Assembly: GCA_001820875.1 (NCBI GenBank) | Contig: MHRF01000010.1 | Coordinates: forward strand, 3,371-67,370 | Reading direction: 5' to 3' | Length of the DNA stretch: 64,000 bases | Source: Candidatus Taylorbacteria bacterium RIFCSPHIGHO2_01_FULL_46_22b | GTDB lineage: Bacteria > Patescibacteriota > Minisyncoccia > Phycocordibacterales > DSPV01 | In this document: positions 1 to 64,000 of the stretch, one piece after another | Numbering within the stretch: the stretch's first letter is position 1 | How the letters are laid out: every line of letters starts with the position of its first letter | Notes under the pieces: model-generated | Database searches by the model: none | Seen by the model: the letters and a program-made list of their open reading frames with translations, nothing else | Told to the model about the DNA's origin: nothing | Made by a program: the position numbers and the translations under genes

Positions 1-335
1 CCTAGTTTATGCCACAACTGCAATCCAGCCGTAAGATTAGTGGGACCTGTCTCAACTGGTGGCTGACCAAAACTATTTATACTCTCGGTCCCATTTCCTG
101 AAGGAAAATTTGATAGACCTCCAAACTTAATCCACCCAATATTGTCTGACCACGCATAGCCCGTCAGGGCACCGCTGTCTTGCTTAAAAACTCCTCCTCC
201 TGAAATGGGAGGTGCAAGATCAATCCACCCGATTGTATCGGACCATCCATAACCCGTAATCGAAACTGGTGCGGCGAGAGAGTGTAAGGGAAAAATAACC
301 GAGAGTGCTAATACTCCAAGCGTACTCCAGATCAT
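1..335 (-). CDS. Partial CDS (3' end outside window): secreted protein with repeated GYxWSDxIGWIxF motifs
   Basis: Manual minus-strand translation from ATG at 335 gives MIWSTLGVLALSVIFPLHSLAAP (signal-peptide-like), then GYGWSDTIGWIDL and GYAWSDNIGWIKFGG repeats. It runs open to the window edge and was not in the ORF track, which lacks a stop for it. Confidence 0.35.
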   Translation of the reverse strand, partial: MIWSTLGVLALSVIFPLHSLAAPVSITGYGWSDTIGWIDLAPPISGGGVFKQDSGALTGYAWSDNIGWIKFGGLSNFPSGNGTESINSFGQPPVETGPTNLTAGLQLWHKL

Positions 336-369
336 ATTGTGCAAAAAGTAACGCACAATACACGGGAAG

Positions 370-996
370 CTAATTCTGTTTTGCACACATAATGGTAAGA
401 TCGCCGACACCATTATCGAATCCCTGCGTCACACATCCATTCGGGTATGGCCAAACACGCGGTGCATCAACTTTATCCGTAGCCAGAAAACATCCGGTAA
501 TATACCACCCATTAGCACTATTGCATGCCAATCCATCCATGTCAGCGAAATCTGTATCCTGACAAACTGTATTTGATATATCGTCCGTATACGTTGGAGC
601 TCCGCCGTTAGACTTTGGATTAGTACATGGTCTAGAGTGTGCATTCAAACCCGCCCCAACAGTATTAACGGCACTTACGGGACTCTCTCCTAAATATCCT
701 AATCCAAGAAAATAAATAAGGGTTCCAACATCATTTCTAGTAACTTGAACAACCTTAAGAGTTCCCTGTGTGCTTAAACATCTCTCGGGACCTGTGCCAT
801 TAGGTGTTTTGGTGCAAATATCTCCACCCTTTACTTGTTTGCTGTTGCCGACATTAATCGGCGCCGTGACATTACCATCTGGTGGCGACTGCGTTGGACC
901 TGTCCATGCAAACAAATAGCCAATGCCAAGCGAAAAAGTCAGCACGAGAAACGAAAACAGAGACGCTCGCAAAACTTCAAGTGAAATTTTCTTCAT
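370..996 (-). CDS. Hypothetical secreted Cys-rich protein
   Basis: 208-aa ORF with an N-terminal hydrophobic signal/anchor (MKKISLEVLRASLFSFLVLTFSLGIG) and several Cys residues. No recognisable family. Confidence 0.5.
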   Translation of the reverse strand: MKKISLEVLRASLFSFLVLTFSLGIGYLFAWTGPTQSPPDGNVTAPINVGNSKQVKGGDICTKTPNGTGPERCLSTQGTLKVVQVTRNDVGTLIYFLGLGYLGESPVSAVNTVGAGLNAHSRPCTNPKSNGGAPTYTDDISNTVCQDTDFADMDGLACNSANGWYITGCFLATDKVDAPRVWPYPNGCVTQGFDNGVGDLTIMCAKQN

Positions 997-1235
997 AAAA
1001 AGGAAAAGCTATTTATTCGCTCTTAAAATACTTCTTTAGTATATCACGCATAAAAGGTGAAAAAACTGTTGATAACCCTCGATTTTAAGCCATTTATGCG
1101 CCTTCGCGAAAGACTTGATTTTTAGCTTTCATTTTTTGACAAAATATGCTATAATTGGTATAGGAGACAGTTCTCCGAAAGTTTCAATAACCAAGAGTGG
1201 CGTAGGCCCTCACAACCAAGAAAGGAGATCTCGCC

Positions 1236-2267
1236 ATGAAAGCGATTCTTCTGTCAGCATTAGTTCTGGTTGCGGGGACACTTGTCGTCTCCGCACAACA
1301 AGTGAGGGTGGCTTCAATGCCAAACCTCACCTCCCTTCCGCTTGGGTCGCGGGAAGTTCTCAGTGCTCAAGTGGAGAAAGAGTGCACAAAGTTCTTCGTT
1401 GGGGTAAGTCTTCCCAACACCGAGGACTATTACCTCGGGCACCAGTTCCCCTACGATGTTTCGCAGGGACCGCTCTGTGATGCGATCAAGCGAGCGATGG
1501 TTGAAGTCATCGACTACAACCTACGTTCGACTGATCCGCGAACTAATGCGGAAATTGCATTTCTGATCGTCGGAGCCAATGTGGCCCTGAACTCTCCGTT
1601 CTACACGGACAAACGTTTGGAGTCCTTCCCGCTCGTATGGGACAGTCAGGGGAAGTTCGTCCCCTCACCTGAGCTTGGGAAGACACTCACGCGCTGGCCT
1701 CTGGTCAAATGGGTCCCGGTCAGCAACGTGCTAACCAACGTCGAACAGGTGGAGTATATTCTTCGGGACCCGAAAAGGCCTCTCACACAGCCACCAAACA
1801 AATCCAGAAACAGTGCCAATGGGATGGACCCTGGAAGTGTGATCCATGAGTCCACCAAAACAAACGGGCACTTGTATTTGGATCTTGACTTCATCGATCC
1901 GGATATGATCCGATCGAACGGATGGGGTGGAGTGGTACGTTTCTACTACCACTGGGATATCTACAATCCGTATAGCAAGACCTTTGAGGACTACGATGTC
2001 CTCACAGGGCAGAAGGTTCGCTCCACCTTCACCACTCTCGAGATCAAACTCGTCAACGGCCAACCGCAGGTCATCATCAGCGGTTTTCCGGGGACAAAAG
2101 TCGCCCTCGAGACAACGCCAGACCTGAAGGTCTGGACTGAACGAGCGCAGATTACGCTCGACGAGGACGGCACAGGGACGTATCCCCTTCCATCCTACGA
2201 GCCGACGAGGCCAGAGCCTCTGCCGGCAGAGTTCTTCCGGACTCGATACCTGATTCCAGGTCTTTAG
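1236..2267 (+). CDS. Hypothetical secreted protein (GC-rich outlier gene)
   Basis: 343-aa ORF with signal peptide MKAILLSALVLVAGTLVVSAQQ. AAAGGAGA RBS lies 7 nt upstream of the ATG. Markedly higher GC than neighbouring genes, and followed by a strong hairpin terminator. Confidence 0.6.
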   Translation: MKAILLSALVLVAGTLVVSAQQVRVASMPNLTSLPLGSREVLSAQVEKECTKFFVGVSLPNTEDYYLGHQFPYDVSQGPLCDAIKRAMVEVIDYNLRSTDPRTNAEIAFLIVGANVALNSPFYTDKRLESFPLVWDSQGKFVPSPELGKTLTRWPLVKWVPVSNVLTNVEQVEYILRDPKRPLTQPPNKSRNSANGMDPGSVIHESTKTNGHLYLDLDFIDPDMIRSNGWGGVVRFYYHWDIYNPYSKTFEDYDVLTGQKVRSTFTTLEIKLVNGQPQVIISGFPGTKVALETTPDLKVWTERAQITLDEDGTGTYPLPSYEPTRPEPLPAEFFRTRYLIPGL

Positions 2268-2280
2268 TCCGAATTTCACA

Positions 2281-2316
2281 GGGGTCGCAACTACGGTTGC
2301 GACCCCTCTTCTTTTT
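2281..2316 (+). terminator. Rho-independent terminator
   Basis: Stem ggggtcgcaac/gttgcgacccc with loop tacg, followed by a T-run (ctcttctttttcc). Confidence 0.6.
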
Positions 2317-2338
2317 CCACAAATCAAAACATTGAAAA

Positions 2339-2366
2339 TTGACAAACAGGATCAATTTTGTATACT
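2339..2366 (+). promoter_or_regulatory. Candidate sigma70-type promoter for nusA
   Basis: TTGACA (2339-2344), 16-nt spacer, TATACT (2361-2366) with TG immediately upstream. A GC hairpin plus T-run (about 2386-2410) lies in the leader before the nusA start. Confidence 0.4.
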
Positions 2367-2464
2367 ACTCAATGTGAAGTTCGCCCACCGGCGGGCTTTT
2401 TTAGTAACCAGTAAGAAGGTAGAGGTATAATAGAAAAATAAACACTACTCGTTAACAATCAATT

Positions 2465-3628
2465 ATGTTATTCGATCTCAAAGTCATAAAGTCGGTACTC
2501 GATCAATTACAAGAGGAACGAGGTATCCCAAAAGAAAAGGTGCTCGAAGCCATCGCGATGGCGCTCGCGACTGCGTACAAAAAAGAGTACGGGAAAAAGG
2601 GGCAGATCGTCCGAGCAACATTTGATCCCGAAACTGGAAAAACTGATTTTTATCAGGTGAAAGTGGTCGTGGATCCAACAAAAGTAATTATGGAAGATGA
2701 GGAGATTGAAGAGGAAACAAAAAACGAAGCAGGAGATATAGAAAAAATCCGTTTCAATTCCGAACATCATATTCTCTTGGACGATGCGAAAAAAATAAAA
2801 GGAGACGCAAAAATTGATGACGAGATTGTCTTCCCACTTGAGACCAAGTCTGACTACGGCCGTATTGCTGCCCAGACTGCAAAACAAGTGATTATCCAAA
2901 AGATTCGCGAGGCCGAAAAAACTTCAGTCATGGAGGAATTCGGCAAGCGACAAGGTGAGGTCGTGAGCGGAACCGTTCAGCGTATTGAACGTGGGAACTT
3001 GTTTGTTGATATGGGACGCACCAACGCGATCTTGCCGTATGAAGAACAAATCCCTGGGGAACGCTACCGACAAGGAGAACGTATCCGTGCATACCTATAC
3101 AAAGTTGAAGAAACACCTAAAGGCGTGTTCCTCAAACTTTCCCGCGCGCATCCAAAATTCTTGGAGAAACTGTTCTCTATCGAAACACCTGAAATAGCTA
3201 ATGGAGTCGTGGAAATCAAAGCCATTGCCCGTGAAGCCGGCTCGCGATCAAAAGTTGCGGTGGTATCTCATGACTCACACGTTGACCCTGTTGGTTCACT
3301 CGTTGGCCAACGCGGTGTCCGTGTTTCGACTGTCATGTCAGAGCTCGGCGGAGAAAAGATAGACATTATTGAGTGGTCTGCCAATCCTAAGCAATTTATT
3401 GAAGACGCGCTCTCCCCTGCTCGAGTAATCTCGGTTGAAGTGATTGACGAAACACAAATGCAGGCTAAAGTAACGGTAGCAGGCGACCAGCAATCACTTG
3501 CTATCGGCAAAGGAGGACAAAATGTGCGCCTTGCAGCCAAACTCACCGGCTGGCGCATTGATATTCAATCGTCTGATGTGCCCGAAGGAGCAAACCCTTC
3601 TGAAGCTGATGGCGCAAAATCAGCGTAA
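2465..3628 (+). CDS. nusA: Transcription termination/antitermination factor NusA
   Basis: 387 aa. N-terminal MLFDLKVIKSVLDQLQEERGIPKEKVLEAIAMAL, an S1-like region and tandem KH regions (GQRGVRVSTVMSELGGEKIDIIEWS; IGKGGQNVRLAAKLTGWRIDI) match the NusA family. Confidence 0.9.
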   Translation: MLFDLKVIKSVLDQLQEERGIPKEKVLEAIAMALATAYKKEYGKKGQIVRATFDPETGKTDFYQVKVVVDPTKVIMEDEEIEEETKNEAGDIEKIRFNSEHHILLDDAKKIKGDAKIDDEIVFPLETKSDYGRIAAQTAKQVIIQKIREAEKTSVMEEFGKRQGEVVSGTVQRIERGNLFVDMGRTNAILPYEEQIPGERYRQGERIRAYLYKVEETPKGVFLKLSRAHPKFLEKLFSIETPEIANGVVEIKAIAREAGSRSKVAVVSHDSHVDPVGSLVGQRGVRVSTVMSELGGEKIDIIEWSANPKQFIEDALSPARVISVEVIDETQMQAKVTVAGDQQSLAIGKGGQNVRLAAKLTGWRIDIQSSDVPEGANPSEADGAKSA

Positions 3629-3661
3629 TTAATTTTTTATTACTTTTAAAACGTACCTATC

Positions 3662-5659
3662 ATGAACCCGTTCGTGTTATTTGCTCTCATTAGTTCAGTA
3701 ATCGCAATCATCTACGGTCTTATACTTGCATACAATATAAACAAGCAGCCTGCCGGAAATGCACGTATGCAGGAGATTTCGTCCGCAATCCGCGAAGGTG
3801 CAAAAGCCTATTTGAATCGCCAGTACAAAACGATTGGGGCAATCGCTATTATTCTCACACTCATTCTTGGCGCCTCGCTTGGTTTGAAAATGGCAGCTGG
3901 ATTCTTGGTCGGCGCCATTTTCTCAGCTCTCGCAGGCTATATTGGAATGAACGTCTCTGTTCGCGCAAACGTACGCACAGCTGAAGCCGCACGCAAAGGA
4001 TTGGGAGCAGCGCTCTCCCTTGCTTTCCGCGGAGGTGCAGTCACCGGACTCTTAGTCGTCGGACTTGCACTTCTTGGCGTAACTGGATTTTACGCGATAA
4101 CTGCAGATGTAACGGCACTCATTGGACTTGGATTCGGTGCTTCTCTTATCAGTGTCTTCGCGCGACTTGGAGGCGGAATTTTCACTAAAGCTGCCGACGT
4201 AGGAACTGACCTTGTGGGAAAAGTCGAAGCAGGAATTCCTGAAGATGACCCTCGAAATGCAGGAGTGATCGCAGACAACGTAGGAGACAATGTCGGCGAC
4301 TGCGCCGGCATGGCCGCGGACTTGTTTGAGACATATGCAGTTACCTCGGTAGCAACAATGCTTCTTGGTTCTCTGCTTTTCCCTGATTTTGTAAATGCCA
4401 TTCTCTATCCGCTCGTACTTGGCGCAGCCGCTATCATTGCGTCAATTATTGGTACATGGTTCGTGCGCCTCGGAAAAGGGAAAAATATCATGGGAGCTCT
4501 TTACAAAGGACTGATCGCGGCGGGAATTCTTTCGGCGATTGCCTTCTATCCAATCACTGCAATTCTGATGGAGGGAAATGGAGTGTACACAACACTTGAT
4601 CTCTTTATCGCCGCACTCACCGGACTCGTCGTCACTGGACTCTTGGTCTGGATCACCGAGTACTACACTGCAACCAAATACAAGCCAGTGCAATCAATTG
4701 CAGCCGCCTCTCTTTCCGGCCATGGCACCAATATTATCCAAGGTCTTGCTATCTCAATGAAATCGACAGCTCTTCCAGCTCTGGTAATTGTAGGCGGAAT
4801 TCTTATCACCTATCAATTTGCAGGTCTTTATGGAATCGCGGTTGCTGCCATGTCCATGCTTTCCATGGCAGGCATTATTGTCGCTATCGATGCCTATGGC
4901 CCTATCACTGACAATGCAGGGGGTATTGCTGAAATGGCGAATCTCCCGCAGGAAATACGCGACATCACTGATCCACTTGACGCTGTCGGCAACACCACCA
5001 AAGCCGTCACTAAAGGATATGCGATTGGATCGGCAGGATTGGCAGCACTCGTACTCTTTGCTTCGTACACACAAGAATTCGCCAATATGGGGAGCGAACT
5101 CACTTTTGCACTGGGTGATCCGAAAGTCCTTGTCGGATTGTTTATCGGAGGACTTCTCCCCTATTACTTTGCTGCACTCGCGATGGAAGCAGTCGGAAAA
5201 ACTGCCGGAGCAGTCGTCACTGAAGTACGCCGACAATTCAGAGAAATCAAAGGCATTATGGACGGAAGTGCAAAACCAGATTACGCACGAGCCGTTGATA
5301 TCGTCACTAGCGCTGCCATCAAACAAATGATTGTGCCTGCATTGATTCCAGTACTCGCACCAATTGTGGTCGGGTTTGTCCTAGGGCCAGTAGCACTCGG
5401 CGGATTGCTGGTGGGTTCTATCATCACCGGACTCTTTGTTGCAATCTCGATGACGTCAGGCGGTGGCGCATGGGATAACGCAAAAAAATACATTGAATCT
5501 GGTAACCATGGGGGAAAAGGTAGCGAGGCTCACAAAGCGGCCGTTACGGGAGACACCGTCGGTGATCCGTATAAAGATACGGCGGGGCCTGCGATTAATC
5601 CTATGATCAAGATATTAAATATTGTTGCTCTGCTTTTGGTAGGTCTTCTCGCCAAGTAA
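3662..5659 (+). CDS. hppA: Membrane-bound proton-translocating pyrophosphatase (H+-PPase)
   Basis: 665 aa, polytopic. Hallmark motifs [55 protein letters not shown] and [16 protein letters not shown]. Confidence 0.92.
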
Positions 5660-5671
5660 TCTTTATACGGA

Positions 5672-5770
5672 TCGGGGAAGGGGTCGGGAAACGGGAGTTT
5701 CCCGTGTCGGAGAGCAGTTCCGAGTCTTCGAGGAACGTTGAGAACCGTGGGTTCTCAAGAAGCGAAACGA
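5672..5770. repeat. About 100-bp double-hairpin repeat element, copy A
   Basis: Contains hairpins gggaaac-ggga-gtttccc and ttgagaacc-gtg-ggttctcaa. Homologous in inverted orientation to 38845-38955. Lies between the hppA stop and a duplicated hppA 3' fragment. Confidence 0.5.
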
Positions 5771-5774
5771 CGAT

Positions 5775-5869
5775 TTGTATAAAGATACGGCGGGGCCTGC
5801 GATTAATCCTATGATTAAAATACTGAACATTGTAGCGCTACCATTAGTCGGACTCTTGGCAAAGTAAAA
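5775..5869 (+). pseudogene. Orphan duplicate of the hppA 3' end (last ~31 codons plus stop)
   Basis: 5775-5869 re-encodes [29 protein letters not shown]. The first ~40 nt are identical to 5565-5605; the rest differs at about 14 synonymous sites and one non-synonymous site (L to P). Confidence 0.6.
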
Positions 5870-5995
5870 GAATCTCCTCTAGAAAAACCTAAGCTTTCAC
5901 AGCTTGGGTTTTTCTTTTTATGCCTTGTTGCAACTCACACTCATCAAGTATAATAGGTGACACAACGAGAGCATATTAGAAAAAATTTTATCTAC

Positions 5996-6796
5996 ATGAA
6001 TATCATCAAAACTGCCGGACTTTTAGGCGCACTAATACTCACTGCATCAGCATCAGTAGTGTCTGCTGAAACAGACGCAGTAGGTACAGCAAATACAACT
6101 CAGTATAAAACTGCATCTACAACGCTTCGCGAGAAAGCCTTGTATGAAAAAGAACTCTTGCAGAAACAACGAGAAGAAATGCAAGCAAAAAATGCTGCTG
6201 CACGTGAACAAATAAAAAATACGGCATCAACCACAAGAGCTGATGTAAAAGAAAAAGTCCAGACGACTCGTGAACAAATAAAAAATACCGCATCGACTAC
6301 TCGATCAGATATACAAGACAGGGCACAAGCAGCACGCGAACAAATCAAGAACAATGCTTCAACTACGCGAGCCGCTATCAAAGCGCGTCTTGACGAACAG
6401 CGCCAGCGCATGATTACCGCGTACGGAGAAAGAACCGTAAATCGATTCAATGCCGCAATAGAAAGACTCACCAATATTGCAGATCGGATCGGCTCACGAC
6501 TTGATAAGCTCGCAGCAGAGGGAATTTCAGTCGACACCGCCCGCGCAAAACTAGCCGTTGCACGAACAGCCATTGCTGACGCAGCAGCCTCGATCGGAAG
6601 TATTATTGACGCAATTGGCACACTCAATGCGTCCGATGATCCAAAAACAGAACTCGAAAGTGTGCGCACAATTATCAAGTCTGTTGAAGAAAAGATAAAG
6701 AAGGCGCATGAAGCGCTCGTAGAAGCCCTTAACTCGGTACAACCTAGAATTAATCGGGCTACCTCCACTCCAGAAAATAACAATGGATCAAATTAA
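5996..6796 (+). CDS. Hypothetical secreted coiled-coil protein with tandem REQIKNTASTTR repeats
   Basis: ATG at 5996 follows a TATAAT-like box at 5948-5953; the ORF-track start at 5957 is GTG. Signal peptide MNIIKTAGLLGALILTASASVVSAETDA. Three approximately 21-aa tandem repeats (AREQIKNTASTTRADVKEKVQTT...). Confidence 0.55.
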   Translation: MNIIKTAGLLGALILTASASVVSAETDAVGTANTTQYKTASTTLREKALYEKELLQKQREEMQAKNAAAREQIKNTASTTRADVKEKVQTTREQIKNTASTTRSDIQDRAQAAREQIKNNASTTRAAIKARLDEQRQRMITAYGERTVNRFNAAIERLTNIADRIGSRLDKLAAEGISVDTARAKLAVARTAIADAAASIGSIIDAIGTLNASDDPKTELESVRTIIKSVEEKIKKAHEALVEALNSVQPRINRATSTPENNNGSN

Positions 6797-6815
6797 ATAT
6801 TAATAACAAATAACC

Positions 6816-7166
6816 ATGGACCAAACGCAAATGAACCAGCCGGCTTCTGCCCCACAAACCCCCTCACAACCGATGCCACCAATACAACAAAATCAGAAAT
6901 CGGTTGGTCCCATAATTGGCATCATTATTATTATTGTTGTGCTCTTGGTGGGCGCTCTCTACTTCTGGGGAGGCACATTAAACAAAAGTACTATGCCAAT
7001 TGAATCGCCAGAACAAATTTCTGCTGGCACTGACACTGTGGTAAGCGGACTGCAAACGGTAGGTGTAACAGATTCGCTCGAAGATATCAGCGCCGACCTC
7101 AATGCAACCGATGTCAGTAGTTTAGACGATTCAGATAATATCGAAAGCGTGGTTAACTCGCAGTAA
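6816..7166 (+). CDS. Hypothetical small membrane-anchored protein
   Basis: 116 aa. Pro/Gln-rich N-terminus, one TM helix (IIGIIIIIVVLLVGALYFWGG), acidic C-terminus. Confidence 0.5.
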   Translation: MDQTQMNQPASAPQTPSQPMPPIQQNQKSVGPIIGIIIIIVVLLVGALYFWGGTLNKSTMPIESPEQISAGTDTVVSGLQTVGVTDSLEDISADLNATDVSSLDDSDNIESVVNSQ

Positions 7167-7188
7167 CTCCTTCGGCTATTTCTACATA

Positions 7189-7222
7189 AAACACCTTTGC
7201 ATCTATATGCAAAGGTGTTTTA
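7189..7222 (+). terminator. Rho-independent terminator
   Basis: aaaacacctttgcat-ctat-atgcaaaggtgtttt: a perfect 13-bp stem flanked by an A-run and a T-run (bidirectional). Confidence 0.6.
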
Positions 7223-7271
7223 TGTAATACAGTGGCAAATCAACACGCGGATGTGGTAGACTGAAAAACCT

Positions 7272-8309
7272 ATGGCAAAAATCATCTATACAGTTATCAG
7301 CGAAAAGGAAGCAGGCAAATCGACGAAAGAATTCGAGATTGAAATTCCGACAGAAGAATTCGAAAAATTCAGAAAGCTAGCTCTGCATAAAGCAGTACAA
7401 AACGCCGAGATTTCCGGTTTCCGCAAAGGAAAAGCCCCTGAAGCAATCGTACTTAAGACAGTTGGAGAAATGGCAATACTTCAGGAAGCGGCCGACGAAG
7501 CCATTCACGAAGCAATTATCGGGGTATTGTCAGAAAAACAAATACGATTTATCGGTCAGCCCCACGCAACGCTTACCAAACTTGCGCCGCACAATCCCCT
7601 GCAATTTAAGATTACAGTCGCGCTGGTCCCTGAATTAACCCTTCCTGAATACAAAAAAATTGCTGCCAAAGAAAACGAAAAACCTCTGCCTGAATCTGCC
7701 GTCACCGATGAAGAACTCAAAACATCGCTCGATCACATCAAGAAAATACTCGCGGGACAAACAGGAGAATCACCAAAAGAGACAGTGGTTGTGCCCGAAC
7801 TTACCGACGAGACCGTAAAAAAACTCGGCAACTTCAAGACAGTGGCAGAATTTACCGAAAAACTCCGCGCCGATCTCTTAAGCGACAAGCAGACCCGCAA
7901 TCGCGAGAAAAGAGTGCTTGAGATTATCGAAAACATCGTTTCGAATACCAAAGGAGATATTCCGGAAGCACTCGTAGAACATGAGTTGGATAGAATTGAA
8001 TCGGAGTTTATGCACGACATTGAGCGGATCGGCATGAAACCAGAGGAATATCTCAAAAAAATTAATAAGACAAAAGAAGTCTTGCGAAAAGAGTGGTTCG
8101 GAAATGCAGAAAAACGGGCGAAGTTTGAATTAGTTCTCCCCCGCATTGCTGCCGCAGAAAAAATTACTGTTCCAGCAGAAGACATCGAACGCGAAACGAC
8201 TCACCTGCTTGAACACTACAAAGATGCAGACAAAGAAACAGCAAAACTCTATATTGAGCGCACACTCTTGCGACAGCATGTGCTCAAGTTCTTGGAAAAC
8301 CAGAAATAG
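7272..8309 (+). CDS. tig: Trigger factor, short form lacking the FKBP/PPIase domain
   Basis: The N-terminal ribosome-binding domain contains GFRKGKAP. The C-terminal arm domain follows directly, with no PPIase segment between them. The conserved tig-clpP neighbourhood is present. Confidence 0.78.
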   Translation: MAKIIYTVISEKEAGKSTKEFEIEIPTEEFEKFRKLALHKAVQNAEISGFRKGKAPEAIVLKTVGEMAILQEAADEAIHEAIIGVLSEKQIRFIGQPHATLTKLAPHNPLQFKITVALVPELTLPEYKKIAAKENEKPLPESAVTDEELKTSLDHIKKILAGQTGESPKETVVVPELTDETVKKLGNFKTVAEFTEKLRADLLSDKQTRNREKRVLEIIENIVSNTKGDIPEALVEHELDRIESEFMHDIERIGMKPEEYLKKINKTKEVLRKEWFGNAEKRAKFELVLPRIAAAEKITVPAEDIERETTHLLEHYKDADKETAKLYIERTLLRQHVLKFLENQK

Positions 8310-8313
8310 AATC

Positions 8314-9015
8314 CTAGAGGAGAATCAGAGAGGAGATTGCGATGGCGGCGGTTTCACTTCGGAGTATCAAGTTGCTGAATGAGAGAATCGGCACGTTTTT
8401 TTGCTTGAATAAATCGATTTCACGGTCGCTCCAGCCTCCTTCAGGGCCAATAAACACTGCAAGATGCTGTTCGTTAATGAAATCGAGTTTGTTGAATCGT
8501 GGCGCATCAGGATGAAACACAACGGACTTCGCATCATACTGCCCGAATGATTCCTCAAGTTTCATCACTTCGTAAAATTTGGGAAGTGTCGGGCGGCCAC
8601 ACTGCTCACTTGCTTCCACCACAATCTTTTTGCATCGCGGGAAGTTTAAACTCTTTTTTTCGCTACGATCTGCAAGAATCGGCATGAACCGAGATACACC
8701 AAGCTCGGTGCCTTTTTGTAAAACCCATTCAAATTTGTCATTTTTGATCAACGATTGGAACAAAAAAACCTCTTGAGAAACCTGATTCTTGCTTTCAAGC
8801 TCTTTGCGAACAACAAGTGTAGCGCCACCGGGAGAAATTCCTGAAAATTCGCAGACAAATTCTGAACCTGAATCATCGAGCAACACCACTTGATCTCCTG
8901 TATTGAATCGGAATACCCGTAGCCATTGGTGAATCTTCTCGGGATCGGCAATAAGCAGTTCCTGCCCCACCTGTTTGCCTAACTTCTGTTCAATAAAAAA
9001 ATGATGTAGACGCAT
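8314..9015 (-). CDS. rsmE: 16S rRNA (uracil1498-N3)-methyltransferase RsmE
   Basis: 233 aa. MRLHHFFIEQKLGKQVGQELLIADPEKIHQWLRVFRFNTGDQVVLLDDSGSEF is typical of the RsmE N-terminal PUA-like domain, followed by a SPOUT fold. Confidence 0.85.
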   Translation of the reverse strand: MRLHHFFIEQKLGKQVGQELLIADPEKIHQWLRVFRFNTGDQVVLLDDSGSEFVCEFSGISPGGATLVVRKELESKNQVSQEVFLFQSLIKNDKFEWVLQKGTELGVSRFMPILADRSEKKSLNFPRCKKIVVEASEQCGRPTLPKFYEVMKLEESFGQYDAKSVVFHPDAPRFNKLDFINEQHLAVFIGPEGGWSDREIDLFKQKNVPILSFSNLILRSETAAIAISSLILL

Positions 9016-9130
9016 CGCTTCATTTTACCTTGTTCACCCACAAACAAAAAGGTAACTAGTGTGCACTGATGGCAAATAAGAAAATTTTTTGTTATACTGC
9101 ACGAGCATTATTCAGATATACATTTCCCCT

Positions 9131-9730
9131 ATGAAAAACCCTTCAAACCAAATTTTGATACCGACGGTTATCGAAAAAACAAGCTATGGCGAGCGGTCAT
9201 TTGATATATACTCACGCCTCCTGAAAGATCGGATTATTTTTCTCGGAGGACCTATTGACGATCATGTTGCGAATATCATTGTCGCGCAACTTCTCTTCCT
9301 TCAGTCGGAAGATTCAAAAAAAGACATCTCTCTCTACGTAAATTCTCCGGGGGGACAAATCACTTCGGGTCTGGCAATCATCGACACCATGAACCACATA
9401 AAGCCGGCCGTTTCGACTGTTTGCGTAGGCATGGCTGCTTCCATGGGAGCGGTCATACTTGCATCAGGCGCTAAAGGAAAGCGGTATGCGCTTCCCAACG
9501 CAGAAATCATGATTCACCAACCGCACGGAGGAGCGGAGGGACAAGCAACAGATATCGAAATCAGTGCTCGGCGCATAATAAAAAATCGTGAGATACTCAA
9601 TGAAATTCTTGCACAAACAACCGGACAACCTGTCTCAAAGATAGAAAAAGATGTTGATCGCGACTTCTTCATGTCTGCCGAGGAATCAAAGAAATACGGC
9701 ATTATAGACGAAATATTCAAGACCAAATAG
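9131..9730 (+). CDS. clpP: ATP-dependent Clp protease proteolytic subunit
   Basis: Start taken at MKNPSNQ. Motifs [65 protein letters not shown] include the catalytic Ser and His context. Confidence 0.9.
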
Positions 9731-9743
9731 ACACGCCCAACTA

Positions 9744-9775
9744 AAAGGCCTCCGCGATAAACGCGGAGGCCTTTT
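9744..9775 (+). terminator. Rho-independent terminator
   Basis: aaaaggcctccgcg-ataaa-cgcggaggcctttt: perfect stem plus T-run. Confidence 0.6.
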
Positions 9776-10000
9776 ACAAGCGGAAAATGACCTACATACG
9801 AGCAGAGACATAGACAAGGATGGGAAACTATACTACTATGAAGTCGTTACTATTGTTAATTATGGAATTCCATTTTTATCTGTCCAATGTTCATGAATCC
9901 TGAAAAACATTTAAACGTATCTTCTAGATTCCCCTTCTTCGAACAGTGTGGCGATCCACACGCGGCACAAGTGTAAAAACCGGAACTCCTTTTCACATAT

Positions 10001-11530
10001 ATGTCGCTTAAAATTGTACTGCTCTTGGCGGGTATTGGCACCCTCGCAGGAGTTGCACTCGGCTACTATCTGCGATTGATCATCTCCCTCGGAAAGAAAG
10101 GTTCGATGGAACTTGAGATCAAGCAGATGATGCTTGAGGCAAAAGAAGAAGCCAAACGTGTCGTAACCGATGCAGAGAAACGAGCTGAAGAAACCCTCAA
10201 AGAAACACGAGGGGAGCTCAAGGAACGAGAAGATAAATTCAAGAAGACCGAAGACCGCCTGATTAAAAAGGAGGAGCTTTTGGATAAACGCCAGAGCGAT
10301 ATTGATAAGGAAGTTGAGGACATGAAGGCAAAAGTCGCTGAGATCAAGCGAGTGAAAGACAAAGTTGATCAGATGGAGACAAGCAAACTCGCGGAAATTG
10401 AAAAAATCTCGCAATTGTCGCGAGAAGACGCAAAAAATGAACTCGTGAAGATGATCGAGAAACAGAGCGAGGAAGATCTCTTGTCGCGCATGCAGAAAAT
10501 GGAACAGTATGGCGAGGAAAAACTCGAGGGTCGCGCGAAAGAAATCCTCACAAGCGCCATTCAACGTCTTGGAAACTCCGTATCTGCTGACGTGCTCACC
10601 ACGACAGTCGCCATTCCTTCAGATGAGCTCAAAGGAAAGATTATCGGCAAAGAAGGACGAAACATCAAGGCCTTCGAGCGTATTACCGGAGTTGAACTTA
10701 TCGTGGATGACACCCCAGGAGCCATCACCATTTCTTCATTTAATCCAATCCGCAGACAGATAGCACGAGTCGCACTTGAAGAACTCATTATTGACGGACG
10801 TATCCAGCCGGCAAAAATCGAAAAGGCGGTGGAAAAAGCCGAACTAGAGATCAATAAAATTATCAAAGAAAAGGGTCAACAGGCAGCCTACGAAGCAGGC
10901 GTGATCAATCTTGATCCCCGACTTATCTCCATCCTCGGACGTCTCCACTTCCGCACAAGCTATGGCCAAAACGTACTCCAGCATTCAGTAGAAATGTCAC
11001 ATGTCGCTGGAATGATTGCAGGGGAACTCGGTGCAAACATCTCGGTGGCACGCGCCGGAGCTCTTTTGCACGATATTGGCAAAGCGGTTGACCACGAAGT
11101 ACAGGGCACACATGTCGAAATCGGACGTAGAATTCTCCAGAAATTCGGTGTTTCTGAAGAAATCGTGAAATCAATGCAGGCGCATCACGAGGAATATCCG
11201 TATGAAACCCTTGAATCTCGTATTGTGCAAACTGCTGACGCGATTTCTGGTGCGCGACCGGGTGCACGACGCGATTCCGTTGAAAACTACCTCAAACGAC
11301 TTGAAGAGCTTGAGAGCATCGCTAAATCATTCAAAGGGGTTGAGAAAGCCTATGCACTTCAAGCAGGACGCGAAATTCGTATATTTGTTACCCCAACTGA
11401 AATCACCGATCTTGAAGCAACCAAACTTGCCCGCGATGTGGCTCTGCGTATAGAAAATGAACTCCACTATCCTGGTGAAATCAAGGTAAACGTGATTCGA
11501 GAAACTCGCGTAGTTGAATTTGCGAGATAA
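10001..11530 (+). CDS. rny: Ribonuclease Y
   Basis: 509 aa. N-terminal TM helix, coiled-coil, KH region (GKIIGKEGRNIKAFERITGVELIVDD) and HD domain (HSVEMSHVAGMIAGELGANISVARAGALLHDIGKAVDHE). Confidence 0.9.
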   Translation: MSLKIVLLLAGIGTLAGVALGYYLRLIISLGKKGSMELEIKQMMLEAKEEAKRVVTDAEKRAEETLKETRGELKEREDKFKKTEDRLIKKEELLDKRQSDIDKEVEDMKAKVAEIKRVKDKVDQMETSKLAEIEKISQLSREDAKNELVKMIEKQSEEDLLSRMQKMEQYGEEKLEGRAKEILTSAIQRLGNSVSADVLTTTVAIPSDELKGKIIGKEGRNIKAFERITGVELIVDDTPGAITISSFNPIRRQIARVALEELIIDGRIQPAKIEKAVEKAELEINKIIKEKGQQAAYEAGVINLDPRLISILGRLHFRTSYGQNVLQHSVEMSHVAGMIAGELGANISVARAGALLHDIGKAVDHEVQGTHVEIGRRILQKFGVSEEIVKSMQAHHEEYPYETLESRIVQTADAISGARPGARRDSVENYLKRLEELESIAKSFKGVEKAYALQAGREIRIFVTPTEITDLEATKLARDVALRIENELHYPGEIKVNVIRETRVVEFAR

Positions 11531-11556
11531 AGAATAGCTTCCTCTAAAGATACACA

Positions 11557-11593
11557 AATACCACGGCTCTATAGAGCCGTGGTATTTGTTTTT
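11557..11593 (+). terminator. Rho-independent terminator
   Basis: ataccacggctct-ata-gagccgtggtat followed by ttgttttt. Confidence 0.6.
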
Positions 11594-11782
11594 ACGATTG
11601 TTTGTCATTTTATATTTGTTTGACATCAAAATGGCTCTATTCCAGAGTTTTAGTGACATTTGACACTGGTTGCCTTAAAAAAGTGGTGGTATATAATAAT
11701 TTGAAGCTACGCTTGAACATTTAACCAGTTCAAGAGGCGTAAGGGGGTCGAACCTATATATTTAGTAATCAATAAAACAATC

Positions 11783-12055
11783 ATGAATAAGCAAGGAATT
11801 GCAGACGCAGTCCACGCGAAAATCGGCGGCACCAAAGTGCAAGCTGAGCAGGCGGTTGATGCGGTTATTGATTCGATCGTCTCTACCCTCACGAAGGGCG
11901 ACGAGGTCTCAATTGCGGGTCTTGGCATTTTTTCGGTCAAGGCGCGCGCAGCTCGGCAAGCACGAAACCCTCGGACAGGAGAGACAATTTCTGTCCCTGC
12001 CATGAAAGTTCCGAAGTTCCGCGCGGCAAAGGCCCTCAAAGACGCTGTCAAATAA
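11783..12055 (+). CDS. hup: DNA-binding protein HU
   Basis: 90 aa. MNKQGIADAVHAKIGGTKVQAEQAVDAVIDSIVSTLTKGDEVSIAGLGIFSVKARAARQARNPRTGETISVPAMKVPKFRAAKALKDAV is a canonical HU/IHF fold. Confidence 0.9.
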   Translation: MNKQGIADAVHAKIGGTKVQAEQAVDAVIDSIVSTLTKGDEVSIAGLGIFSVKARAARQARNPRTGETISVPAMKVPKFRAAKALKDAVK

Positions 12056-12082
12056 GCTTTCAAAAGAGTTTTCTACTTACAT

Positions 12083-12106
12083 AAAACCGCCTCCTAAGGC
12101 GGTTTT
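12083..12106 (+). terminator. Rho-independent terminator
   Basis: aaaaccgcctcc-taa-ggcggtttt. Confidence 0.55.
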
Positions 12107-12182
12107 ATGTTGCATAAAGAAAATCACTTGGTACACGACGCATACCAAGTGATTGAGATGAATACCACGACTAAGGAGGGAC

Positions 12183-12845
12183 TCACCTCCCCAACTTACA
12201 GGTGAGCCCCAGATAGCATCGGAGAAAATCCTGATCATTCCGATGCTGATAGGCCACCGCAAGTGACGAAGACAACGCCGGTGAGATCTTCTGAAGCGGA
12301 ATGGGGAACACGAGCCGAGGACCGATACCCCAAGAATCCCTCTGCCCTGAATAAGAGAAGATGTTTTCCGACTCAATTCCCAATCTCATTTGGTATCTAC
12401 CGAGTGGAATTGGAGTATCCGCTGCCATCCATGTGTACAACCTTCTCCTCTCCTCGCGCGGAAAGTAGGCTAGTTCAGCCATGAGGTTAATCCTCGAGAA
12501 AGTGCGATCGAGAAGCCGGAGATCAACGACGGGGTCATTGTATCCGTCTTCATTTCTCCTCAATCCTCCCATAACCTCAAACCAACTTCCCTTTTTGCCA
12601 TACTGCCAAAGAGGACCTAGAACATGGAAGCTTGCAGTCTCATTATTCTTCGCAGTAACATCAGAAAAGATTGCCCACCCTGCTAATCCGAAACTCCCAA
12701 GTTTGTTCGTGTGGAGATCGACATATTGAATATGGAAGAGACTGCGAAATTGAAAATCGAAGGAGGTGTTACCAAGCTCCCCAGCATCGGCTTTCACTGT
12801 AGCCAAGAACAGCATAGTACCAAGACAGAGGTGTAGTTTTTTCAT
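12183..12845 (-). CDS. Hypothetical secreted protein
   Basis: Start chosen at the internal MKKLHLCLGTMLFLATVKADA, which is signal-peptide-like. The longer track ORF is probably an upstream extension. No family recognised. Confidence 0.45.
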   Translation of the reverse strand: MKKLHLCLGTMLFLATVKADAGELGNTSFDFQFRSLFHIQYVDLHTNKLGSFGLAGWAIFSDVTAKNNETASFHVLGPLWQYGKKGSWFEVMGGLRRNEDGYNDPVVDLRLLDRTFSRINLMAELAYFPREERRRLYTWMAADTPIPLGRYQMRLGIESENIFSYSGQRDSWGIGPRLVFPIPLQKISPALSSSLAVAYQHRNDQDFLRCYLGLTCKLGR

Positions 12846-12946
12846 AGAACATAGTTGTCTGATTGTTTGACTGACCAAGAAGTATGCTATATTATTGAAT
12901 TTGAGTGGCCAATACCACCATAGGGTGTTGATTGCCACCACCAAAT

Positions 12947-13708
12947 ATGAACCAACAAATACTCGAGGAATTGGGATTAAGCCCAAATGAAGCGAGAATA
13001 TACGAATCGCTTATAGAAAGCGGAGAATCTTCCATAAGTGATATTTCAGTTAAAGCAAAAATTCATCGCCGAAATGCGTATGATGTTATGCAACGACTCA
13101 TAAATAAAGGACTGTGCTTTCAGATTCTTTCTAGAGGAGAAAATACTTACAACGCCGTAGACCCTGATAAATTAACAGAGCTGCTGGCAGAAAAACAAGA
13201 AAACCTAGAAAGAATACTCCCCTCATTAAAAAAGAAATTCCAGTCAAGCGTTGCGCCAGAGGAAGCTTATATATACAAAGGACTCGAGGGACAAAGAAAC
13301 ATCTGGAGAGATGTGTTACGTGTTGAGCAAGACAGCTATTTTATAGGAGCAAAAGGATCTTGGTTTGATCCGAATCTTGATGCAGGAAGGGCAGCTTTCT
13401 TTAAGGAAGCCAATCGAAAAAAAATTAAATTTATTCAGCTTTTTGATTATGAAGTTAAATCAGAAATGCCCAATTTTCCCCGCCACTTCCCTGGCGATCT
13501 AAAGTATCGATTTTTACCTAAGAAATACTCGACCAATTCGGCTCTTCATATTTTTGGTGATTTTGTAGTTACCTATACAGGCGTGGCTTTAGGCAAAACT
13601 GGAAAAGACATCGTGATCTTTGTGATCCGGAGTAAAAATCTAGCTGAAAGCTACCGCACATGGTTCTGGTACATGTGGGAACAGTCCACTGAAGACAAGA
13701 AAAAATAA
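12947..13708 (+). CDS. TrmB-family transcriptional regulator
   Basis: MNQQILEELGLSPNEARIYESLIESGESSISDISVKAKIHRRNAYDVMQRLINKGL is a winged-HTH typical of TrmB, followed by a TrmB C-terminal domain. The track start at 12932 is TTG; ATG at 12947 is preferred. Confidence 0.7.
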   Translation: MNQQILEELGLSPNEARIYESLIESGESSISDISVKAKIHRRNAYDVMQRLINKGLCFQILSRGENTYNAVDPDKLTELLAEKQENLERILPSLKKKFQSSVAPEEAYIYKGLEGQRNIWRDVLRVEQDSYFIGAKGSWFDPNLDAGRAAFFKEANRKKIKFIQLFDYEVKSEMPNFPRHFPGDLKYRFLPKKYSTNSALHIFGDFVVTYTGVALGKTGKDIVIFVIRSKNLAESYRTWFWYMWEQSTEDKKK

Positions 13709-13878
13709 CCTTAGCGGTGCGGGACGGGAGAATCTCTCCTTACAGGAGCAGTCTCCTGTTTGGATTTTCTTTTCGCCCAACAAGGGCTTAACAAAATACT
13801 CAAACAGGCTTCGATTCCCCCACGAAAGCGTCTCCACGCTTTCTGTCCCACACAAAAACCCCTTGCGGGGGCTTTTTA

Positions 13879-13949
13879 TGCGGGACGGGAGAATCGAACT
13901 CCCACCAAGAGTTTGGAAAACTCCTATTCTACCATTAAACTAGTCCCGC
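13879..13949 (-). tRNA. tRNA-Gly (anticodon TCC)
   Basis: Hand-folded cloverleaf on the minus strand (71 nt): acceptor GCGGGAC/GTCCCGC, D-arm GTTT-AATGGTA-GAAT, anticodon stem GGAGT/ACTCT with loop TTTCCAA, T-arm GGGAG-TTCGATT-CTCCC, discriminator A. No encoded CCA. A terminator hairpin follows at 13848-13878. Confidence 0.8.
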
Positions 13950-14003
13950 GACGTATACATACTCAAGTGCACCACATGGTAGCAAAAACCGACAGCAGCC
14001 GCA

Positions 14004-15206
14004 ATGGAGATGTCGCGATATAATAGCGACATGCTCTCAATTCTCATATCACTCAAAAATATGTTGATCGGACTAATTGTCTCTGTTGGGCTTTGGCTTG
14101 TACCTATTTCAACACAAATACTCCAAGAACCTGTCTCAAGCACAACAACCGCATCAAAAACAACGGTTGTAAGCACATCAACACACGCACAAGTTATTCC
14201 TGCAAAGACAGCATCAACAAGCAAGCAATCACCTCCCCCAAAGACAACGGCAGTCATACCAACACAAAAACCAATTGAAACATCGGTTGTAGTGGTACCC
14301 CCACTAATCCCAAACCAACCAGTAACAGACACAAGCCCTACCCCTTCGTGGGATGAAATAAACGAGAGTGCGCGAAAGGCAACAGTCAATATACTTTGCA
14401 CATCGGCAAGCGGAGGACTCTTAAGTCCGTTGTCGGCAAGCGGTGTCATTATTGACCCGCAAGGCGTCATCCTAACCAACGCCCACGTAGCGCAGTATTT
14501 TTTAATCAAAGACTATCCAATTAAAGGATTTCTTGAGTGTGTCATCCGACAAGATAGCCCCGCAAAACCCCTATACCACGCTGATTTATTGTACATATCA
14601 CCCACGTGGGTAACAGAACACTACGAAGAAATGCTTGAACAAACTCCCACCGGCACCGGCGAACGAGACTTCGCACTGCTCATCATTCGTGATGGTGTCG
14701 GACCTACCATTCAATTACCGCAAAATTTTCCATACCTTCCGATTTCCCTCATTGATTCACCAACGATTGTCGGTCATCCAGTGATTCTCTCTGCATATCC
14801 CGCAGGATTTCTTGGTGGCATCTTGATACAGACTAACCTCTATCTTTCTTCCGCACCGGCAACCATCCAAGATGTCTTCACTTTTGGAGACACAACTGTT
14901 GACCTCGTTTCTCTCGGGGGGAGTGTTGTTGCACAACACGGATCATCAGGGGGGCCAGTGGTAACAAGCGACGGGAAGGTTTTGGGTATCGTAGTTACAA
15001 GCAGCGAAGCACAAAGTACGGGTGGGCGCAATCTTGATGCAATCACCCTCTCATACATCAATCGTAGTTTCACTGAAGAAATCAAAATCGATCTCCCTAC
15101 ATTTCTGAAAAATAATCTAAAAAATACTGCTGCGGCTTTCTCAACCGACGTAGCGCCCGCACTCACCAAATTATATACAGAGCTTTTCCAAAAAAGCGGA
15201 CGTTAA
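14004..15206 (+). CDS. Secreted trypsin-like (S1/chymotrypsin-fold) serine protease
   Basis: N-terminal TM/signal segment. LTNAHVAQ provides the His context and GSSGGPVVTSDGKVLGIVV the Ser context. A Thr/Ser/Pro-rich linker precedes the protease domain. Confidence 0.8.
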   Translation: MEMSRYNSDMLSILISLKNMLIGLIVSVGLWLVPISTQILQEPVSSTTTASKTTVVSTSTHAQVIPAKTASTSKQSPPPKTTAVIPTQKPIETSVVVVPPLIPNQPVTDTSPTPSWDEINESARKATVNILCTSASGGLLSPLSASGVIIDPQGVILTNAHVAQYFLIKDYPIKGFLECVIRQDSPAKPLYHADLLYISPTWVTEHYEEMLEQTPTGTGERDFALLIIRDGVGPTIQLPQNFPYLPISLIDSPTIVGHPVILSAYPAGFLGGILIQTNLYLSSAPATIQDVFTFGDTTVDLVSLGGSVVAQHGSSGGPVVTSDGKVLGIVVTSSEAQSTGGRNLDAITLSYINRSFTEEIKIDLPTFLKNNLKNTAAAFSTDVAPALTKLYTELFQKSGR

Positions 15207-15499
15207 TCTTTCTTGGGTTTCAAAAGCATATCAAGATCATCACGAGGAGCAGTTCGATTAGGCTTTTCATATCCACACCGAACACAGCGGTGCAATAGTA
15301 TATAGTCCCCTTTCTTCAACGAAAGCGACAAGGGCTCCATCAAACCCCCACACAAAGCGCTACGGTCACCCGGAGTTACATCAACATGCTTACTCCAGAG
15401 ACAAACTGGACAATGATTGGTATACCCGTTACCAAAAACCTGCATACCGCAGTGCTCGCAGATGAAATCTTCTTTATTTTTTTGAAATTGCAGAGACAT
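15203..15499 (-). CDS. RNHCP-domain zinc-ribbon protein
   Basis: 98 aa with CEHCGMQV...YTNHCPVCLWSKHVD...CVRCGYEK, matching the RNHCP domain pattern. Confidence 0.6.
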   Translation of the reverse strand: MSLQFQKNKEDFICEHCGMQVFGNGYTNHCPVCLWSKHVDVTPGDRSALCGGLMEPLSLSLKKGDYILLHRCVRCGYEKPNRTAPRDDLDMLLKPKKD

Positions 15500-16329
15500 T
15501 TAACGCGGCAGGAAAATTCTACCATTAGCTTGGCGTAAAAGCCCCTCTCTAACCATTTGAGAGATTGCCGACTGCACCAGTTTCAATGATATATGTTCTC
15601 TCGAATACAAACGACAAGCTTGCTTGGATGTCATAGAGCCTTCCGCTACCTGTCTAAGAATCCTCCCGCGCAATTGCCGGCGAGATCCGACAAATGGTTT
15701 CTGTTTTGCGTAATGCACACTGTGGACATTAGCGTTACCTACCGTCTTTTTTATCCAAGCACCATAGTCCATAAGCGCTTGATACCACTCGGCCGGCCGG
15801 CGCGCATCAAGCGTTACTTTCACCAGTTTCAACAATACAGAATCACTGACCTTCTTCCTCCGTGGGAAAAAATGATGGATATACACCGTACGTATGTTTG
15901 TTTCAATAAAAACAGCGGGTTGGTTGAATGCAAACGCACATACCGCTGCCGCAGTGTACGGACCAACACCAGGCAATGTATCCAACACGGAAGCATCTTT
16001 GGGAATCATTCCTCTATATTCACGTACAATAATTTCTCCAGCACGCTTGAGATACAATGCCCTTCTGTTATACCCTAAACCGCTCCACAAACGAATAACG
16101 GAGGCAAGCGGTGCCTGCGCTAACAACTCAACGGTAGGAAATTTTTTGACAAACGTGCGAAAAAACGGAACAACCCGATCTGCCTGCGTTTGTTGCAACA
16201 TGATCTCTGAAACCAATATGCGATAGGGGTCTCTAGTCTGCCGCCACGGAAACACTCTACCCTGATCACGGTAGTGCTTCCATACCACATTCCGAAACAA
16301 CTTAACGTCCTTTAGAGGTGGACTCATAA

Positions 16330-16333
<4 letters not shown>
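15500..16333 (-). CDS. HhH-GPD superfamily DNA glycosylase (MutY/Nth-like)
   Basis: EIMLQQTQADRVVPFF...LPGVGPYTAAAVCAFAFNQPAVFIETNIRTV gives a helix-hairpin-helix with a Gly/Pro-rich loop and catalytic Asp context. Confidence 0.7.
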
Positions 16334-17921
<1,588 letters not shown>

Positions 17922-18134
17922 TCATGATTTCAAGAGAAATGCCATTCTGAAGTCTCTCTGGTTGCTGGGAGTGACCCTCCCCAGACGCAAGCTCCGCTTG
18001 CTCACTTCTCGCTTCGCTCGGGCTGCTGGGACGTCTCGACTACCGTCGCGGGTGAGTTTCGATCTGCCTGCGGCAGACAACGAAACCCCTTTCGACTCCC
18101 AACATAAGCTACGCAGGTAGCTTATTGCACTCCT

Positions 18135-18205
18135 TCGGGCTGCTGGGAGTCGAACCCAGACCGCTTGCTCCCAAAGCAAGCATACTACCGCTATACTACA
18201 GCCCG
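18135..18205 (-). tRNA. tRNA-Pro (anticodon TGG)
   Basis: Hand-folded: acceptor CGGGCTG/CAGCCCG, D-arm GTAT-AGCGGTA-GTAT, anticodon stem CTTGC/GCAAG with loop TTTGGGA (G37), T-arm CTGGG-TTCGACT-CCCAG, discriminator A. Confidence 0.85.
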
Positions 18206-18255
18206 TTTATCAGATACAAAAGAATCCTAACATAAAATGTGTGTGGCCCAAAGAC

Positions 18256-18633
18256 TTAGGACAACACATCAGCAATCATTTTTACTCGTGCAATCTTTTT
18301 ATCTTCATCCAACACCACAGAAATCACCGCAAACTCCCACAGAGAATCCACACCCAAACCCGCCTGAGACAGGTAGATCTGCACGGTTCTAGACAAACGT
18401 TTCAATTTCGTACCAGTTACGTGCTCTTCTGGACGATATCCATCACCGCCCAAAGACCCACTCTCCTCTGTTGACTTGACTTCAACAAACAAAAGTGTTC
18501 CAGATTTTTTGGCAATAATATCAATCTCACCAAATTTCTTACGAAAGTTTCTTCCTATAACTACATATCCTTTTTTCTCAAGAAAATCACAAGAAATCTC
18601 TTCTCCCAATTTTCCTATATTTATATGATCCAT
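18256..18633 (-). CDS. yraN: YraN-family (UPF0102) endonuclease
   Basis: 125 aa. GEEISCDFLEKKGYVVIGRNFRKKFGEIDIIAKKSGTLLFVEVKSTE has the YraN/restriction-endonuclease-like signature. Confidence 0.8.
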   Translation of the reverse strand: MDHINIGKLGEEISCDFLEKKGYVVIGRNFRKKFGEIDIIAKKSGTLLFVEVKSTEESGSLGGDGYRPEEHVTGTKLKRLSRTVQIYLSQAGLGVDSLWEFAVISVVLDEDKKIARVKMIADVLS

Positions 18634-18881
18634 TGAGATTTCACATGAAAGTAAGACTTTTACCTGTTACTAAGTAACATCGAAACATCGCAAAAAGACA
18701 TTTAAATCACTAAACGGCCTAAAATAGGCTCTTTTTAAAGTTAAAGAGACATAACAAACTGTCTTTTATACACATATACACAGACTTATCCACATAATCA
18801 ATCTAAAAGCAGAAAATCCTTATAATACAGAGAAAATGTAGGAGTGATCATGAATCGAGGCATAAAAGACACTCTTATTGG

Positions 18882-18952
18882 TGCGGGTAGGGAGAATCGA
18901 ACTCCCGTCTTGTCCTTGGCAAGGACACATTCTACCACTAAACCATACCCGC
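18882..18952 (-). tRNA. tRNA-Gly (anticodon GCC)
   Basis: Hand-folded: acceptor GCGGGTA/TACCCGC, D-arm GTTT-AGTGGTA-GAAT, anticodon stem TGTCC/GGACA with loop TTGCCAA, T-arm GGGAG-TTCGATT-CTCCC, discriminator A. Confidence 0.85.
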
Positions 18953-19069
18953 ATTTCTCATCAAGATTCAAAAAAACAACTGGTGGGATGAGCCATGGTA
19001 ACATTTTTTTTTCCAAATATCTACTTCCGCGGGGACAAATAACTGAAAATATCGTAGAATGCCAAGTAA

Positions 19070-19141
19070 GCTCCCGTAGTGAAACGGATATCACAACGGT
19101 CTTCGGAACCGTTATTGCAGGTTCGAGTCCTGCCGGGAGCA
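19070..19141 (+). tRNA. tRNA-Arg (anticodon TCG)
   Basis: Hand-folded: acceptor GCTCCCG/CGGGAGC, D-arm GTGA-AACGGATA-TCAC, anticodon stem ACGGT/ACCGT with loop CTTCGGA, T-arm GCAGG-TTCGAGT-CCTGC, discriminator A. Confidence 0.75.
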
Positions 19142-19152
19142 TTGAATGCTGT

Positions 19153-20655
19153 ATGAAAAAAGAAACTCTATTTACCATCCCAAATGAAGTAGTTGAGGTT
19201 GCTAAAACCCTAGAAAAGAAGGGTTTTGAGGCATTTCTCATTGGTGGATGCACTAGAGATCTTCTGATCGGTCGAACTCCCAAAGATTGGGACATCACCA
19301 CTAATGCGACTCCTAAAGAAATCATTTCATTATTCACAAAAACATTTTATGAAAATGAATACGGAACGGTGGGAGTTGTAAATGAAAACACAGAAGATAT
19401 TTCGCTCAAAGTAATTGAGGTTACCCCGTATCGTCTGGAATCTACCTATTCAAACAAACGCCACCCTGATGAAATAAAATTCGGAAAAAAGATCGAGGAG
19501 GATCTTAAACGAAGAGACTTCACTATAAACGCCATCGCGGTAAAAGTGGTTGAATCTAAAGGACAGAAAAATTATAAAGGACAAATTATAGACCCTTATA
19601 AAGGACAGTCGGATATATCTGAAAAAATTATAAGGACAGTAGGAGACCCTGATGAAAGACTTCAAGAAGATGCTTTGCGTATAGTAAGAGCACTAAGATT
19701 AGCCACGGAGTTGAGTTTCATGATTAACACAGAGACTCAAGTGTCTATCAAAAAAAATATATCGCTTTTAAAAGAGATTTCACGTGAAAGAGTTCGGGAT
19801 GAATTTATAAAAATACTGATGTCAGACAACCCAATGAAAGGGCTTGAGATGTGTCATGAATACGGACTACTAAAAATATTTCTTCCAGAACTTGAGGCAG
19901 GTATAGGAAATAAACAGAACAAAGCCCATGCATACGACGTATGGGAGCATTCATTGCGAACACTTCAGCACTCTGCTAAAAACAAGTGGTCTCTTGAAGT
20001 AAGACTTGCAGCGCTTTTTCACGATATCGGAAAACCTCCTTCTAGATTATGGTCAGAAGAGAAAGGCGACTGGACTTTTCACGGACATGACATGGTTGGA
20101 TCAAAGATAACAGCAAAAATACTTTCTAGATTAATGTTTCCTGTGAAAACTATAGAAAAGGTAGTAAAGCTAGTTCGCTGGCACATGTTCTTCTCTGACA
20201 CAGACCAGATAACCTTATCTTCTGTGCGAAGGCTTTTAAGAAATGTTGGAAAAGATTCGATTTGGGATCTAATGAATGTTCGAGCATGTGATCGTATAGG
20301 AACGGGTAGACCCAAAGAACAACCCTACCGTCTAAGAAAATACCACTCGATGATCGAAGAGGTTATGCATGATCCAGTTAGTGTTTCGATGCTTAAGATA
20401 AATGGGGCTAAAATCATGGAGATTGCTGGTATCAATCCTAGCCCTAAGATAGGCCATATTTTGCACGCCCTTCTTGAAGAAGTTATGGAGGATCCAAAAC
20501 TCAACACTACAGAATATCTTGAGAAAAGAGTTACAGATCTAAATAAAATGACTGAAAAGGAACTTCAAAATTTGGGTGACATGGGAAAAGCAAAGAAAAA
20601 TGCCCAAGAAGAGTCTGCTATAAAAAAGATACGAGAAAAATACTGGGTAAAGTGA
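19153..20655 (+). CDS. cca: CCA-adding enzyme / tRNA nucleotidyltransferase with HD domain
   Basis: Start at MKKETLFTIP; the 603-aa track ORF begins inside the tRNA cluster and its N-terminus is spurious. Pol-beta-like NTase head (GGCTRDLLIGRTPKDWDITT), then an HD domain (AALFHDIGK...HGHDMVGS). Confidence 0.85.
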   Translation: MKKETLFTIPNEVVEVAKTLEKKGFEAFLIGGCTRDLLIGRTPKDWDITTNATPKEIISLFTKTFYENEYGTVGVVNENTEDISLKVIEVTPYRLESTYSNKRHPDEIKFGKKIEEDLKRRDFTINAIAVKVVESKGQKNYKGQIIDPYKGQSDISEKIIRTVGDPDERLQEDALRIVRALRLATELSFMINTETQVSIKKNISLLKEISRERVRDEFIKILMSDNPMKGLEMCHEYGLLKIFLPELEAGIGNKQNKAHAYDVWEHSLRTLQHSAKNKWSLEVRLAALFHDIGKPPSRLWSEEKGDWTFHGHDMVGSKITAKILSRLMFPVKTIEKVVKLVRWHMFFSDTDQITLSSVRRLLRNVGKDSIWDLMNVRACDRIGTGRPKEQPYRLRKYHSMIEEVMHDPVSVSMLKINGAKIMEIAGINPSPKIGHILHALLEEVMEDPKLNTTEYLEKRVTDLNKMTEKELQNLGDMGKAKKNAQEESAIKKIREKYWVK

Positions 20656-20977
20656 GAAAAGAAAAAGCCGCCTAGTAGAGAAAGGAGATTTTAGTGGGAA
20701 AAATCTAGGCGGCTGGTGGAAGAGCTCGCCCAGGGAAAGAATGTGTGTGGTTCACGTGAAAACCACGATCCGGTACCCAATTTGTTGGTTGTACGCACCG
20801 GTAAACATCTCCGAGCTGTCTTCTCAAAAGAGAGTAAAACTTTTACTCATCTTTTTTATTCGAAGGAACATTGTGTGCCCAAAGCAACTCGAGAGCGAGA
20901 AACCCAGACACCTAAAGATAGTATATAGTTTATAAAAGACATGTAAAGGACAACTGTGGATAAATGTCCTTTAGAAG

Positions 20978-21748
20978 TCATGTGTGAATCTCGATACTTA
21001 CAGGGCAGTGGTCCGAGCCCATAACGTGCTCCAAAATATCAGCAGATTTGAGCTTTTTTTTAAGATCGGGGGTAACAAAAAAATAATCGATACGCCATCC
21101 GACATTTCTATCGCGTGCAAAGAATCTTTGATCCCAGTAGGTGTATATATCTCTTTTATCAGGATAAAAACTTCGAAAGGTATCAACATATCCGAGCTTC
21201 ACCAAACGATCAAGCCATGCGCGCTCGACAGGCAAAAAACCAGTGTTTTCTTGATTCTCTTTTGCGCGCGCAAGATCAATCTCTGCATGGGCAACATTAA
21301 TGTCGCCACACACCACAATTGAATTTCCTTTCTTGCGCAATCCTTCGATTAACTTCAAAAAAGTTTTGCAATATTCCATCTTAAAATCCACTCTAGAAAG
21401 ATCTTGCCTTCCATTAGGAATATATACATTAAAGAGCCAAAAATCAGGGTATTTGAGACCTATACAGCGCCCCTCATCATCAAATTTCTTAATACCCAAA
21501 CCATACATAACCTCTTGGGGTTTCTGTTTAGTGTAAATCGCCACTCCGCTATATCCTTTCTTAATTTTTGAATTATCAAAAAAAGCAAAGTAGCCGGCAG
21601 GGGATTTCATCTCGTCTGGGATTTGATCGGGGTCGGCTTTTATTTCTTGTAGGCAGAGCACGTCAGGTTCTTGATCAAAAAACCAAGCAAAACAAGCCTT
21701 TTTATGGCAGGCGCGGATACCGTTCACGTTCCAAGAAATTAATTTCAT
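20978..21748 (-). CDS. xth: Exodeoxyribonuclease III / AP endonuclease
   Basis: 256 aa. MKLISWNVNGIRA...LCLQEIK...GSDHCPV are canonical ExoIII/EEP motifs. Confidence 0.9.
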   Translation of the reverse strand: MKLISWNVNGIRACHKKACFAWFFDQEPDVLCLQEIKADPDQIPDEMKSPAGYFAFFDNSKIKKGYSGVAIYTKQKPQEVMYGLGIKKFDDEGRCIGLKYPDFWLFNVYIPNGRQDLSRVDFKMEYCKTFLKLIEGLRKKGNSIVVCGDINVAHAEIDLARAKENQENTGFLPVERAWLDRLVKLGYVDTFRSFYPDKRDIYTYWDQRFFARDRNVGWRIDYFFVTPDLKKKLKSADILEHVMGSDHCPVSIEIHT

Positions 21749-21836
21749 AGAAACATCATACAGGAAATCTTTTTAACGAGGGAGAAAAGTCATCTATTGA
21801 CAAATAAAATATAGGTGGTAATGTGCGATTCACTCT

Positions 21837-22157
21837 ATGAAAACATCAATACTATCAACCTGTCTGTCACTGGTAATGGGCTCCGTCATTGTCATTAATG
21901 GCGTATCTGCCAACGTGGACGACATAATTACTGACGCACATAGAGCAGTTAATGGGGCAAACCTCCATCAACTCGCCACAGTGATTGAACTCTATTATTC
22001 AGATAATGGGTATTATCCAAACGCATCCGGAGGGGAAGAACTCATAAATCTCTTTGAACGTGACGGGTATATTATGAACCGTCCGCTCGATCCTTCTGTA
22101 TTTGAATATATTGCTCTTGAAAACGGGCAGAACTACCGCCTCACCAAAACGTACTAA
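21837..22157 (+). CDS. Pilin-like protein (T4 pilin / GspG-type fold) with non-canonical N-terminus
   Basis: N-terminal hydrophobic segment, then ANVDDIITDAHRAVNGANLHQLATVIELYYSDNGYYPNASGG, matching the pilin/pseudopilin ALELYYxDNGxYP motif. It lacks the prepilin G-1/F+1/E+5 cleavage signature. Confidence 0.55.
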   Translation: MKTSILSTCLSLVMGSVIVINGVSANVDDIITDAHRAVNGANLHQLATVIELYYSDNGYYPNASGGEELINLFERDGYIMNRPLDPSVFEYIALENGQNYRLTKTY

Positions 22158-22196
22158 AAGAAACCCCGCGCACCGGAAAACCGGATGCGCGGGGCC
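22157..22196. terminator. Bidirectional Rho-independent terminator
   Basis: aaaagaaaccccgcgcaccgg-aaaa-ccggatgcgcggggcc, between convergent genes. Confidence 0.55.
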
Positions 22197-22213
22197 ACTA
22201 GAGGGGGAACAGA

Positions 22214-22564
22214 TCAGGCGGCGACATGACTGAGAACCGTCAAGGTTGTGTCGCAAGAGGGGTTAGCAGGCAGTTCGACGTACTTGCAGAAGCCGAATTG
22301 CTCAACGACATGGAGAACTTCTGTCTCGGAAGTTCGTCCATTAAAACAAACCAAGTAGGTGGCGAAAGTCCGCCCGTCTGCTCTGGCCTCTCCCGTGCGA
22401 AAGCGCGGGGCATGAGGCTTGGTATTGATCCAGAGACCGGCATGAACCAGTCGGAGTGCTTGATGGAGATCCAAAAGCCGGTTCTCCACGGGTTTTCCTT
22501 CCATGTCACCGTTGGGATTGACCATCACCCACAACTGATGGACTGAGAGGTTGAGACTTTTCAT
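22214..22564 (-). CDS. Hypothetical protein (GC-rich outlier ORF)
   Basis: 116-aa ORF convergent with the pilin-like gene and sharing its terminator. Local GC is clearly above the window average. A plus-strand ORF overlaps the same stretch, so the strand call is uncertain. Confidence 0.35.
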   Translation of the reverse strand: MKSLNLSVHQLWVMVNPNGDMEGKPVENRLLDLHQALRLVHAGLWINTKPHAPRFRTGEARADGRTFATYLVCFNGRTSETEVLHVVEQFGFCKYVELPANPSCDTTLTVLSHVAA

Positions 22565-22712
22565 AAACTAGACGGATTGGGACGTTTGGAGTTTGGGACG
22601 TTTGTGACGAAGGACTTGAAAAACATACAAAACTAAAACTACCCCTAATTGTAGGACAAAAAATGACAGAAGTCAAGGCTCGTATACCCTTAAAATAGCC
22701 AATATTGAGGCC

Positions 22713-23633
22713 TTATTTACCCTTGTTGTGGAAATTCCGATGGACATCCCGCAGGTGCTTATCAGTCACATGTGTGTAGATTTGTGTCGTCCCTATATGT
22801 GCATGACCTAATAGTGCCTGCACACTTCGAAGATCCGCGCCGTTTGAGAGAAGGTCAGTGGCAAAACTATGCCGAATCACGTGCGGCGTTACTTTTTTTG
22901 AGATACCGGCCTTAATCGCGTACTGTTTGATCAACCGTTCAATCGAGCGGGGAGTAAGGCCGAGTGTTTTCTTGCCGCCGACAGCCAGTTTTGCTCCACC
23001 TCTTCCAATTTGTATAAAAAGGGAATCATCCATATCAGCACGCTTGGCAAGATACTTTTTGACCGCCTGACGCGCGTCAGGAGAGATAAAAACCACACGA
23101 ACTTTCTCTCCTTTGCCGCGGACACTAAATTCATCTCGATTGAAATCAACATCCCGCGTCAGCGAACAAAGTTCAGACACACGCAATCCCGTTGAAAACA
23201 AAAGTTCAAGAATAGCCCTGTCGCGCAAAGCGGGGGGCTCTTCTCCTTGGGGAGCGCGCAGGAGACGACCGAGCTCATCGGAGGAGATGAGATCGAGAGA
23301 GCGTTCGGGGACCTTGGCAAGTTCAATACGATCAGGCTGAAGGGAAGTCACTCCGCGCTTCATACAGAATTTGAGAAAGGAACGGAGTGCAATCAAATAG
23401 TAGTTCTGCGTCCTTTTCTTGATAGTCCCTGATGGAGCCGGCTGGCGATTCAACCAGAGTCGAAATTCTCGAACTGCATCTTCAGTAATCGATTTCGGGT
23501 TAGTTATTTTTGAAAACTCGAAGAAACGAGAAAGATAGCGGTCATAGTTCTCAACTGTCTTTAAACTTCGCCCTTTCTCTATCTCAACATATTCGAGAAA
23601 CTGACGCTTCATTTTTTCAATTTCTGTTGCCAT
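22713..23633 (-). CDS. xerC: Tyrosine recombinase XerC/XerD family
   Basis: 306 aa. N-terminal SAM-like core-binding domain. Catalytic region HVIRHSFATDLLSNGADLRSVQALLGHAHIGTTQIYTHV (R..H..R..Y). Confidence 0.88.
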   Translation of the reverse strand: MATEIEKMKRQFLEYVEIEKGRSLKTVENYDRYLSRFFEFSKITNPKSITEDAVREFRLWLNRQPAPSGTIKKRTQNYYLIALRSFLKFCMKRGVTSLQPDRIELAKVPERSLDLISSDELGRLLRAPQGEEPPALRDRAILELLFSTGLRVSELCSLTRDVDFNRDEFSVRGKGEKVRVVFISPDARQAVKKYLAKRADMDDSLFIQIGRGGAKLAVGGKKTLGLTPRSIERLIKQYAIKAGISKKVTPHVIRHSFATDLLSNGADLRSVQALLGHAHIGTTQIYTHVTDKHLRDVHRNFHNKGK

Positions 23634-23753
23634 AGATTAATAGATATCGTGTCGCACAATATTTTAACACGAAACGACTTTTACTTCTTGTGAGCATAAA
23701 ATAGCCTTATGGGACTTGCGAAAATAATGCTTTCGTGCTATTCTTTCCACACC

Positions 23754-24020
23754 ATGCTTTCAAAAACAAAGAAGCTGAAAATCATCAAAGGGGCAGGCGT
23801 ACACGAGAAAGATACCGGTTCTCCTGAAGTACAAGTCTCTATTTTGACGAAAAGAATCGAGGAATTAGCATCTCACTTGAAGAAACATCAAAAAGACAAG
23901 CACTCGCGCAGGGGACTCCTCGCCATGGTTGCCAACCGCCAAAAGCACCTTCAGTATTTGCAAAAGAAAAACCCTAAGCGATACTCTGTGTTGGTCAAAA
24001 AACTCGAGCTGAAGAAATAA
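23754..24020 (+). CDS. rpsO: 30S ribosomal protein S15
   Basis: Start at the internal MLSKTKK. Sequence KGAGVHEKDTGSPEVQVSILTKRIEELASHLKKHQKDKHSRRGLLAMVANRQKHLQYL is the S15 fold. Confidence 0.9.
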   Translation: MLSKTKKLKIIKGAGVHEKDTGSPEVQVSILTKRIEELASHLKKHQKDKHSRRGLLAMVANRQKHLQYLQKKNPKRYSVLVKKLELKK

Positions 24021-24290
24021 AGGAGATAAACTCCTTTGTTCGCTTCGTTCGTTCGGGAGAGAAAAGTATCCTCTTTTTCTCTCCGCACCACAAGAGTGCT
24101 TCCGATTTCTACGTGAGAAATCTAGGTTGCTCACTCACTAGCGAATAACGTTTCTCCTTTCAGCTTTTTCACTTTAGTTCTACAATAGACAGACCGGTGC
24201 AAGACACCGGCGGGGATATAACGGTTGCATATTTTTTTATTTTGCATCACTTTTCCCTTTTTTAGAATTCATTATTCATTATTCATTTTT

Positions 24291-24833
24291 ATGTCAGTTA
24301 TCAAACACAAAGAACAGCGCGTGGGAGTATTTATTGATACACAAAATCTCTATCACAGCGCAAAAAATCTCTATCGCGCCCGCGTTAACTTCGGGCAAGT
24401 CGTCAAAGATGCGCTCGCCGGCAGACATTTGATCCGCGCAGTAGCGTATGTCATTTCAACCGAATCAGGCGAAGAGAAGAATTTCTTCGAAGCACTGGGG
24501 AAGGTTGGGATTGAAGCAAAAACAAAGGATCTCCAAATTTTCGCCGGTGGTGCAAAAAAGGCCGATTGGGACGTCGGGCTCGCGGTTGACGCAATTAAGC
24601 TTGCACCAAAACTTGATGCAGTAATCATCGTTTCCGGAGACGGGGACTTTGTGCCTCTTGTTAAATATCTCCAAGAAAATCAAGGTTGCCAAGTTGAAGT
24701 GGTTTCATTCAGCAAATCTACTTCAGCGAAACTCATAGAAGCGACCGACGACTTCTTTGATCTCGATTCAAACCCGCGCAAATATCTCCTCGGCACCGGA
24801 AGGGGACGTAACAGCGGAACGCCAAGCGAGTAA
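24291..24833 (+). CDS. NYN-domain (LabA-like) protein
   Basis: Start at MSVIKHKEQRVGVFIDTQNLYHSAKN. Motifs DWDVGLAVDAIKLAPKLDAVIIVSGDGDFVPLVKYL are typical of the NYN/LabA PIN-like nuclease fold. Sits between rpsO and pnp. Confidence 0.75.
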   Translation: MSVIKHKEQRVGVFIDTQNLYHSAKNLYRARVNFGQVVKDALAGRHLIRAVAYVISTESGEEKNFFEALGKVGIEAKTKDLQIFAGGAKKADWDVGLAVDAIKLAPKLDAVIIVSGDGDFVPLVKYLQENQGCQVEVVSFSKSTSAKLIEATDDFFDLDSNPRKYLLGTGRGRNSGTPSE

Positions 24834-25007
24834 ACAGCACAGGGGTGGAAACACGAGGACGTCTTAAAAGACGTCCTCGTGTTGTTTGTAGAAAACAAAT
24901 TCACGTGATAGGATGAGGTTATTACACAATAATTGCTGGTCCTTGGATAGGTAGATTTGAAAAACATGTTTTTTCAAGTCTGAAATCCTAGGATCAGCCT
25001 CGTATTT

Positions 25008-27197
25008 ATGCAAAAAAAGGAATTCTCGGTTGAGATTGGAGGGAAACCCTTAGTAGCTCAATTTACAGACCTTGCCGATCAGGCGACTGGCTCCTGTATC
25101 GTCCGATATGGGAATACAACCGTATTGGCGACGGCAGTCATGTCTAAACAAACCCGCGATGGCGACTGGTTCCCATTGACCGTGGACTATGAAGAGCGGT
25201 TCTACGCCGCGGGACAAATCTTGGGATCACGATTCATCCGTCGCGAAGGACGTCCCACGGAAGAAGCTATTCTCTCCGGACGCATTGTCGATCGAACCAT
25301 TAGACCTCTTTTCGACCAGCGAATGCGCAATGAAGTGCAGGTGGTAATCACCGTACTCTCAATTGCCGAGGATGATCCAGATGTACTTTCGGTTATTGCA
25401 GCTTCACTCGCACTTGGAACATCAGAAATTCCATGGAATGGACCGGTATCGGCTGTCCGACTTGGAAAGAAAGTTGCAGACAATAATTTTATTGTTAATC
25501 CTTCATACACCGATCGCAACGCCGAAGATGCCGATCTTGATTTGCTCGTATGTGGCAAAGACGGTCTCGTCAACATGATTGAGGTGGGAAGCAAGGAAGT
25601 CAGCGAGGGAGTGTTGACCGCAGGGCTTGAAGAATCACTCAAACTCATTGAGACCGTACAGGTATTTCAAAATAAAATCATCAAAGAAATCGGAAAACCA
25701 AAAAAACAGGTTGAATTCGCCGAGATGCCAAAAGAATTTGACGCGCTGTTTACAGAAACGATCAAGCCTTCATTCATTGAGTCCGTATTCAGTGGACCAG
25801 GGAAAGCAGGTATTGAGAGCCTAAAGAACACGTGGATCACCGCGGTCAGCGAAAAACTTCCTGATGCAAGCTCGGCACTTGCAGACAGCTATTTTGAAGA
25901 ACAAGTCAACGATCTCTTGCATCGCGAAGCAATCGAAAACAATCGCCGACCGGACGGACGCGGATTTGATGAAATCCGCCCACTGTACGCACAAGCAGGA
26001 AATATCTCGCCAGTACTTCATGGATCCGGAATATTCTACCGCGGTGGCACGCACATTTTTTCAGCGCTCACACTCGGAGGCCCTGGGGAAGCAATGGTAG
26101 TCGATGGTATGGAGGTACAGGGGAAAAAACGCTTCATGCATCATTACAACTTTCCACCATTTTCAGTCGGTGAAACCGGTCGCATGGGCGGCATGAATCG
26201 CCGTATGATCGGACACGGGGCACTCGCCGAAAAAGCGCTGATGCCGGTGCTTCCACCCAAAGAAACATTCCCGTATACCATCCGTATCGTCTCGGAAGCA
26301 TTCGCTTCAAACGGCTCTACTTCAATGGGATCAGTGTGTGGTTCGACACTCGCACTCATGGACGCGGGAATTCCAATAACCAAACCCGTTGCTGGCATCG
26401 CATCCGGACTCATGATGGAAAGTGCGAAGAAATACAAAGTATTGACCGACATTCAGGGACCTGAAGATCATCATGGCGACATGGATTTCAAAGTTGCGGG
26501 AACTCGCGACGGAGTCACTGCCGTCCAAATGGATGTGAAAGTTAACGGAGTCACACTCGAGATGTTGACTGAAGCATTTGAAAAAGCGAAAAAAGCTCGC
26601 TTCCAAATCATTGAAGTCATCGAAAAAGAAATCCCGAAACCACGTGCAGAACTTAATCCAAGCGCGCCACAAATTCTCTCACTAAAGGTAAAAGTCGATC
26701 AAATCGGTATGATTATCGGCACCGGAGGAAAAACGATTAATGGCATCATGGAAAAAACTGGAGCTGAAATCGATATCGAAGACGATGGATCAGTATTCAT
26801 CACCGGCAAAAATGGGTCCGCACAAGCTGCCTATGACATAGTACATGGAATGACGCGTGAATACCTCCCTGGGGAACGCTTCGATGAAGCTGAAGTGACT
26901 CGGCTCATGGATTTCGGCGCATTCGTCAAAATTGGCTACAACACTGAAGGTCTGGTACATATTTCCGAGATGGCACCGTGGCGCGTCAATCAGGTTTCAG
27001 ACCTTGTTAAAGAAGGAGATAAAGTTCCAGTCGTCATCCGTGAAATAGATGAGAAGGGACGAGTCAATCTCTCAATCAAATTAGCTGATCAGCATTTCTT
27101 TGACGCAAAAAAGCCATCAGGGACAGAGGTGTATGCGCCACGCGAGCAAGGAAGCGGACCACGAGGGGGAGACCGACCACATCATCGCCGCAGATAA
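25008..27197 (+). CDS. pnp: Polyribonucleotide nucleotidyltransferase (PNPase)
   Basis: 729 aa. Two RNase-PH domains, KH (GMIIGTGGKTINGIMEKTGAEIDIEDDG) and S1 (GERFDEAEVTRLMDFGAFVKIGYNTEGLVHISEM) domains, and a basic C-terminal tail. Confidence 0.93.
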   Translation: MQKKEFSVEIGGKPLVAQFTDLADQATGSCIVRYGNTTVLATAVMSKQTRDGDWFPLTVDYEERFYAAGQILGSRFIRREGRPTEEAILSGRIVDRTIRPLFDQRMRNEVQVVITVLSIAEDDPDVLSVIAASLALGTSEIPWNGPVSAVRLGKKVADNNFIVNPSYTDRNAEDADLDLLVCGKDGLVNMIEVGSKEVSEGVLTAGLEESLKLIETVQVFQNKIIKEIGKPKKQVEFAEMPKEFDALFTETIKPSFIESVFSGPGKAGIESLKNTWITAVSEKLPDASSALADSYFEEQVNDLLHREAIENNRRPDGRGFDEIRPLYAQAGNISPVLHGSGIFYRGGTHIFSALTLGGPGEAMVVDGMEVQGKKRFMHHYNFPPFSVGETGRMGGMNRRMIGHGALAEKALMPVLPPKETFPYTIRIVSEAFASNGSTSMGSVCGSTLALMDAGIPITKPVAGIASGLMMESAKKYKVLTDIQGPEDHHGDMDFKVAGTRDGVTAVQMDVKVNGVTLEMLTEAFEKAKKARFQIIEVIEKEIPKPRAELNPSAPQILSLKVKVDQIGMIIGTGGKTINGIMEKTGAEIDIEDDGSVFITGKNGSAQAAYDIVHGMTREYLPGERFDEAEVTRLMDFGAFVKIGYNTEGLVHISEMAPWRVNQVSDLVKEGDKVPVVIREIDEKGRVNLSIKLADQHFFDAKKPSGTEVYAPREQGSGPRGGDRPHHRRR

Positions 27198-27263
27198 TTA
27201 ATCTGCTGCCTAGCAGAAACACAAGCATACAAAAGTACGATATTATGTACTTTATATACCCAT

Positions 27264-28193
27264 ATGCCACCTGAAAAAACAAACAGTCGTGCCGAGGAAG
27301 TGAAAGCGTTACGAACATTTGAAACTGATGTTGCTGAAGCCCTCACCGAAGGTAAAACGTCGTCTGCCAAAATTTTTATTGCAGAAAACGCAAAACCTCG
27401 AGGAGAGCGTGAGCAATCAGAACTCCCCAAACCACCCGATCACAGTGCGCGGAACAAATTACTGCTCATCATGGCAGGTATTGTAGCGTTTGCAGGGCTC
27501 GTGGTATTTGTTTCTTATCTCTTACTTAAACCCGCACCTAGACCCACGGCACCAACAACAACGGCAGGAAAAACTATTATCGCCATTGATAGCACAAAGA
27601 CAATCAACATCAACGGACTGACGCAGAAAAAAACTCTTGAAGCTATAAAACAAGAGCGAGACAACATTACCTTGCGATTAAACGCAATCGAGGGCGTCAC
27701 CTTCACTCAAGTAAATAACGACGGGTTCCCCATACCAATTGACGCACCTACTTTTCTTTTGAAAATAGCGCCAAGTATGCCAGCCTCTTTTATTCGCGCA
27801 CTTGATCCTTCTTTTGCATTCGGATTTATCGGTCTCAATGGCAACCAGCCGTTTATTATTTTCCGCACCGGCGCGTTTGAACAGGCGTATGCAGGCATGC
27901 TTACGGGAGAAATTGATTTTTATCGTGAAGCAGGGGACATGTTCGGCACTTCAGAAAACTCGATGCCAGTTCTTGCTACCTCAACCGCAGCCTACTTTGG
28001 ATTGGACCCGAACACCCGAGTTTTCCACGACGTCGTGGTTAAAAATATTGACACGAGGGCAGTAAAAGATAGTGCAGGAGCAATAGTTCTGATGTACGGT
28101 TTTGTAGATCAATACACACTCGTTATCACCACCAACGTAAATACATTCAATGAAATTGTGGTTCGGCTCAAACGTTCCCGTCTGATCCCATAG
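27264..28193 (+). CDS. Hypothetical membrane-anchored protein
   Basis: 309 aa with a single TM helix (LLLIMAGIVAFAGLVVFVSYLLL), a Pro/Thr-rich linker and an uncharacterised extracytoplasmic domain. Confidence 0.5.
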   Translation: MPPEKTNSRAEEVKALRTFETDVAEALTEGKTSSAKIFIAENAKPRGEREQSELPKPPDHSARNKLLLIMAGIVAFAGLVVFVSYLLLKPAPRPTAPTTTAGKTIIAIDSTKTININGLTQKKTLEAIKQERDNITLRLNAIEGVTFTQVNNDGFPIPIDAPTFLLKIAPSMPASFIRALDPSFAFGFIGLNGNQPFIIFRTGAFEQAYAGMLTGEIDFYREAGDMFGTSENSMPVLATSTAAYFGLDPNTRVFHDVVVKNIDTRAVKDSAGAIVLMYGFVDQYTLVITTNVNTFNEIVVRLKRSRLIP

Positions 28194-28222
28194 TTGTTGC
28201 CATTTTCGCTCTCTGTTATCAT

Positions 28223-28591
28223 GTGGATATGGACACCACCACACAAAAAAAATTGCAGCAGGCGCTTGAAGCAGAATTAAAAAAAGTTGAGGGAGAACTG
28301 CGCTCGGTTGGCCGCGTCAATCCGACAAATCCAAAAGACTGGGAAGCAATGCCTGATAAAATGGACATTATTACTGCAGATCCAAATGAAGTCGCAGATT
28401 CTATCGAATCCTACGAAGAAAATACGGGAATCCTCAAACAGCTCGAGATTCGCCTCAACGAAATCAAGGCCGCACTCGAAGGAATGAAAACAGGCATCTA
28501 CGGAACCTGCAGTGTCTGTGGAAAACCGATTGACCCCAAACGGCTAGAAGCCAACCCCGCCGCAGCAACTTGTATCGAACACGCGCGCTAG
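28223..28591 (+). CDS. DksA/TraR-family C4 zinc-finger protein
   Basis: 122 aa. Coiled-coil followed by CSVCGKPIDPKRLEANPAAATCIEHA (CxxC...C zinc finger of DksA/TraR). Confidence 0.75.
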   Translation: MDMDTTTQKKLQQALEAELKKVEGELRSVGRVNPTNPKDWEAMPDKMDIITADPNEVADSIESYEENTGILKQLEIRLNEIKAALEGMKTGIYGTCSVCGKPIDPKRLEANPAAATCIEHAR

Positions 28592-28595
28592 AGCT

Positions 28596-30140
28596 ATGTC
28601 ATTCTCAAAAGTTCACAGTGCGCAGGTGAGAGTCCTCGATGCAGCTGTGATCGACGTAGAAGTCGACCTCTCAGGGGGACTGCATGCTTTTTCTATTGTC
28701 GGGCTACCAGACAAAGCGGTTGAGGAAGCGCGCGATCGCGTCTCATCAGCCATAAAAAATTCGGGTTTTAAATCACCGAAAACAAAAAATCAGAAAGTGG
28801 TCATCTCGCTTGCACCAGCAGATATCAAAAAAGAAGGATCAAATTTTGATCTAGCAATTGCGCTTGGTTATTTACTTGCAGCACAAGATATTCGTTTTAA
28901 TCCGCAGGGGAAATTATTTCTTGGAGAACTGGCGCTCGACGGCAGATTACGACCGGTCACCGGCATCTTGCCGTTAGTGCGACAAGCGCTTGAAAGCGGT
29001 TTCACTGAAGTATACGTGCCAGAAGCAAATGCCGAGGAAGCAGCCTTGATTGGAGATGTAAGTATTTTTGCCGTACCTTCGCTTTCCGCAATTGTTTCGC
29101 ATTTAAATGAAAAAGCAGAGAAAAAAATTTCCCTCAAGAAAAAACCGCAGACAAAAATAGTTCCAGCGGAACCAGACCACGCCGTTGATATCTCGGACAT
29201 AAAAGGGCAGGAAACAGCGAAGCGAGGGCTTGAGATTGCAGCTGCTGGCGCACACAACATCGCAATGTATGGTCCCCCAGGAACAGGAAAAACTATGCTC
29301 GCGCGCGCATTTGCGACACTTCTCCCGCAACTTTCATTTGATGAAATACTTGAAGTAACTTCCATTCATTCAGTTGCCGGTATTCTGAAAGGTTCTCTCG
29401 TGACTGCGCCGCCGTTTCGATCTCCGCACCACACAGCTTCCCATGTTTCGGTCGCAGGCGGAGGAAGTATTCCTAAACCCGGAGAAATTACACTTGCCCA
29501 TCGAGGAGTGCTCTTCTTGGACGAATTTCCAGAATTTGAACATCGAGTCATTGAAGCACTCCGCCAGCCGCTTGAAGATCGAATTATCAGTATTTCTCGA
29601 GTTAAGGGGAGCGCAACATACCCCGCACAATTTATTTTAGTCGCGGCAATGAACCCGTGTCCATGCGGCAACTATGGCACACGCAAAGAATGTATCTGTA
29701 CTCCATCGAATCTGCTTCGCTATCGAAGGAAAATATCTGGACCGATTATTGATCGCGTAGATATGTGGGTAGAGGTAGGGGATATCACCTACACAACGCT
29801 CTCCGCTGAAACTGCCCGCGGAGAAAAAAGTGAACGGGTACGCACTCGTATCAGTACAGCGCGCGAATTGCAAAAAAAGAGATTTTTCGAAAACAATTTG
29901 CAATACAAAACCAACAGCGAGATGCGAGCGCGCGATATTGACACCCTGATTAAACTCACCGAACCGGTGCAAACACTGTTAAATCAGTCCGCAGCTAAAC
30001 TTGGGCTCTCGGGGCGCGCATATCACCGCGTGATGAAATTAGCCCGAACAATTGCAGATTTAGAAGGAAGCGAGACTGTCGAACAATCTCATGTGATGGA
30101 AGCACTGTCATACCGACCGAAGCAACTGACTAGCATGTAG
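28596..30140 (+). CDS. yifB: Mg-chelatase-like AAA+ ATPase YifB/ComM family
   Basis: 514 aa. N-terminal Lon-protease-like domain, then Walker A (MYGPPGTGKTMLARAF) and Walker B (GVLFLDEFPEF). Confidence 0.88.
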   Translation: MSFSKVHSAQVRVLDAAVIDVEVDLSGGLHAFSIVGLPDKAVEEARDRVSSAIKNSGFKSPKTKNQKVVISLAPADIKKEGSNFDLAIALGYLLAAQDIRFNPQGKLFLGELALDGRLRPVTGILPLVRQALESGFTEVYVPEANAEEAALIGDVSIFAVPSLSAIVSHLNEKAEKKISLKKKPQTKIVPAEPDHAVDISDIKGQETAKRGLEIAAAGAHNIAMYGPPGTGKTMLARAFATLLPQLSFDEILEVTSIHSVAGILKGSLVTAPPFRSPHHTASHVSVAGGGSIPKPGEITLAHRGVLFLDEFPEFEHRVIEALRQPLEDRIISISRVKGSATYPAQFILVAAMNPCPCGNYGTRKECICTPSNLLRYRRKISGPIIDRVDMWVEVGDITYTTLSAETARGEKSERVRTRISTARELQKKRFFENNLQYKTNSEMRARDIDTLIKLTEPVQTLLNQSAAKLGLSGRAYHRVMKLARTIADLEGSETVEQSHVMEALSYRPKQLTSM

Positions 30141-30167
30141 CGAAAAACATCCAGCGAATAGGAGGAT

Positions 30168-31505
30168 TTGCTGTATAATCTGAATTCTATGGATGTTATC
30201 AAAGGCCGAGTCATCAAAGGTGAGAACAAAGGTCGGTTGCTCGGATTTCCAACTGCCAATATTAAAATCTCCGAGGCAATTTCCGTCGAAACCGGAATTT
30301 ATGCTGGATACACTAAACTTAACGGTAAATCATACCAATCGGCTTTGTATATAAGGGGGGATAGAATACTAGAAGCTTTCATTTTGGATTTTTCAGGTGA
30401 TTTGTACGACCAAGAAGCGGAAGTGACGATACATAAAAAAATCAGGGAAAGATTGGAATTCAAAAATGATCAAGAGGCAAAAAGACAGATTGCAAAGGAT
30501 GTCTCGTATATTCAGGATTATTTCAAAAGTTTCGATACAAGAGAATCCAAAGAGAAACCGGGACATATGAAAAAATATTCTGCAACACTTAGAAAATGGT
30601 CTCCGTTTTTGGTTTTGCTAGCAGCAATGCTTTGGGCTTCCGATGCCCCTTTTCGATTACATCTCACCAAAGAATTAAGTAGTAATTTCATTGTGCTAGC
30701 TGAACATTTTGTCGATGTGTTATTCGTCTTGCCAATATTACTTTTTAATCTTTCGGGGCTCAAGAAACTCACCTACAAAGAGTGGTTAGCGATTCTTTTT
30801 ATCGCGATCGGTGGCAGTGCTCTGGCCTCGATTTCTTTTACCCAAGCTTTTCATTATCTTAATCCTTCAGTAGCCATCTTACTTCAAAAACTTCAGCCAT
30901 TTATCGCGATCGGTCTTGCTGGTGTTTTTTTAAAAGAGCGTTTCGGCCGACACTTCTGGCTTTGGACGGCGATTGCAATTTTTGGTGCTTACCTAATTTC
31001 GTTCCCAACGCTCATTCCGAAAACATATGCGGATGAAGCTTTTAATTTCAACCTCATTGGGATCTCGCTTGCTTTAGTAGCCGCTTTTTTCTGGGGCGCA
31101 TCCACAGTTTTCGGCAAATACGTGCTTAATAAAACCAATTTCAAAGTAATGACCTCGCTCCGTTTTATCGTTGCTTTTATCTTTTTGATTTTTCTAAATA
31201 TTGCCCAAAATTCTTTTCCGAAATTCTCAAGCATCACCAAAACTGACCTGTTGTTTATATTTATAATCGCCATCACTTCAGGCGTAATATCAATGTTCAT
31301 CTATTATCAAGGACTTGAGTATACTCGAGCTTCCGTTGCCACAATTGCCGAATTGGGTTTCCCGATCGCTGCAATCTTGGTAAATTGGTTGTTCATCAGC
31401 GGTGCGCTTTCATTGGTACAGCTTCTAGGTGTTTTGATTATACTCGGGGCAGTCTTTGGTCTCACCAAACACATCAACAAGCCAGAGATAATTCTGCAGA
31501 AATAG
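30168..31505 (+). CDS. Fusion protein: riboflavin kinase (flavokinase) domain + EamA/DMT-family permease
   Basis: N-terminal ~120 aa carry the flavokinase signature VIKGENKGRLLGFPTANI...YQSALYIRGD...EAFILDFSGDLYDQEAEVTIHKKIR. C-terminal ~300 aa are a 10-TM duplicated EamA fold. One continuous 445-aa ORF. Confidence 0.75.
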   Translation: MLYNLNSMDVIKGRVIKGENKGRLLGFPTANIKISEAISVETGIYAGYTKLNGKSYQSALYIRGDRILEAFILDFSGDLYDQEAEVTIHKKIRERLEFKNDQEAKRQIAKDVSYIQDYFKSFDTRESKEKPGHMKKYSATLRKWSPFLVLLAAMLWASDAPFRLHLTKELSSNFIVLAEHFVDVLFVLPILLFNLSGLKKLTYKEWLAILFIAIGGSALASISFTQAFHYLNPSVAILLQKLQPFIAIGLAGVFLKERFGRHFWLWTAIAIFGAYLISFPTLIPKTYADEAFNFNLIGISLALVAAFFWGASTVFGKYVLNKTNFKVMTSLRFIVAFIFLIFLNIAQNSFPKFSSITKTDLLFIFIIAITSGVISMFIYYQGLEYTRASVATIAELGFPIAAILVNWLFISGALSLVQLLGVLIILGAVFGLTKHINKPEIILQK

Positions 31506-31629
31506 GTTAGTGGCAAATTTCATTCAACGCCTCTTGAAAGCAAGGTGAAAAAATCTCGTCATTCTGTGCTCGGATATCACTTTTATATATGGGGAGACCT
31601 CGCATATACTGCGAGGTCTTTGCTTCACA

Positions 31630-32015
31630 TCAGGCAAATTCTGGAATCAAAGAGGGGTACGGAGACTGAACCGGTTCGGGTTGAGTAGGGCGCCATTTGG
31701 ACGGCCGGCGAAACTCATACAGCTTTATCTGGTCTGGCAAATCTTCTGTCTCTTCTGACTTAACTTCTTCATTGCTGGGTCGTTTTTCGACTAAATGATT
31801 TGCCTCAAGCCACATGAACGCAGCAAGCATCTTTGAACTGTCGATTGGACAGCCCTTCAGCTTCCTCATCTCATCTCGAATGTCTTCGCCTGATTTCCAA
31901 ACTGTAAAACTTACAACTTCGAGCCATTCATACGGATCCACATCCGCATGCTTTTCCGGCGGCCGAAACAAAAAGCGTAAAGCCACAAAAAAAGTGAACA
32001 GAAGAACAATCTCCA
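31630..32015 (-). CDS. Hypothetical membrane-anchored protein
   Basis: Start MEIVLLFTFFVALRFLF at 32015, with a GAGGAGG RBS 6 nt upstream. The 289-aa track ORF is an upstream over-extension that overlaps purS on the other strand. Confidence 0.5.
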
Positions 32016-32178
32016 TAGCTACCTCCTCTGGTAAGGTGTTACTGATTTTGGGTTGGGAAACTCCCAAAAGAGTAACTCGACAGTATCCGCAGGTCAACCG
32101 GCGACCTTTGACAAAAGATTTCGATCGAGTAGCATCAGGGGAAACAACAACGTTCTTCCGCAAGGAGAAAGGGAACTC

Positions 32179-32466
32179 ATGGACCAACAATTTGATGTCA
32201 CTGTCCTCATCACTCCTCGTGGAGTGGTACTTGATCCGCCAGCAGTAGCTGTGCTGAATGCATTGAAACACTTTGAAGCTGGGAAAATTGTCACGAAAGT
32301 ACACATGGGTAGATTCATCTCTCTCACGGTTACCGCGAAGAATCCGGAAGAGGCCAAGGCACAGGTAGATCAAATGTGCCGAGACAATCGTGCGCCAACA
32401 TTGATCTATAATCCGGTGATGGAAACCTTCAGGATCGAAACAGCTGTTCCAACACCTACCAAATGA
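32179..32466 (+). CDS. purS: PurS-like protein (FGAM synthase PurS subunit fold)
   Basis: Start MDQQFDVTVLITPRGVVLDPPAVAVLNALKHFEAGKIVTKVHMGRFISLTVTAKNPEEAKAQVDQMCRDN...PVMETFRIE, with an AGGAGAAAGGG RBS. TGA stop. Confidence 0.7.
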   Translation: MDQQFDVTVLITPRGVVLDPPAVAVLNALKHFEAGKIVTKVHMGRFISLTVTAKNPEEAKAQVDQMCRDNRAPTLIYNPVMETFRIETAVPTPTK

Positions 32467-32509
32467 AAACAGCGCCGCCCGACTCTTCGGGCGGCGCAAC
32501 TTATTTTAA
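32466..32509. terminator. Bidirectional Rho-independent terminator
   Basis: gcgccgcccga-ctctt-cgggcggcgc: perfect GC-rich stem flanked by A-runs and T-runs, between convergent purS and the M23 peptidase. Confidence 0.65.
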
Positions 32510-32512
32510 AAT

Positions 32513-33655
32513 TTAGAACGGATTCTTTGCTCCACGGATCTCAAAGTGGAGATGCGGACCAGTTGATTTGCCCGTTGATCCGAGATTCCCAACTACTTGA
32601 CCTTGCACCACTTCCTGTCCGACATACACAAATACTGCGCTTAAGTGCCCATAAAGGGTCTGTGTACCGTTGGCATGCGAGATTACCACGTAGCTTCCAT
32701 ATCCACCATTCCATCCTCCATCGCGAGCAACAATCACTTCACCTGCCGCAGACGCAAGTACTGGCGCTCCTGAATAATTTTTCAAATCTACCCCGTTATA
32801 TCCATGCAACCCTTGAGTCTTCACTCCACCGATAATAGGACGGATATAGTAGCCTTGGTAGCTCGGTCCGCCCGCGCCACGAAGATTCGAGGTAACGGGA
32901 GAAGTCGCCACAGGCGCGAGCTCGCCATCGGGAATGATGATAACAGAACCAACGGCAAGCGCAGCGCCTTCAGACAAATCGTTGTATTGCAAAACTTCAG
33001 TGACATCTGCTTTATAAAACTTAGCCACACTTACAACGGTATCTCCTTTCTTCACCGTATGCTGCACTCCGGAAATAGGCAAAATAACAAGGGTCTGCCC
33101 CGGACGAATGACCCCTCTTTGAATATCGTTGTTCCACGCAATAGTATTGACTGACACGCCAAACATCTTGGCAATTCCAGAAAGTGTATCCCCTGAACGC
33201 ACAATATAGACACTAATATGCCCGTGCGATGCACTTGAGTCTACATTCGCCAAACTTCCACTCGGACCAGTTTCAGGTAGAAGAGCTTCCTCTCCAATAA
33301 TAGTGATATCTCCTCCTCCCTGCGCCAGTATAGGGTTAGCATTCACTGCGGCTTGTAATAAAGGCATAGTCTGGGAATTTAATGCCGAAACAAGCTGTGT
33401 CTCTGTGCCAACACCACTGGAAGAAAACAAATCAGATATGAAAGAGAGGAGCCCTGCGTTTGCCAAAAAAGGAGTTGAAAGAAAGATAGCAGGTAAAATG
33501 AAACGGAACGCAAAAGCGCCTAGAAATATGGATATTTTCTCCTTCAGTCCCTTCTTTAGCCGTTTTTGGACTGTTGGGTCATTAGAGAGTCGTAAGATAA
33601 GCCTAATGTTAGCCAATAATTCGGTAAAATCAGTATTATGGCTCAACAGAGCCAT
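32513..33655 (-). CDS. LysM-domain M23-family metallo-endopeptidase
   Basis: Two LysM repeats (YIVRSGDTLSGIAKMFGVSVNTIAWNNDI; HTVKKGDTVVSVAKFYKADVTEVLQYNDL). M23 motifs HGYNGVDL...GSTGKSTGPHLHFEIR. Confidence 0.85.
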   Translation of the reverse strand: MALLSHNTDFTELLANIRLILRLSNDPTVQKRLKKGLKEKISIFLGAFAFRFILPAIFLSTPFLANAGLLSFISDLFSSSGVGTETQLVSALNSQTMPLLQAAVNANPILAQGGGDITIIGEEALLPETGPSGSLANVDSSASHGHISVYIVRSGDTLSGIAKMFGVSVNTIAWNNDIQRGVIRPGQTLVILPISGVQHTVKKGDTVVSVAKFYKADVTEVLQYNDLSEGAALAVGSVIIIPDGELAPVATSPVTSNLRGAGGPSYQGYYIRPIIGGVKTQGLHGYNGVDLKNYSGAPVLASAAGEVIVARDGGWNGGYGSYVVISHANGTQTLYGHLSAVFVYVGQEVVQGQVVGNLGSTGKSTGPHLHFEIRGAKNPF

Positions 33656-33848
33656 ATAATCATTACAGTATGTACAACCAACTTACCTACTATACTGCCA
33701 GCACACCTGAAGTCAACGCACAGGAAACTAGGGTGTGGATAGCATCCCAAATAGCTAGGTATAACAGATATAAAAAAGTCAAAATATGGCTAATAAACTA
33801 GATATTATAGTGATTGAGGGGTTGTTGTGGTATAGTCTCTGTTACTTC

Positions 33849-35765
33849 ATGGATAATTTAAACCACGAACAGGAGCAAGCAGTCAAAGCCACGGGTCCGG
33901 TTTTGGTCTTGGCAGGAGCTGGGGCAGGAAAAACACGCACTATTATTGCCCGTATCATCCATTTGATAACAAAAGGGGCTTCTCCAAAGGAGATACTCGC
34001 CATTACATTTACAAACAAAGCAGCCAAAGAGATGCGAGAACGTGTCCGACATGCACTTCTCACGCATCCGATCGCGAGCCGCGATCGCGAGGAGCCATGG
34101 GTGGGAACTTTTCATGCGCTCTGCGCGGAACTCCTGCGTAAGCATGGAGAACTCTTGAGCATAAAGAGACACTTCTCCATTTATAACCGAGGTGATTCTC
34201 GGCAAACTATCAAACACGCGATGGAAGAGATGGGCATTGACCCCAAACAGTTTGATCCGGCGCGAATGTTATCAGCTATTTCGCGCGAGAAGGGAAACCT
34301 CTCTACTCCGGAAAAACTCAAGGGGAATGGGCAGGGAGATAGAGGGCCAGTCTTGATTGCACGTATTTGGGAACGATACGACGCGCTGTTGGCAAAAGAT
34401 CAGGCACTTGATTTTGATGACATACTACAAAAAGCAGTAGTGTTGCTTGAACGGCATCCTGAAATACTCGCGCACTACCAGAAACAATGGAAATTCATCC
34501 ATGTGGATGAATATCAGGATACCAACCGTGCACAGTATGCCCTCATCGAGCTGCTTGCACGTGAACATAAAAATTTGTTTGTGGTGGGCGATGTTGATCA
34601 AACAATTTACACGTGGCGCGGAGCATACATACAAAATCTTCTCAAATTTGAGAAATCATATCCGGGGACAACAGTAGTACTCCTTGAAGACAACTATCGT
34701 TCGACAAAAACCATTATCGAAGCGGCAAATGCAGTCATAAAAAAGAATACGATCCGATACGACAAGACACTGCGCACACAAAATCCTCAAGGAGAGCCGA
34801 TCGGTGTATATGCCGCGTATGACGAAAATGACGAAGCTCTATTTGTCGCTGAAAAATCGCGGGAGCTCATCAATCGGGGAGTGTCCGCAGGGTCGATCGC
34901 GGTGCTATATCGGGCTAATTTTCAATCACGTGTTCTTGAACAAGCGTTTCTAGAACACAATATCCCGTACCAAGTCCTCGGAACTCGATTCTTTGAACGC
35001 AAAGAAGTAAAAGATGTGCTTGCATTCATTCGACTCGCACTCAATCCTGACAGCAGCGGGGATTTAAGGAGAATTATCAATGTGCCGGCGCGTGGAATTG
35101 GCAAACTCACCATCCTGAAAATCCTTGCAGGAAAAGAAGCCGATCTGCCGGCAGGGATGCATAAAAAAATTGCTGACTTTCGAAATTTACTTGAACGCAT
35201 CAAAGTTGTGGCACTTTCAAAAAAGCCATCCGAAACGATAAAATTTGTGATCAGAGAATCGGGACTGGAGACCCTTTTTGCAAGCAAACATGAAGAAGAT
35301 GTCGAACGACTTGAAAACATACGAGAACTCGCCACTGTGGCCACTTCGTATGATCAACTTTCTCCGCAGGAAGGAATTGAAAAGTTGCTCGCCGACGTCT
35401 CACTTGCAAGTGAGCAAGACGAACTTTCGGAGAATCGGGAAGCGGTGCGCCTGATGACCGTGCATGCCGCCAAAGGTCTTGAATTCAATTCTGTATTCAT
35501 CACTGGACTCGAACAAGATCTCTTCCCGCACCTGCGTATGATAGAGTCGCAAACACCTGAAGAAGCCGAGGAAGAGCGCCGACTTTTTTATGTCGCTATC
35601 ACTCGCGCGCGCACCAAAGTATTTCTTACCTACGCAAACATAAGAACTACTTTCGGAAATCGACATACCAACCTCCCGTCTGAATTTCTCTCCGATATCG
35701 AGGAAACCGCGTGGCAAAATGAGACTCCGCCAAGCCAGTCGCCCAAAACGATTTTCTTCGACTAA
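33849..35765 (+). CDS. uvrD: UvrD/PcrA-type superfamily-1 DNA helicase
   Basis: Start at MDNLNHEQEQAV. Walker A VLAGAGAGKTRTI, plus motifs TFHALCAELL, FVVGDVDQTIYTWRGA and TVHAAKGLEFNSVFITG. Confidence 0.88.
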   Translation: MDNLNHEQEQAVKATGPVLVLAGAGAGKTRTIIARIIHLITKGASPKEILAITFTNKAAKEMRERVRHALLTHPIASRDREEPWVGTFHALCAELLRKHGELLSIKRHFSIYNRGDSRQTIKHAMEEMGIDPKQFDPARMLSAISREKGNLSTPEKLKGNGQGDRGPVLIARIWERYDALLAKDQALDFDDILQKAVVLLERHPEILAHYQKQWKFIHVDEYQDTNRAQYALIELLAREHKNLFVVGDVDQTIYTWRGAYIQNLLKFEKSYPGTTVVLLEDNYRSTKTIIEAANAVIKKNTIRYDKTLRTQNPQGEPIGVYAAYDENDEALFVAEKSRELINRGVSAGSIAVLYRANFQSRVLEQAFLEHNIPYQVLGTRFFERKEVKDVLAFIRLALNPDSSGDLRRIINVPARGIGKLTILKILAGKEADLPAGMHKKIADFRNLLERIKVVALSKKPSETIKFVIRESGLETLFASKHEEDVERLENIRELATVATSYDQLSPQEGIEKLLADVSLASEQDELSENREAVRLMTVHAAKGLEFNSVFITGLEQDLFPHLRMIESQTPEEAEEERRLFYVAITRARTKVFLTYANIRTTFGNRHTNLPSEFLSDIEETAWQNETPPSQSPKTIFFD

Positions 35766-35800
35766 GAAAGTGGGTACTTTCCACCGGCCGGAAAATAAGT

Positions 35801-36601
35801 ATGCTTACGGATATGGCACTGTATGCGCAAAAAAGCCTCGGTCAGAACTTCCTCAAATCAAAGTGGGTTATTGACCTTATGGTGGAGGCGGGCAAAATTG
35901 ACTCGCATGACATTATTGTAGAGGCGGGCCCTGGGAAGGGAATCTTGACCGAGGGACTTCTTGCCTGCACGCGCCAAGTGATTGCAATTGAAAAAGATCC
36001 CCGCTTGATATTATTCAATCAGTTAAAATTCAAAAATGAAATCGCGGCTGGCGCACTCAAACTTATCGAGGGAGACGTGATGGAATTTGATCCCGCAAGC
36101 GAAGAACTACAGGCAGGCGGATATAAAGTTATTGCCAATATTCCGTATTATCTTACTGGCCACTTCCTACGATATTTTTTGTCGCATCAAACACCACCAT
36201 CGCGGATGGTACTCCTTCTACAGAGGGAAGTCGTAGATCGCATCATGGCACGCGATGGAAAAGAAAGCATGCTTTCGATCGCGGTCAAAGTGTTCGGCAC
36301 GCCAAAATATATTGAGAAAGTCCCAAGAGAAATGTTCTCTCCGAAACCACGGGTAGATTCGGCTGTGCTGTTAATAGAAAATATCACCAAAGATTCGTTC
36401 AAGCATATTGATGCGAATCATTTCTTCGCCGTGTTGCGCGCAGGATTTGCTCAAAAAAGAAAAAAATTACTTAATAATCTGTCTGCAATCGCGCCAAAAG
36501 AATCAGTAACGGAGATATTCAAAAAACTTTCGTTGTCTGAAAATGTGCGGGCAGAAGAACTCCCTGTCTCCAAGTGGAAACAGCTCGCGCAAGTGCTCTA
36601 A
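35801..36601 (+). CDS. rsmA: 16S rRNA (adenine1518/1519-N6)-dimethyltransferase RsmA/KsgA
   Basis: YAQKSLGQNFLKSKWVIDLMVEAG...VEAGPGKGILTE...VIANIPYY are canonical KsgA motifs. Confidence 0.88.
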   Translation: MLTDMALYAQKSLGQNFLKSKWVIDLMVEAGKIDSHDIIVEAGPGKGILTEGLLACTRQVIAIEKDPRLILFNQLKFKNEIAAGALKLIEGDVMEFDPASEELQAGGYKVIANIPYYLTGHFLRYFLSHQTPPSRMVLLLQREVVDRIMARDGKESMLSIAVKVFGTPKYIEKVPREMFSPKPRVDSAVLLIENITKDSFKHIDANHFFAVLRAGFAQKRKKLLNNLSAIAPKESVTEIFKKLSLSENVRAEELPVSKWKQLAQVL

Positions 36602-36613
36602 AGAATTCAGAGA

Positions 36614-37819
36614 TTACGTACTGCAGCCAAAGAGAGGAGCAATAGGAAGGTTGAAAGTCAGAGAAATGCAGGTTATGCCCGCGTACATCATGCAAGTGCC
36701 TGCACTGGTAATGTATTGCCCCAACCAACCTCCCGCACCACGACAAGAATTTGCTGCCGGTAGCATCCCCGGTTGCCATACCATGAACCCAACTGGTGTA
36801 TTGAAAGTCACCATTGCGCCACTACAGGTGCACACCATTGCCAATGTGTAAAAACCCCCACTCGACATCTGTGCATTGGCAACTGGAACAATCCCCTCCA
36901 ATAAAGACACTACGTGACTTCCCCATGACGAGAACAGCGGGGCAGAGGGGTTCACTGCAGTATCGAAAGGAAACTTCCGCGTACCATGCAAAAGCGCAGT
37001 CTGTGACGATCCGGTTCCATTCGCATTTTTTACCGTTACCCAGAAGAAGTGATACAGAGAATCATCCGTAAGACTTTTGTTGTTGGCGAGTATATCTCGA
37101 AACTCTCCTTCGTTCCTGATCCCTTTATATGGAGTAACCACATCTTCTAAGGTGAGCCCCTTTGCTTTTATTTGAGCTTCTGCTTCTAATCCTAGGTTGT
37201 TCGGCAACACACGGATCTCTGAAGCAGTCATAGTCTGAACTATAGGGGGTGTATAGACAAACGTTATAGTTTTTCCGTCAATGGAAGGGAGGTTGTTAAA
37301 CTCCTGTGTTATTGGCCCATCTCCAAGTATTACGGTATTTCCGCTTGATGAGAAATTAGCACCCGTGATGGTAATTGTCTCTCCACGCTGTGCACGTGTA
37401 GGAGAAACCGAGTAGACAACTGGATTGGTACTCACTTTTTTTGCCGGTATTGAAGAAGTCTCTTGCTGCACCGGCCCCATAGCGAGTCTGGTCAATTTGG
37501 CTCGCGTCATCGCACCAACATATCCGGTAGGCGCGAAAAGGCCCGCGGGGTAGAGAACTTCCGTCCGATACTTATACTGAAACTTAACCACCGCCGCTTT
37601 GGTCAAGCTCCCAAAATAGTCACTCTCAAATCCGGGTGATCCTGCACCTGAAACGCCAATCCTCGTATCAGAATCAACATTAAGCAGTTTCTGTAGTGCG
37701 GTCACATCAGAACCTCGATCACCAAGTTTTAAATCTCTCGTGAGAGATACTGTATCTGCAGACGCCACAGAAGCTGAGAGACATATTGCTATCAAACAAG
37801 TGGAGAATAAACGTTTCAT
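36614..37819 (-). CDS. Secreted protein with peptidoglycan-binding (PG_binding_1-like) domain and Cys-rich C-terminus
   Basis: Start at MKRLFSTCLIAICLSASVASA (signal peptide). LKLGDRGSDVTALQKLLNVDSDTRIGVSG resembles a PG-binding domain. The C-terminal region has several Cys. Confidence 0.55.
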   Translation of the reverse strand: MKRLFSTCLIAICLSASVASADTVSLTRDLKLGDRGSDVTALQKLLNVDSDTRIGVSGAGSPGFESDYFGSLTKAAVVKFQYKYRTEVLYPAGLFAPTGYVGAMTRAKLTRLAMGPVQQETSSIPAKKVSTNPVVYSVSPTRAQRGETITITGANFSSSGNTVILGDGPITQEFNNLPSIDGKTITFVYTPPIVQTMTASEIRVLPNNLGLEAEAQIKAKGLTLEDVVTPYKGIRNEGEFRDILANNKSLTDDSLYHFFWVTVKNANGTGSSQTALLHGTRKFPFDTAVNPSAPLFSSWGSHVVSLLEGIVPVANAQMSSGGFYTLAMVCTCSGAMVTFNTPVGFMVWQPGMLPAANSCRGAGGWLGQYITSAGTCMMYAGITCISLTFNLPIAPLFGCST

Positions 37820-37877
37820 TGAGTTTATTTTAACATACCACAAGACCCAATGACAAAAATCTTGCTATACTATCCCC

Positions 37878-38810
37878 ATGACACCCTCGAAGAAAAAAAC
37901 ACTTATTTTTCTTGTTGCGGCATTGGTAGTACTCGTACTTGGATACTTTTTAGTGTCATATCTTGGACGACCTATTAGCTATTCATCAGATACTGATCAA
38001 CTAAGTGTAAATGCAGGCAACGGACCACAAAACAATCTCACACAAGATTCAGACAGCGATGGTCTCCCTAATTGGGAAGAAGCGCTATGGAAAACTGATA
38101 GCAATAATCCTGACACAGACGGCGACGGGACATCGGATGGTGAAGAAGTAAACACCAACCGCGATCCGCTAGTAAAAGGGCCGCAAGATACACAAGTACG
38201 GTCAGAAACTGTGCCCGATACACAGGGCCCAACTGCTACTCAAAAACTTACCAACGATATCCTCTTGACCTACACTAAATTAAAGCAGAGTAGCGCGGAC
38301 GAAGAGACTCAAATAAATGCTCTGCAAGAATTGGTAGAGAAAAATCAGTTCCCGATTACTGCAAAGACATACGCCACAAAAGATTTCACCACCGTTACAG
38401 AAAACTACTCGTCCATACAAAACTACGCAAAGGACATTAGCACAACCATCACCACACTCAATCTCTCAAGCACAGAAAATGAGCTTTCGGTCTTGCAAAC
38501 GTCACTTGAAAACAACTCTGCGACAGGAATCATCTCGCTTACTACCACCGCAAACCGCTACCGTACCGCAGTAAAACAGCTTCTCGCCATGCCCGTACCG
38601 ACCGGAGCACTAGCCATCCACACAGATATTACAAACGATATGGCTCTGATGGGGGAAACAGTGAGCGCTATGAGTAATTTATATACGGATCCACTTATTT
38701 CTCTTTCAGCACTCAAACAATATCAACCCACCGCACTACGCATCGCAAACAACATGAACGCCTTGTTTGCCTACTTCAAGGCAAGTCAGACGAAATTCAC
38801 AGCACCCTAG
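37878..38810 (+). CDS. Membrane-anchored protein with Asp-rich calcium-binding-like repeats
   Basis: TM anchor LIFLVAALVVLVLGYFLVSYL, followed by DSDSDGLPNWEE...NPDTDGDGTSDGEE (thrombospondin-type-3-like DxDxDG). Confidence 0.5.
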   Translation: MTPSKKKTLIFLVAALVVLVLGYFLVSYLGRPISYSSDTDQLSVNAGNGPQNNLTQDSDSDGLPNWEEALWKTDSNNPDTDGDGTSDGEEVNTNRDPLVKGPQDTQVRSETVPDTQGPTATQKLTNDILLTYTKLKQSSADEETQINALQELVEKNQFPITAKTYATKDFTTVTENYSSIQNYAKDISTTITTLNLSSTENELSVLQTSLENNSATGIISLTTTANRYRTAVKQLLAMPVPTGALAIHTDITNDMALMGETVSAMSNLYTDPLISLSALKQYQPTALRIANNMNALFAYFKASQTKFTAP

Positions 38811-38844
38811 TAAACCCCCTGATATATCTAAAACCAATAAATAA

Positions 38845-38955
38845 GGTCCGGCAGTGGGGTTTATTTGAGAACCTCTCGGTTCTCAACACTCGTCCGTACA
38901 TTGGCGGACTCTTTGCTCTCCTCCACGGGGAAACTCCCGTTTCCCCGACCCCTTT
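38845..38955. repeat. About 100-bp double-hairpin repeat element, copy B (inverted relative to copy A)
   Basis: The reverse complement aligns with 5672-5770, sharing ggggaa(a)ggggtcgggaaacgggagtttccc and gttgagaacc...ggttctcaa. Lies just after the 37878..38810 stop and before the T4SS-like operon. Confidence 0.5.
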
Positions 38956-39053
38956 CCCCTCACACCACGCTCCTTTCATTGATTAGATAAAAAATTATCG
39001 GTGGTGTGAGTAAATCACATAGTAGTGCGTTGGTGCTTGAGGTATAATAACCA

Positions 39054-41114
39054 GTGAAACATACGGTGAACTTCTTTGTCCCAAAAAAGTTGCGGATTTT
39101 AGTCGTCGTGGCGCTTATGTGTTTGCTCGCAGCGCCCGTTAATTTCCTGTTGTCTCCAAAAACGGCCGAGGCGCAAGGACTCGTTCCTACTGGAGACTGG
39201 CTCAACACAGTATTTCAGAGCATCACAAGCGCGGCGACCTATTATGAAGAGCTGAAAGAATCCGTTCTCGACGGTCTTGCGTGGTATGCGGCAAAAATAA
39301 TCATTGAACAAATGACCTCGGAACTCGTTAACTGGATCAATGGCGGAGGAAATGGCGATCCAGCATTTATCAGTGATCCTGCGGGATTCTTTTTGGGTGC
39401 AATTGAAGCGACTGCGGGAAATATTTTACACGACTCTCCACTTGGTTTTCTCTGCGATCCTTTAAAACCGTTTGAAGCGCAGATAAAAGTTACGTTAAGC
39501 AATCGCTATAATAAAAATACTTCGGGATCACTTAACAGAAAGAACTCTTCCTGCGGCATAGATGACATTAGGGATAATTTGTCGGGTTTTTACGCAGGCA
39601 ATAACAAAGGGAAAATAACCAGTTGGGACCAGTGGCTTTCCATTACCCAAATACCCTCAAACAATATTTATGGCGCAACAATCCAAGCAGAACTTGAAAT
39701 GGATGCAGCGATAGGAGGCACACAGTTTCTTAATAAGACAACTGCTGACTGGGGACAGGGATTCCAATCGCAGGGTGAATGTACGTTAGAGAGTGAGGAA
39801 ACGGGAGCATGTTTACAGTATGCAATCGTTACCCCCGGATCATTTATAAAAGATACGCTTACTAATCAACTCGGACTTAGTGGCGATTCCTTGGTGACAG
39901 CCGACGAGATCAGTGAAATTATCGGTGCGATAGTGACACAACTATTCAATAAAGTAGCTACGGGAGGGCTCGCAGGTCTCTCAAAAGGAGGCAACAGTGC
40001 GTATACCAATCAAATAAAGGTTGACAAAAACCCCGCAGCATCTGTTAAGGCAGACGGGAAAGTAACTAAACGAACCACGAACGGCAACGGTCAGCAGGTA
40101 GACGAAGATGTAGATACAACTGAATGGAACAACGCAAACAATGCGGTAAATACTGCAATAAGAAACGAATTTGACGTGCTGTACGAGGAAGAGAATGCGA
40201 GAGCGCAAGCAAATATCCCCACCGGTGGTGGATTTGCGATTGTGGGGACACAACAACCTCGACTCGATCTCCGGAATGCAACTGCTGACCAAATCTGTAC
40301 TGACGACTTCCCAGGTACCACCGGACTATTTATAGGTTCAGCTGACCAAGCGCTTGATGGTTCGGGTACCACTGCGTCGCTCGCTAATGGATGCACCGGC
40401 ACTCCTTACTGGTGGAATGTCACTATCCCAGCAGCAACCAAACTTGATAAAGTTGAAGTGCAAGTTAATAGTGGAAAATATGGACTTGCGGGATGGCCGC
40501 CAGCAGGAGGCGGGAACAACGCACCTCCTATAGGACCATTTCTCGCACTCTACCCTCAAAACACTGCTGGACAAACAACTATTGGGAGTTGGATTTGGAA
40601 TGCTTCAGCGGGACGTTTTGAAAAAAAGCTCACCTACACAGGAGCACTCATTCAAGAAGAGTTGCCGGAGGCCCTACGCAAGATACCTATTACCAAGATC
40701 CAAATTGAATCTAACCGACAAACGGGTGCAGACAGACCGGGCTTAAGTCTTTCAGAAGTCCGCGTCTTCCGCCATCTCCTCCCTGAAATTAATGCAAGTA
40801 AAGTTCCAACATCATTGACGCAAGTACAAGCAACAGACTTCGACCCGACACAAGCAGCGTGGATTACCGCTCAATACTATCCGCTCTATAGCAATCCTGC
40901 AGTACCGATTGATCAAGATAATATCCACGTGGTTATCACGGACACCGCCACTCAAACAGTGGTACAACCAACCAATACGGCCACAGGTACCTACACACTT
41001 CTTCCGGGTACCTATCAATTCTCATACACCGCGACATCACCTGCCTCTGACAATCAAACGAGCGAAACCGTGACTGGTACAGTGCGAGTTATCGCATCGC
41101 CAACAACTCCATAA
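39054..41114 (+). CDS. Large secreted hypothetical protein (first gene of T4SS-like operon)
   Basis: 686 aa. Signal/anchor LRILVVVALMCLLAAPVNFLLSPKTAEAQG. Thr/Gly/Asn-rich. Stop 2 nt before the next gene. Confidence 0.5.
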   Translation: MKHTVNFFVPKKLRILVVVALMCLLAAPVNFLLSPKTAEAQGLVPTGDWLNTVFQSITSAATYYEELKESVLDGLAWYAAKIIIEQMTSELVNWINGGGNGDPAFISDPAGFFLGAIEATAGNILHDSPLGFLCDPLKPFEAQIKVTLSNRYNKNTSGSLNRKNSSCGIDDIRDNLSGFYAGNNKGKITSWDQWLSITQIPSNNIYGATIQAELEMDAAIGGTQFLNKTTADWGQGFQSQGECTLESEETGACLQYAIVTPGSFIKDTLTNQLGLSGDSLVTADEISEIIGAIVTQLFNKVATGGLAGLSKGGNSAYTNQIKVDKNPAASVKADGKVTKRTTNGNGQQVDEDVDTTEWNNANNAVNTAIRNEFDVLYEEENARAQANIPTGGGFAIVGTQQPRLDLRNATADQICTDDFPGTTGLFIGSADQALDGSGTTASLANGCTGTPYWWNVTIPAATKLDKVEVQVNSGKYGLAGWPPAGGGNNAPPIGPFLALYPQNTAGQTTIGSWIWNASAGRFEKKLTYTGALIQEELPEALRKIPITKIQIESNRQTGADRPGLSLSEVRVFRHLLPEINASKVPTSLTQVQATDFDPTQAAWITAQYYPLYSNPAVPIDQDNIHVVITDTATQTVVQPTNTATGTYTLLPGTYQFSYTATSPASDNQTSETVTGTVRVIASPTTP

Positions 41115-41116
41115 CC

Positions 41117-44100
41117 ATGAAAAGATTCTTCTACAAAATAAACACCTTGCGATCCAAGATTACCTTGCGAAATGCCGTGGTTGTCGTGTTGTTACTTGCA
41201 CTTGTTTCTACCGTTGCACCACATCTGGAAGTAGGGACCGCACAAGCATTTACTGGATTCAGCCCCGCTTTAACTCAAGCTGTTGCAGGAGCAGTGGGGG
41301 CAGGCGCATCTGAAGTTGGCGAGAATGCCTCTATGTTAAGCAAGGTGTATGACGCCATCTCAACACTCACAAGTCCTCTAAACGCCCTGCAAACATTTTT
41401 CACTAAAGTTCTGGGGATTATTGTCCTCACTATTATGTCGCTCGTGGTCCGCATTTCTGCGGCCATTATGGAGGGTGCAATGTTTTTGACTGCCAACATG
41501 AGCGAAGTGCTTCGGGTTGTTCCCATGGTTGATATAGGATGGGCACTGTTCCGAGATCTTGCAAACATGGTATTCATATTCATCCTTCTCTACATCGCCA
41601 TCGCCACCATTTTGAACACTGAAACAAACACACGACAAATGCTTGTTGACGTGATCATTACAGCACTCCTCATCAACTTCTCACTCTTTCTCACCAAAGC
41701 AATGGTAGACGGTTCAAACATCGTTGCACTGATGTATTACAATAAAATGAACGCTGTCCAACCAGTAGGGGGAATAGCTCGAGCCTCGCAAGAAACCACC
41801 GTGAAGCTTTTTGGACAAGAGTTAGGAGGCCAGCTTTCTCACGGTCCGACACTGATACTAATAGATGCGCTCGGTATCGCAACATTCTACGATCCAGACG
41901 CTTTCAAACAAGCAGCCGCAACATCACAAACAAATCTCACCGAGGGATGGAATCAGTTCCTTCGGGCGGCAGGAGGAACTCCTGATGCACCGTACACGGA
42001 ACTTGCACGAGTTCTACTCGGAGCTGTATTGATGCTCATTGTTGCATTTGTGTTTGCAACTGCCGGTTTATTGTTGATCATCCGTATTATTGTACTTATG
42101 TTTTTGATGATGCTCGCTCCTCTGGCATTTGTCGCACGCATATTGCCACAAGCCAAAGGACAATGGGAAAAATGGTGGAGCACGTTAATGGCAAACCTTA
42201 TTTGGGCACCAATCTATTTTGCCATGCTGTATGTAATTCTCACCGCCATCAGAGGATTAAATCGAAGCGGCACACTTGCTGGCGGACTGGGGGGGCTTGA
42301 ATCAGATATGGGAAATCTCTTGGGGTACATCTTCATTATCGTTCTCCTCTCAATGACCATCATTATTGCCAAGCAACTCGGACTTCACGGGGGAGAGATG
42401 GTGCACAAATGGTCTGAAAATGCAGCTAAGTGGGCACGTGAAAAGGTTCGACAAGGTCAAGGAGTTGTCGGACGTCACACCATTGGACGTGCAGCTCGAT
42501 ATACAGAGGAAGCTGCTCATGAATCGCCATTCTGGAATAGCGTGGTGGGATCAAAGATTCGTGAATTTACTACACAACCCCTTGCAGATGCAAAGTTTGG
42601 CGGAACAATGTCCGCATGGCAAATGAAGGAAAAGGATAAGGTCCGCCAAACCGGTCAAGTAGAGGCCGAGCGTCTGCAAAAGTTCATGCATGAAGCCGAA
42701 AAAGGAGACGCCGCCAATCCACATGTGCTAGAAGACTTGGCTATCCGATTGGCCCCCCAAACACTTGCCCACACTGATATGAGATTCCTAAGGAAACTGC
42801 CTATCGGCATACTTCCCGACACACACTTCCAAGCGCTTATGGCATCGGATAAGGTACAAAAGGATAAAGACGAGCTCGCTCGCCTACGTCTCAAGCCTAT
42901 GCAGCTTGTTCGGGACAAAGTCAGAGCTCAAACGCTTGCCACTATTATGCTTCAACAACATCCCGAGTTAAAAGACACTTATTTCGAGGCGGACGGACTG
43001 AAGCTATTCAAGAAAAAAGACTTATTGGATGCAAAGCTTGCGGAAGGGAAGGCACTCGCAGATCTTCCTGTTGAAGAAAGACTGTCACCAGCAGAAGAAA
43101 CCTTACTTGCCGAAATGAAATCAAGAGGTATTTCGTGGTCAGCAAAAGAAGAAAAAGCATTTGATCCTGCGTTCGAATTTATACGTGCCAAAAATCCAAA
43201 AGAACTTGGGCAGTTAAACCGTGTCGATCCAGACGCTATAAATGAGCTGGCACCTATCTTAAATTGGTCCCAGTTAGATCCTTTGCGTAAAAGCGACGAC
43301 ATTACCTTCAAACAACGCAACGGACGTGATGGGGGACAATTGCGCGATTACAAGGATCGAATGTTGCTTGATGCGTTAGCCATCGAATATGGGGTATCCC
43401 TCACTGATGCTAACGGAAAACTACGTACGCTTGAAGAGCGCTACGACGATTTTATGAAAGTAAACGGTCTGCTCCGCAAGAAAGTGCGCCAGTTTGGGGT
43501 TGAGTCGATTGAAAATGCGGCGCACTCAAAACACAGCGAATATACCCAAAAAGACATCGATCTGTGGGGTAAATTGAAAGCAATAAGCCCTGCACAAAGA
43601 GATATTGCCCGCCACCTGTTTGAGCAACACCACGAGGGACGGAGTGACTCGGAGCTTACTAAGGGGCGTACTTATCAGCGAAATGACGCAATTAACTTTG
43701 CATCACTCGGAGCTGGTTCAGTACCTTTCCTCATAGATCGAGACAACGACAAGAAAGAGGAACAGGGAGGACAACTGCTAACAGCTATTGCAGAAGATAA
43801 TTTGACGGAACAAAACAAGGAATTCCTTGCCAAGGTGTGGTGGGATCGCGATGCAGATAAATACCTGAAAAATTGGGAGGAGATTGCTCGACGGAATGGG
43901 TGGGAAAACAATGAAAGAGTCAAACTCGCGTTAAAATGGAAAAATGAGGGGGAAGCAGGCAAGAAAAAGTTTAAAGAAGCGGTTAAAGCCATTAAGCATA
44001 CGGATTTCTTTGCGGGTTCAACAACAACCGGAGGAACTAAGTGGGATGAGTTAATTGCAGAGGATGCACCGGCAACTGGAGGCGCAGGAGGCAGGGGAGG

Positions 44101-44254
44101 AGCTGCTGCAGCGCCAGCCGGGAGACCGAGAGTGGCTCCGCCAGCATCAGGGACACCACCACTGCGCGTAAACCGAGGAGGACAAAGTGGAGCAAACCAG
44201 CAAGGACAACAAAATCAATCGGGTCAAAATCCGACTGGAACAAATAATCCTTAA
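41117..44254 (+). CDS. VirB6/TrbL-like polytopic membrane protein with long hydrophilic C-terminal domain
   Basis: 1045 aa. At least 6 TM helices in the first ~450 aa (e.g. LGIIVLTIMSLVVRISAAI, MVFIFILLYIAIATIL, LLGAVLMLIVAFVFATAGLLLIIRIIVLMFLMMLAPLAF). A charged ~500-aa tail ends in a Gly/Gln-rich low-complexity region. This architecture is typical of VirB6/TrbL in Gram-positive-type T4SS. Confidence 0.55.
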   Translation: MKRFFYKINTLRSKITLRNAVVVVLLLALVSTVAPHLEVGTAQAFTGFSPALTQAVAGAVGAGASEVGENASMLSKVYDAISTLTSPLNALQTFFTKVLGIIVLTIMSLVVRISAAIMEGAMFLTANMSEVLRVVPMVDIGWALFRDLANMVFIFILLYIAIATILNTETNTRQMLVDVIITALLINFSLFLTKAMVDGSNIVALMYYNKMNAVQPVGGIARASQETTVKLFGQELGGQLSHGPTLILIDALGIATFYDPDAFKQAAATSQTNLTEGWNQFLRAAGGTPDAPYTELARVLLGAVLMLIVAFVFATAGLLLIIRIIVLMFLMMLAPLAFVARILPQAKGQWEKWWSTLMANLIWAPIYFAMLYVILTAIRGLNRSGTLAGGLGGLESDMGNLLGYIFIIVLLSMTIIIAKQLGLHGGEMVHKWSENAAKWAREKVRQGQGVVGRHTIGRAARYTEEAAHESPFWNSVVGSKIREFTTQPLADAKFGGTMSAWQMKEKDKVRQTGQVEAERLQKFMHEAEKGDAANPHVLEDLAIRLAPQTLAHTDMRFLRKLPIGILPDTHFQALMASDKVQKDKDELARLRLKPMQLVRDKVRAQTLATIMLQQHPELKDTYFEADGLKLFKKKDLLDAKLAEGKALADLPVEERLSPAEETLLAEMKSRGISWSAKEEKAFDPAFEFIRAKNPKELGQLNRVDPDAINELAPILNWSQLDPLRKSDDITFKQRNGRDGGQLRDYKDRMLLDALAIEYGVSLTDANGKLRTLEERYDDFMKVNGLLRKKVRQFGVESIENAAHSKHSEYTQKDIDLWGKLKAISPAQRDIARHLFEQHHEGRSDSELTKGRTYQRNDAINFASLGAGSVPFLIDRDNDKKEEQGGQLLTAIAEDNLTEQNKEFLAKVWWDRDADKYLKNWEEIARRNGWENNERVKLALKWKNEGEAGKKKFKEAVKAIKHTDFFAGSTTTGGTKWDELIAEDAPATGGAGGRGGAAAAPAGRPRVAPPASGTPPLRVNRGGQSGANQQGQQNQSGQNPTGTNNP

Positions 44255-44259
44255 AAACC

Positions 44260-45207
44260 ATGGATGCTGAAAAACGAAAATTACTGGACGAAAAATTCTA
44301 CTTGCTTGCAAAACCCTTGCAGGACGTGATTCTTGATGAAGACGAGAAACTAGAAACTACAGTTGATCTCATAGTACAGAAGTACAAACTTGAACTCGAT
44401 ACTGCACGAATACTGGACGATGAAATCGTTATGGTACTTGGTGGATTTACCAACCCTAAGGACTTTATACGAGCACTTAGTGGAAAACTTGGGACAGATG
44501 CAAGTAAAGCACCCGCAATTGCGCAAGAGATAAACGAAAAAATATTCCGCGCGGTCAAAGACGACCTGCAAAATCTCTATGGACTTCCTATCCCGAAACA
44601 ACCTCAACAAAAACCTTCGCTTGCCACCGAACTTGAAGAAGATGTTGGGCTACGAAAACAACTAGAGCAGGCAAAATCTGCTGAACAGAAACGACCTCTG
44701 TCGGCAGTGTTACAAGATGCGTTACGTGCAGGAGGAAAAGAGACTGAATCTGGAATAACGAATAATGAATTTAGGGAAGAGCAAAATTCAAAATTCAAAA
44801 TTCAAAATTCTGCTAATGAAATTGAACCTCTGCGTACTATGGAACGTGATATGGAATCCGTACGGCATACTGGAACTTCCCGTCCAAGACCAGCGTTTAT
44901 ACCTCCAACTCCAAGAGACAGAGAATCTGGAATAACGAATAATGAATTTAGGGAAGAGCAACTAAAAGAAGAGAAGCCTCCGGTCCCACCAAAACCCCCA
45001 GCTTCTACACCCTTTACCCAAAGCCCAAGACTTCCAGTCCCTCCGCCACCACGTGCACCGAGACAAGAACCCGCCGAAGAGCCCGAGGAGCAACTGAGTC
45101 GCGAAGATATCTTGCGTGGCATTGAAGATCCATCGAGTATTCCACGCGACCGTACCAATAACTCGCCGGTGTACAACGCGGATCCGTATAGAGAACCCAC
45201 AGAGTAG
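44260..45207 (+). CDS. Proline-rich repeat protein (T4SS-like operon)
   Basis: 315 aa. A 39-bp perfect direct repeat encodes ESGITNNEFREEQ twice. A (caaaatt)x4 heptanucleotide tract sits at 44782-44809. The C-terminus is Pro-rich (PPVPPKPPASTPFTQSPRLPVPPPPRAP). Confidence 0.5.
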   Translation: MDAEKRKLLDEKFYLLAKPLQDVILDEDEKLETTVDLIVQKYKLELDTARILDDEIVMVLGGFTNPKDFIRALSGKLGTDASKAPAIAQEINEKIFRAVKDDLQNLYGLPIPKQPQQKPSLATELEEDVGLRKQLEQAKSAEQKRPLSAVLQDALRAGGKETESGITNNEFREEQNSKFKIQNSANEIEPLRTMERDMESVRHTGTSRPRPAFIPPTPRDRESGITNNEFREEQLKEEKPPVPPKPPASTPFTQSPRLPVPPPPRAPRQEPAEEPEEQLSREDILRGIEDPSSIPRDRTNNSPVYNADPYREPTE

Positions 45208-45212
45208 GGGGA

Positions 45213-45232
45213 AGCGAAGAGCGACTAGCGAG
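45213..45232. repeat. IR motif copy 1 (agcgaagagcgactagcgag)
   Basis: Near-copy (3 mismatches in 20) of 45704-45723; inverted relative to 45269-45284. Confidence 0.5.
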
Positions 45233-45268
45233 CAGAAAAGTTAGTTGTTACACTTGGTAGTACTATTC

Positions 45269-45284
45269 GCTAATCGCTTTTCAC
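45269..45284. repeat. IR motif copy 2 (gctaatcgcttttcac)
   Basis: One mismatch to 46103-46118; reverse complement of the agcgaaaagcgattag motif. Confidence 0.5.
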
Positions 45285-45297
45285 TTGTCGCTACGTT

Positions 45298-45705
45298 ATG
45301 CGCTTTCAAGTCCCACAATTTATTGAGATAGAAGATAAGGTATTTGGACCATTTACCTTTAAGCAATTCGTATATATCGCCGGCGGAACAGGTATCTGCT
45401 TTCTGCTCTTATATACACTGCCGAGATTTCTCGCGATCATAGCGGTTATCCCTGTCGCCGCACTTTCCCTTGCGCTCGCCTTTTACCGAATAAACAACAA
45501 ACCGTTCGTGCAAATGGTGGAAGCTTTCTTCAGATACATTATCGGCACACGTCTCTATTTGTGGCACAGAACAGATAAACAAGTAACCGGAAAAGCACCG
45601 CTCGCTCGGCAATACGAACAAATAAAAATCCCTACGCTCGAAGGAAGCAAACTAAAAGATATTCAGTGGAGTTTGGGAGTGAAGAAAGATGGAGTTAGCG
45701 AATAG
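45298..45705 (+). CDS. PrgI/VirB3-like small membrane protein
   Basis: 135 aa with two adjacent TM helices (YIAGGTGICFLLLYTL; FLAIIAVIPVAALSLALAFY), positioned directly upstream of the VirB4-family ATPase as in Gram-positive conjugation loci. Confidence 0.5.
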   Translation: MRFQVPQFIEIEDKVFGPFTFKQFVYIAGGTGICFLLLYTLPRFLAIIAVIPVAALSLALAFYRINNKPFVQMVEAFFRYIIGTRLYLWHRTDKQVTGKAPLARQYEQIKIPTLEGSKLKDIQWSLGVKKDGVSE

Positions 45706-45719
45706 CGAAAAGCGATTAG
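45704..45719. repeat. IR motif copy 3 (agcgaaaagcgattag)
   Basis: Perfect 16-bp inverted repeat with 46103-46118, flanking the four-helix-bundle gene. Overlaps the stop of the PrgI-like gene. Confidence 0.6.
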
Positions 45720-45740
45720 AGAGCAAAAATACTGAAAAAT

Positions 45741-46106
45741 GTGCCGAAACTAAAGACATACAAGGAGTTAATCGTATGGCAGAAATCAGTGACAATTGTT
45801 GAACATGTGTATACACTCACCAAAAACTTCCCTAAGGATGAAATATACGGACTGACTAGCCAGATGAGACGAGCGGCAATTTCTATACCATCTAATATCG
45901 CGGAGGGATGGTCGCGAGAAACTCGAGGAGATTTTGCCTATTTCTTGAGAATCGCCCGCGGATCTAGTTCAGAACTCGAAACTCAACTAGAAATTAGCCA
46001 GCGATTAACGCTTATAACCGATACACGTTATAATGAAGTGAGTGAATTGCTTTCTGAAGTATCACGCATGTTGAATGCAATCTTGCGTAAATTACCTAAT
46101 CGCTAA
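45741..46106 (+). CDS. Four-helix-bundle protein of the 23S-rRNA-IVS-protein / DGR Avd family
   Basis: 121 aa. LIVWQKSVTIVEHVYTLTKNFPKDEIYGLTSQMRRAAISIPSNIAEGWSRETRGDFAYFLRIARGSSSELETQLEISQRL matches the GLTSQ.RRAA.SIPSNIAEG...DF..FL.IA.GS..ELETQL signature. Confidence 0.8.
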   Translation: MPKLKTYKELIVWQKSVTIVEHVYTLTKNFPKDEIYGLTSQMRRAAISIPSNIAEGWSRETRGDFAYFLRIARGSSSELETQLEISQRLTLITDTRYNEVSELLSEVSRMLNAILRKLPNR

Positions 46107-46118
46107 TCGCTTTTCGCT
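46103..46118. repeat. IR motif copy 4 (ctaatcgcttttcgct)
   Basis: Perfect reverse complement of 45704-45719. Confidence 0.6.
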
Positions 46119-46126
46119 TTTTCCCT

Positions 46127-46774
46127 ATGGCAGCATCTTCAAAATCATCACAGGAGTTTGTCCCCGTTAAAGAAGTTCGAGACGGCGTATTGGTCCTGCA
46201 GGATAATTCACTCCGAGCGGTTCTGATGGTTTCCTCTATTAATTTTGCTCTCCAATCGGAAGAAAGCCAGACGGCTATCGTGGCTCAATTCCAAAATTTC
46301 CTAAACTCCCTAGACTTTTCTGTCGAAATTTCCATGCAGTCCCGAAAGATGGATATAAAACCTTACCTTTCTCTCCTTGAGGAACGGTACCAGAAGCAAC
46401 AGAGCGAGCTTATGAAAATACAAACTCGAGAGTATATAGAGTTCATCAAAACCTTTACAGACAATACAAATATTATGACGAAGACATTCTTCATAACTGT
46501 CCCGTATGGTGCAACCATGGTTTCGCTCAAGAAAAACCCTCTGGAAACAATCAGCGGGTTTGTAAGAAAATCTGATACATCTAAAAAAACCAAAGGGGAA
46601 GTTGATGAATTCGAGGAACACAAAGAACAATTGCAACAACGTCTTGCGGTAGTAGAACAAGGGTTAGTCCGATGCGGTCTTAAAACCGCTCGGCTCGGAT
46701 CAGAAGAACTTATCGAACTCTTTTACAGACTTTTCAACCCCGGAGAGGCACAACAGCGAATACCGACTTCATAA
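46127..46774 (+). CDS. VirB4/TraE-family conjugative ATPase, N-terminal domain (upstream of in-frame TAA)
   Basis: VPVKEVRDGVLVLQDNSLRAVLMVSSINFALQSEESQTAIVAQFQNFLNSLDFSVEISMQSRKMD matches the N-terminal domain of Gram-positive VirB4 homologues (PrgJ/TraE/TcpF type). Ends at TAA 46772-46774, in the same frame as the next ORF. Confidence 0.7.
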   Translation: MAASSKSSQEFVPVKEVRDGVLVLQDNSLRAVLMVSSINFALQSEESQTAIVAQFQNFLNSLDFSVEISMQSRKMDIKPYLSLLEERYQKQQSELMKIQTREYIEFIKTFTDNTNIMTKTFFITVPYGATMVSLKKNPLETISGFVRKSDTSKKTKGEVDEFEEHKEQLQQRLAVVEQGLVRCGLKTARLGSEELIELFYRLFNPGEAQQRIPTS

Positions 46775-46780
46775 AAATTT

Positions 46781-48610
46781 ATGGGCATTTTTGACTTTTT
46801 AAAAAAGAAAGAGCAGGCACTACCGTCGATTCTCCCTGGGGAAATCTATGAGGCAGCTTCGCTTGAACTCAAAGATATTATCGCTCCGGGGGCACTCAAA
46901 ATCAGTCCTCGTCAGCTAAACTTGGGGGAGAAAATAGCACGAACATTCTTTGTGGTTTCCTATCCGCGTTATCTCAATGACAACTGGTTCTCACCGGTCA
47001 TCAACCTCGACAAAGTATTTGACATCGCTATCCACGTACATCCGATAGACACTTCGACAATTCTCCGAACATTCCAAAAGAAGGTGGCCGAGGTACAAAG
47101 CCAAATCTCCATGCGCGAAGACAAGGGGTTGGTGCGCGATCCCAAACTCGACACGGCTTACCAAGATCTGGAACAGTTGCGAGATTCGCTCCAGCAAGCG
47201 CAGGAAAAACTATTTGAAGTCGGATTGTATGTCACTCTGTATGGAAGTACCGAGGAGGAATTGACCAAATTGGAAACCGAAATAAAAACCATGCTCGACG
47301 CACGCCTAGTGTATCTAAAACCCGCGCTCTTTCAGCAAGAACAAGGTTTTATAAGCACGGTGCCCTTGGGGGACGACCAACTGCTGGTACACAACAAACT
47401 CAACACGTCTCCGCTATCAAGTATTTTCCCTTTTGTATCGTTCGACCTCACGTCAGACAAAGGAATATTGTATGGTATCAATCGACATAACGCCTCTCTC
47501 GTGCTGTTCGATCGATTTTCACTTGAGAACTACAACTCAATCACATTCGCGAAATCCGGATCAGGAAAATCGTACGCAACCAAACTTGAAATCTTACGCA
47601 CACTTATGTTTGATGCTGATGTGATTGTCATCGATCCCGAACGCGAGTATGAACACCTTGCGGAAGTTACCGGCGGGAAATATTTCAATATTTCGCTCAA
47701 TTCAGAACATCACATAAATCCCTTCGATCTTCCACCCACACGGGAAGGGGAATCGGCGGCAGACGTACTTCGATCAAACATAATCAACCTTGTCGGCCTG
47801 TTTCGAATCATGCTCGGCGGGCTTTCGCCTGAAGAAGATGCGCTGATTGATCGCGCGATTACCGAAACATACGCCCTGAAAGATATTACTCCTGACAGTG
47901 ATTTCTCAAAAATGTCCGCGCCATTGATGTCAGATTTTGAAATGGTACTTTCCGGTATGGACGGTAGCACATCACTCGTGCAGAAACTTTCGAAGTACAC
48001 CAAGGGTACGTGGTCAGGTTTCATCAACCAACCGTCAAACGTCAATATCAATGATCGGTTTATTGTATTCTCCGTGCGAGATATGGAAGACGAACTTAAA
48101 CCAGTCGCCATGTACATTGTCATGCACTTTATTTGGAATGCAATTAGACAGAATCTCCGCAAGCGCCTCCTCGTCATCGACGAAGCATGGTGGATGATGA
48201 AATCAGAAGACACTGCTTCGTTTCTTTTGTCGCTTGCGAAACGTGGGCGCAAATATTTTTTGGGACTTGCCACTATCACTCAAGATGTTGATGATTTCCT
48301 CCGATCCCCCTACGGCCTCCCGATACTCACCAACTCATCAATTCAGATGCTCCTGAAACAATCACCGACCTCTATTGAACGCATCAAAGAAGTGTTTAGT
48401 CTTACCGACGAAGAAAAATACCTTCTGCTTGAATCGGATGTCGGAGAGGGAATCTTCTTTGTTGGACTCAAACATGTAGCCATAAAAATAATCGCATCAT
48501 ACACCGAAGATCAAATCATCACCTCTGATCCTTCACAACTCTTGGCAATTAAAAAAGCAAAAAAAGAGTTTCTTGCACAAGGAGGAGATAGCGGTACTCC
48601 TCTCAATTAA
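46781..48610 (+). CDS. VirB4/TraE-family conjugative ATPase, central and ATPase domains (downstream of in-frame TAA)
   Basis: IAPGALKISPRQLNLGEKIARTFFVVSYPRYL (conserved VirB4 block), Walker A ITFAKSGSGKSYATK and Walker B LLVIDEAWWMM. Frame identical to 46127..46774, separated only by TAA-AAA-TTT. Confidence 0.8.
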   Translation: MGIFDFLKKKEQALPSILPGEIYEAASLELKDIIAPGALKISPRQLNLGEKIARTFFVVSYPRYLNDNWFSPVINLDKVFDIAIHVHPIDTSTILRTFQKKVAEVQSQISMREDKGLVRDPKLDTAYQDLEQLRDSLQQAQEKLFEVGLYVTLYGSTEEELTKLETEIKTMLDARLVYLKPALFQQEQGFISTVPLGDDQLLVHNKLNTSPLSSIFPFVSFDLTSDKGILYGINRHNASLVLFDRFSLENYNSITFAKSGSGKSYATKLEILRTLMFDADVIVIDPEREYEHLAEVTGGKYFNISLNSEHHINPFDLPPTREGESAADVLRSNIINLVGLFRIMLGGLSPEEDALIDRAITETYALKDITPDSDFSKMSAPLMSDFEMVLSGMDGSTSLVQKLSKYTKGTWSGFINQPSNVNINDRFIVFSVRDMEDELKPVAMYIVMHFIWNAIRQNLRKRLLVIDEAWWMMKSEDTASFLLSLAKRGRKYFLGLATITQDVDDFLRSPYGLPILTNSSIQMLLKQSPTSIERIKEVFSLTDEEKYLLLESDVGEGIFFVGLKHVAIKIIASYTEDQIITSDPSQLLAIKKAKKEFLAQGGDSGTPLN

Positions 48611-48616
48611 TCAACC

Positions 48617-49627
48617 ATGGAAGGAGAAGTTCACAAAAGAAGCAACATTGAATGGTTCTTCTTGATTGCAATTGCAATTACTATTGATCTTGTGCAAATA
48701 GGACTTGATCTCCTTGTGGGAGTTGGCATAGTCATTAATCGATTTATTGATCTCATTGTTGGCCCAGCACTTTTTATGTACTGCGCCGTCACGCATATTA
48801 AATTAACTGTAGGTAGAACCGTAAGTATTCTCGGCACTATCGTCGGTGAGATGATTCCCGTTATTGATATCGCTCCATTTTGGACAGCTGATGTTATCTT
48901 CATTATGCTCTCGGTCAAAGCGGAAGAAGGAAACAAACTGGCAAAGGTTGGATTGCTTGCAACTGGCATCGCTGGAGCGGCAGCAGGAGGAGCATTCAAG
49001 GGAAGCAAAAAACCACCGTCAGGAGCGATGGTTGTCAGAAAGGGTGGCCCCAGCCCCCAAACAGCTTCCGGCTTTTCTCGATCTCAACCAAAAGTAAATA
49101 TCCCCAAAAGTAAAAACTGGCAGGCGGCGGGTTTTGAAACAGAGGAAAATGCGAACGAGTGGCACACCGCTCTGATGTCATCAGGTAATTCTCGAATTGT
49201 TCAATCCGAAAAGGCTCGGGCAACTATGGGGCGAATGTGGAAAGACGCTGGCTTTACCCCCGATCAAGCGCGTGAATATATCGCGCAGGGCGTTGTAAAT
49301 CCACAGGCAGCACGTGGGTACAATCTGCCAAGAAGGGCGGAGGTACAACCTCCTCCGATACCGCAGGGTCAGCGCGTGCCCCCGAAAATAAACACCGGAG
49401 GAAAACCGCCGGTAATTCCACCGCCAAAAATCAATGATACACGAAGACCTCCGGTCATTCCACCGCCCAGACTCACTGGAGAAGAACCTACAAAAACAGA
49501 GCGCTTACGCAACTATGCAAAGGAGAAATTGTACGAAAAGGGTAAACAAAAAGTCGAGGATGTAGAGGTGATCCGTGGAAATGCTCCTAGAAAGGAGGAG
49601 CAAGAAGAAGAGGTGGATAGTGCATAA
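48617..49627 (+). CDS. Hypothetical polytopic membrane protein with Pro-rich C-terminal repeats
   Basis: About 4 TM helices in the first 120 aa. C-terminal PPKINTGGKPPVIPPPKINDTRRPPVIPPPRL repeats. Confidence 0.5.
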   Translation: MEGEVHKRSNIEWFFLIAIAITIDLVQIGLDLLVGVGIVINRFIDLIVGPALFMYCAVTHIKLTVGRTVSILGTIVGEMIPVIDIAPFWTADVIFIMLSVKAEEGNKLAKVGLLATGIAGAAAGGAFKGSKKPPSGAMVVRKGGPSPQTASGFSRSQPKVNIPKSKNWQAAGFETEENANEWHTALMSSGNSRIVQSEKARATMGRMWKDAGFTPDQAREYIAQGVVNPQAARGYNLPRRAEVQPPPIPQGQRVPPKINTGGKPPVIPPPKINDTRRPPVIPPPRLTGEEPTKTERLRNYAKEKLYEKGKQKVEDVEVIRGNAPRKEEQEEEVDSA

Positions 49628-49660
49628 GTAAACACGGATGGCTATGGTAAAATAGAAACA

Positions 49661-50671
49661 ATGGTTTTGAAACACTTAGTGGGTAAAACTCTACTTGTTC
49701 TGGTGCTCACCGCACTGTGTTCAGTGAGCAGTACCAGCGCTCACGCACAACTCTTGGGTGGAAATGCTAACCCTTTGATACTAATCACCATACCAGCGTA
49801 CCCTCGCCCAAATTCAGATGTTACCGTTGAGGTACGGAGCACATCTGTTGAAATCGATGTATCAGATATTGGATGGCTCGAAGACGGCGAGCTATCAGAA
49901 AGTGGGCTAGGAAAAACCTCTCATCGCACCCATGTCGGCGACAAGGGAAGTTCGCAAACAGTTACCGCAATCGTACACACACCAGAAGGAAGAACCTATG
50001 AACAAACCATACTGATCCGGCCGCAATCAATCAGCCTCATTTGGGAATCTTCTTCAAGCGTGCCTCCTTTTTATCGAGGCAAAGCACTGTACACGAGCAC
50101 AAACCCACTCACCATAACTGCTATTCCAGAAATCTTTGATGAGTTGGGTGAGCCAATAAGCGCGTCTCAACTTTCATTTATATGGAAATTAAATAACAAA
50201 ACACTGTCAAACAAATCAGGGTACGGCAAAAGTTCTCTCTCGCTCACAGAACCGATTCTTCGGACACCAGCGACCATATCGGTGACCGTACAGAGTCGTG
50301 ACGGGCTTTCGGTCACTACAGGCTCACTCTCAATAGACCAATCACAGCCTTTGGTCCTAATCTACGAAAATAGTCCTTTATACGGAATTCTCTTTAACCA
50401 AGCAATCTTAAATACTTTTACGCTCCGTGGTACCGAGGCAGGAGTAGAAGCATTTCCATATTTTTTTAGCGGCATGCGCCAAAAATTGGGCTTCAGTTGG
50501 AATGTGAATGGAAGAGATATTGAGGGACTTTCAAGTTCCTATATCACTCTGCGAAATACAACAGGACAAAGTGGGACCGCAACTGCTTTTATATCAATCA
50601 CTAACCCATCAAGCTCCTTCGAAAGTGCGGGCAATGGTTTCAATATAAACATCACTCAACCTGAACAATGA
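49661..50671 (+). CDS. Hypothetical secreted protein
   Basis: 336 aa. Signal peptide LLVLVLTALCSVSSTSAHAQ. Overlaps the next gene by 4 nt. Confidence 0.5.
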   Translation: MVLKHLVGKTLLVLVLTALCSVSSTSAHAQLLGGNANPLILITIPAYPRPNSDVTVEVRSTSVEIDVSDIGWLEDGELSESGLGKTSHRTHVGDKGSSQTVTAIVHTPEGRTYEQTILIRPQSISLIWESSSSVPPFYRGKALYTSTNPLTITAIPEIFDELGEPISASQLSFIWKLNNKTLSNKSGYGKSSLSLTEPILRTPATISVTVQSRDGLSVTTGSLSIDQSQPLVLIYENSPLYGILFNQAILNTFTLRGTEAGVEAFPYFFSGMRQKLGFSWNVNGRDIEGLSSSYITLRNTTGQSGTATAFISITNPSSSFESAGNGFNINITQPEQ

Positions 50672-51060
50672 AATACGTAACCGCAGTTTATATTGTAGCC
50701 CTCTGTTGCACATTTTCTTTTGTAACCACCGTGCCACCGGCACAGGCAGAAGATGTAAATTATGTCCCGCTTGCTCCTATCGCCAATGTTAATCCTTCAG
50801 GAGCAACAAGTGTCAATGTTGGAAATTACATGACACAACTGTTCAAACTTGCAATCGGAATCGCCGCAGGTCTTGCAGTTATGCGAATTGCGTATGCTGG
50901 AATAAAATACATGCTTAGTGATGTGATCACCCAAAAATCAGATGCGGTGCAAATGATCAAGAACGCAGTCGGAGGGCTTCTGCTTGCCCTATGCGCATGG
51001 CTAATACTGTACACGATAGGAGGAGACAGCCTTACCAATCTTAACTTCAACAGTATATGA
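50668..51060 (+). CDS. Candidate VirB2/TrbC-like pilin-type small membrane protein
   Basis: 130 aa. Signal peptide (AVYIVALCCTFSFVTTVPPAQA), then two hydrophobic helices (LFKLAIGIAAGLAVMRIAYAGI; GGLLLALCAWLILYTIGG). Size and topology match conjugative pilins; no sequence-level proof. Confidence 0.4.
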   Translation: MKYVTAVYIVALCCTFSFVTTVPPAQAEDVNYVPLAPIANVNPSGATSVNVGNYMTQLFKLAIGIAAGLAVMRIAYAGIKYMLSDVITQKSDAVQMIKNAVGGLLLALCAWLILYTIGGDSLTNLNFNSI

Positions 51061-52310
51061 CGCGTAACCGAGCACTGATTATTATTGTGGGAGTAGTTGC
51101 ACTGGTACTGATTGCGCTTGCTATTTTTTATTTTTTCTTCAGAAATGCTGGTGCACCTTACGAACCAGCTCCTATTATTGACATAAATAACCCATCCCTC
51201 CCTATCAGCCAAAATGCGTCTAATACAAGTATGGGAGGAGGAAATACGGGAATTACGGAAGAAAACCAATTCCAAAATATCCCTCAAACTTTCCAACAAC
51301 TGCGCCTGCTCTCAAGTGTACCAGTCGCTGGTGCTACACTATTTGAGAAAAATGCGGATACGTTTGTACATTACATAGAGCGGGCAACGGGGCATATATA
51401 CGAAGTACAAGCTTCTCAAAAACAAACGCCTTACCGAATTTCCAACACTACTATACCTAAAATCTATGAGGCTTTTTGGACGCAAAACGGACGTGGCATT
51501 ATTGTCCGGTACTTGAAAGAGGGGAGTGACGATATACAAACGTTTTATGCCGGACTCAAAGCAAACACGTCGACATCGAGCGAACAAACTCTTGATGACG
51601 GCACTTTTCTTCCTAATAATATCAGCGACCTTACAGTTTCACCGGCGCAAGACAAAATTTTTTATCTCTCTCGAAATGGAACACAGACGGTAGGAATTCG
51701 ATCCAATCCTAACGGAACAAGTAAAAACCAGCCTTTCTCTTCTTCTGCTCATGAATGGCTTGTGTCTTGGCCAAGCGCGACAAATATCTCGCTGAACACG
51801 CGACCGTCTGCTGAAGTGTCTGGTTTCCTTTTTTTCCTCAATCCATCAACAGGCGGATTGCAAAAAATACTCTCGGGGGTGCAAGGACTTACTAGTCTCT
51901 CCAACAACAATGGGTCACTAGTTATTTACTCGGAAAGCAATGGAACAGGTGTTGCGCTTAAATTATTTGATGTGAAAAAAGGAACTGCAACAGACCTTGG
52001 GGTGCGCACACTCCCAGAAAAATGCGTCTGGAGCAAAAAAGTGAACACTACTTTATTCTGTGCGGTACCCGATTCTGTACCCAGCGGCGCATACCCTGAT
52101 TCGTGGTATCAAGGACAGATATCTTTTACTGATAATTTGTGGGCAATCGACACCAAGACAGGAACAACGAAAATTATTATGACCCCTCAAAGCATAGCTC
52201 AACAAATAATGGACATTGTTCAACCAGTGTTAAGTGAAAAAGAAAACTACATCCTTTTCACTAATAAAAAAGATTTAAACCTCTGGTTATTGAGTCTGTC
52301 CGATTTGTAA
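51057..52310 (+). CDS. Hypothetical membrane-anchored extracytoplasmic protein (last gene of T4SS-like operon)
   Basis: 417 aa. N-terminal TM anchor ALIIIVGVVALVLIALAIFYFFF. Ser/Thr/Asn-rich beta-rich domain. Confidence 0.5.
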   Translation: MTRNRALIIIVGVVALVLIALAIFYFFFRNAGAPYEPAPIIDINNPSLPISQNASNTSMGGGNTGITEENQFQNIPQTFQQLRLLSSVPVAGATLFEKNADTFVHYIERATGHIYEVQASQKQTPYRISNTTIPKIYEAFWTQNGRGIIVRYLKEGSDDIQTFYAGLKANTSTSSEQTLDDGTFLPNNISDLTVSPAQDKIFYLSRNGTQTVGIRSNPNGTSKNQPFSSSAHEWLVSWPSATNISLNTRPSAEVSGFLFFLNPSTGGLQKILSGVQGLTSLSNNNGSLVIYSESNGTGVALKLFDVKKGTATDLGVRTLPEKCVWSKKVNTTLFCAVPDSVPSGAYPDSWYQGQISFTDNLWAIDTKTGTTKIIMTPQSIAQQIMDIVQPVLSEKENYILFTNKKDLNLWLLSLSDL

Positions 52311-52321
52311 GTGAAAAATTG

Positions 52322-52822
52322 TTATAGGGAAGCACTTATATCTCCAACGTACTTGAGTACTATGCGGCGCTGGCTTCCAGTACCTTCTGAATGGGTTTCA
52401 ATATCAGGAACCCCTTCGAAGAAGGTGTGTATGATCATCCTCTCATAAGAAGACATCGGATCCATCTCAACAGTTGTTTTAAATGATCGAGCTCGTTCAG
52501 CGAGAATCTGCGCTTTGGTACGTATCTCACCAAGCAGTCGATCGTGATAATCATTTACATCAACGTAAAAATCGACAGGATTTGCATCAGTTGAGACTGC
52601 ATTGAGCTTCTTGCCAACAATACGCTTTACCAAATGATTAATCGCTGAAATGTGGGCACCCCGTGTTCCTATAAGGATACTCGAATCAGAACTCTTAATA
52701 ACAAAAGCAAGTCGATCTCCTTGTTCAATCACAGTAATTTCCTGAAAAGGCACCCCCAAGCGATTGAGTAGTGTTTCTATAATTTGTCTTATGTGTGTCT
52801 GATGTTCCATATTATTTCCCAC
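52322..52822 (-). CDS. jag: Jag/KhpB-type KH + R3H RNA-binding protein
   Basis: 166 aa. KH-like region and R3H-like C-terminus (…GTGSQRRIVLKYV). Overlaps the yidC stop by 11 nt, the classic yidC-jag pair. Confidence 0.8.
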   Translation of the reverse strand: MGNNMEHQTHIRQIIETLLNRLGVPFQEITVIEQGDRLAFVIKSSDSSILIGTRGAHISAINHLVKRIVGKKLNAVSTDANPVDFYVDVNDYHDRLLGEIRTKAQILAERARSFKTTVEMDPMSSYERMIIHTFFEGVPDIETHSEGTGSQRRIVLKYVGDISASL

Positions 52823-53540
52823 TGCGAGCTTTAAATTGTTTTCGCACGAACCACTCCTGCACTATCGAGAAAACATTGTTTGTCGTCCAATAGAGGGCAA
52901 TAATACCTGACAGGTTGTAAACAATAAAGAAAGCCATGACGGGAAAGAGATATCTCATTTGTATACTCATTGACCGAGCGAGATTATCCTTAAGCGTTCC
53001 TGAACTTCCGGTTGATTTAGGTATAGGCATAGAAAACCGTATCTGAAAGTATTGGCTGATCGCGGTGAGAGCTGCCAACAGATAACTCTTCGCGGTGATA
53101 TCAAGAAGACCTAGAAACTGCATGTTTATTGCACTCGGAGCGTGCACAAAAGTATACAGTAGGCCATCATTAACCACGGGCAAGCCGCTCTTTAGAAAGA
53201 CGTGGTAAAGAGCAAAAATGATGGGAATTTGTATGAGGATCAACAAAAAACCTGAAAGGGGATTGAGTCCTTGAGTGCGGTAAAACTCCATAATTTTTGC
53301 AGCCTGTTGAGTTTTATCAGTAACCGTAGCCTTTATACGGTCAATATCCCCCTGCACATCCTTCAATTTCAGCTGGCTTTCTATAGAACGCCGCGAAAGA
53401 GGGTAGAGAATCAAACGAACAAGTATGGTGAATATAATGATAGCAATCCCAGCATCGTGCCCAGGAATACTGTTCATTAAAAAAATTAACCCATTGTATA
53501 GGGGTTGCGAAAACACCGTCGTAAAAAACCCTGGGTTCAT
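52812..53540 (-). CDS. yidC: Membrane protein insertase YidC (short, Gram-positive type)
   Basis: 242 aa. 5-TM YidC/Oxa1 core (…QPLYNGLIFLMNSIPGHDAGIAIIIFTILVRLILYPL…). Neighbours are rnpA and rpmH. Confidence 0.85.
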   Translation of the reverse strand: MNPGFFTTVFSQPLYNGLIFLMNSIPGHDAGIAIIIFTILVRLILYPLSRRSIESQLKLKDVQGDIDRIKATVTDKTQQAAKIMEFYRTQGLNPLSGFLLILIQIPIIFALYHVFLKSGLPVVNDGLLYTFVHAPSAINMQFLGLLDITAKSYLLAALTAISQYFQIRFSMPIPKSTGSSGTLKDNLARSMSIQMRYLFPVMAFFIVYNLSGIIALYWTTNNVFSIVQEWFVRKQFKARSGK

Positions 53541-53567
53541 AAGGTTATGGTAACGTACTCGGAGATG

Positions 53568-53903
53568 CTATTCAAGTTTGAGTCTCTTCATGGCTTCGGT
53601 GACAAGACCCACTACCAAAGGCTGTAATTTGATGTAAGAAGTGGGTGTCTCCTTGCGCAGGTATATAACACCCTCAAGTGTGGGGAGTGGGTGTATAGAG
53701 TGTAGGATCTCATATATCCGCCTCCGAAGAGTATTACGGGAAACAGCTAGGGGGGCTGCAACACTTGGAATGACTACAGAGAAACGGCCTCCAGCAGAGG
53801 ATCGAGAAAACCTCATAGATAGGCCATTATTAGTAACAACTAAGGAAGACCGTCGTACTATTTGAAAACGGCTCCGATCCAGACGCTTGGTGCGCCTAAG
53901 CAT
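53568..53903 (-). CDS. rnpA: Ribonuclease P protein component
   Basis: 111 aa. Basic N-terminus LRRTKRLDRSRFQIV..., RNR-like motif region. Sits downstream of rpmH. Confidence 0.85.
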   Translation of the reverse strand: MLRRTKRLDRSRFQIVRRSSLVVTNNGLSMRFSRSSAGGRFSVVIPSVAAPLAVSRNTLRRRIYEILHSIHPLPTLEGVIYLRKETPTSYIKLQPLVVGLVTEAMKRLKLE

Positions 53904-53905
53904 AC

Positions 53906-54037
53906 CTACAAAGCAAGCTTAGCTCGGCCAACTCTGCGGCGATTACGCAAAACTCTCCTTCCGTTAGAGGATTTAGTTCGAGTTAAGAATCCATGGGTTC
54001 TTGCTCGCTTTCTTTTCTTTGGTTGATAGGTTACAGA
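53906..54037 (-). CDS. rpmH: 50S ribosomal protein L34
   Basis: Start at the internal [44 protein letters not shown], the canonical L34 sequence. The longer track ORF is an upstream extension. Confidence 0.9.
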
Positions 54038-54202
54038 CATAAAAAGGAGTATAGCAAAAAAATAACCTTTGGCAACCATATCCTGTTTTTCCACTAAAAA
54101 ACACTATCCACATACTATAAACAACTTACGAACACATTCATTGTTGTTAGACAAGTTTGCTAACTATCCAAGCAGTATATAATGGTGCAACAAAACTAAT
54201 TT

Positions 54203-55570
54203 ATGCCCCCAATTATAGAAAACAAAAAACTGTGGGAAGGTGTCTTAGCTGAAATGGAATTAAGTGTCTCTAGAGCAAATTTCTCTACTTGGTTCAAAGA
54301 CACTCATGTGGTCAAACAACAAGACGGCGTTGTATATATAGGAGTCCCTAATACCTTTGTAAAGGACTGGCTGGCTAACAAATACCATAAGTCTATTTTA
54401 AGAATTCTGCGTAACTTCGGAGACTATATCCGAGGAATCGAATATCTCATCTCCACTGATGGAAGAAGTGTCAAAACAGGGAGAACCGAGGGAATTCTTG
54501 CGGGCGAACTTCCTCAAATGAACAAGGAATTACCGTTGCAAGAATATTACATAGATAGGGAGGATAATCTCAATCCTCGTTATACATTTGATTCGTTGAT
54601 CATTGGACCATTTAATGAGCTTGCCCATGCGGCCGCACAAGCAATTATTAAAAAACCGGGGTCTGTATATAACCCTCTCTTTGTCTATGGAGGTACAGGG
54701 CACGGAAAAACACACCTCATCCAGTCAGTAGGAAATCATATTAAAAATGCTTACCCAGATAAAAAGGTATATTACACGAGTTCAGAACGCTTCACTTCGG
54801 ATTTGGTTAGTTCCATACAAACACAGAAAGTCAGTCAGTTCAAAGAAAAGTACCGTAGGTATGATGTGTTTATCATGGATGATATACAGTTTTTGTCTAA
54901 TAAAGAAAAAACTCAAGAAGAGTTGTTTCATTTGTTTAACAACCTCTATGAAAACAATAAACAAATTGTTTTCTCCTCTGATAAACACCCTAACTTTATC
55001 CCTAACCTTGAAGAACGCTTGAAATCAAGGTTTTCTGCCGGAATGTTGGTTGACATACCTCAACCTGATCATGAGTCTCGACAAGCCATTATCCGAACAA
55101 AACTCGCACAACAAAATTATAATTCAGAAGCAGGGGTAATCGAGTACATCGCAACAAGTCTTGATGGAAACATCAGAGAGCTTGAAGGTATTATCAATAC
55201 CATTGTCTGCCAAGCCCAATTGAAAGGGAGGGAGTTGGGTCTTCTTGAAATTAAAAACCTTCTTAAAAATTCAAGTAAACCGAAGAAAAACATCTCAACA
55301 CAGGATTTGGTAAAACTAGTCGCGAATTTCTACAACATTGAAGAAGCCAGTGTGTATGAGAAAACTCGCCGAAAGGAGGTTGTGCGCCCACGACAACTTA
55401 TTATGTACCTTCTGCGGGAAGATTTTAATATCTCTTTTCCTTCTATTGGGCAAAAACTGGGGGGTAGAGACCACACCACAGTTATTCACTCTTGTGAAAA
55501 AATAAAAGGTGAATTAAAAACCAACCCAACCCTTTCCCAAGAGATCAACCAACTTCGAGCAATGATATAA
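54203..55570 (+). CDS. dnaA: Chromosomal replication initiator DnaA
   Basis: 455 aa. AAA+ Walker A GGTGHGKTHLIQSVGN, Walker B VFIMDDIQFL and C-terminal DNA-binding domain (…VRPRQLIMYLLRE…HTTVIHSCEKI). Confidence 0.93.
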   Translation: MPPIIENKKLWEGVLAEMELSVSRANFSTWFKDTHVVKQQDGVVYIGVPNTFVKDWLANKYHKSILRILRNFGDYIRGIEYLISTDGRSVKTGRTEGILAGELPQMNKELPLQEYYIDREDNLNPRYTFDSLIIGPFNELAHAAAQAIIKKPGSVYNPLFVYGGTGHGKTHLIQSVGNHIKNAYPDKKVYYTSSERFTSDLVSSIQTQKVSQFKEKYRRYDVFIMDDIQFLSNKEKTQEELFHLFNNLYENNKQIVFSSDKHPNFIPNLEERLKSRFSAGMLVDIPQPDHESRQAIIRTKLAQQNYNSEAGVIEYIATSLDGNIRELEGIINTIVCQAQLKGRELGLLEIKNLLKNSSKPKKNISTQDLVKLVANFYNIEEASVYEKTRRKEVVRPRQLIMYLLREDFNISFPSIGQKLGGRDHTTVIHSCEKIKGELKTNPTLSQEINQLRAMI

Positions 55571-55779
55571 CTTGTTAATAATATGTGAGTTGTTTGTGTG
55601 TATAAGAGTAAAATAAACAAAAATCCAAAAATACTCCACAGACAGTAAAGGGTTTTAAAAAATTATCCCCAATCTAACGTGAATTTTAATAACACAAAAA
55701 CGGCTTATTTTAAGGTTTTTTAAAACCTATACACATATCAACAGTTATAATCATAGTAATAATCTTTTAAATAAAAAAC
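55571..55779. promoter_or_regulatory. Putative oriC / DNA-unwinding region between dnaA and dnaN
   Basis: About 210-bp, strongly AT-rich spacer with near-consensus DnaA boxes (aattatcccca; tactccaca). Further box-like sites upstream of dnaA (ctatccaca at about 54105). Gene orientation switches strand here. Confidence 0.4.
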
Positions 55780-56880
55780 ATGAAAGTCGAGTGTGTAAAA
55801 ACAAAAATTTCTGGAGTGATTTCAAAAATTGAACGTATCGCTGGAAAAAATCAACATCTTCCGATATTGAATTGTTTTTTACTTGAAGCTATTGGTGGTG
55901 AACTTTCTGTTAGTGTTACAAATCTTGATTTAGGGGTAGTGGTAAAATTACCAGTTCGTGTGTCTGTTGAGGGTCGTGTGGCAGTCCCCGCTGTTGTTTT
56001 TGCAGGTGTTTTATCACAACTTCCTGAAGATAGTAATGTTGTTTTTGAACTTATAGACACTAATTTTGTTGTTTCAACCAAACACACAAAAACAAACATT
56101 AAAACCCTTCCTACTGATGATTTTCCAACAATACCAATATCAAAAGAAGGAGCTCGTGTGGTGTTGTTGGGAGCGGATTTAATAAAAGGACTTCAGTTGG
56201 TTGCGTATAGTTCAGCGACATCTTCAATGAAACCTGAACTGTCTAGTGTTGTGGTGCGAGGAGATCATAAAGATCTTGTTTTTGTTGCCACAGATTCTTT
56301 TCGTTTAGCTGAAAAAAAGATTCCAATGAAGAAGGGGGTTTTGTTTGATAATATCCTACTCCCTTTTAAAAATGTTGCCGATATAACAAAAATATTTGAG
56401 GGATATCGTGGGGAAATAGAACTCTCAATTCATAAAAACCAAATTGTTCTACTTGGGGGTGGTTTTTGTGTGGTTTCGAGAGTTGTTGAAGGTAACTTCC
56501 CAGATTATCAGCAGATTATCCCTAAAGGAGCAACAACAGAAGGAATTGTTTTAAAACAAGACTTGGTTTCTGCACTTAAACTGGCGAATATTTTTTCAGG
56601 AACTTTTCATGAAATTTCTTTTCATATTACACCGAATAAAAAACTATGTGAGTTGAGTTCTGAAAGTGGGCATGTGGGGAAAAATGTCATGCGGCTTGAT
56701 GCTGTGGTAAAGGGTGAGGAGATTTCAGTAAGTTTCAACCATCGGTATATTATGGATTGCTTCCAATCTATTTCAGGAGACAGCGTCTCTCTTAATTTTA
56801 ACGGACCACACAAACCACTCGTGATTCGGAGTGCGGGGGACAGTTCCTTCACTTACTTGGTGATGCCAATGAACAAATAA
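55780..56880 (+). CDS. dnaN: DNA polymerase III beta sliding clamp
   Basis: 366 aa. Three-domain clamp pattern. Conserved dnaA-dnaN synteny. C-terminal LVMPMN(K) motif. Confidence 0.9.
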   Translation: MKVECVKTKISGVISKIERIAGKNQHLPILNCFLLEAIGGELSVSVTNLDLGVVVKLPVRVSVEGRVAVPAVVFAGVLSQLPEDSNVVFELIDTNFVVSTKHTKTNIKTLPTDDFPTIPISKEGARVVLLGADLIKGLQLVAYSSATSSMKPELSSVVVRGDHKDLVFVATDSFRLAEKKIPMKKGVLFDNILLPFKNVADITKIFEGYRGEIELSIHKNQIVLLGGGFCVVSRVVEGNFPDYQQIIPKGATTEGIVLKQDLVSALKLANIFSGTFHEISFHITPNKKLCELSSESGHVGKNVMRLDAVVKGEEISVSFNHRYIMDCFQSISGDSVSLNFNGPHKPLVIRSAGDSSFTYLVMPMNK

Positions 56881-56882
56881 GT

Positions 56883-57146
56883 ATGGAGTGGAAAGACATA
56901 AATCCACTTTTAGAGCGGTTTAAAAAACTGTTGTCAGGATCAGTTGCGTCACGAGAAACGATCTCTCGTCTGGCTTCGGAGGTGCTTAATATACCCATAT
57001 CAATGTCGGCGGTCACTATAAAAAACACCGTGGCGATTTTTTCAGTACACCCCACGATAAAAGTCGAATTGCTCCTAAAAAAAGAGAAACTTCTCTCTTT
57101 GATACACAAAGAGGTTGGGAGTAAGGTGATCAGTGATATCCGTTAA
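56883..57146 (+). CDS. Small DUF721/DciA-like protein downstream of dnaN
   Basis: 87 aa. Position (immediately after dnaN) and size match DciA/DUF721. Sequence similarity is only loosely recognised by eye. Confidence 0.35.
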   Translation: MEWKDINPLLERFKKLLSGSVASRETISRLASEVLNIPISMSAVTIKNTVAIFSVHPTIKVELLLKKEKLLSLIHKEVGSKVISDIR

Positions 57147-57149
57147 ATA

Positions 57150-59675
57150 CTATTGGTTTTCAAACAAAAGACGGAGTCCAACCACAGCCTCGCTTTTATT
57201 AAATACCGAGTCGTACCCAACAACCTTCAGGGTGTTTATGTCGTTTACTTGCCCAATGGAGTTCGGGGTGAAAGTAATGCCAAACGGAGCGTGGCTGCTT
57301 GATCCGATAAACTGGTCGTTGAGGAAGAAATCCACTTTAGTGAGGGGATATTTCCCAAACCCAACAACTGAAACGTAGAGAGAAGAATTTACTTGGTATA
57401 AAGTGTTTTGGTCAATCCCACTTATGTTTAGTTGGGGAGATAGGGAAGGGGTGTGGATATCATCGGTCGCTGTTGGAATAACCGCAGGGGTTTCTGCCAC
57501 AAGATTTTGCTGTGCAACCCATTTTTGGACAGCGTATTCCCAGTATGGGAATTGAGAATCATTCTCTGGATGTTCTGGTGACGGACCCAGAGGGTTATTT
57601 TTGTCTACCCAATATAGTATTGAGTGTACATCTTGTACCACTTTCTCCACTCGAGTTTCCGGTGGGGTGAAAGAGGTAGCAAGTTTACCGGACATACGAT
57701 CGATTGTGTAAGCGATATTCCCCTGCCAAAGACCTCGTAGTACAGGTTTGAGGTTTGTCATGTCAGTTTCCTCGGGGCGTTCGAAACGTTCGTTTGGGGA
57801 AGAGCTTGCAAGTACGGTGTCCATAAATTCATGCCACAAGGGAGCGATAATAAACCCTGCAATTTTTTTCTCCATAGAACTGTTGTCATTGTTTCCTGCC
57901 CACGCACCAACCGCGACAGAAGGAGTGTACCCAACAATCCATGCATCTCGATAGTCATTTGTTGTGCCTGTTTTGACGGCGACCTCCCTTTCTGGGAAAT
58001 AGAGAAGTGAATGACTTCCAAATTCAGGAGCGCGTGCCTTTTCATCTGACAATATGTCGGATATCTCCAAAGTTACTTTTTTAGGGAGAATCGTTGTTGG
58101 GTGGGGATCATATTTTTCAAGCACATTACCATTTTGATCGGTAATTTCAATAATTGCTGTATGAGGATTACGCACTCCTCCGTTTGCCAAGGTCGCATAC
58201 GCACTGGTCATTTCAAGTAGGGTTACTTCGCCACCTCCGAGCACCAGAGTTAATCCATACTGATTTATATCGCCCAGTGTGGTGATGCCAAGATCGCGTG
58301 CGGTTTGGAGAGAGTCACGTATGCCTGCAAGGTACAGCACTTTAATAGCAATTATGTTTACCGACTGTGCCAATGCATTTCGAAGTGTCATCGGGCCTTC
58401 GTATCTGCCATCATAATTTTCAGGCATATAACACTTATCTTCATCAGACGAGTTTATTGGGGTTCCATCAGGGTTGCAGTAAGTTGAAAATTCGGTTCGC
58501 AGATTGAAGAGTGTTGTTTCTGGTGTGTAACCCTTTTTGAATGCGGTTGCATATACGAAGGGCTTAAAGGAAGACCCTGGCTGGCGTTTTGCGAGCGTCA
58601 CGTTGTAATTTCCATCTATTTCTTTGTCGAAGTAATTGCGCGAGCCAACCATAGACAATATCTGTCCGGTTTTTATATCAATCGCGATTAAACCAGCATT
58701 TTCTGCGTTGAATTTTTTTTCATTTTCTTCTGCATGCCGTCTGGCGATTTCTTCGGCTTTCTCCTGCATTTGATAATCCAATGTAGTGATAACCTTCATG
58801 CCCCCATCGCTGATAGCCCGAGGCCCATATTTTGATTCAAGATATTCTTTTACGTATAGCACAAAATGAGGGGCGTAGATCCCAGTTTGCGCTTGTGGTT
58901 TGAATGCGACTTTTTCTTGCTTTGCGGTGTCGTATTCTTCTTGGGTTATGAATTTATTTTCTAGCATCCGCGCCAAAACTAGGTTCTTTCTTTCCTCCAA
59001 TTTATCCAGATGGGTTCCGTACGGTGAATAATAAGTGGGGGCATTAGGTATTGCTGCTAGATACGCAGATTCGGCAAGGGTGACATCTGCTGCATTTTTA
59101 CCAAAATAACTTTGAGATGCTTCTTGTATCCCGTACATGTTTCCTCCATAAGGAGACTCATTCAAATATAGAGTGAGAATTTCTTCCTTGCTTATCAGCT
59201 GCTCTAATTTGACGGATAGCACCCACTCTTTCAATTTTCTTGAGATACTTTTTTCTTTCGTAAGGATGATGTTTTTTACTACTTGCTGGGTGATAGTCGA
59301 TCCTCCTTGGCTGAAAGAAAAGGTGCCGATGTTAGTGAGAACTGCGCGGATGAAAGACGATAATTTAATACCCTTATGTTGGTAAAATTCAGCATCTTCT
59401 ATCGCTACCGCTGCGTTTTTGATGTTCCGACTGATTTGATCAAAACTGACGATCGTCCTGCGGACATCTTGGTGTACGTCATAGAGAAGCACCTGTCCGG
59501 TGCGGTCAAAGATTTTTGTTGATTGGCTGATTTTGCGTTGCTCAAGCCCGCTCAAGTCAGGCATTTTGAAGCTTGATATCCAGAGGATAAATATTCCACT
59601 CAACACAAACCCAAGAGCTACAACAAGCATGAGGGTGTGGGTGAGAGGATGTGGACGTCTCTTTTTTCTGTGCAT
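57150..59675 (-). CDS. Bifunctional class A penicillin-binding protein (GT51 transglycosylase + transpeptidase)
   Basis: Start placed at MHRKKRRPHP…TM anchor. The 878-aa track ORF would overlap the divergent tyrS start. GT51 motifs (IEDAEFYQHKGI; GGSTITQQVVKN) and transpeptidase motifs (SGSSFKPF; SVN; KTGT). Confidence 0.88.
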   Translation of the reverse strand: MHRKKRRPHPLTHTLMLVVALGFVLSGIFILWISSFKMPDLSGLEQRKISQSTKIFDRTGQVLLYDVHQDVRRTIVSFDQISRNIKNAAVAIEDAEFYQHKGIKLSSFIRAVLTNIGTFSFSQGGSTITQQVVKNIILTKEKSISRKLKEWVLSVKLEQLISKEEILTLYLNESPYGGNMYGIQEASQSYFGKNAADVTLAESAYLAAIPNAPTYYSPYGTHLDKLEERKNLVLARMLENKFITQEEYDTAKQEKVAFKPQAQTGIYAPHFVLYVKEYLESKYGPRAISDGGMKVITTLDYQMQEKAEEIARRHAEENEKKFNAENAGLIAIDIKTGQILSMVGSRNYFDKEIDGNYNVTLAKRQPGSSFKPFVYATAFKKGYTPETTLFNLRTEFSTYCNPDGTPINSSDEDKCYMPENYDGRYEGPMTLRNALAQSVNIIAIKVLYLAGIRDSLQTARDLGITTLGDINQYGLTLVLGGGEVTLLEMTSAYATLANGGVRNPHTAIIEITDQNGNVLEKYDPHPTTILPKKVTLEISDILSDEKARAPEFGSHSLLYFPEREVAVKTGTTNDYRDAWIVGYTPSVAVGAWAGNNDNSSMEKKIAGFIIAPLWHEFMDTVLASSSPNERFERPEETDMTNLKPVLRGLWQGNIAYTIDRMSGKLATSFTPPETRVEKVVQDVHSILYWVDKNNPLGPSPEHPENDSQFPYWEYAVQKWVAQQNLVAETPAVIPTATDDIHTPSLSPQLNISGIDQNTLYQVNSSLYVSVVGFGKYPLTKVDFFLNDQFIGSSSHAPFGITFTPNSIGQVNDINTLKVVGYDSVFNKSEAVVGLRLLFENQ

Positions 59676-59751
59676 AATGAGGGTAACTTTGAATATACCA
59701 TATTTTTTCAGCAGAGAGGAAAACCAAATGGAAGTATGGTAAAGTAATTCT

Positions 59752-60972
59752 ATGTTTGGTTTTAAAAAACCCGTATCTAGAGACAAAGAAAAGGTGCGTG
59801 AGCTGTTAGAGCGTGGCGTCTCATCGGTTTATCCCTCAAAGGAACTCCTTGAACAGAGACTGCAAAGTGGCGAAAGACTTACCGTATATCTTGGTATTGA
59901 TCCAACAGGAAGCACTCTGCATTTGGGCCACGCTATTACGTTACGCAAGCTTTCACAATTTCAAGCACTCGGACACGAAGTAATTCTTTTGATTGGAGAT
60001 TTTACTGCAACGATAGGTGATCCGACCGACAAGACAGCGGCACGTGTTTCTCTAAGCACAAAAGAAGTTATTCAAAACGCGAGACTCTATAAACAACAGG
60101 CGGCGCACCTACTAGATTTTCATGGCGCAAACAAGGCGGTTCTCAAATACAACTCAAAATGGCTTGCGAAAATGTCGATGTCGGATTTGTCAAAATTGTT
60201 TTCCATGATTACCTACGCGCAAACAATCAAACGAGACATGTTCCAGAAGAGAATAGCAGATGACAAGGATTTATTCTTACACGAGTTTATGTACCCCGTT
60301 CTTCAAGGGTATGATTCGGTAGCAATGGATGTTGATGGGGAAGTTGGCGGGAATGATCAGGTGTTCAACATGCTTGTTGGGCGTGACCTCATGAAAAAAA
60401 TTAAAAATAAAGAAAAGTTTGTTTTAGCGACTAAATTGCTCACGGACTCTTCTGGAAAGAAGATGGGGAAAACGGAAGGGAATATGGTGGCTCTTAACGA
60501 AGATGCTGATCAAATGTTGGGGAAGATAATGAGTTGGGATGACGCACTGATTATTCTGGGGTTTGAGCTCTGTACCGGCGTGGCTCTCGGTGAAATTGCG
60601 GATTTAAAGAGAAAACTTGAACAAGGGATGAACCCACGAGATGCAAAACTACGTCTCGCAAAAGAGATCGTAGCTCTGTATCACGGTGCTTCTGTCGCAA
60701 ATACAGCCGAGGAAAATTTTGAAAAAACCTTCCGTAAAGGTGAAATGCCTATTGATGCTCCTCGCGCTTCTGTTGCAAAGGACTCTCTCTTGGTTGATGC
60801 ACTCCTGACTGCAGGTCTGGTTCCTTCTAAGAGCGAATTTAAACGATTGGTGGCTTCCGGTGCTCTCTCGCTTGTCGGTGGTGAAGCAATTACTGACGAG
60901 AGATTTGTCATACAACACTCAATCAATGTACGTGTGGGTAAACATCGGTTTATCGCCATTTTGGTACAGTAA
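59752..60972 (+). CDS. tyrS: Tyrosine--tRNA ligase
   Basis: 406 aa. HIGH motif (GIDPTGSTLHLGH), KMSKS motif (KMGKT) and C-terminal S4-like domain. Confidence 0.92.
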   Translation: MFGFKKPVSRDKEKVRELLERGVSSVYPSKELLEQRLQSGERLTVYLGIDPTGSTLHLGHAITLRKLSQFQALGHEVILLIGDFTATIGDPTDKTAARVSLSTKEVIQNARLYKQQAAHLLDFHGANKAVLKYNSKWLAKMSMSDLSKLFSMITYAQTIKRDMFQKRIADDKDLFLHEFMYPVLQGYDSVAMDVDGEVGGNDQVFNMLVGRDLMKKIKNKEKFVLATKLLTDSSGKKMGKTEGNMVALNEDADQMLGKIMSWDDALIILGFELCTGVALGEIADLKRKLEQGMNPRDAKLRLAKEIVALYHGASVANTAEENFEKTFRKGEMPIDAPRASVAKDSLLVDALLTAGLVPSKSEFKRLVASGALSLVGGEAITDERFVIQHSINVRVGKHRFIAILVQ

Positions 60973-60977
60973 CCTCT

Positions 60978-61475
60978 TTATACTCTCCGATATGTTGCAA
61001 GATGGGTAAGCGCAACGGCTATCGCATCATATTCATCATCAAGTCGTACGATTTTTGCAAACTTCAATAATTTTTGAACCATGGTTTGCACCTGCTGTTT
61101 GTCCGCTCCACCATACCCTGCAACCGCAATTTTTATATCACTCGGGTGGTATTCAAATACCGAGAGACCTGCAGCACTTGCGCAACTAGTCACCACCCCA
61201 CGCGCTTCTGCTACCGAGAGTGCGGTTTTTTTATTTTTACTGAAAAAGAGAGTTTCGACTGCAAGTGTTGATGGAGTGTACGTTTTGATAATCGCATCAA
61301 GATGCACTCTAATTTCCCCCAATCGCTCTGGTTTTTCCTTTTTTGAATCAGTCTCAAAACACTCGGAGAAGATAAGTTTTTCTTTCCCATCGATTTTTTC
61401 TATTACGGCGATGCCGAGTCTCCCGTATCCGGGGTCAATCCCGAGTACTCGGTAGGGACTCGGGTTATTCCGCAT
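60978..61475 (-). CDS. ruvC: Holliday junction resolvase RuvC
   Basis: RVLGIDPGYGRLGIAVIEK…(RNase-H-like fold). Start placed at M13 of the track ORF to limit overlap with yebC; the exact start is uncertain (could be 61511). Confidence 0.8.
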   Translation of the reverse strand: MRNNPSPYRVLGIDPGYGRLGIAVIEKIDGKEKLIFSECFETDSKKEKPERLGEIRVHLDAIIKTYTPSTLAVETLFFSKNKKTALSVAEARGVVTSCASAAGLSVFEYHPSDIKIAVAGYGGADKQQVQTMVQKLLKFAKIVRLDDEYDAIAVALTHLATYRRV

Positions 61476-61995
61476 TCGTGTAGACGGCTTGGACATCTTC
61501 ATGGTTCTCAAGTGCGTCTACTAGCTTTTCGAGGAGAACAACATCTTCGTCAGTAAGGGGGACAGTTGTTTCTGCGGTGAATCCTTCATGTGTCTTTTTG
61601 AACGCCCATGCGGCGCTCCCGATACTTGCAAGCGCTACTCCTTGTTCTGAAAGAAGGAATTTAATTTCCTGTGCCGCTTTGTTGCGGTTTCCGGTAAGCA
61701 CCTCGATCATCAGTGCGCATCCTCCGGGGCCATACGCCTCATACACGATAGTTTCCATGGCCCCAGCTCCGCCTCCGACTGCTTTCTGAATGGCGCGCTC
61801 GATATTGTCTGTTGGCATATTTTGCGCCCGCGCCCGTTCTATTGCCGATTTTAAGCCGGCTGCATCGCGATTGCCGTTTGCTTTACGTGCTTCATCAGTA
61901 ATGAGTTTTGCAAGTTTGCCAAACACCTGACTCTTTTTTGCATCAGTTTTCCCCTTCTGATGTTTTATTTGTGACCACTTGTTATGTCCCGACAT
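61465..61995 (-). CDS. yebC: YebC/PmpR-family transcriptional regulator (shortened)
   Basis: MSGHNKWSQIKHQKGKTDAKKSQVFGKL…TIVYEAYGPGGCALMIEVLTGNRNKAAQE…VQAVYTNAE. Only 176 aa; the middle domain is shortened by roughly 70 aa compared with typical ~245-aa YebC. Confidence 0.85.
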   Translation of the reverse strand: MSGHNKWSQIKHQKGKTDAKKSQVFGKLAKLITDEARKANGNRDAAGLKSAIERARAQNMPTDNIERAIQKAVGGGAGAMETIVYEAYGPGGCALMIEVLTGNRNKAAQEIKFLLSEQGVALASIGSAAWAFKKTHEGFTAETTVPLTDEDVVLLEKLVDALENHEDVQAVYTNAE

Positions 61996-61999
61996 GTTT

Positions 62000-63010
62000 T
62001 TATAGTAACGTATTTTTATTTTTCTTTCCTAAATGCTTATATGCCCGTTCCGTGGTTGCGCGGCCGCGAGGAGTCCGTTCCAGAAATCCGAGTTGGATGA
62101 GATAGGGTTCAGTATACTCTTCAATAGTAGCTTCTTCTTCGGCAAGTGCGGCCGCAATAGTGCCGAGTCCCACCGGCCCACCGTTAAATTTTGTGATAAT
62201 GGTGTCGAGAAGCTTGCGGTCGGTGTCGGCAAGACCTGCCTCATCAATGCCGAGAAGTTGCAGGGCTTCGGCAACAAGTTCCATCGCCAAATCTTTTCGT
62301 TTCATTTGAGCAAAGTCGCGACAGCGTTTCAGAAGGTAGTTTGCCGTGCGGGGGGTGAATCGGCTTCGTTTTGCAATTTCAGCAATTGCTTCAGCCGGTG
62401 CCTTGATGCCCAGAATAAGAGCTGACCGGCGGATAATCTCGCCGATTTCTTTCTCGGTGTAGAAATCAAGACGGAATACTCCGCCAGAAAAACGGCTGCG
62501 CAAGGGAGCCGACACGAGTGCAATGCGCGTAGTCGCGGCAATTAATGTAAATGGGGGAAGTTCAAGTTGAATGGTCCGCGCTGAAGGACCTTTGCCTAAA
62601 ATGATATTAAGTACGCCTGACTCCATGGCGGGGTAGAGGACCTCTTCAATCGACTTATTCAGCCGATGTATCTCATCAATGAACAAGATGTCGCCTGCGG
62701 TCAGATTGGTGATAATGGATGCGAGGTCTCCGACCTTCTCAATTGCAGGTCCGGAAGTTACTTTTATTTGCTTTCCCGTCTCATGGGCGATCAAATATGC
62801 GAGCGTGGTCTTACCAAGCCCTGGGGGGCCGTAAAAAAGAATGTGTTCTGGGGGGTGAGAACGCTCTTTGGCTGCTCCTAAGAGGATTTTCAAATTCTCT
62901 TTTATGTTTTCCTGTCCGATATACTCCTCCCAGCGCGTTGGGCGCAATGCTTGATCGAGAAAAGCATCTTCTTTTGCTAGCGGGGTGGTGTTAGGGGTGG
63001 TTCTTGACAT
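62000..63010 (-). CDS. ruvB: Holliday junction branch-migration ATPase RuvB
   Basis: 336 aa. Walker A LFYGPPGLGKTTLA, Walker B ILFIDEIHRL and a winged-helix C-terminus. Confidence 0.93.
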   Translation of the reverse strand: MSRTTPNTTPLAKEDAFLDQALRPTRWEEYIGQENIKENLKILLGAAKERSHPPEHILFYGPPGLGKTTLAYLIAHETGKQIKVTSGPAIEKVGDLASIITNLTAGDILFIDEIHRLNKSIEEVLYPAMESGVLNIILGKGPSARTIQLELPPFTLIAATTRIALVSAPLRSRFSGGVFRLDFYTEKEIGEIIRRSALILGIKAPAEAIAEIAKRSRFTPRTANYLLKRCRDFAQMKRKDLAMELVAEALQLLGIDEAGLADTDRKLLDTIITKFNGGPVGLGTIAAALAEEEATIEEYTEPYLIQLGFLERTPRGRATTERAYKHLGKKNKNTLL

Positions 63011-63130
63011 CTTTTATGTTTCGTGCTAAGCTTCTGTCAGCTTCGAAATTAGCGATATAGTTTATTTTTGTCTGACATATCACCGGTTTTCCGGTGTTTG
63101 ATTTGGTTCCTCTGTATATTCCAAGGCATA

Positions 63131-63274
63131 AATCTCTAAGCAATAGGGTGTCCCACCTTTTGACATCTCATCAAGGGCGTACTGGTCGTTTGCCTCGGCA
63201 AACGTACTGGAGCGTTCCTCGGACGATTTGCCTCGCTTTCGATACCTCGTTATCAAAAGCATTGCTTAGAGATT
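63131..63274. repeat. 14-bp perfect inverted repeat (aatctctaagcaat / attgcttagagatt) enclosing a 116-nt structured spacer
   Basis: Termini 63131-63144 and 63261-63274 are exact reverse complements. The interior has nested palindromes (ggtg-tcc-cacc; cgtttgcc-tc-ggcaaacg flanked by gtactgg direct repeats). Lies in the 373-bp ruvB-pilB intergenic gap. Confidence 0.35.
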
Positions 63275-63383
63275 TATACTTTGGAACTCTTCTCTCCTGA
63301 CTATAAATCTGTTGCGCAAGAAAGCAATAGTGTTTTGCACTGCATCACTCTAGGCTCTCTCTCGTCAACCGGTTCTTACGTCG

Positions 63384-64000
63384 TTACACTTCTGCTTGTA
63401 AGTCAATCACGCGTGACAATTCGTCAATTGAAGTGATTCCTTTTAGTATTTTTACTACACCATCTTGTTGCATATTCAATAATTTTTGATTGCGTGCCGC
63501 TTCCTGTATTTCACGCTCGCTTGGATTGTTAAGTACCGCTTTTTCGATACCCTTATCCATAACAATGGCTTCAAATATGCCGATTCTGCCGCGATATCCA
63601 GTCCCGTTGCATTTATCGCACCCCACCGCGGTATAGATTTTCTCGCGCGGTAGAGAAATATATTCAGTTTGCGACACGGATCTCATGACTGTGTCGACTA
63701 TTTTTCTGTCTGCAGGCGATAGGGGAATTTGTTTTTTGCATTGATCACATAATTTGCGGACGAGTCGTTGTGCCATGGCAACCGTCACGCTTGAACTCAA
63801 AACTTTGGGGTTTACTCCGAAAGATAAAAGTCGCGGGAAGGTACCTGCGGCGTTATTGGTGTGGAGTGTGGAGAACACCAAATGTCCGGTGAGTGCCGCG
63901 TTTATCGCGATATCGGCTGCCTCATTGTCGCGAATTTCACCGACCATAATGATGTCTGGGTCTTGCCGAAGTGCAGAGCGCAGGCCCTCGGTGAACGAGT
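63384..64000 (-). CDS. pilB: Type IV pilus / T2SS assembly ATPase PilB/GspE family (partial; N-terminus outside window)
   Basis: [40 protein letters not shown]…CDQC…[17 protein letters not shown]: His box and tetracysteine zinc motif of GspE/PilB. The reading frame stays open beyond the window end. Confidence 0.85.

Follow-up and report, generated by a model that had tools for sequence, protein, structure and literature searches.

Structured and gene-end-restoring mobile elements

Several types of bacterial element combine hairpins, target-matching sequence or duplicated gene ends. MITEs, Rickettsia palindromic elements and Correia elements possess their own terminal inverted repeats and are flanked by short target duplications of fixed length. 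In IS110 and IS1111 elements the structured non-coding part, which gives rise to bridge or seek RNAs, holds target-matching sequence and is therefore programmable. These RNAs work through internal loops and are located next to a DEDD recombinase gene, and the target is neither duplicated nor rescued.

Elements of the IS200/IS605 type, PATEs and REPINs have sub-terminal hairpins, no terminal inverted repeats of their own and a strictly oriented insertion; in IS200/IS605 a reprogrammable 'guide', located at the 5' foot of a hairpin, reads the site by base pairing, and transposition passes through a single-strand circle (PMC3201880, PMC5934647, PMC5027513). The attP(+) of CTX phage and the attC sites of integrons are also folded single strands: two inverted segments of one strand form an imperfect duplex that mimics the site, and both arms end up together at one end of the insert after integration (PMC3442271, PMC4792948). 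CIMEs and related integrative elements are defined by the gene-end direct repeats that flank the insert and restore the gene. They provide a functional replacement end and displace the native one, can grow by tandem accretion, and target tRNA, tmRNA and conserved genes such as rplL and rpmG (PMC5704250).

The locus described here, the 3' end of hppA in a 64-kb stretch of patescibacterial DNA (hereafter the window), shares features with all of them. The best explanation is a non-autonomous, site-specific mobile element, 208 bp long at hppA, whose rescue tail has displaced the native one and whose relatives are widespread in Patescibacteria (CPR); we give this reading a probability of roughly 0.55.

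Duplication of the hppA gene end

The hppA gene, the interrupted and rescued target, occupies positions 3662-5659 of the forward strand and codes for a membrane pyrophosphatase of 665 amino acids (ORF with the Pfam domain H_PPase). Its homologues are named sodium-translocating pyrophosphatase, and the exact protein is known from Candidatus Taylorbacteria. The last 30 codons, including the stop, are present twice in in-frame alignment (5570-5659 and 5778-5867) within a direct repeat of 96 nt (5564-5659 and 5772-5867), whose copies are 80% identical and offset by 208 nt. The duplication had been noticed in a previous sequence-only reading and is real, with positions that needed shifting by 1-3 nt. 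The two tails are identical over 39 nt (5569-5607 = 5777-5815). Past this block there are 17 nucleotide differences, which correspond to one non-synonymous change (CTT Leu to CCA Pro) and 13 synonymous codons, rather than the 14 synonymous positions counted before.

Chance and in-situ decay are excluded as the origin of this pair of tails, because simulations never gave the observed substitution pattern. One non-synonymous codon or fewer was obtained in 0 of 50,000 simulations of 17 random substitutions (mean 9.9; P < 2e-5), and first 12 codons free of changes in 0 of 100,000 trials. The earlier argument that decay of a non-coding duplicate would not be expected to leave such a pattern is thus borne out. 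Since the same arrangement is found, identical, in all six contigs read, from at least five metagenome assemblies, the duplication is not an assembly artefact.

Copy 1 (5564-5659, forward strand) is in frame and functional; its synonymously diverged tail, 5608-5659, probably came in with the element. Copy 2 (5772-5867, forward strand) is an orphan, lying one base off the hppA frame as a result of the 208-nt offset, and would represent the native tail after displacement. A native-looking intrinsic terminator (5881-5919, forward strand) lies downstream of it, 38 nt before the next gene. Copy 2 does not belong to a translated downstream ORF, a possibility that the sequence-only reading had set against its own interpretation: the only ORF in frame with it is one of 30 codons initiated by TTG (5775-5867), and this TTG is absent from the related locus L126. 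Unusual residues are confined to copy 2, namely the proline of the window and, in another allele (L003), also a serine and a valine (A>S, I>V and L>P). These non-conservative residues are missing from the 120 best-scoring HppA homologues listed. One hppA allele is set apart by a cluster of three SNPs, and this cluster and the odd residues of copy 2 are consistent with decay plus gene conversion.

Structure of the element

The segment between the tails had been described as a 107-bp double hairpin. This description is incomplete: the functional unit overlaps both tails and is composed of three hairpins and a target-derived inverted repeat. The latter (IRL, 5659-5674, forward strand) repeats the target site in inverted orientation over 16 nt and is the exact reverse complement of hppA 5563-5578. 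It begins on the last base of the hppA stop codon and constitutes the 5' strand of a closing stem. The conserved core follows on the same strand (5675-5771). Its sequence comprises a G-rich junction, GGGAAGGGGT (5675-5684), hairpin H1 (5685-5704) and a further junction, hairpin H2 (5717-5736), which is optional, hairpin H3 (5738-5758), and a 3' segment (5759-5771) ending in CGAC. Hairpin H3 covaries across 112 copies of the family, and a change in the length of the GGG(G)/CCC(C) tract of H1 is matched on both strands. For a pseudoknot between the J2 junction and the H3 loop there was no significant covariation (52 of 100 paired; 45 ± 4 after shuffling). Taken by itself, the window copy has an unexceptional fold energy (z = -1.84). 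Rfam gave no match to the core: searches of the window at gathering thresholds, of positions 5500-6000 at E <= 10 and of 14 further loci at E <= 5 yielded tRNAs and noise only.

Copy 2 opens with the sequence that serves as the 3' strand of the closing stem (5771-5786, forward strand) and that differs from the target by CC>TT. The stem (5659-5674 with 5771-5786) has 16 bp, and the CC>TT change yields G.T/G.U pairs with the inverted copy. Pairing-compatible transitions of the same kind are present in L126, L055 and L014. In the family, the spacer between rescue tail and inverted copy measures about 0-130 nt; there is none at hppA, and at tRNA genes it is often a terminator. The window contains a second family member on the reverse strand (38863-39010; core 38866-38957), whose own inverted repeat precedes the core (CTCACACCAC at 39010-39001 with GTGGTGTGAG at 38968-38959).

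The hppA site in related genomes

An element also occupies this hppA site in a species whose HppA is 84% identical (L126/L127). In L125 only a decayed remnant of the element is found, the orphan copy and the core having decayed without harm, and the hppA sites of L128 and L129 are empty. The sequence-only reading had allowed that the tandem arrangement might be an ancestral feature. L126 does have the arrangement, but an ancestral relic is unlikely, because two species have an intact orphan, L125 has a decayed one, and the site is empty in L128 and L129. Neither an excised form nor a conspecific empty site was observed among the sequences compared.

The identical block of the two tails is shorter elsewhere, with 22 nt in the conspecific L003 allele and 13 nt in L126, where it is the stretch paired with the inverted copy. 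A crossover lying within the identical 40 nt, as first proposed, is therefore too simple, and part of the 39-nt block of the window looks like the product of later gene conversion, to judge from these shorter blocks. SNP clusters show that recombination is frequent in this population.

A lineage-specific Phe is encoded by both copies of L126 and a Leu by both copies of the window. This fact counts against a foreign tail, since the donor would need the same residues. Two ways of recognising the native tail were rejected: nucleotide identity to relatives, because every hppA tail shares about 70-80% identity with every relative and synonymous sites are saturated, and pairing with tRNA acceptors, which is uninformative. 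The earlier assignment of copy 1 as the incoming tail and copy 2 as the displaced one is retained as an inference from logic, since a passenger copy that was never functional would decay over serial transfers. It is consistent with the restriction of odd residues to copy 2, and nucleotide identity does not assign the native tail.

Distribution and targets of the family

Members of the family were searched in public metagenome and genome contigs with a 22-nt core motif as key. The motif is present in at least 237 public contigs (at least 118 from metagenomes and at least 119 from genomes), and the matches listed belong to Saccharibacteria, many Parcubacteria lineages, Berkelbacteria and Kazan, and MAGs contain several copies each. 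Units measure 85-409 bp and carry no integrase. Among the matches listed, a tRNA or tmRNA gene lies on the same strand no more than 200 nt upstream of 140 of the 229 assessable copies (62 of 115 and 78 of 114), and only one copy has such a gene on the opposite strand. In many tRNA-linked copies an intrinsic terminator precedes the element, downstream of the tRNA. Other copies are located at the 3' ends of protein genes (among them hppA, rplL, an rpmG-like gene and a sigma factor gene) or at the 5' ends of opposite-strand genes (among them dnaK, EF-G, a lepA-like GTPase gene and rnhA). In all protein-gene targets the gene body is on the 5' side of the element.

Gene-end direct repeats of at least 12 nt flank 117 of 187 copies among the matches listed, with a median spacing of 178 nt. 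The sequence-only reading had suggested checking whether further copies also sit beside duplicated gene ends; these copies do, but at the second member in the window (38863-39010) no flanking gene-end duplication was detected. Direct-repeat length varies between 12 nt and more than 80 nt. At 13 protein genes the tail pairs differ by about 77 synonymous versus 11 non-synonymous codons. The hppA signature recurs beside the element at these 13 protein genes and at most tRNA-linked copies, which upholds two earlier proposals, that the tails had diverged under coding selection and that an integration or recombination event had supplied a replacement tail.

The targets have no sequence in common. 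The inverted repeat differs at every locus, each being a copy of its own target, and it even tracks synonymous variants particular to each species (TAT in the window, TAC in L126, CCA-TAC in L125). Among the matches listed, the complement of the inverted copy fits the intact upstream site better in 95 copies and the downstream copy in 7. Tandem arrays with periods of 127-292 nt are present in L055, L023, L066 and L100, as expected if copy 1 stays a target.

No match to the element was found in IMG/VR viral contigs or PLSDB plasmids. Near the 245 copies among the matches listed, no transposase, integrase or reverse transcriptase was consistently present, and these copies included no autonomous or full-length relative. 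In a search for gene families enriched beside the cores only housekeeping ones recurred. Large serine recombinase genes or pseudogenes occur near three or four cores and look incidental (islands at neighbouring tRNAs in L182; a pseudogene in L154). Full-text literature searches yielded no description of the element, which is not proof that none exists.

CPR bacteria have tiny genomes and, to our knowledge, few recognised mobile elements. A near-invariant core of roughly 100 nt is spread over this group at tRNA, tmRNA and essential protein genes, and the target genes are not inactivated because each copy brings a spare gene end. Even on a conservative reading, the family accounts for orphan fragments of gene ends and tRNA ends in CPR assemblies, flags a source of annotation errors (pseudo-tRNA halves, short ORFs) and offers a way to trace recent gene flow among CPR species.

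Proposed mechanism and comparison with known systems

In the proposed mechanism, the tail duplication at hppA would represent the left and right junctions of a 208-bp insertion. The mobile unit would consist, in this order, of rescue tail, spacer, inverted target copy and conserved multi-hairpin core. Insertion would have taken place within the last 30 hppA codons, so that the gene now ends in an element-borne tail (5608-5659) and the native tail and its terminator (5778-5919) have been left as an orphan further downstream. The inverted copy most likely sets the site by base pairing; it spans the insertion point and is complementary to the target in its uninterrupted form. In a folded single strand, either DNA or RNA, it could pair with the start of copy 2 and rebuild a duplex that mimics the target, and a putative trans-acting enzyme encoded elsewhere would catalyse the joining. 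The intermediate is probably a small circle or a hairpin, and the predicted circle junction would read …CGACGATTTG / TATAAAG…AAGTAA / TCTTTATACGG. The only recombinase of the window is Xer-like. It counts against this mechanism that it does not account for how a new inverted copy arises on retargeting.

A bolder version, which we regard as possible though doubtful, is a nucleic-acid-guided mobile element of a new kind, in which the inverted copy of 15-27 nt and the core would programme integration, a recoded end would rescue the split essential gene, and a CPR recombinase or nuclease, or possibly the core as a ribozyme, would move the unit. If the inverted copy truly directs insertion, the family would be a compact programmable integration system with a protein partner still to be found, and the search for that partner would be a concrete, testable problem.

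Among the known systems, CIMEs are matched in gene-end repeats, replacement and displaced ends, tandem accretion and choice of targets, and the flanking repeats are those by which CIMEs are recognised. The elements described here differ in their size of 85-409 bp, in the lack of an integrase, in having one structured core for dozens of targets and in the adjoining inverted target copy. With IS200/IS605 elements they share hairpins, the lack of terminal inverted repeats of their own and strict orientation, and by analogy the proposed pairing guide and circle. However, the guide would have 15-27 nt instead of 4, one hairpin domain would serve both ends, the targets have no tetranucleotide in common, and part of the target gene is carried. 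IS200/IS605 elements insert 3' of a short conserved target without duplicating it, whereas here long target copies flank the insert, and no Y1 (HUH) transposase was found in the 64-kb window. The structured + strand of the hppA copy is the leading-strand template (from GC skew and an oriC near 54 kb; a single case), a placement that does not fit a strict IS200/IS605-like mode.

The 16-bp closing stem includes two G.T pairs and imitates the hppA site much as attC and CTX attP imitate theirs, a resemblance that is structural only. Those sites mimic a fixed dif or bind IntI, whereas the stem here copies whichever gene is targeted, and no Xer or IntI motifs are evident in the closing stems. IS110/IS1111 elements are comparable by analogy, in that target-matching sequence lies in a structured non-coding part; they differ in that no DEDD recombinase gene is present here and the target gene is duplicated and rescued. 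MITEs, Rickettsia palindromic elements and Correia elements are likewise short, multi-copy, hairpin-forming and non-coding, and lie in or beside genes, but the repeats found here are target-derived, variable in length (12-84 nt and more) and gene-restoring, and hence not those of a MITE.

Alternative explanations

The core could instead be a useful structured RNA module, a stabiliser or processing signal in 3'-UTRs or trailers, spread from one related genome to another without transposition machinery, by DNA uptake and homologous recombination, with the duplicated conserved gene end serving as a portable right-hand homology arm. Its GC-rich, conserved sequence, the covariation of H3 and the G.U-compatible changes of the closing stem agree with such a role. 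At hppA it lies within the transcription unit, ahead of the terminator, and the frequent recombination in the population and the lack of an enzyme near the cores are also in line with it. However, at many copies the terminator between tRNA and element means that the core would rarely be transcribed, and recombination alone does not account for tandem arrays, the strict orientation or, across more than 30 unrelated targets, exact inverted copies. We consider this explanation unlikely.

A decayed integrase island in the hppA 3' end, a CIME that kept attL and attR and lost its genes, would explain the flanking gene-end repeats that restore the gene, the tandem accretion known for such elements and the large serine recombinase genes or pseudogenes near three or four cores. 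As stated above, these recombinases look incidental. In addition, att arms are integrase-specific, whereas one conserved core is associated here with more than 30 different targets; att sites have no inverted target copy; and units are uniformly tiny (median 178 nt), no full-length relative being present among the 245 copies of the matches listed. This makes such an origin improbable.

It has a similarly low probability that the arrangement is old and vertically inherited, the 208 nt being removed reversibly, either by DNA excision between the repeats or as intron-like RNA with the inverted copy guiding both junctions, so that either tail could end the protein. Two species do share the arrangement with their own tail in both copies (Phe in L126, Leu in the window), identity between the L126 copies is limited to 13 nt, those paired with the inverted copy, and the 208-nt offset would keep the frame once the segment is gone. 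Against this, the orphan and core of L125 decayed without harm, and the non-conservative residues of copy 2 are absent from the 120 best-scoring homologues listed. The terminators that part tRNA from element exclude splicing as a general mechanism, and the core, without match in Rfam, is far below the size of known self-splicing introns.

A diversity-generating retroelement pair (template and variable repeat), or other programmed variation at the gene 3' end, might be suggested by the position of the repeat and by an Avd-like protein encoded elsewhere in the window (45741-46106), but it is rejected on the substitution pattern, which is not adenine-specific (7 of 17 at A in copy 2) and, with 13 of 14 changed codons synonymous, is the opposite of diversification, and no RVT domain was found by Pfam in any of the 59 window ORFs of at least 90 amino acids.

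Three further candidates were discarded. A tmRNA, SRP or tRNA-like gene does not agree with the multiple copies, the negative ARAGORN and Rfam results and the locus-specific flanks. A guide RNA for a nuclease to which a recoded copy is immune fails in its simple form, since copy 1 still matches the inverted copy perfectly. In tRNA-primed reverse transcription the inverted copy would be a primer-binding site; the inverted copies have no CCA complement and can reach into the tRNA trailer (L077 and L095), which indicates that they derive from genomic DNA and not from mature tRNA.

The duplicated end of hppA

The hppA gene (3662-5659, + strand, 665 aa) ends in a stretch of 96 nt that is present twice, in frame at 5564-5659 (copy 1) and as an orphan at 5772-5867 (copy 2), with an offset of 208 nt. 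When 5570-5659 and 5778-5867 are compared by codon, 16 codons (stop included) are identical, 13 differ synonymously and only one non-synonymously (Leu to Pro), which bears out the sequence-only reading that this gene end occurs twice with near-synonymous-only divergence. All 17 nucleotide differences lie beyond a 39-nt identical block (5569-5607). In simulations placing 17 random substitutions in the tail, one or no non-synonymous codon was obtained in 0 of 50,000 trials, and the first 12 codons stayed free of change in 0 of 100,000. The duplication is present in the six contigs read, which come from at least five metagenome assemblies, and is real, not an assembly artefact; the exact HppA protein is encoded on nine contigs in all.

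The two tails had already diverged synonymously when they were brought together, since the orphan would otherwise hold far more non-synonymous change. The proposal that both were shaped by coding selection before joining is thus supported. Copy 2 is the one gathering damage, because it reads ALP (and additionally GPSV in the conspecific allele L003) whereas the best 120 HppA homologues listed all show GPAINPMIK...ALL/ALI in the tail region. L003 differs from the other contigs read by a three-SNP cluster within copy 2, and the identity block of the window, longer than that of L003, looks like gene conversion from copy 1. Tight SNP clusters were observed in L003 at 5799-5810 (copy 2) and 6356-6410 (downstream gene), and in nusA of L002 (window 2995-3289) against otherwise identical conspecific contigs; they indicate that recombination or gene conversion in the population has replaced short tracts.

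Anatomy of the element

The segment between the tails had been described as a double-hairpin element; it does bear hairpins, but there are three of them, together with an inverted copy derived from the target. This inverted copy, ATCTTTATACGGATCG (5659-5674, +), begins at the final base of the hppA stop codon and is the exact reverse complement of hppA 5563-5578, the target spanning the left edge of the repeat. It is followed by the core, composed of a G-rich junction (5675-5684, +), hairpins H1 (5685-5704, +), H2 (5717-5736, +) and H3 (5738-5758, +), and, after H3 on the same strand, a 3' segment with CGAC at its end. The start of copy 2, CGATTTGTATAAAGAT (5771-5786, +), closes the structure by pairing with the inverted copy; two G.T pairs in this stem reflect a CC>TT change from the gene sequence. 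Copy 2, not copy 1, is followed by a strong intrinsic terminator (5881-5919, +). Junction and H1 together (5675-5696, GGGAAGGGGTCGGGAAACGGG) also form a canonical four-tract G-quadruplex motif, which would rival the folding of H1.

A species whose HppA is 84% identical (L126/L127) carries the element at the same position. Its gene-end copies differ by 21 synonymous and one non-synonymous changes and match each other exactly only across the 13 nt paired with its inverted copy. What a third species (L125) retains is an inverted copy, a portion of H3 and fragments of copy 2, the remains of a decayed insertion. In two further relatives (L128, L129) a terminator comes directly after the stop codon, and these sites are empty. 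Where species differ synonymously in the target (TAT, TAC, CCA-TAC), the inverted copies differ with it. Over the last 51 nt all hppA tails are 65-82% identical to one another, so the native tail is not identifiable by nucleotide identity.

A family of related elements

The motif GGTCGGG(N)AAACGGGAGTTTCCC matches at least 118 contigs from metagenomes and at least 119 from species-representative genomes; the matches listed belong to Saccharibacteria, many Parcubacteria lineages, Berkelbacteria and Kazan, plus a few bins with other labels. Among them, several copies occur per MAG, with up to three within 8 kb. The motif had no match in IMG/VR or PLSDB, and the core matched no Rfam family, permissive thresholds included. 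The core is a base-paired structure under selection, since the outer pairs of H3 show clear compensatory variation (one pair is G-C 33, U-A 30, A-U 20, C-G 14) and a one-base length variant of H1 has its counterpart on both strands.

The window holds a second core (38866-38957, -). This copy (38863-39010, -), in which a gene-end duplication was looked for and none detected, is one of a sub-group whose members have a 5' hairpin of their own and, on the 3' side, a stem resembling a terminator. Related copies with duplicated hairpin modules are found in L026, L037, L048, L101, L107, L108, L133 and L217, the last with the whole unit between copies of a 16-nt direct repeat. In a variant core type (L054, L100, L104, L115, L146, L182) H1 is kept and the H2/H3 region is replaced by GGGGTGACC…GGGCTAGAGGGCGGAAGCCCTATAGAGCGCA.

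Among the matches listed, 62 of 115 assessable copies in metagenomes and 78 of 114 in genomes have a same-strand tRNA or tmRNA gene no more than 200 nt upstream; a single copy has such a gene on the opposite strand. Direct repeats of at least 12 nt, corresponding to the 3' end of the upstream gene, are present on both flanks of 117 of 187 copies (median spacing 178 nt). At each locus, the segment preceding the core on its 5' side is the local target in inverted form; in 95 cases versus 7 the complement of this segment fits the intact upstream site more closely than it fits the downstream copy. Non-tRNA copies are located at gene 3' ends (hppA, rplL, an rpmG-like gene, a sigma factor and others) or, on the opposite strand, at 5' ends (dnaK, EF-G, a lepA-like GTPase, rnhA and others), always with the gene body on the element's 5' side. 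Gene-end copies in 13 non-tRNA cases show about 77 synonymous and about 11 non-synonymous codon differences. Given this position rule, the flanking repeats and the synonymous divergence, the hppA pattern is therefore a family signature and no local accident. In L040 an element follows the tmRNA gene and duplicates its 3' end; in L031 a tRNA 3' end precedes a copy, and a group I intron (3742-3999) is located immediately upstream of that end, probably within a tRNA gene missed by ARAGORN.

Proposed mechanism

It must be the functional copy that travels, the downstream copy being the native end after a recent displacement: a passenger without function would degrade from one transfer to the next, whereas the family's downstream copies are intact. 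The simplest unit giving the observed order would be [gene end - spacer - inverted target copy - core], joining at the target site via a circular or folded intermediate. Such a unit predicts tandem arrays, since copy 1 stays a perfect target; arrays with periods of 127-292 nt were found. Targeting by base pairing of the inverted copy is the most economical reading, because no sequence is common to the targets and the inverted copy extends across the insertion point in its uninterrupted form. Stem transitions compatible with pairing indicate that the strand given here is the folded one; the window hppA copy is on the leading-strand template. That a terminator precedes many tRNA-linked copies argues, though not decisively, for a single-strand mechanism at the DNA level over one at the RNA level.

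No enzyme was found for the element, and no protein family recurs near core copies. The only recombination functions encoded in the window are a Xer-like recombinase and RuvABC. Neither an autonomous relative nor an excised form turned up in the contigs examined, and no conspecific contig among them had the site empty. Large serine recombinase genes with N-terminal damage adjoin cores in L154 (2900-3300) and L089 (minus strand, upstream of the core) and have the upstream motif CGTTCGGACTAATTCAAGAATACTGCACAAAA in common; in L041 and L182, intact homologues of these genes are found close to cores.

Comparison with known systems

The element fails the defining tests of DGRs (diversity-generating retroelements), MITEs, IS200/IS605 and every Rfam family. 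In its single-strand hairpin logic it is reminiscent of the guide-site pairing of IS200/IS605 (PMC3201880, PMC5934647) and of folded attP/attC sites (PMC3442271, PMC4792948). Like integrative elements, it restores the gene that it splits, and it resembles gene-less CIMEs (cis-mobilizable elements; PMC5704250). CIMEs are defined by an integrase ancestry, and no integrase recurs near the 245 core copies examined. On this comparison we file it as a new variant among site-specific non-autonomous insertion elements; the chance that it stands for a new, guide-programmed class is substantial.

Other features of the window

The likely replication origin lies at 53568-56880, where rnpA and yidC, both minus-strand genes, are followed by dnaA (54203-55570) and dnaN (55780-56880); the cumulative GC skew reaches its minimum at about 52-54 kb. 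A type IV secretion-like cluster (39054-52310) with PrgI, VirB4/TraC, a TraG-type ATPase and a T4SS pilin encloses an Avd-like/23S-IVP four-helix protein (45741-46106), and several of its large ORFs match nothing in Pfam. As called mechanically, the ORF of the CCA-adding enzyme (18844-20655) overlaps tRNA-Gly (18879-18952, -) and tRNA-Arg (19070-19141, +); its true start must be further downstream, since the Pfam head domain begins at residue 130.

Follow-up and report, generated by a model that had tools for sequence, protein, structure and literature searches.

The locus considered here raises the question of what role a protein may have in which a predicted riboflavin kinase and a DMT permease are read as one chain. 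Its source, Candidatus Taylorbacteria, is a groundwater bacterium with a tiny genome. In the window, by which we mean the whole 64,000-nucleotide (64-kb) stretch of DNA that was analysed, TTG 30168 to 31505 on the forward strand forms one open frame of 445 aa, the longest ORF, and the start at ATG 30189 gives a product of 438 aa, 100% identical to P0001, with the stop codon TAG at 31503-31505. The gene callers of JGI, ENA and Logan mostly choose ATG 30189, and one member of the cluster (P0327) has the 445-aa form; ATG 30189 is the likelier translation start, rather than TTG 30168. The ORF list, the sequence and Pfam agree with what the preliminary description had noticed, namely a flavokinase domain with the motif GRLLGFPTAN followed by an EamA permease in a single 445-aa ORF. 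The features are as follows.

30189 to 31505, forward strand: fused riboflavin kinase and DMT permease gene, as predicted from the ORF list, the sequence and Pfam (both domains)
30198 to 30524, forward strand: flavokinase domain PF01687 (Pfam; alignment to 1mrz and 5a88; Foldseek)
30243 to 30260, forward strand: GFPTAN motif (sequence; aligned to the GFPTAN of 1mrz and 5a88)
30372 to 30374, forward strand: Glu69, Glu62 in ATG numbering (aligns with E268 of C. ammoniagenes FAD synthetase)
30540 to 30563, forward strand: linker DTRESKEK, within the stretch SFDTRESKEKPGH (low AlphaFold confidence; comparison with L013, the closest split relative)
30567 to 30569, forward strand: internal ATG, Met134 (stand-alone members of 295-330 aa align from here; GenBank start)
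30567 to 31502, forward strand: DMT/EamA permease with 10 TM helices and two EamA repeats (Pfam, hydropathy, AlphaFold, Foldseek)

In the kinase half, Pfam assigns aa 11-119 to PF01687 with E 1.6e-24 and a score of 86.9 bits (cutoff 19.6), covering profile positions 7-124 of 124, and the region aligns with residues 162-280 of T. maritima RibF (1mrz) and with the kinase module of C. ammoniagenes (5a88). It is a homologue of the C-terminal half of RibF and is predicted to be a riboflavin kinase module that uses ATP. Because the NCBIfam match is limited to the C-terminal kinase module of RibF (TIGR00083 positions 171-289 of 290), the protein is without the FMN adenylyltransferase part, and Pfam finds no FAD_syn domain in it. 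In GFPTAN, whose PTAN segment is the conserved riboflavin-kinase active-site motif known from RibF and RFK, T22 and N24 (ATG numbering) are invariant in 61 family kinases. Glu69, likewise invariant in 61 sequences, lies in QRSVESFVLD, which aligns with DRILEAFILD around E268, the catalytic residue of the C. ammoniagenes enzyme, and it is predicted to be the catalytic base. The window kinase keeps every column with 100% conservation among 60 related kinases. In the AlphaFold model of this half, strands at 2-86 form a beta-barrel, which is followed by a long helix at 94-121. Foldseek matched it to the riboflavin-kinase modules 5a89, 1s4m and 1q9s, the target TM being about 0.68 in the case of 5a89 and 1q9s, which are stand-alone modules; taken together, the two methods give the six-stranded beta-barrel fold with a C-terminal helix.

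The permease half contains two stretches that match PF00892 (131.3 bits, cutoff 28.2; E 3.8e-38), and the Pfam check that had been suggested thus came out in favour of both domains. Hydropathy gives 10 TM helices with 15 K+R residues on the inside loops versus 4 outside. By the positive-inside rule the protein is N-in/C-in, and the kinase is therefore cytoplasmic, on the ATP side of the membrane. The AlphaFold model of the whole protein (pLDDT 89.6, pTM 0.77) contains 10 membrane-length helices in the permease, where DSSP counts 12 helical elements, and the 8-residue linker falls below pLDDT 50 at residues 118-125. Foldseek matched the permease to YddG (5i20), LicB (7paf, TM 0.80) and TPT (5y78), so that Pfam, hydropathy, AlphaFold and Foldseek all agree on the duplicated 10-TM EamA fold proposed earlier. 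For this half NCBIfam returned generic DMT models only, all below cutoff, the YedA exporter among them. DMT substrates are diverse, and the nearest homologue of solved structure, LicB, transports choline, which counts against a riboflavin substrate.

The role that we consider most probable for the fused protein, with a probability of about 0.72, is riboflavin import with immediate phosphorylation to FMN. The kinase would sit on the cytoplasmic N-terminus of a 10-helix DMT permease that imports riboflavin, and riboflavin released at the inner face would be phosphorylated at once to FMN. Since the permease presumably does not carry FMN, uptake would become effectively irreversible and concentrative, that is, metabolic trapping. 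Such coupling of uptake to phosphorylation had been proposed in the preliminary description, and it is the best-supported reading of the linkage, the fusions, the RbkR neighbour and the riboswitches, from which the transport itself is inferred.

By sequence, the window permease belongs to a highly conserved, widespread and so far undescribed family of Patescibacteria, with a signature of conserved columns comprising LLQKLQP, LKE, AAxxWGxST, R, YYxGL and ELxFP. In a census of 80 species-representative Patescibacteria loci, a flavokinase gene lies within 2 kb of the permease or is fused to it in 62, usually directly upstream: it is on the same strand and at most 110 nt upstream in 44 loci, at 111-400 nt in 2, at 0.8-1.8 kb in 12, fused in 2 and convergent in 2. 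The gaps of 0.8-1.8 kb (12 loci) are mostly filled by riboflavin synthase and/or lumazine synthase, each of which occurs in 17 of the 80 loci, with representatives scoring above the NCBIfam equivalog cutoffs. The FAD-dependent thioredoxin reductase TrxB is found in 18 loci, usually just upstream of the kinase, and a small nucleotidyltransferase gene (CTP_transf_like, product of roughly 135 aa) in 24, usually just downstream of the permease; the latter is a candidate for the missing FMN adenylyltransferase. The genes of 151-153 aa that separate trxB from the kinase in L001 and L005 are homologous neither to each other nor to the 153-aa gene of L003, and for this reason we do not count them among the pathway candidates. 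No nearby kinase is present in 18 of the 80 loci, which counts against the riboflavin reading. The free-living homologues L098 and L099 of the FCB group are lone permeases with no riboswitch and are neutral in this respect.

The same neighbourhoods could be read differently, in that the permease would import a late precursor (6,7-dimethyl-8-ribityllumazine or 5-amino-6-ribitylaminouracil), from which RibH and RibE would make riboflavin for the kinase, and the kinase linkage would reflect pathway membership instead of direct hand-over. Although ribE and ribH stand beside or between kinase and permease without nearby ribA, ribB or ribD in 17 of the 80 loci, and occur also in L096, L115, L126 and L131 (L137 has ribH only), 45 of the 62 kinase-linked loci contain neither gene within 4 kb. 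Nor does the window: HMM searches of its 64 kb found no RibE, RibH, CTP-transferase or TrxB, and crude motif regexes, a weak test, found no RibA, RibB, RibD, RibF-N or RibK. The earlier remark that no rib genes are in view thus holds for the 64-kb window only, and auxotrophy does not follow from it, as many relatives carry clustered ribE and ribH. Moreover, where the permease is fused, its partner is the kinase, an enzyme that acts on riboflavin; a fusion to RibE or RibH was seen in none of roughly 250 loci. The gene ribM sits in ribBMAH. True riboflavin importers do sit in rib operons, for example rfnT (as cited by PMC5397151), which also speaks against taking such clustering as a sign of precursor import, and on the whole we consider import of a precursor improbable.

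The riboswitches bear on the same point. FMN riboswitches generally switch genes off at high FMN, and RF00050 was found directly upstream of the permease at or above its gathering score in at least six distinct loci (L096, 98.1 bits; L101 and L102, 97.4; L106, 88.5; L103, 87.7; L104 and L105, 82.0; L178, 66.9), with weaker or truncated hits of E 1e-8 or better in L138, L174, L107 and L141. In L096 the riboswitch heads and controls a (permease-kinase)-ribE-ribH operon, as precursor import would have it, whereas in L101-L106 it separates the kinase gene from the permease gene and therefore controls the permease alone, in loci with no ribE or ribH; these permeases are 52-57% identical to the window permease. 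At the window gene, where the intergenic space of only about 48 nt is too short, neither Rfam nor our own covariance model, built from only 5 sequences, found an FMN riboswitch, which again counts against the riboflavin reading; among the 80 species loci, 53 were scanned with Rfam and all 80 with that model, again with no hit. Around the fused gene, a scan for promoters and terminators likewise gave no signal above the shuffled background. FMN-riboswitch control is the criterion that found RibU, RibM, RibN and ImpX, and riboswitch or clustering serves as the operational definition of a riboflavin transporter (PMC4418817); the family falls within this definition, and the window gene itself has the kinase fusion only.

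The survey of relatives that had been suggested revealed that the fusion is recurrent, in three lineages with the kinase at the N-terminus and in the reverse order as well. The order DMT-flavokinase is seen in 13 of the 150 best representatives at 50% identity (Pfam bore out all 8 of those tested), and in 28 of 80 metagenome loci, from more distant relatives, the kinase is at the C-terminus of one ORF. In P0291 the permease is fused to PF01982, the archaeal CTP-dependent riboflavin kinase (E 3.3e-29), which is non-homologous to PF01687, and three more divergent PF01982 fusions exist. That the fusion recurs in either order, and with a second kinase fold as well, suggests selection for it. An Aenigmatarchaeota (DPANN) contig carries a permease homologue that is preceded, at a distance of 5 nt, by the end of an RbkR-type gene (MarR_2 + CTP-dep_RFKase), and RbkR is a regulator of riboflavin genes (PMC5397151). 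Four lines of support, independent of one another, favour regarding the family as candidate riboflavin transporters: linkage in operons, recurrent fusion in either order, the use of a non-homologous kinase as fusion partner, and the FMN riboswitches.

Many characterised DMT/EamA proteins are exporters, and a kinase fusion alone leaves the direction of transport unfixed; YedA is among the NCBIfam hits and the fold matches YddG. It could be supposed, then, that FMN is made at the mouth of the permease and that FMN or riboflavin is secreted, as an electron shuttle or for cross-feeding. But the neighbours consume or make an intracellular cofactor (TrxB and the downstream candidate FMN adenylyltransferase), a riboswitch that is off at high FMN fits genes of supply and is opposite to overflow export, and an organism whose reduced genome shows no rib genes across 64 kb would hardly be expected to donate flavins, so export seems to us quite improbable, and riboflavin import remains the preferred reading.

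A stronger version of riboflavin import would have the substrate pass from the inward-open cavity straight into the kinase active site. The tethered kinase-permease would then be a vectorial-phosphorylation device resembling group translocation and, together with the neighbouring CTP_transf_like protein as a new FMN adenylyltransferase, the main flavin-salvage module of CPR and DPANN, reached convergently with two unrelated kinases; we offer this only tentatively and find it rather unlikely. Patescibacteria (CPR) and DPANN archaea are mostly uncultured, and cofactor scavenging is assumed for them. None of the riboflavin transporter families treated in PMC4418817 and PMC5397151 is reported from either group, and the present family gives both a concrete candidate for riboflavin uptake. 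If the reading is right, it would add a new riboflavin transporter family and a natural transporter-kinase chimera for the study of metabolic trapping, and it would improve metabolic models and the design of media for cultivating Patescibacteria and DPANN.

No description of a kinase-permease fusion was found in the literature searched, in keeping with the earlier impression that the architecture had not been described, and the known systems each share a part of it. RibN, a riboflavin importer identified through an FMN riboswitch that lies upstream of it in alpha-Proteobacteria (PMC4418817), has about 296 aa and is annotated as a DMT family transporter (PMC10012899); compared by description only, it matches the window permease in fold class, size and proposed substrate. 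It is, however, reported from Proteobacteria only and never fused to a kinase (PMC4418817), whereas the window gene has neither the riboswitch nor the proteobacterial distribution, its host being one of the Patescibacteria. ImpX, found in Fusobacteria, Firmicutes and Proteobacteria, is a single-component permease under FMN-riboswitch control that complements a riboflavin auxotroph (PMC4418817). Compared by description only, our family is similar in including FMN-riboswitch-controlled single-component permeases, but ImpX is described as a distant homologue of eukaryotic RFT2, occurs in riboflavin prototrophs only and is kinase-free (PMC4418817). The trapping principle proposed here is that of the Pnu facilitators (PnuC-NadR, PnuT-thiamine kinase, PnuX/RibM), through which the unphosphorylated vitamin diffuses, to be trapped by a co-localised kinase, the phosphorylated forms not being substrates (PMC5749112). 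The Pnu membrane fold is Pnu/SWEET-like and not DMT, and the kinase is a separate protein, whereas in the window family it is covalently attached, at a terminus that depends on the lineage. RibF, the type-I FAD synthetase, shares the kinase module, the PTAN segment, the catalytic Glu and the beta-barrel fold with the window protein, which differs in being without the FMN adenylyltransferase module and in having a membrane permease as partner. RbkR likewise joins a riboflavin kinase domain to a function in flavin homeostasis (PMC5397151), but its kinase is the CTP-dependent PF01982 type and its partner binds DNA, in contrast to PF01687 and a predicted transporter here. LicB of Streptococcus pneumoniae (7b0k/7paf) is also a 10-TM DMT protein. 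By profile it is the closest solved one (E 2.5e-11) and by fold it ranks with the best matches, at about 19-20% identity to the window permease; it differs in its choline substrate and in having no kinase domain and no flavin-gene context.

It might be asked whether the fusion matters at all, as the two halves could act apart in a neutral or slightly deleterious accident, or the substrate could be unrelated to flavins. GenBank lists for this Candidatus Taylorbacteria gene an EamA protein only (OHA17997.1, P0326; 312 aa, window aa 134-445), so the fusion is hidden by the deposited annotation. Met134, preceded 12 nt before ATG 30567 by AAGAG, was the start of the ancestral permease and may serve as a secondary initiation site, from which a free permease might also be made; the GenBank start looks like a choice of start codon. 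The unstructured linker in the AlphaFold model and the rarity of N-terminal fusion, which occurs in 2 of the 80 species loci and in 4 distinct proteins out of 229, would also suit an accident. But there is no stop codon between the halves, so translation from 30189 must give the fused protein, and a separate kinase would be left with nothing to end its translation. The window kinase retains its motifs, seven assemblies give the same fused product, fusions have arisen independently more than once, with the kinase at either end and with a second kinase fold, and an unrelated substrate is hard to fit with the riboswitch and operon evidence. We accordingly think it very improbable that the fusion is without function, and keep to riboflavin import coupled to phosphorylation.

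A sequencing or assembly error that joined two genes, through a lost stop codon or an indel, can be rejected as extremely improbable. A single base error could mimic a fusion in L013, where the kinase stop TAA, three codons and the permease ATG follow in the same frame (a 9-nt gap), but the window linker differs from the L013 spacer in length and sequence and hence by more than one base. The interval 30520-30566, which takes in the stretch flagged earlier for such errors, contains no stop or frameshift, and at least 15 contigs carry the identical 438-aa product; the seven that are listed belong to seven different ENA assemblies and share their synteny. A search with the N-terminal 210 aa returned stand-alone proteins as the nearest kinases; for counting fusions it told nothing, as its word-based candidate step missed even P0001. 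For both halves the nearest relatives are separate genes, with identities of 78-82% for the permease and 66-68% for the kinase. The window fusion therefore appears to be a recent merger in the Candidatus Taylorbacteria lineage, in which a single stop codon may have been lost between adjacent same-frame genes of a flavokinase-permease operon that is widely conserved in Patescibacteria, the linker probably deriving from the former intergenic spacer. N-terminal fusions are found in three lineages (the window protein with P0001; P0043, P0050, L045 and L046; P0014), which share only 58-62% identity and are each nearer to split genes, suggesting that N-terminal kinase fusion arose at least three times.

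One continuous ORF encodes a flavokinase and an EamA/DMT permease, as the preliminary description had read it, and Pfam searches recovered both domains, the second as a duplicated repeat:

30168..31505, plus strand: fusion ORF, uninterrupted, 445 codons from TTG
30231-30260: GRLLGFPTAN motif
30372-30374: Glu69, aligned onto the catalytic E268 of the C. ammoniagenes kinase module
Residues 11-119: Flavokinase PF01687 (86.9 bits, E 1.6e-24)
Permease half, two repeats: EamA PF00892 (131.3 bits, E 3.8e-38)

Most public gene calls prefer the ATG at 30189 (438 aa), and the database protein of this form, P0001, is 100% identical. Because the NCBIfam RibF models match the window protein in the C-terminal kinase part only, it lacks the FMN adenylyltransferase module and is not a RibF. 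Its kinase domain could be aligned by sequence to T. maritima RibF and the C. ammoniagenes kinase module, and alignment with 60 related kinases revealed that all invariant columns are kept, leaving the catalytic motifs intact. Hydropathy analysis predicted ten membrane segments in the permease, with 15 Lys/Arg residues in the inner loops and termini versus 4 outside, and this excess on the predicted inner side places the N-terminal kinase in the cytoplasm. The AlphaFold model (mean pLDDT 89.6, pTM 0.77; built on 77 sequences) runs from a beta-barrel through a long helix and a low-confidence eight-residue linker into ten membrane-length helices, with 12 helical elements by DSSP. Foldseek matched the kinase side to the riboflavin kinase modules 5a89, 1s4m and 1q9s, and the permease side, in line with the ten-segment EamA fold proposed earlier, to the DMT transporters YddG (5i20), LicB (7paf) and TPT (5y78). 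Among solved structures, the choline transporter LicB is the closest relative.

The reading with the best support is that riboflavin is imported and at once phosphorylated to FMN in the cytoplasm, and the earlier interpretation of uptake and trapping holds, with riboflavin as the likely substrate and inward as the likely direction. The permease half would import riboflavin, the kinase half would phosphorylate it at once to FMN, and FMN, presumably not carried by the permease, would be metabolically trapped; the covalent tether may improve riboflavin capture. Such a trapping scheme is established for Pnu-type vitamin facilitators with co-located kinases (PMC5749112), and the proposed working principle is alike, except that transporter and kinase are covalently joined in the window protein. 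RibN, by annotation a DMT family transporter (PMC10012899), has on that basis the same membrane fold as the window permease.

The permease half is a member of a Patescibacteria family with strong conservation (60-82% identity to the window, 67% mean column identity), and most of the family's proteins stand alone, at 295-330 aa. Scanning one genome for each species gave 80 loci, nearly all carrying a Patescibacteria label and two labelled Bacteroidota or Ignavibacteriaceae; flavokinase positions in them were classified with profile HMMs built in this analysis.

Where the flavokinase lies with respect to the permease (80 species loci)
Directly upstream, same strand, at most 110 nt from the permease: 44
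Upstream, 111-400 nt: 2
Upstream, 0.8-1.8 kb: 12
Fused to the permease: 2
Convergent, just downstream of the permease: 2
Not found: 18 (for 4 of these, under 900 nt upstream is available)

Riboflavin synthase and/or lumazine synthase occupies the 0.8-1.8 kb gap in most of the 12 loci that have one. Within 4 kb of the permease, each of these synthases occurs in 17 of the 80 loci (representatives score above the NCBIfam equivalog cutoffs), the FAD enzyme thioredoxin reductase in 18, usually just 5' of the kinase, and aldo-keto reductase in 12, ahead of the kinase. A CTP_transf_like protein of ~135 aa lies within the same distance in 24 (including L056, L069, L072, L073, L077, L087, L090, L092 and L093), usually just 3' of the permease, and adjoins permease or kinase in seven metagenome loci too (L101-L106 and L152). 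This protein, with a GTFDxLHxGH motif, weak FAD_syn and RibF N-terminal matches and a family assignment that is only generic, is a candidate FMN adenylyltransferase for these lineages. In the 64-kb window, the HMMs detected no riboflavin synthase, lumazine synthase, CTP_transf_like protein or thioredoxin reductase, and a crude screen by motif turned up no other rib genes, as first noticed.

That many clusters carry ribE and ribH without ribA, ribB or ribD suggests a less likely alternative, a late riboflavin precursor as the permease substrate; against this, the kinase is always the fusion partner, and ribE and ribH are absent from most loci. Clusters that have ribE (riboflavin synthase) and ribH (lumazine synthase) while ribA, ribB and ribD are missing nearby (L033, L044, L056, L064, L067, L079, L080, L082 and L092, and further L096, L115, L126 and L131) indicate that the pathway is partial or that its remaining genes lie elsewhere in the genome. 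Endonuclease/exonuclease/phosphatase family proteins of ~250 aa lie beside the flavin cluster in L033, L034, L038, L044, L083 and L084, and MBL-fold proteins are likewise frequent there. In five kinase-less Patescibacteria loci (L021, L022, L025, L035 and L039), the permease sits within the ribosomal-protein spc operon (about 4001-4915 or equivalent), directly 3' of L5, itself after L24 (both identified by eye), and in three of them (L025, L035 and L039) small genes of ~131, 181 and 115 aa follow; this unusual site for a transporter suggests high, constitutive expression.

Three lineages carry the kinase N-terminally fused: the window protein (P0001), the group of P0043, P0050, L045 and L046, and P0014. 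They share 58-62% mutual identity and each is nearer to split relatives, so N-terminal fusion arose at least three times. The nearest relatives of the window protein, on the permease side (P0002, 82%; P0003, 78%) as on the kinase side (P0121-P0123, 66-68% identity, 116-119 aa), are separate proteins. At L013, the P0003 locus, the kinase TAA is followed by three codons and then the permease ATG, with both genes in the same frame, so loss of that stop would fuse them. The window linker is unlike the L013 spacer in both length and sequence, and Met134 (ATG 30567) marks the former permease start.

Reverse-order fusions also exist. When 1.84 billion cluster representatives were searched in full (220 matches at E <=1e-30), 13 of the best 150 of the 220 matches had the permease first and a C-terminal flavokinase (409-435 aa), confirmed by Pfam in 8 of 8 tested. 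P0291 carries PF01982, the archaeal CTP-dependent riboflavin kinase whose fold is unrelated to PF01687, at the C terminus of its permease (E 3.3e-29). Three more such divergent fusions are 47-49% identical to P0291, and their stand-alone relatives bear names from DPANN archaea and FCB-group bacteria. On an Aenigmatarchaeota contig, a gene of the RbkR type (MarR_2 HTH plus PF01982) ends 5 nt ahead of the permease gene; in archaea, RbkR is both a kinase and the regulator of riboflavin genes (PMC5397151). Among 80 further loci from the metagenome scan, 28 hold permease and kinase in one ORF, one of them bearing two such genes in tandem, 3 hold permease then kinase as separate genes, and 17 hold kinase then permease. 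The tandem genes lie at 1447-2730 and 2717-4027 of locus L177, on a metagenome contig of 167 kb. Since both permease termini are cytoplasmic, kinase attachment at either end is topologically sound. The fusions are recurrent and convergent, and their independent recurrence argues against a neutral merger whose halves function separately through Met134.

Rfam located FMN riboswitches (RF00050, gathering score 66.2) directly 5' of permease genes of the family.

RF00050 matches
L096 (identical L097): 98.1 bits, ahead of the [permease-kinase]-ribE-ribH operon
L101/L102: 97.4 bits, order CTP_transf_like, kinase, riboswitch, permease
L106: 88.5 bits, same order
L103: 87.7 bits, same order
L104/L105: 82.0 bits, same order
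L178: 66.9 bits, at the gathering score
L138: 59.5 bits, under the gathering score, E 1e-8 or better
L174: 54.1 bits, interrupted by contig end
L107: 48.4 bits, interrupted by contig end
L141: 48.4 bits, under the gathering score, E 1e-8 or better

By this gene order, the riboswitch in L101-L106 is predicted to control the permease itself. The window permease half shares 52-57% identity (E 1e-102 to 1e-112) with the riboswitch-controlled permeases of L101, L103, L104, L106 and L107. A covariance model built from five RF00050-matching sequences found no FMN riboswitch in the window or the 80 species loci. RibU, RibM, RibN, ImpX, RfnT and RibXY were recognised by FMN-riboswitch control and rib-gene clustering before experimental confirmation (PMC4418817). 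Export of FMN by the permease is poorly compatible with such riboswitch logic and with the cofactor-consuming neighbour genes. Close permease homologues of about 295-305 aa in L043, L049, L098 and L099 (contigs labelled Bacteroidota, Ignavibacteriaceae and Melioribacteraceae; one in a 4.7-Mb genome) have neither kinase nor riboswitch nearby; the family may have spread horizontally, or may be regulated differently there.

Within a candidate riboflavin-transporter family that is widespread (CPR bacteria, DPANN archaea and some FCB bacteria) and not described in the literature searched, the window protein is a rare variant with its kinase at the N terminus. In line with the initial impression of a new architecture, literature searches yielded neither a kinase-permease fusion nor any riboflavin transporter described from Patescibacteria, and database entries bear only the names 'DMT-like permease' or 'EamA family transporter'.

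The window sequence has no stop or frameshift at the junction, and an artefact joining two genes is excluded because the identical product occurs in seven different ENA assemblies (the seven places shown; at least 15 contigs encode it). The window and these seven places share the gene order PNPase, 309-aa gene, DksA-type zinc finger, ComM-like gene, fusion, 128-aa gene, PurS, LysM-M23 peptidase and UvrD. For this Candidatus Taylorbacteria bacterium, GenBank gives only a 312-aa 'EamA domain-containing protein' (OHA17997.1), equal to window residues 134-445; its annotation begins at the internal Met134, so the kinase half is unannotated or hidden in that record.

Several minor features accompany the gene. 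AGGAGG at 30160-30165 lies 2 nt 5' of TTG 30168 and 23 nt 5' of ATG 30189. A perfect TATAAT at 30174-30179, 9 nt upstream of ATG 30189, was not called by the consensus promoter scan; a leaderless transcript from it is conceivable. An inverted repeat at 31595-31619 (AGACCTCGCA, loop TATAC, TGCGAGGTCT), perfect over 10 bp and situated where the fusion gene and the 128-aa gene converge, may be a bidirectional terminator, which the terminator scan did not call because its T run is short. The 95-aa PurS gene at about 32179-32466 (plus strand), which the precomputed annotation of L006, an identical locus, assigns to PF02700, is isolated between convergent genes and has neither purL nor purQ in its vicinity. 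At 52812-56880, rnpA-like and yidC-like genes on the minus strand are followed by 455-aa and 366-aa genes resembling dnaA and dnaN, all identified by eye from N-terminal sequence and gene order, and the chromosomal origin region probably falls within the window.

Follow-up and report, generated by a model that had tools for sequence, protein, structure and literature searches.

Organization of the locus

Positions 39054-52310 of the window, i.e. the whole 64-kb stretch of Candidatus Taylorbacteria (Paceibacteria, CPR) DNA that was analysed, are occupied by eleven co-directional ORFs of the plus strand, separated by spacers of -4 to +90 nt. An earlier note on this DNA had claimed eleven packed genes there, and every ORF was found where it had been placed; nine of them had been described, while 45741-46106 and 46127-46774 had been left undescribed. 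Upstream of this operon lie uvrD, ksgA, the minus-strand gene of a TIG/PG-binding protein and the gene of a TSP3-repeat protein. Downstream, the ori-proximal neighbours jag/khpB, yidC, rnpA and rpmH (minus strand) are as the note had described them and are followed by dnaA and dnaN, the start of dnaA being located 5.6 kb downstream of the virB4 stop. The G+C content of the operon is that of its flanks. The PG_binding_1/TIG protein is encoded at 36614-37843 and a LysM + M23 peptidase at 32513-33655, 5.4 kb upstream of the operon, both on the minus strand. The recombinase gene nearest to the operon, of the Xer type, is 15 kb away. The related loci referred to below are 80 genome loci from MAGs, including CPR MAGs; 42 of these loci are full-length and come from other species.

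The TSP3 gene (37878-38810, plus strand) encodes a membrane-anchored protein with one N-terminal TM segment, a helical domain and calcium-binding TSP3 repeats (Pfam TSP3_bac, E 5.4e-5). It was seen 5' of g1, the first of the eleven ORFs, in 33 related loci, at a median distance of 5 nt in the 32 loci where both ORFs were called, and is probably an operon member and the first gene of the conserved cluster. Where relatives have about 5 nt, the window has a lineage-specific, hairpin-rich spacer of 243 nt (38811-39053, plus strand) with three strong hairpins and a predicted RNA fold of -79.6 kcal/mol (z = -5.4). A "hairpin repeat element" had been proposed at 38845-38955. The hairpins were confirmed, but the repeat was not, since a search with the arm of the third hairpin revealed no second copy within the 64-kb window and the spacer had no Rfam match.

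PrgI/VirB3, TrsD-like and VirB4 proteins

The claim of a VirB4-family ATPase was upheld by an above-cut-off match. The 609-aa protein encoded at 46781-48610 (plus strand), which consists of the C-terminal domain plus linker of a FATA/CD1110-type VirB4, matched NF045971 (conju_CD1110) with an E value of 5.5e-113 (378.7 bits vs a cut-off of 325) and also PF19044 (E 6.5e-28), and both its Walker A (GSGKS) and Walker B (VIDEAW) motifs are intact. Among the best 120 matches listed, identities were 77-100% and all the source-named ones belonged to Taylorbacteria, Paceibacterota, Parcubacteria or Patescibacteria. Similarly, the small membrane protein encoded at 45298-45705 (plus strand), for which a PrgI/VirB3-like nature had been put forward, matched PF12666 PrgI (E 2.3e-10; 41.3 bits vs a Pfam gathering score of 27). 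It has two adjacent TM segments and homologues in 76 loci.

The ORF at 46127-46774 (plus strand) encodes a TrsD-like protein, i.e. the VirB4 N-terminal domain as a polypeptide of its own. It matched VirB4_plasma (E 2.9e-13), TrsD/TraD (E 1.2e-5, a weak match of 25 bits vs a cut-off of 200) and TraC_F_IV (E 3.4e-5), and PF26593 (TraC-like) was present among its precomputed matches.

Between the PrgI and TrsD-like genes, the ORF at 45741-46106 (plus strand) encodes a 23S-rRNA-IVP/four-helix-bundle (Avd-like) protein (PF05635, E 4.5e-41; TIGR02436). Its gene cassette is bordered by inverted-repeat arms (45701-45722 and 46100-46121) that are 91% complementary and form a stem enclosing the ORF in the MFE and centroid folds alike. 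By tblastn, matches were detected in 10 of the 80 loci (ORF called in 9), at differing intergenic positions. On the grounds of its family, its inverted-repeat cassette and its shifting position among loci, this ORF was rejected as a T4SS part; it is an insertion unrelated to the T4SS.

VirB6 and pilin

The second gene, g2 (41117-44254, plus strand), encodes a protein whose N-terminal domain (about residues 1-460) is polytopic, followed by some 580 aa of hydrophilic tail; 6-7 TM segments were predicted. Taken alone, the window protein gave no significant family match. Seven of its 47 orthologs matched Pfam TrbL/VirB6 (PF04610, best E 3.6e-6) and the best PDB match of the ortholog profile was TrwI, the VirB6 of plasmid R388 (E 0.013). 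The VirB6/TrbL-like polytopic protein claimed here is borne out by these matches and by the TM segments, and the assignment of g2 as a putative VirB6, made transitively through its orthologs, is supported. With its polytopic core, at least five hydrophobic helices and a large C-proximal hydrophilic domain, g2 resembles the extended VirB6 proteins (PMC12857230); unlike these, its tail is hypervariable, aligns to the closest relative only and has no recognisable domain.

The VirB2-like candidate is a 130-aa protein encoded at 50668-51060 (plus strand), with a signal peptide and two hydrophobic helices. Its PF18895 match (E 1e-5) reached 25.9 bits, 0.7 bits below the gathering score of 26.6, and a match to the Mbov_0395 pilin-like family was also found (E 7.2e-5). 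As 42 of the 46 orthologs matched PF18895 (best E 2.2e-11), and four matched TrbC/VirB2, the candidate stands as a VirB2-like T4SS pilin. It is a minimal version, most orthologs bearing a C-terminal extension of 100-300 aa. The HMM searches that had been suggested for the operon members thus placed VirB3 and VirB4 above cut-offs, VirB2 and VirB6 being carried by their orthologs.

Accessory proteins

Six accessory families, namely the TSP3 protein, g1, g3, g8, g9 and g11, occupy fixed positions across Paceibacteria. None of them is named as a component in the accessible text of the 2025 survey of Patescibacteria T4SS by Quiñonero-Coronel et al., which covers 3035 genomes (PMC12102498).

The g1 gene (39054-41114, plus strand), always located directly 5' of the VirB6 gene, encodes a secreted protein of 686 aa. 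Its N-domain (about residues 65-310) is conserved, helical, Cys-containing and disulfide-containing, and gave no Pfam, PDB-sequence or PDB-fold match; the C-terminal part is variable. At least 4000 sequence clusters in metagenomes belong to this family. Lectin, Ig or PASTA domains, counted anywhere in the protein, were present in about 15 of 85 sampled members. The lectin or Ig domains suggest a function in host recognition, and g1 is a candidate host-contact or adhesin component.

The g3 gene (44260-45207, plus strand), which contains a 49-nt internal direct repeat, encodes a soluble cytoplasmic protein rich in proline (11%) and devoid of TM segments. Its N-domain, about 100 aa long, is helical, and a DPYREP motif is conserved in its C-terminal region. 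In 58 loci, the ORFs at this position are homologous and belong to a single family; g3 had no Pfam or PDB match. The g8 protein (48617-49627, plus strand), for which no Pfam match was found, combines a small polytopic membrane domain of about 100 aa (3-4 TM segments, all within residues 16-98) with a Pro-rich tail that is unusually long here. Of the 57 sequences at this position, one from the window and 56 from related loci, 54 belong to one family, and the slot is missing in about 11 loci.

The g9 protein (49661-50671, plus strand), found in 74 loci, is secreted, with a signal peptide and three homologous repeats of about 100 aa (pairwise hhalign probabilities of 84-96%). Its profile weakly matched phage Hoc Ig domains (E 0.023), and the repeats are probably Ig-like. 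Finally, g11 (51057-52310, plus strand), found in 61 loci, is anchored in the membrane by a single N-terminal TM segment and has a TolB-like β-propeller ectodomain, as its ortholog profile matched the TolB propellers of twelve chains with E values of 4.9e-5 to 1e-3. For g1, g9, g11 and the TSP3 protein, the suggested functions are drawn only from localisation signals, domain content and conserved position.

Conservation of the operon

In 36 of the 42 full-length related loci, all eight core genes detectable by tblastn were present in the same order and on the same strand. Furthermore, dnaA was located downstream of the operon in 41 of these loci and ksgA upstream in 37. A check in related genomes, proposed together with the earlier claims, therefore revealed a gene order that is kept at the origin in dozens of species, and the outcome set against those claims, an isolated VirB4 gene among unrelated members, does not hold. 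Across 80 species, the median identity of VirB4 was 77% vs 60% for DnaA, and that of the extracytoplasmic operon members was 25-39%, which points to strong constraint on the motor and to rapid evolution of the surface parts.

These data also bear on the idea that the operon is decaying and without function, being what is left of an ancient conjugative element whose virB4 gene was split by a nonsense mutation. In the window, virB4 continues the frame of the TrsD-like ORF after a TAA plus two codons, an arrangement that resembles such a mutation, and the operon also carries the insertion of an unrelated gene. However, each of the 77 loci examined encodes the TrsD-like protein (about 212 aa) in an ORF of its own, with short coupling spacers and with all three frames represented at the junction; conserved in 77 species and in every reading frame, the split is a true one. 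In addition, VirB4 is more conserved than DnaA, its Walker motifs are intact and every conserved slot of the operon is filled by an intact ORF. Refuted by the split in 77 loci and by a VirB4 conservation above that of DnaA, a remnant deserves practically no credence.

Relation to known T4SS

Pfam scans agreed with the claim that VirD4, relaxase and VirB1 are lacking in the window: VirD4/T4CP, relaxase (MOB) and SLT/VirB1 had no match in 40 non-operon ORFs, which make up nearly all the long, non-nested ORFs of the 64-kb window, the LysM-M23 and PG_binding_1/TIG proteins standing as caveats. Among operon members and their orthologs, SLT, CHAP, NlpC and VirB8 gave no Pfam/NCBIfam match. Thus, of the components of a conjugative MPF-FATA system, neither a relaxase nor a VirD4/TcpA coupling protein was found within the 64-kb window, and neither a VirB1-like hydrolase nor a VirB8-like (NTF2-fold) protein was found by sequence in the operon. 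The setting is not that of a mobile element, with no integrase at the borders and the same chromosomal position in 36-41 of 42 species. A diderm VirB/D4 (MPF-T) system was rejected, VirB7/VirB9/VirB10 and the VirB11 ATPase being without Pfam/NCBIfam match in the window.

The traits of a Patescibacteria-clade T4SS are found as follows: a FATA-type VirB4 with an adjoining TrsD-like ORF; VirB3/PrgI, a VirB2-like pilin and, via orthologs, VirB6 near virB4; and a virB4 neighbourhood free of relaxase and T4CP at a chromosomal site near dnaA. As in the survey, VirB4 and the TrsD-like ORF are accompanied by PrgI/VirB3, VirB6 and a VirB2-like pilin on the chromosome, and the survey gives for Paceibacteria T4SS the same component set, without relaxase, near dnaA/dnaN/rnpA/ksgA/rpmH (PMC12102498). 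The observation is real and strongly conserved, but T4SS of this kind were already described in 2023-2025. The label "incompletely described secretion system" does not stand, since that survey already presents this class with its TrsD, PrgI, VirB6 and VirB2 components, without relaxase and close to dnaA. In the Southlakia epibionticum locus SEML1_0006-0019, a six-gene pilin array takes the place of the single pilin gene found here (PMC10633639). Unlike in the Patescibacteria T4SS and the Southlakia locus, no peptidase or lysozyme gene follows virB4 here.

Parallels also exist with other systems. In Staphylococcus, the conjugative Trs system is carried by plasmids and includes a relaxase and a T4CP. 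In this MPF-FATA system (pGO1/pSK41, TrsC-TrsD-TrsE), as here, the VirB4 N-domain forms a protein of its own (TrsD), whose gene directly precedes that of the ATPase, and a VirB3-like protein is encoded upstream. The order VirB6-VirB3-VirB4 matches PrgH-PrgI-PrgJ, the gene order of pCF10 Prg/Pcf, and the best-scoring VirB4 family, above cut-off, is that of the CTn2/CD1110-type systems of Firmicutes (NF045971). Counterparts of the PrgK/CD419 hydrolase, the VirB8-like PrgL/PrgD, PcfC, the relaxase and the PrgB adhesin were not found here and, unlike in CTn2/CD1110 and pCF10, a pilin is added. The Mycoplasma ICE (Mbov_0395 pilin-like, Mbov_0397 VirB4) likewise combines a small pilin-like protein with VirB4 in a monoderm; Mycoplasma-type NCBIfam matches were obtained for the pilin (E value above), VirB4 (E 1.8e-77) and the TrsD-like protein (VirB4_plasma), all below cut-offs, but that system belongs to a mobile ICE, unlike the operon here. 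According to the survey, Trs has no VirB6 homologue and the Gram-positive classes have no pilin genes, whereas both are present here (PMC12102498).

A putative symbiont-host conduit

Besides a two-polypeptide VirB4, VirB3/PrgI, an extended VirB6 and a VirB2-like pilin, the operon has seven more ORFs; six are conserved and the seventh is the IVP insertion. Very probably, this cluster is the chromosomal, vertically inherited T4SS of the ultrasmall, host-dependent Patescibacteria in its Paceibacteria form, derived from MPF-FATA conjugation machinery and most likely used as a conduit that links symbiont and host upon contact. VirB3 would anchor the TrsD/VirB4 motor in the membrane at the VirB6 channel. 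The motor would pull out the VirB2-like pilin, which would polymerise into a tube or pilus, and the fast-evolving secreted and anchored proteins would form the wall-spanning, distal, host-contacting part. Tubular structures at the parasite-host interface, which may be T4SS pili, have been reported (preprint 10.64898/2026.06.21.733656), and, in a Saccharibacterium, epibiotic growth was shown to require the T4SS including its pilins (Wang et al. 2023, PMC10633639).

Such an apparatus would be no conjugation machine. The opposite case, a working DNA export system served by a relaxase, a coupling protein and an oriT from other parts of the chromosome, as in some ICEs with scattered genes, appears very unlikely. 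VirB4 is indeed closest to the conjugative CD1110/TraC families, the 64-kb window is only part of a genome in which a T4CP or relaxase could lie elsewhere, and the majority of Patescibacteria genomes are reported to encode VirD4-like proteins, as a rule far away from virB4 (PMC12102498). Against it stand a window devoid of relaxase and T4CP, a fixed housekeeping position across species without integrase at the borders, and the G+C content shared with the flanks. Moreover, the survey reports relaxases in only 103 of 3035 genomes and, in Southlakia, a distant t4cp homologue that is non-essential whereas the T4SS genes are essential (PMC12102498); the Southlakia T4SS has no recognised coupling or relaxase protein (PMC10633639). 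That the missing relaxase and T4CP indicate a non-conjugative contact apparatus, as had been supposed, agrees with the view published in these two sources.

The conduit could be used for effector export or for the uptake of host macromolecules. The ComB system of Helicobacter is not known to have a coupling protein or relaxase nearby, a lack shared by the operon. An uptake machine like ComB or the Ced system of Sulfolobales, by which host DNA, RNA or macromolecules would feed a nucleotide-auxotrophic cell, is a variant of the conduit reading in transport direction, the identity of the system being the same; we consider it rather unlikely. The ATPase has a weak similarity to CedB (E 2.4e-9), but its 36 bits, vs a family cut-off of 700, and the 17 bits of CedD vs 600 led to the rejection of a Ced/ComB import system by family, no ComB- or Ced-specific components or partners having been found. 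A review speculates on uptake from the host (PMC12857230, FEMS), and the preprint cited above (10.64898/2026.06.21.733656) argues for host-RNA feeding and notes a monophyletic VirB4. In Southlakia, however, deletion of comEC abolished competence and left viability intact (PMC12857230), so that ComEC-mediated DNA uptake is not what makes the T4SS essential.

For the distal part of the conduit, three of about 130 g1 members scanned matched DUF4141, a family whose genes sit between traG (VirB4) and traJ in Bacteroides conjugative transposons; this faint link hints at an old, T4SS-specific origin of g1. It is conceivable, though put forward only tentatively, that g1 supplies the distal component so far missing from the Patescibacterial T4SS, with a function like that of the VirB5 tip or the PrgB adhesin. 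Docking to the pilin/VirB6 would occur via its conserved domain, and many members would read host glycans or wall via swappable C-terminal modules, setting the host range of Paceibacteria. If this is true, a monoderm T4SS would have a new extracellular module, made up of g1, g9, g11 and the TSP3 protein.

Position and composition of the operon

Eleven plus-strand ORFs were found at positions 39054-52310, exactly the coordinates claimed in the earlier note, and the spacers between them range from a 4-nt overlap up to 90 nt. On both sides, ORF and Pfam identification returned the neighbours described there. Upstream of the operon lie uvrD (33786-35765) and ksgA (35801-36601), then a gene for a secreted TIG/PG_binding_1 protein with a Cys-rich C-terminus (36614-37843, minus strand) and one for a TSP3-repeat protein (37878-38810, plus strand). 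Downstream, jag/khpB (52322-52822), yidC (52812-53540), rnpA (53568-53903) and rpmH (within 53906-54094) are on the minus strand, and dnaA (54203-55570) and dnaN (55780-56880) on the plus strand. The G+C content is 0.43-0.48 over the operon and its flanks, and promoter and terminator scans gave site numbers no higher than in shuffled sequence.

The overall interpretation of this region as a T4SS-like operon by the replication origin was supported by family assignments and synteny. The suggestion of an incompletely described secretion system did not hold, all elements of this reading being already present in a survey of 3035 genomes (PMC12102498). According to that survey, the Patescibacteria VirB4 clade is nested in MPF-FATA, TrsD is the most abundant VirB4 companion, PrgI/VirB3, VirB6 and VirB2-like pilins are found near virB4, relaxases are almost absent in Patescibacteria, and in Paceibacteria the T4SS lies near dnaA, dnaN, rnpA, ksgA and rpmH; by the survey's account, no adhesin such as PrgB was detected. 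In a saccharibacterium, furthermore, both the T4SS and its pilins were shown to be essential (Wang et al. 2023, PMC10633639). From these two sources, it was concluded that the locus belongs to an already described kind. What is added here is the gene-by-gene Paceibacteria layout, a conservation gradient and six conserved orphan families, the most notable of which is the large family of g1, the first protein of the operon.

Conservation in related genomes

A survey with one genome per species yielded 80 loci, all from CPR bacteria or unnamed MAGs, which were searched by tblastn with the window proteins; 42 of these loci extend for the full 10 kb in both directions. In 36 of the 42, none of the eight core genes that tblastn detects readily (g1, VirB6, PrgI, TrsD, VirB4, g9, the pilin and g11) is missing, and their order and strand were unchanged in 36/36. 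Gene order at the origin is thus kept in relatives, with dnaA downstream in 41/42 and ksgA upstream in 37/42 full-length loci. Two further slots are mostly missed by tblastn. Between VirB6 and PrgI, the ORFs of 58 loci form one homologous family (g3), and between VirB4 and g9 a single family (g8) accounts for 54 of 57 sequences (the window and 56 loci). In the relatives, the TSP3-repeat gene is located upstream of g1 with a median gap of 5 nt (32 loci), so the conserved unit probably starts at 37878, one gene earlier than 39054.

The median identity of the related-locus proteins to those of the window was 77% for VirB4, 54% for TrsD, 47% for PrgI, 39% for the pilin, 34% for g11, 31% for g9, 29% for g1, 28% for VirB6 and 25% for the TSP3 protein. 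In the same loci, the values were 60% for DnaA, 47% for KsgA, 45% for DnaN and 43% for YidC. Since VirB4 exceeds DnaA, the T4SS motor is more constrained than the replication initiator, and the surface-exposed parts diverge fast.

VirB3, the two-gene VirB4 and the extended VirB6

The PrgI/VirB3-like assignment was borne out by a PF12666 match above the gathering score for the ORF at 45298-45705 (E 2.3e-10). Likewise, the ATPase at 46781-48610 belongs to the VirB4 family as claimed, since its score with NF045971 (conju_CD1110), 378.7 bits, exceeds the cut-off of 325; it also matched PF19044 (E 6.5e-28), and its Walker A (GSGKS) and Walker B (VIDEAW) motifs are both intact. Its sequence is 100% identical to that of a Candidatus Taylorbacteria bacterium RIFCSPHIGHO2_01_FULL protein, which places the window in a Paceibacteria (CPR) genome.

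Directly before the ATPase gene, the TrsD-like ORF at 46127-46774 matched VirB4_plasma (E 2.9e-13) and TrsD/TraD (E 1.2e-5), is labelled PF26593 TraC-like in precomputed matches, and is the VirB4 N-terminal domain made as a separate polypeptide. In the window, the two ORFs share one frame, with TAA AAA TTT between them, an arrangement that could reflect stop-codon readthrough or a pseudogene. This was ruled out by the comparison of 77 related loci, in all of which the ORFs are separate (about 212 and about 604 aa), the junction occurring in each of the three relative frames, either with a spacer of 1-6 nt or with an ATGA overlap. As the junction is found in every frame, the TrsD/VirB4 split is the ancestral arrangement, and VirB4 is a tightly coupled two-gene unit, which corrects the gene list proposed before. 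The same separate TrsD is reported by the survey for Patescibacteria and for pGO1 (PMC12102498).

For g2 (41117-44254), family searches with the window copy gave no match, and its VirB6/TrbL-like identity is carried by the orthologs and by 6-7 TM segments within the first 420 residues. Pfam TrbL/VirB6 was matched by 7 of 47 orthologs (best E 3.6e-6), and the top match of the ortholog profile in the PDB was TrwI, the VirB6 of plasmid R388 (E 0.013). The hydrophilic tail, about 580 aa long, is consistent with the "extended VirB6" class of PMC12857230; conservation of the tail was detectable in the closest relative only. A motif, N-x-x-G-[VI]-R-x-P, considered as common to the g8 and g2 tails was dropped, as it occurs in 4/57 g8-family proteins and nowhere else. 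In a second assembly of this strain (ENA; L082:2181-5272), gene calling divides the extended VirB6 into two ORFs, of 490 and 540 aa, with the break close to the boundary between membrane domain and hydrophilic tail. The break reflects an assembly error or, alternatively, a natural variant separating the tail.

The VirB2-like pilin

The VirB2-like candidate (50668-51060) matched PF18895 with an E value of 1e-5, just 0.7 bits below the gathering score. Its orthologs uphold the assignment: PF18895 was matched by 42 of 46 (best E 2.2e-11) and TrbC/VirB2 by 4. The window pilin, of 130 aa, is a minimal form, most orthologs having 200-430 aa. In the longer ones (for example L021:13418-14650 and L070:5354-7021, from two related loci), the pilin domain is usually at or near the N-terminus and the C-terminal extension is variable. 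Peptidase_S8, VanY or SLT domains were each seen on single orthologs, which would tie a wall-active enzyme to the pilin.

The g1 family and the other accessory proteins

The secreted protein g1 (39054-41114) has about 300 conserved N-terminal residues, with a domain at about residues 65-310 that carries four nearly invariant Cys and the motifs WINxGFxGxPxF, NNPYGAY and TPGxVI. The window copy gave no Pfam match, and Pfam and PDB sequence searches with the N-domain gave none either; an AF2 model of this domain from a 5-sequence alignment reached a pLDDT of 35. Another protein homology search with g1 returned 3 matches only, with a single sequence or a profile. By a HMMER scan of 1.84 billion cluster representatives, 4032 relatives of the domain were found at E<=1e-3; among the best 150 of these, it is always near the N-terminus, in proteins of 300-1060 aa. 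A minority of g1 orthologs contain F5/8 type C (galactose-binding), bacterial Ig-like, PKD or PASTA domains. DUF4141 was matched by three family members at whole-protein level (best E 1.4e-6); the DUF4141 gene of Bacteroides conjugative transposons lies between traG (VirB4) and traJ (gene lists of PMC10434189). A new host-recognition module of a monoderm T4SS, made up of g1 and its neighbours, is a tentative and rather doubtful proposal. In the public gene call, g1 starts 21 codons further downstream.

Profiles of g1, g3 and g8 gave nothing usable against Pfam and PDB sequences. The soluble g3 (44260-45207), for which Pfam and PDB searches gave no match, consists of a helical N-domain of about 100 aa and a Pro-rich linker, and its family ends in a nearly invariant DPYREP motif. 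It contains an internal direct repeat of 49 nt (44736-44784 and 44913-44961, 92% identical, 177 nt apart), which duplicates the peptide ESGITNNEFREEQ. The g8 protein (48617-49627) combines a small polytopic domain with a tail far longer than that of its relatives; the whole protein has 336 aa, and the relatives span 111-362 aa, mostly below 200. The secreted g9 (49661-50671) is built of three homologous repeats of about 100 aa each (hhalign probabilities 84-96%) and showed a weak Ig-like match to phage Hoc (E 0.023). For g11 (51057-52310), with a single N-terminal TM segment, the ortholog profile matched TolB beta-propellers (twelve chains, E 4.9e-5 to 1e-3).

An inserted cassette and a hairpin-rich spacer

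The ORF at 45741-46106, one of the eleven, matched PF05635 (23S-rRNA-intervening-sequence/four-helix-bundle protein, E 4.5e-41) and is an unrelated insertion, not a T4SS gene. The cassette is closed by a 22-nt inverted repeat (45701-45722 and 46100-46121, 91% complementary), which pairs into the closing stem of both the MFE and the centroid RNA fold and has a third copy at 45263-45293. By tblastn, 10 of the 80 loci have a related gene; in most of these it occupies another intergenic site of this operon (ahead of prgI, between prgI and trsD, or between trsD and virB4). Exact inverted repeats of at least 13 nt flank the ORF in 5 of the 9 loci where it was called; these repeats are of unrelated sequence, several being composed of short tandem motifs. 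The cassette looks like an rRNA-IVS-type stem and ORF element that landed in an mRNA operon, and it might steer RNase III to cut between prgI and trsD.

The 243-nt spacer between the TSP3 gene and g1 (38811-39053) contains three strong hairpins (z = -5.4). As the same interval is about 5 nt in related genomes, this hairpin-rich spacer is a peculiarity of the lineage. The description of a hairpin repeat element could not be maintained: no Rfam family matched the spacer, and the third hairpin has no second copy within the window. A TATAAT lies 4 nt upstream of the GTG start of g1.

Absent components and proposed mechanism

Pfam scans of practically every long non-nested ORF outside the operon (40 ORFs across the window) detected no VirD4/TraG coupling protein, no relaxase, no SLT/CHAP VirB1 and none of VirB8, VirB9, VirB10 and VirB11, in agreement with the claim that VirD4, relaxase and VirB1 are absent. 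Since no relaxase or T4CP is nearby and the location among housekeeping genes is fixed, the operon is not a mobile conjugation module. The part that VirB1 would play in wall remodelling might fall to a LysM and Peptidase_M23 protein encoded just upstream (32513-33655, minus strand) or to the PG_binding_1/TIG protein. Of the 42 full-length related loci, just 12 contained a detectable TIG/PG gene. According to the survey, VirB1-like matches of Patescibacteria often have M23/LysM domains and are virB4-associated in Paceibacteria (PMC12102498).

Beyond the gene content, order, conservation and predicted localisation established here, homology with characterised T4SSs suggests the following mechanism. 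VirB3/PrgI would dock the TrsD/VirB4 motor onto the VirB6 channel, and the motor would power the extraction of VirB2-like pilin subunits and their polymerisation. The TSP3 protein, g1, g9 and g11 may form or decorate the wall-spanning and distal part; because some g1 orthologs bear lectin and Ig modules, g1 might make the host contact. Candidates for the recruitment of substrates or partners are g3 and the cytoplasmic tails of VirB6 and g8. The current view in the field is of a conduit for effector export or host-molecule uptake (PMC10633639, PMC12102498, PMC12857230), and tubular structures that may be T4SS pili are reported from a parasite-host interface (2026 preprint 10.64898/2026.06.21.733656).

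Patescibacteria account for a large part of bacterial diversity and live attached to other microbes, and the T4SS is among the few machines shown to be essential for this lifestyle. The locus offers a clean, well-conserved Paceibacteria reference layout without being a new kind of system. Its six unannotated accessory families (the TSP3 protein, g1, g3, g8, g9 and g11) are targets for complex structure prediction, cryo-ET and, once a Paceibacterium is tractable, genetics.

Other features of the window

On the minus strand at the window edge, positions 63384-63947 encode the C-terminal portion of a PilB/GspE-type ATPase (T2SSE, E 2e-48), which points to type IV pilus genes no more than about 11 kb from the T4SS operon. 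Three tRNA genes are present at 18135-18205, 18882-18952 and 19070-19141. The last two are overlapped by a mechanical ORF of 603 aa (18844-20655), within which the real gene encodes a CCA-adding enzyme/poly(A) polymerase-family protein and starts near 19300.
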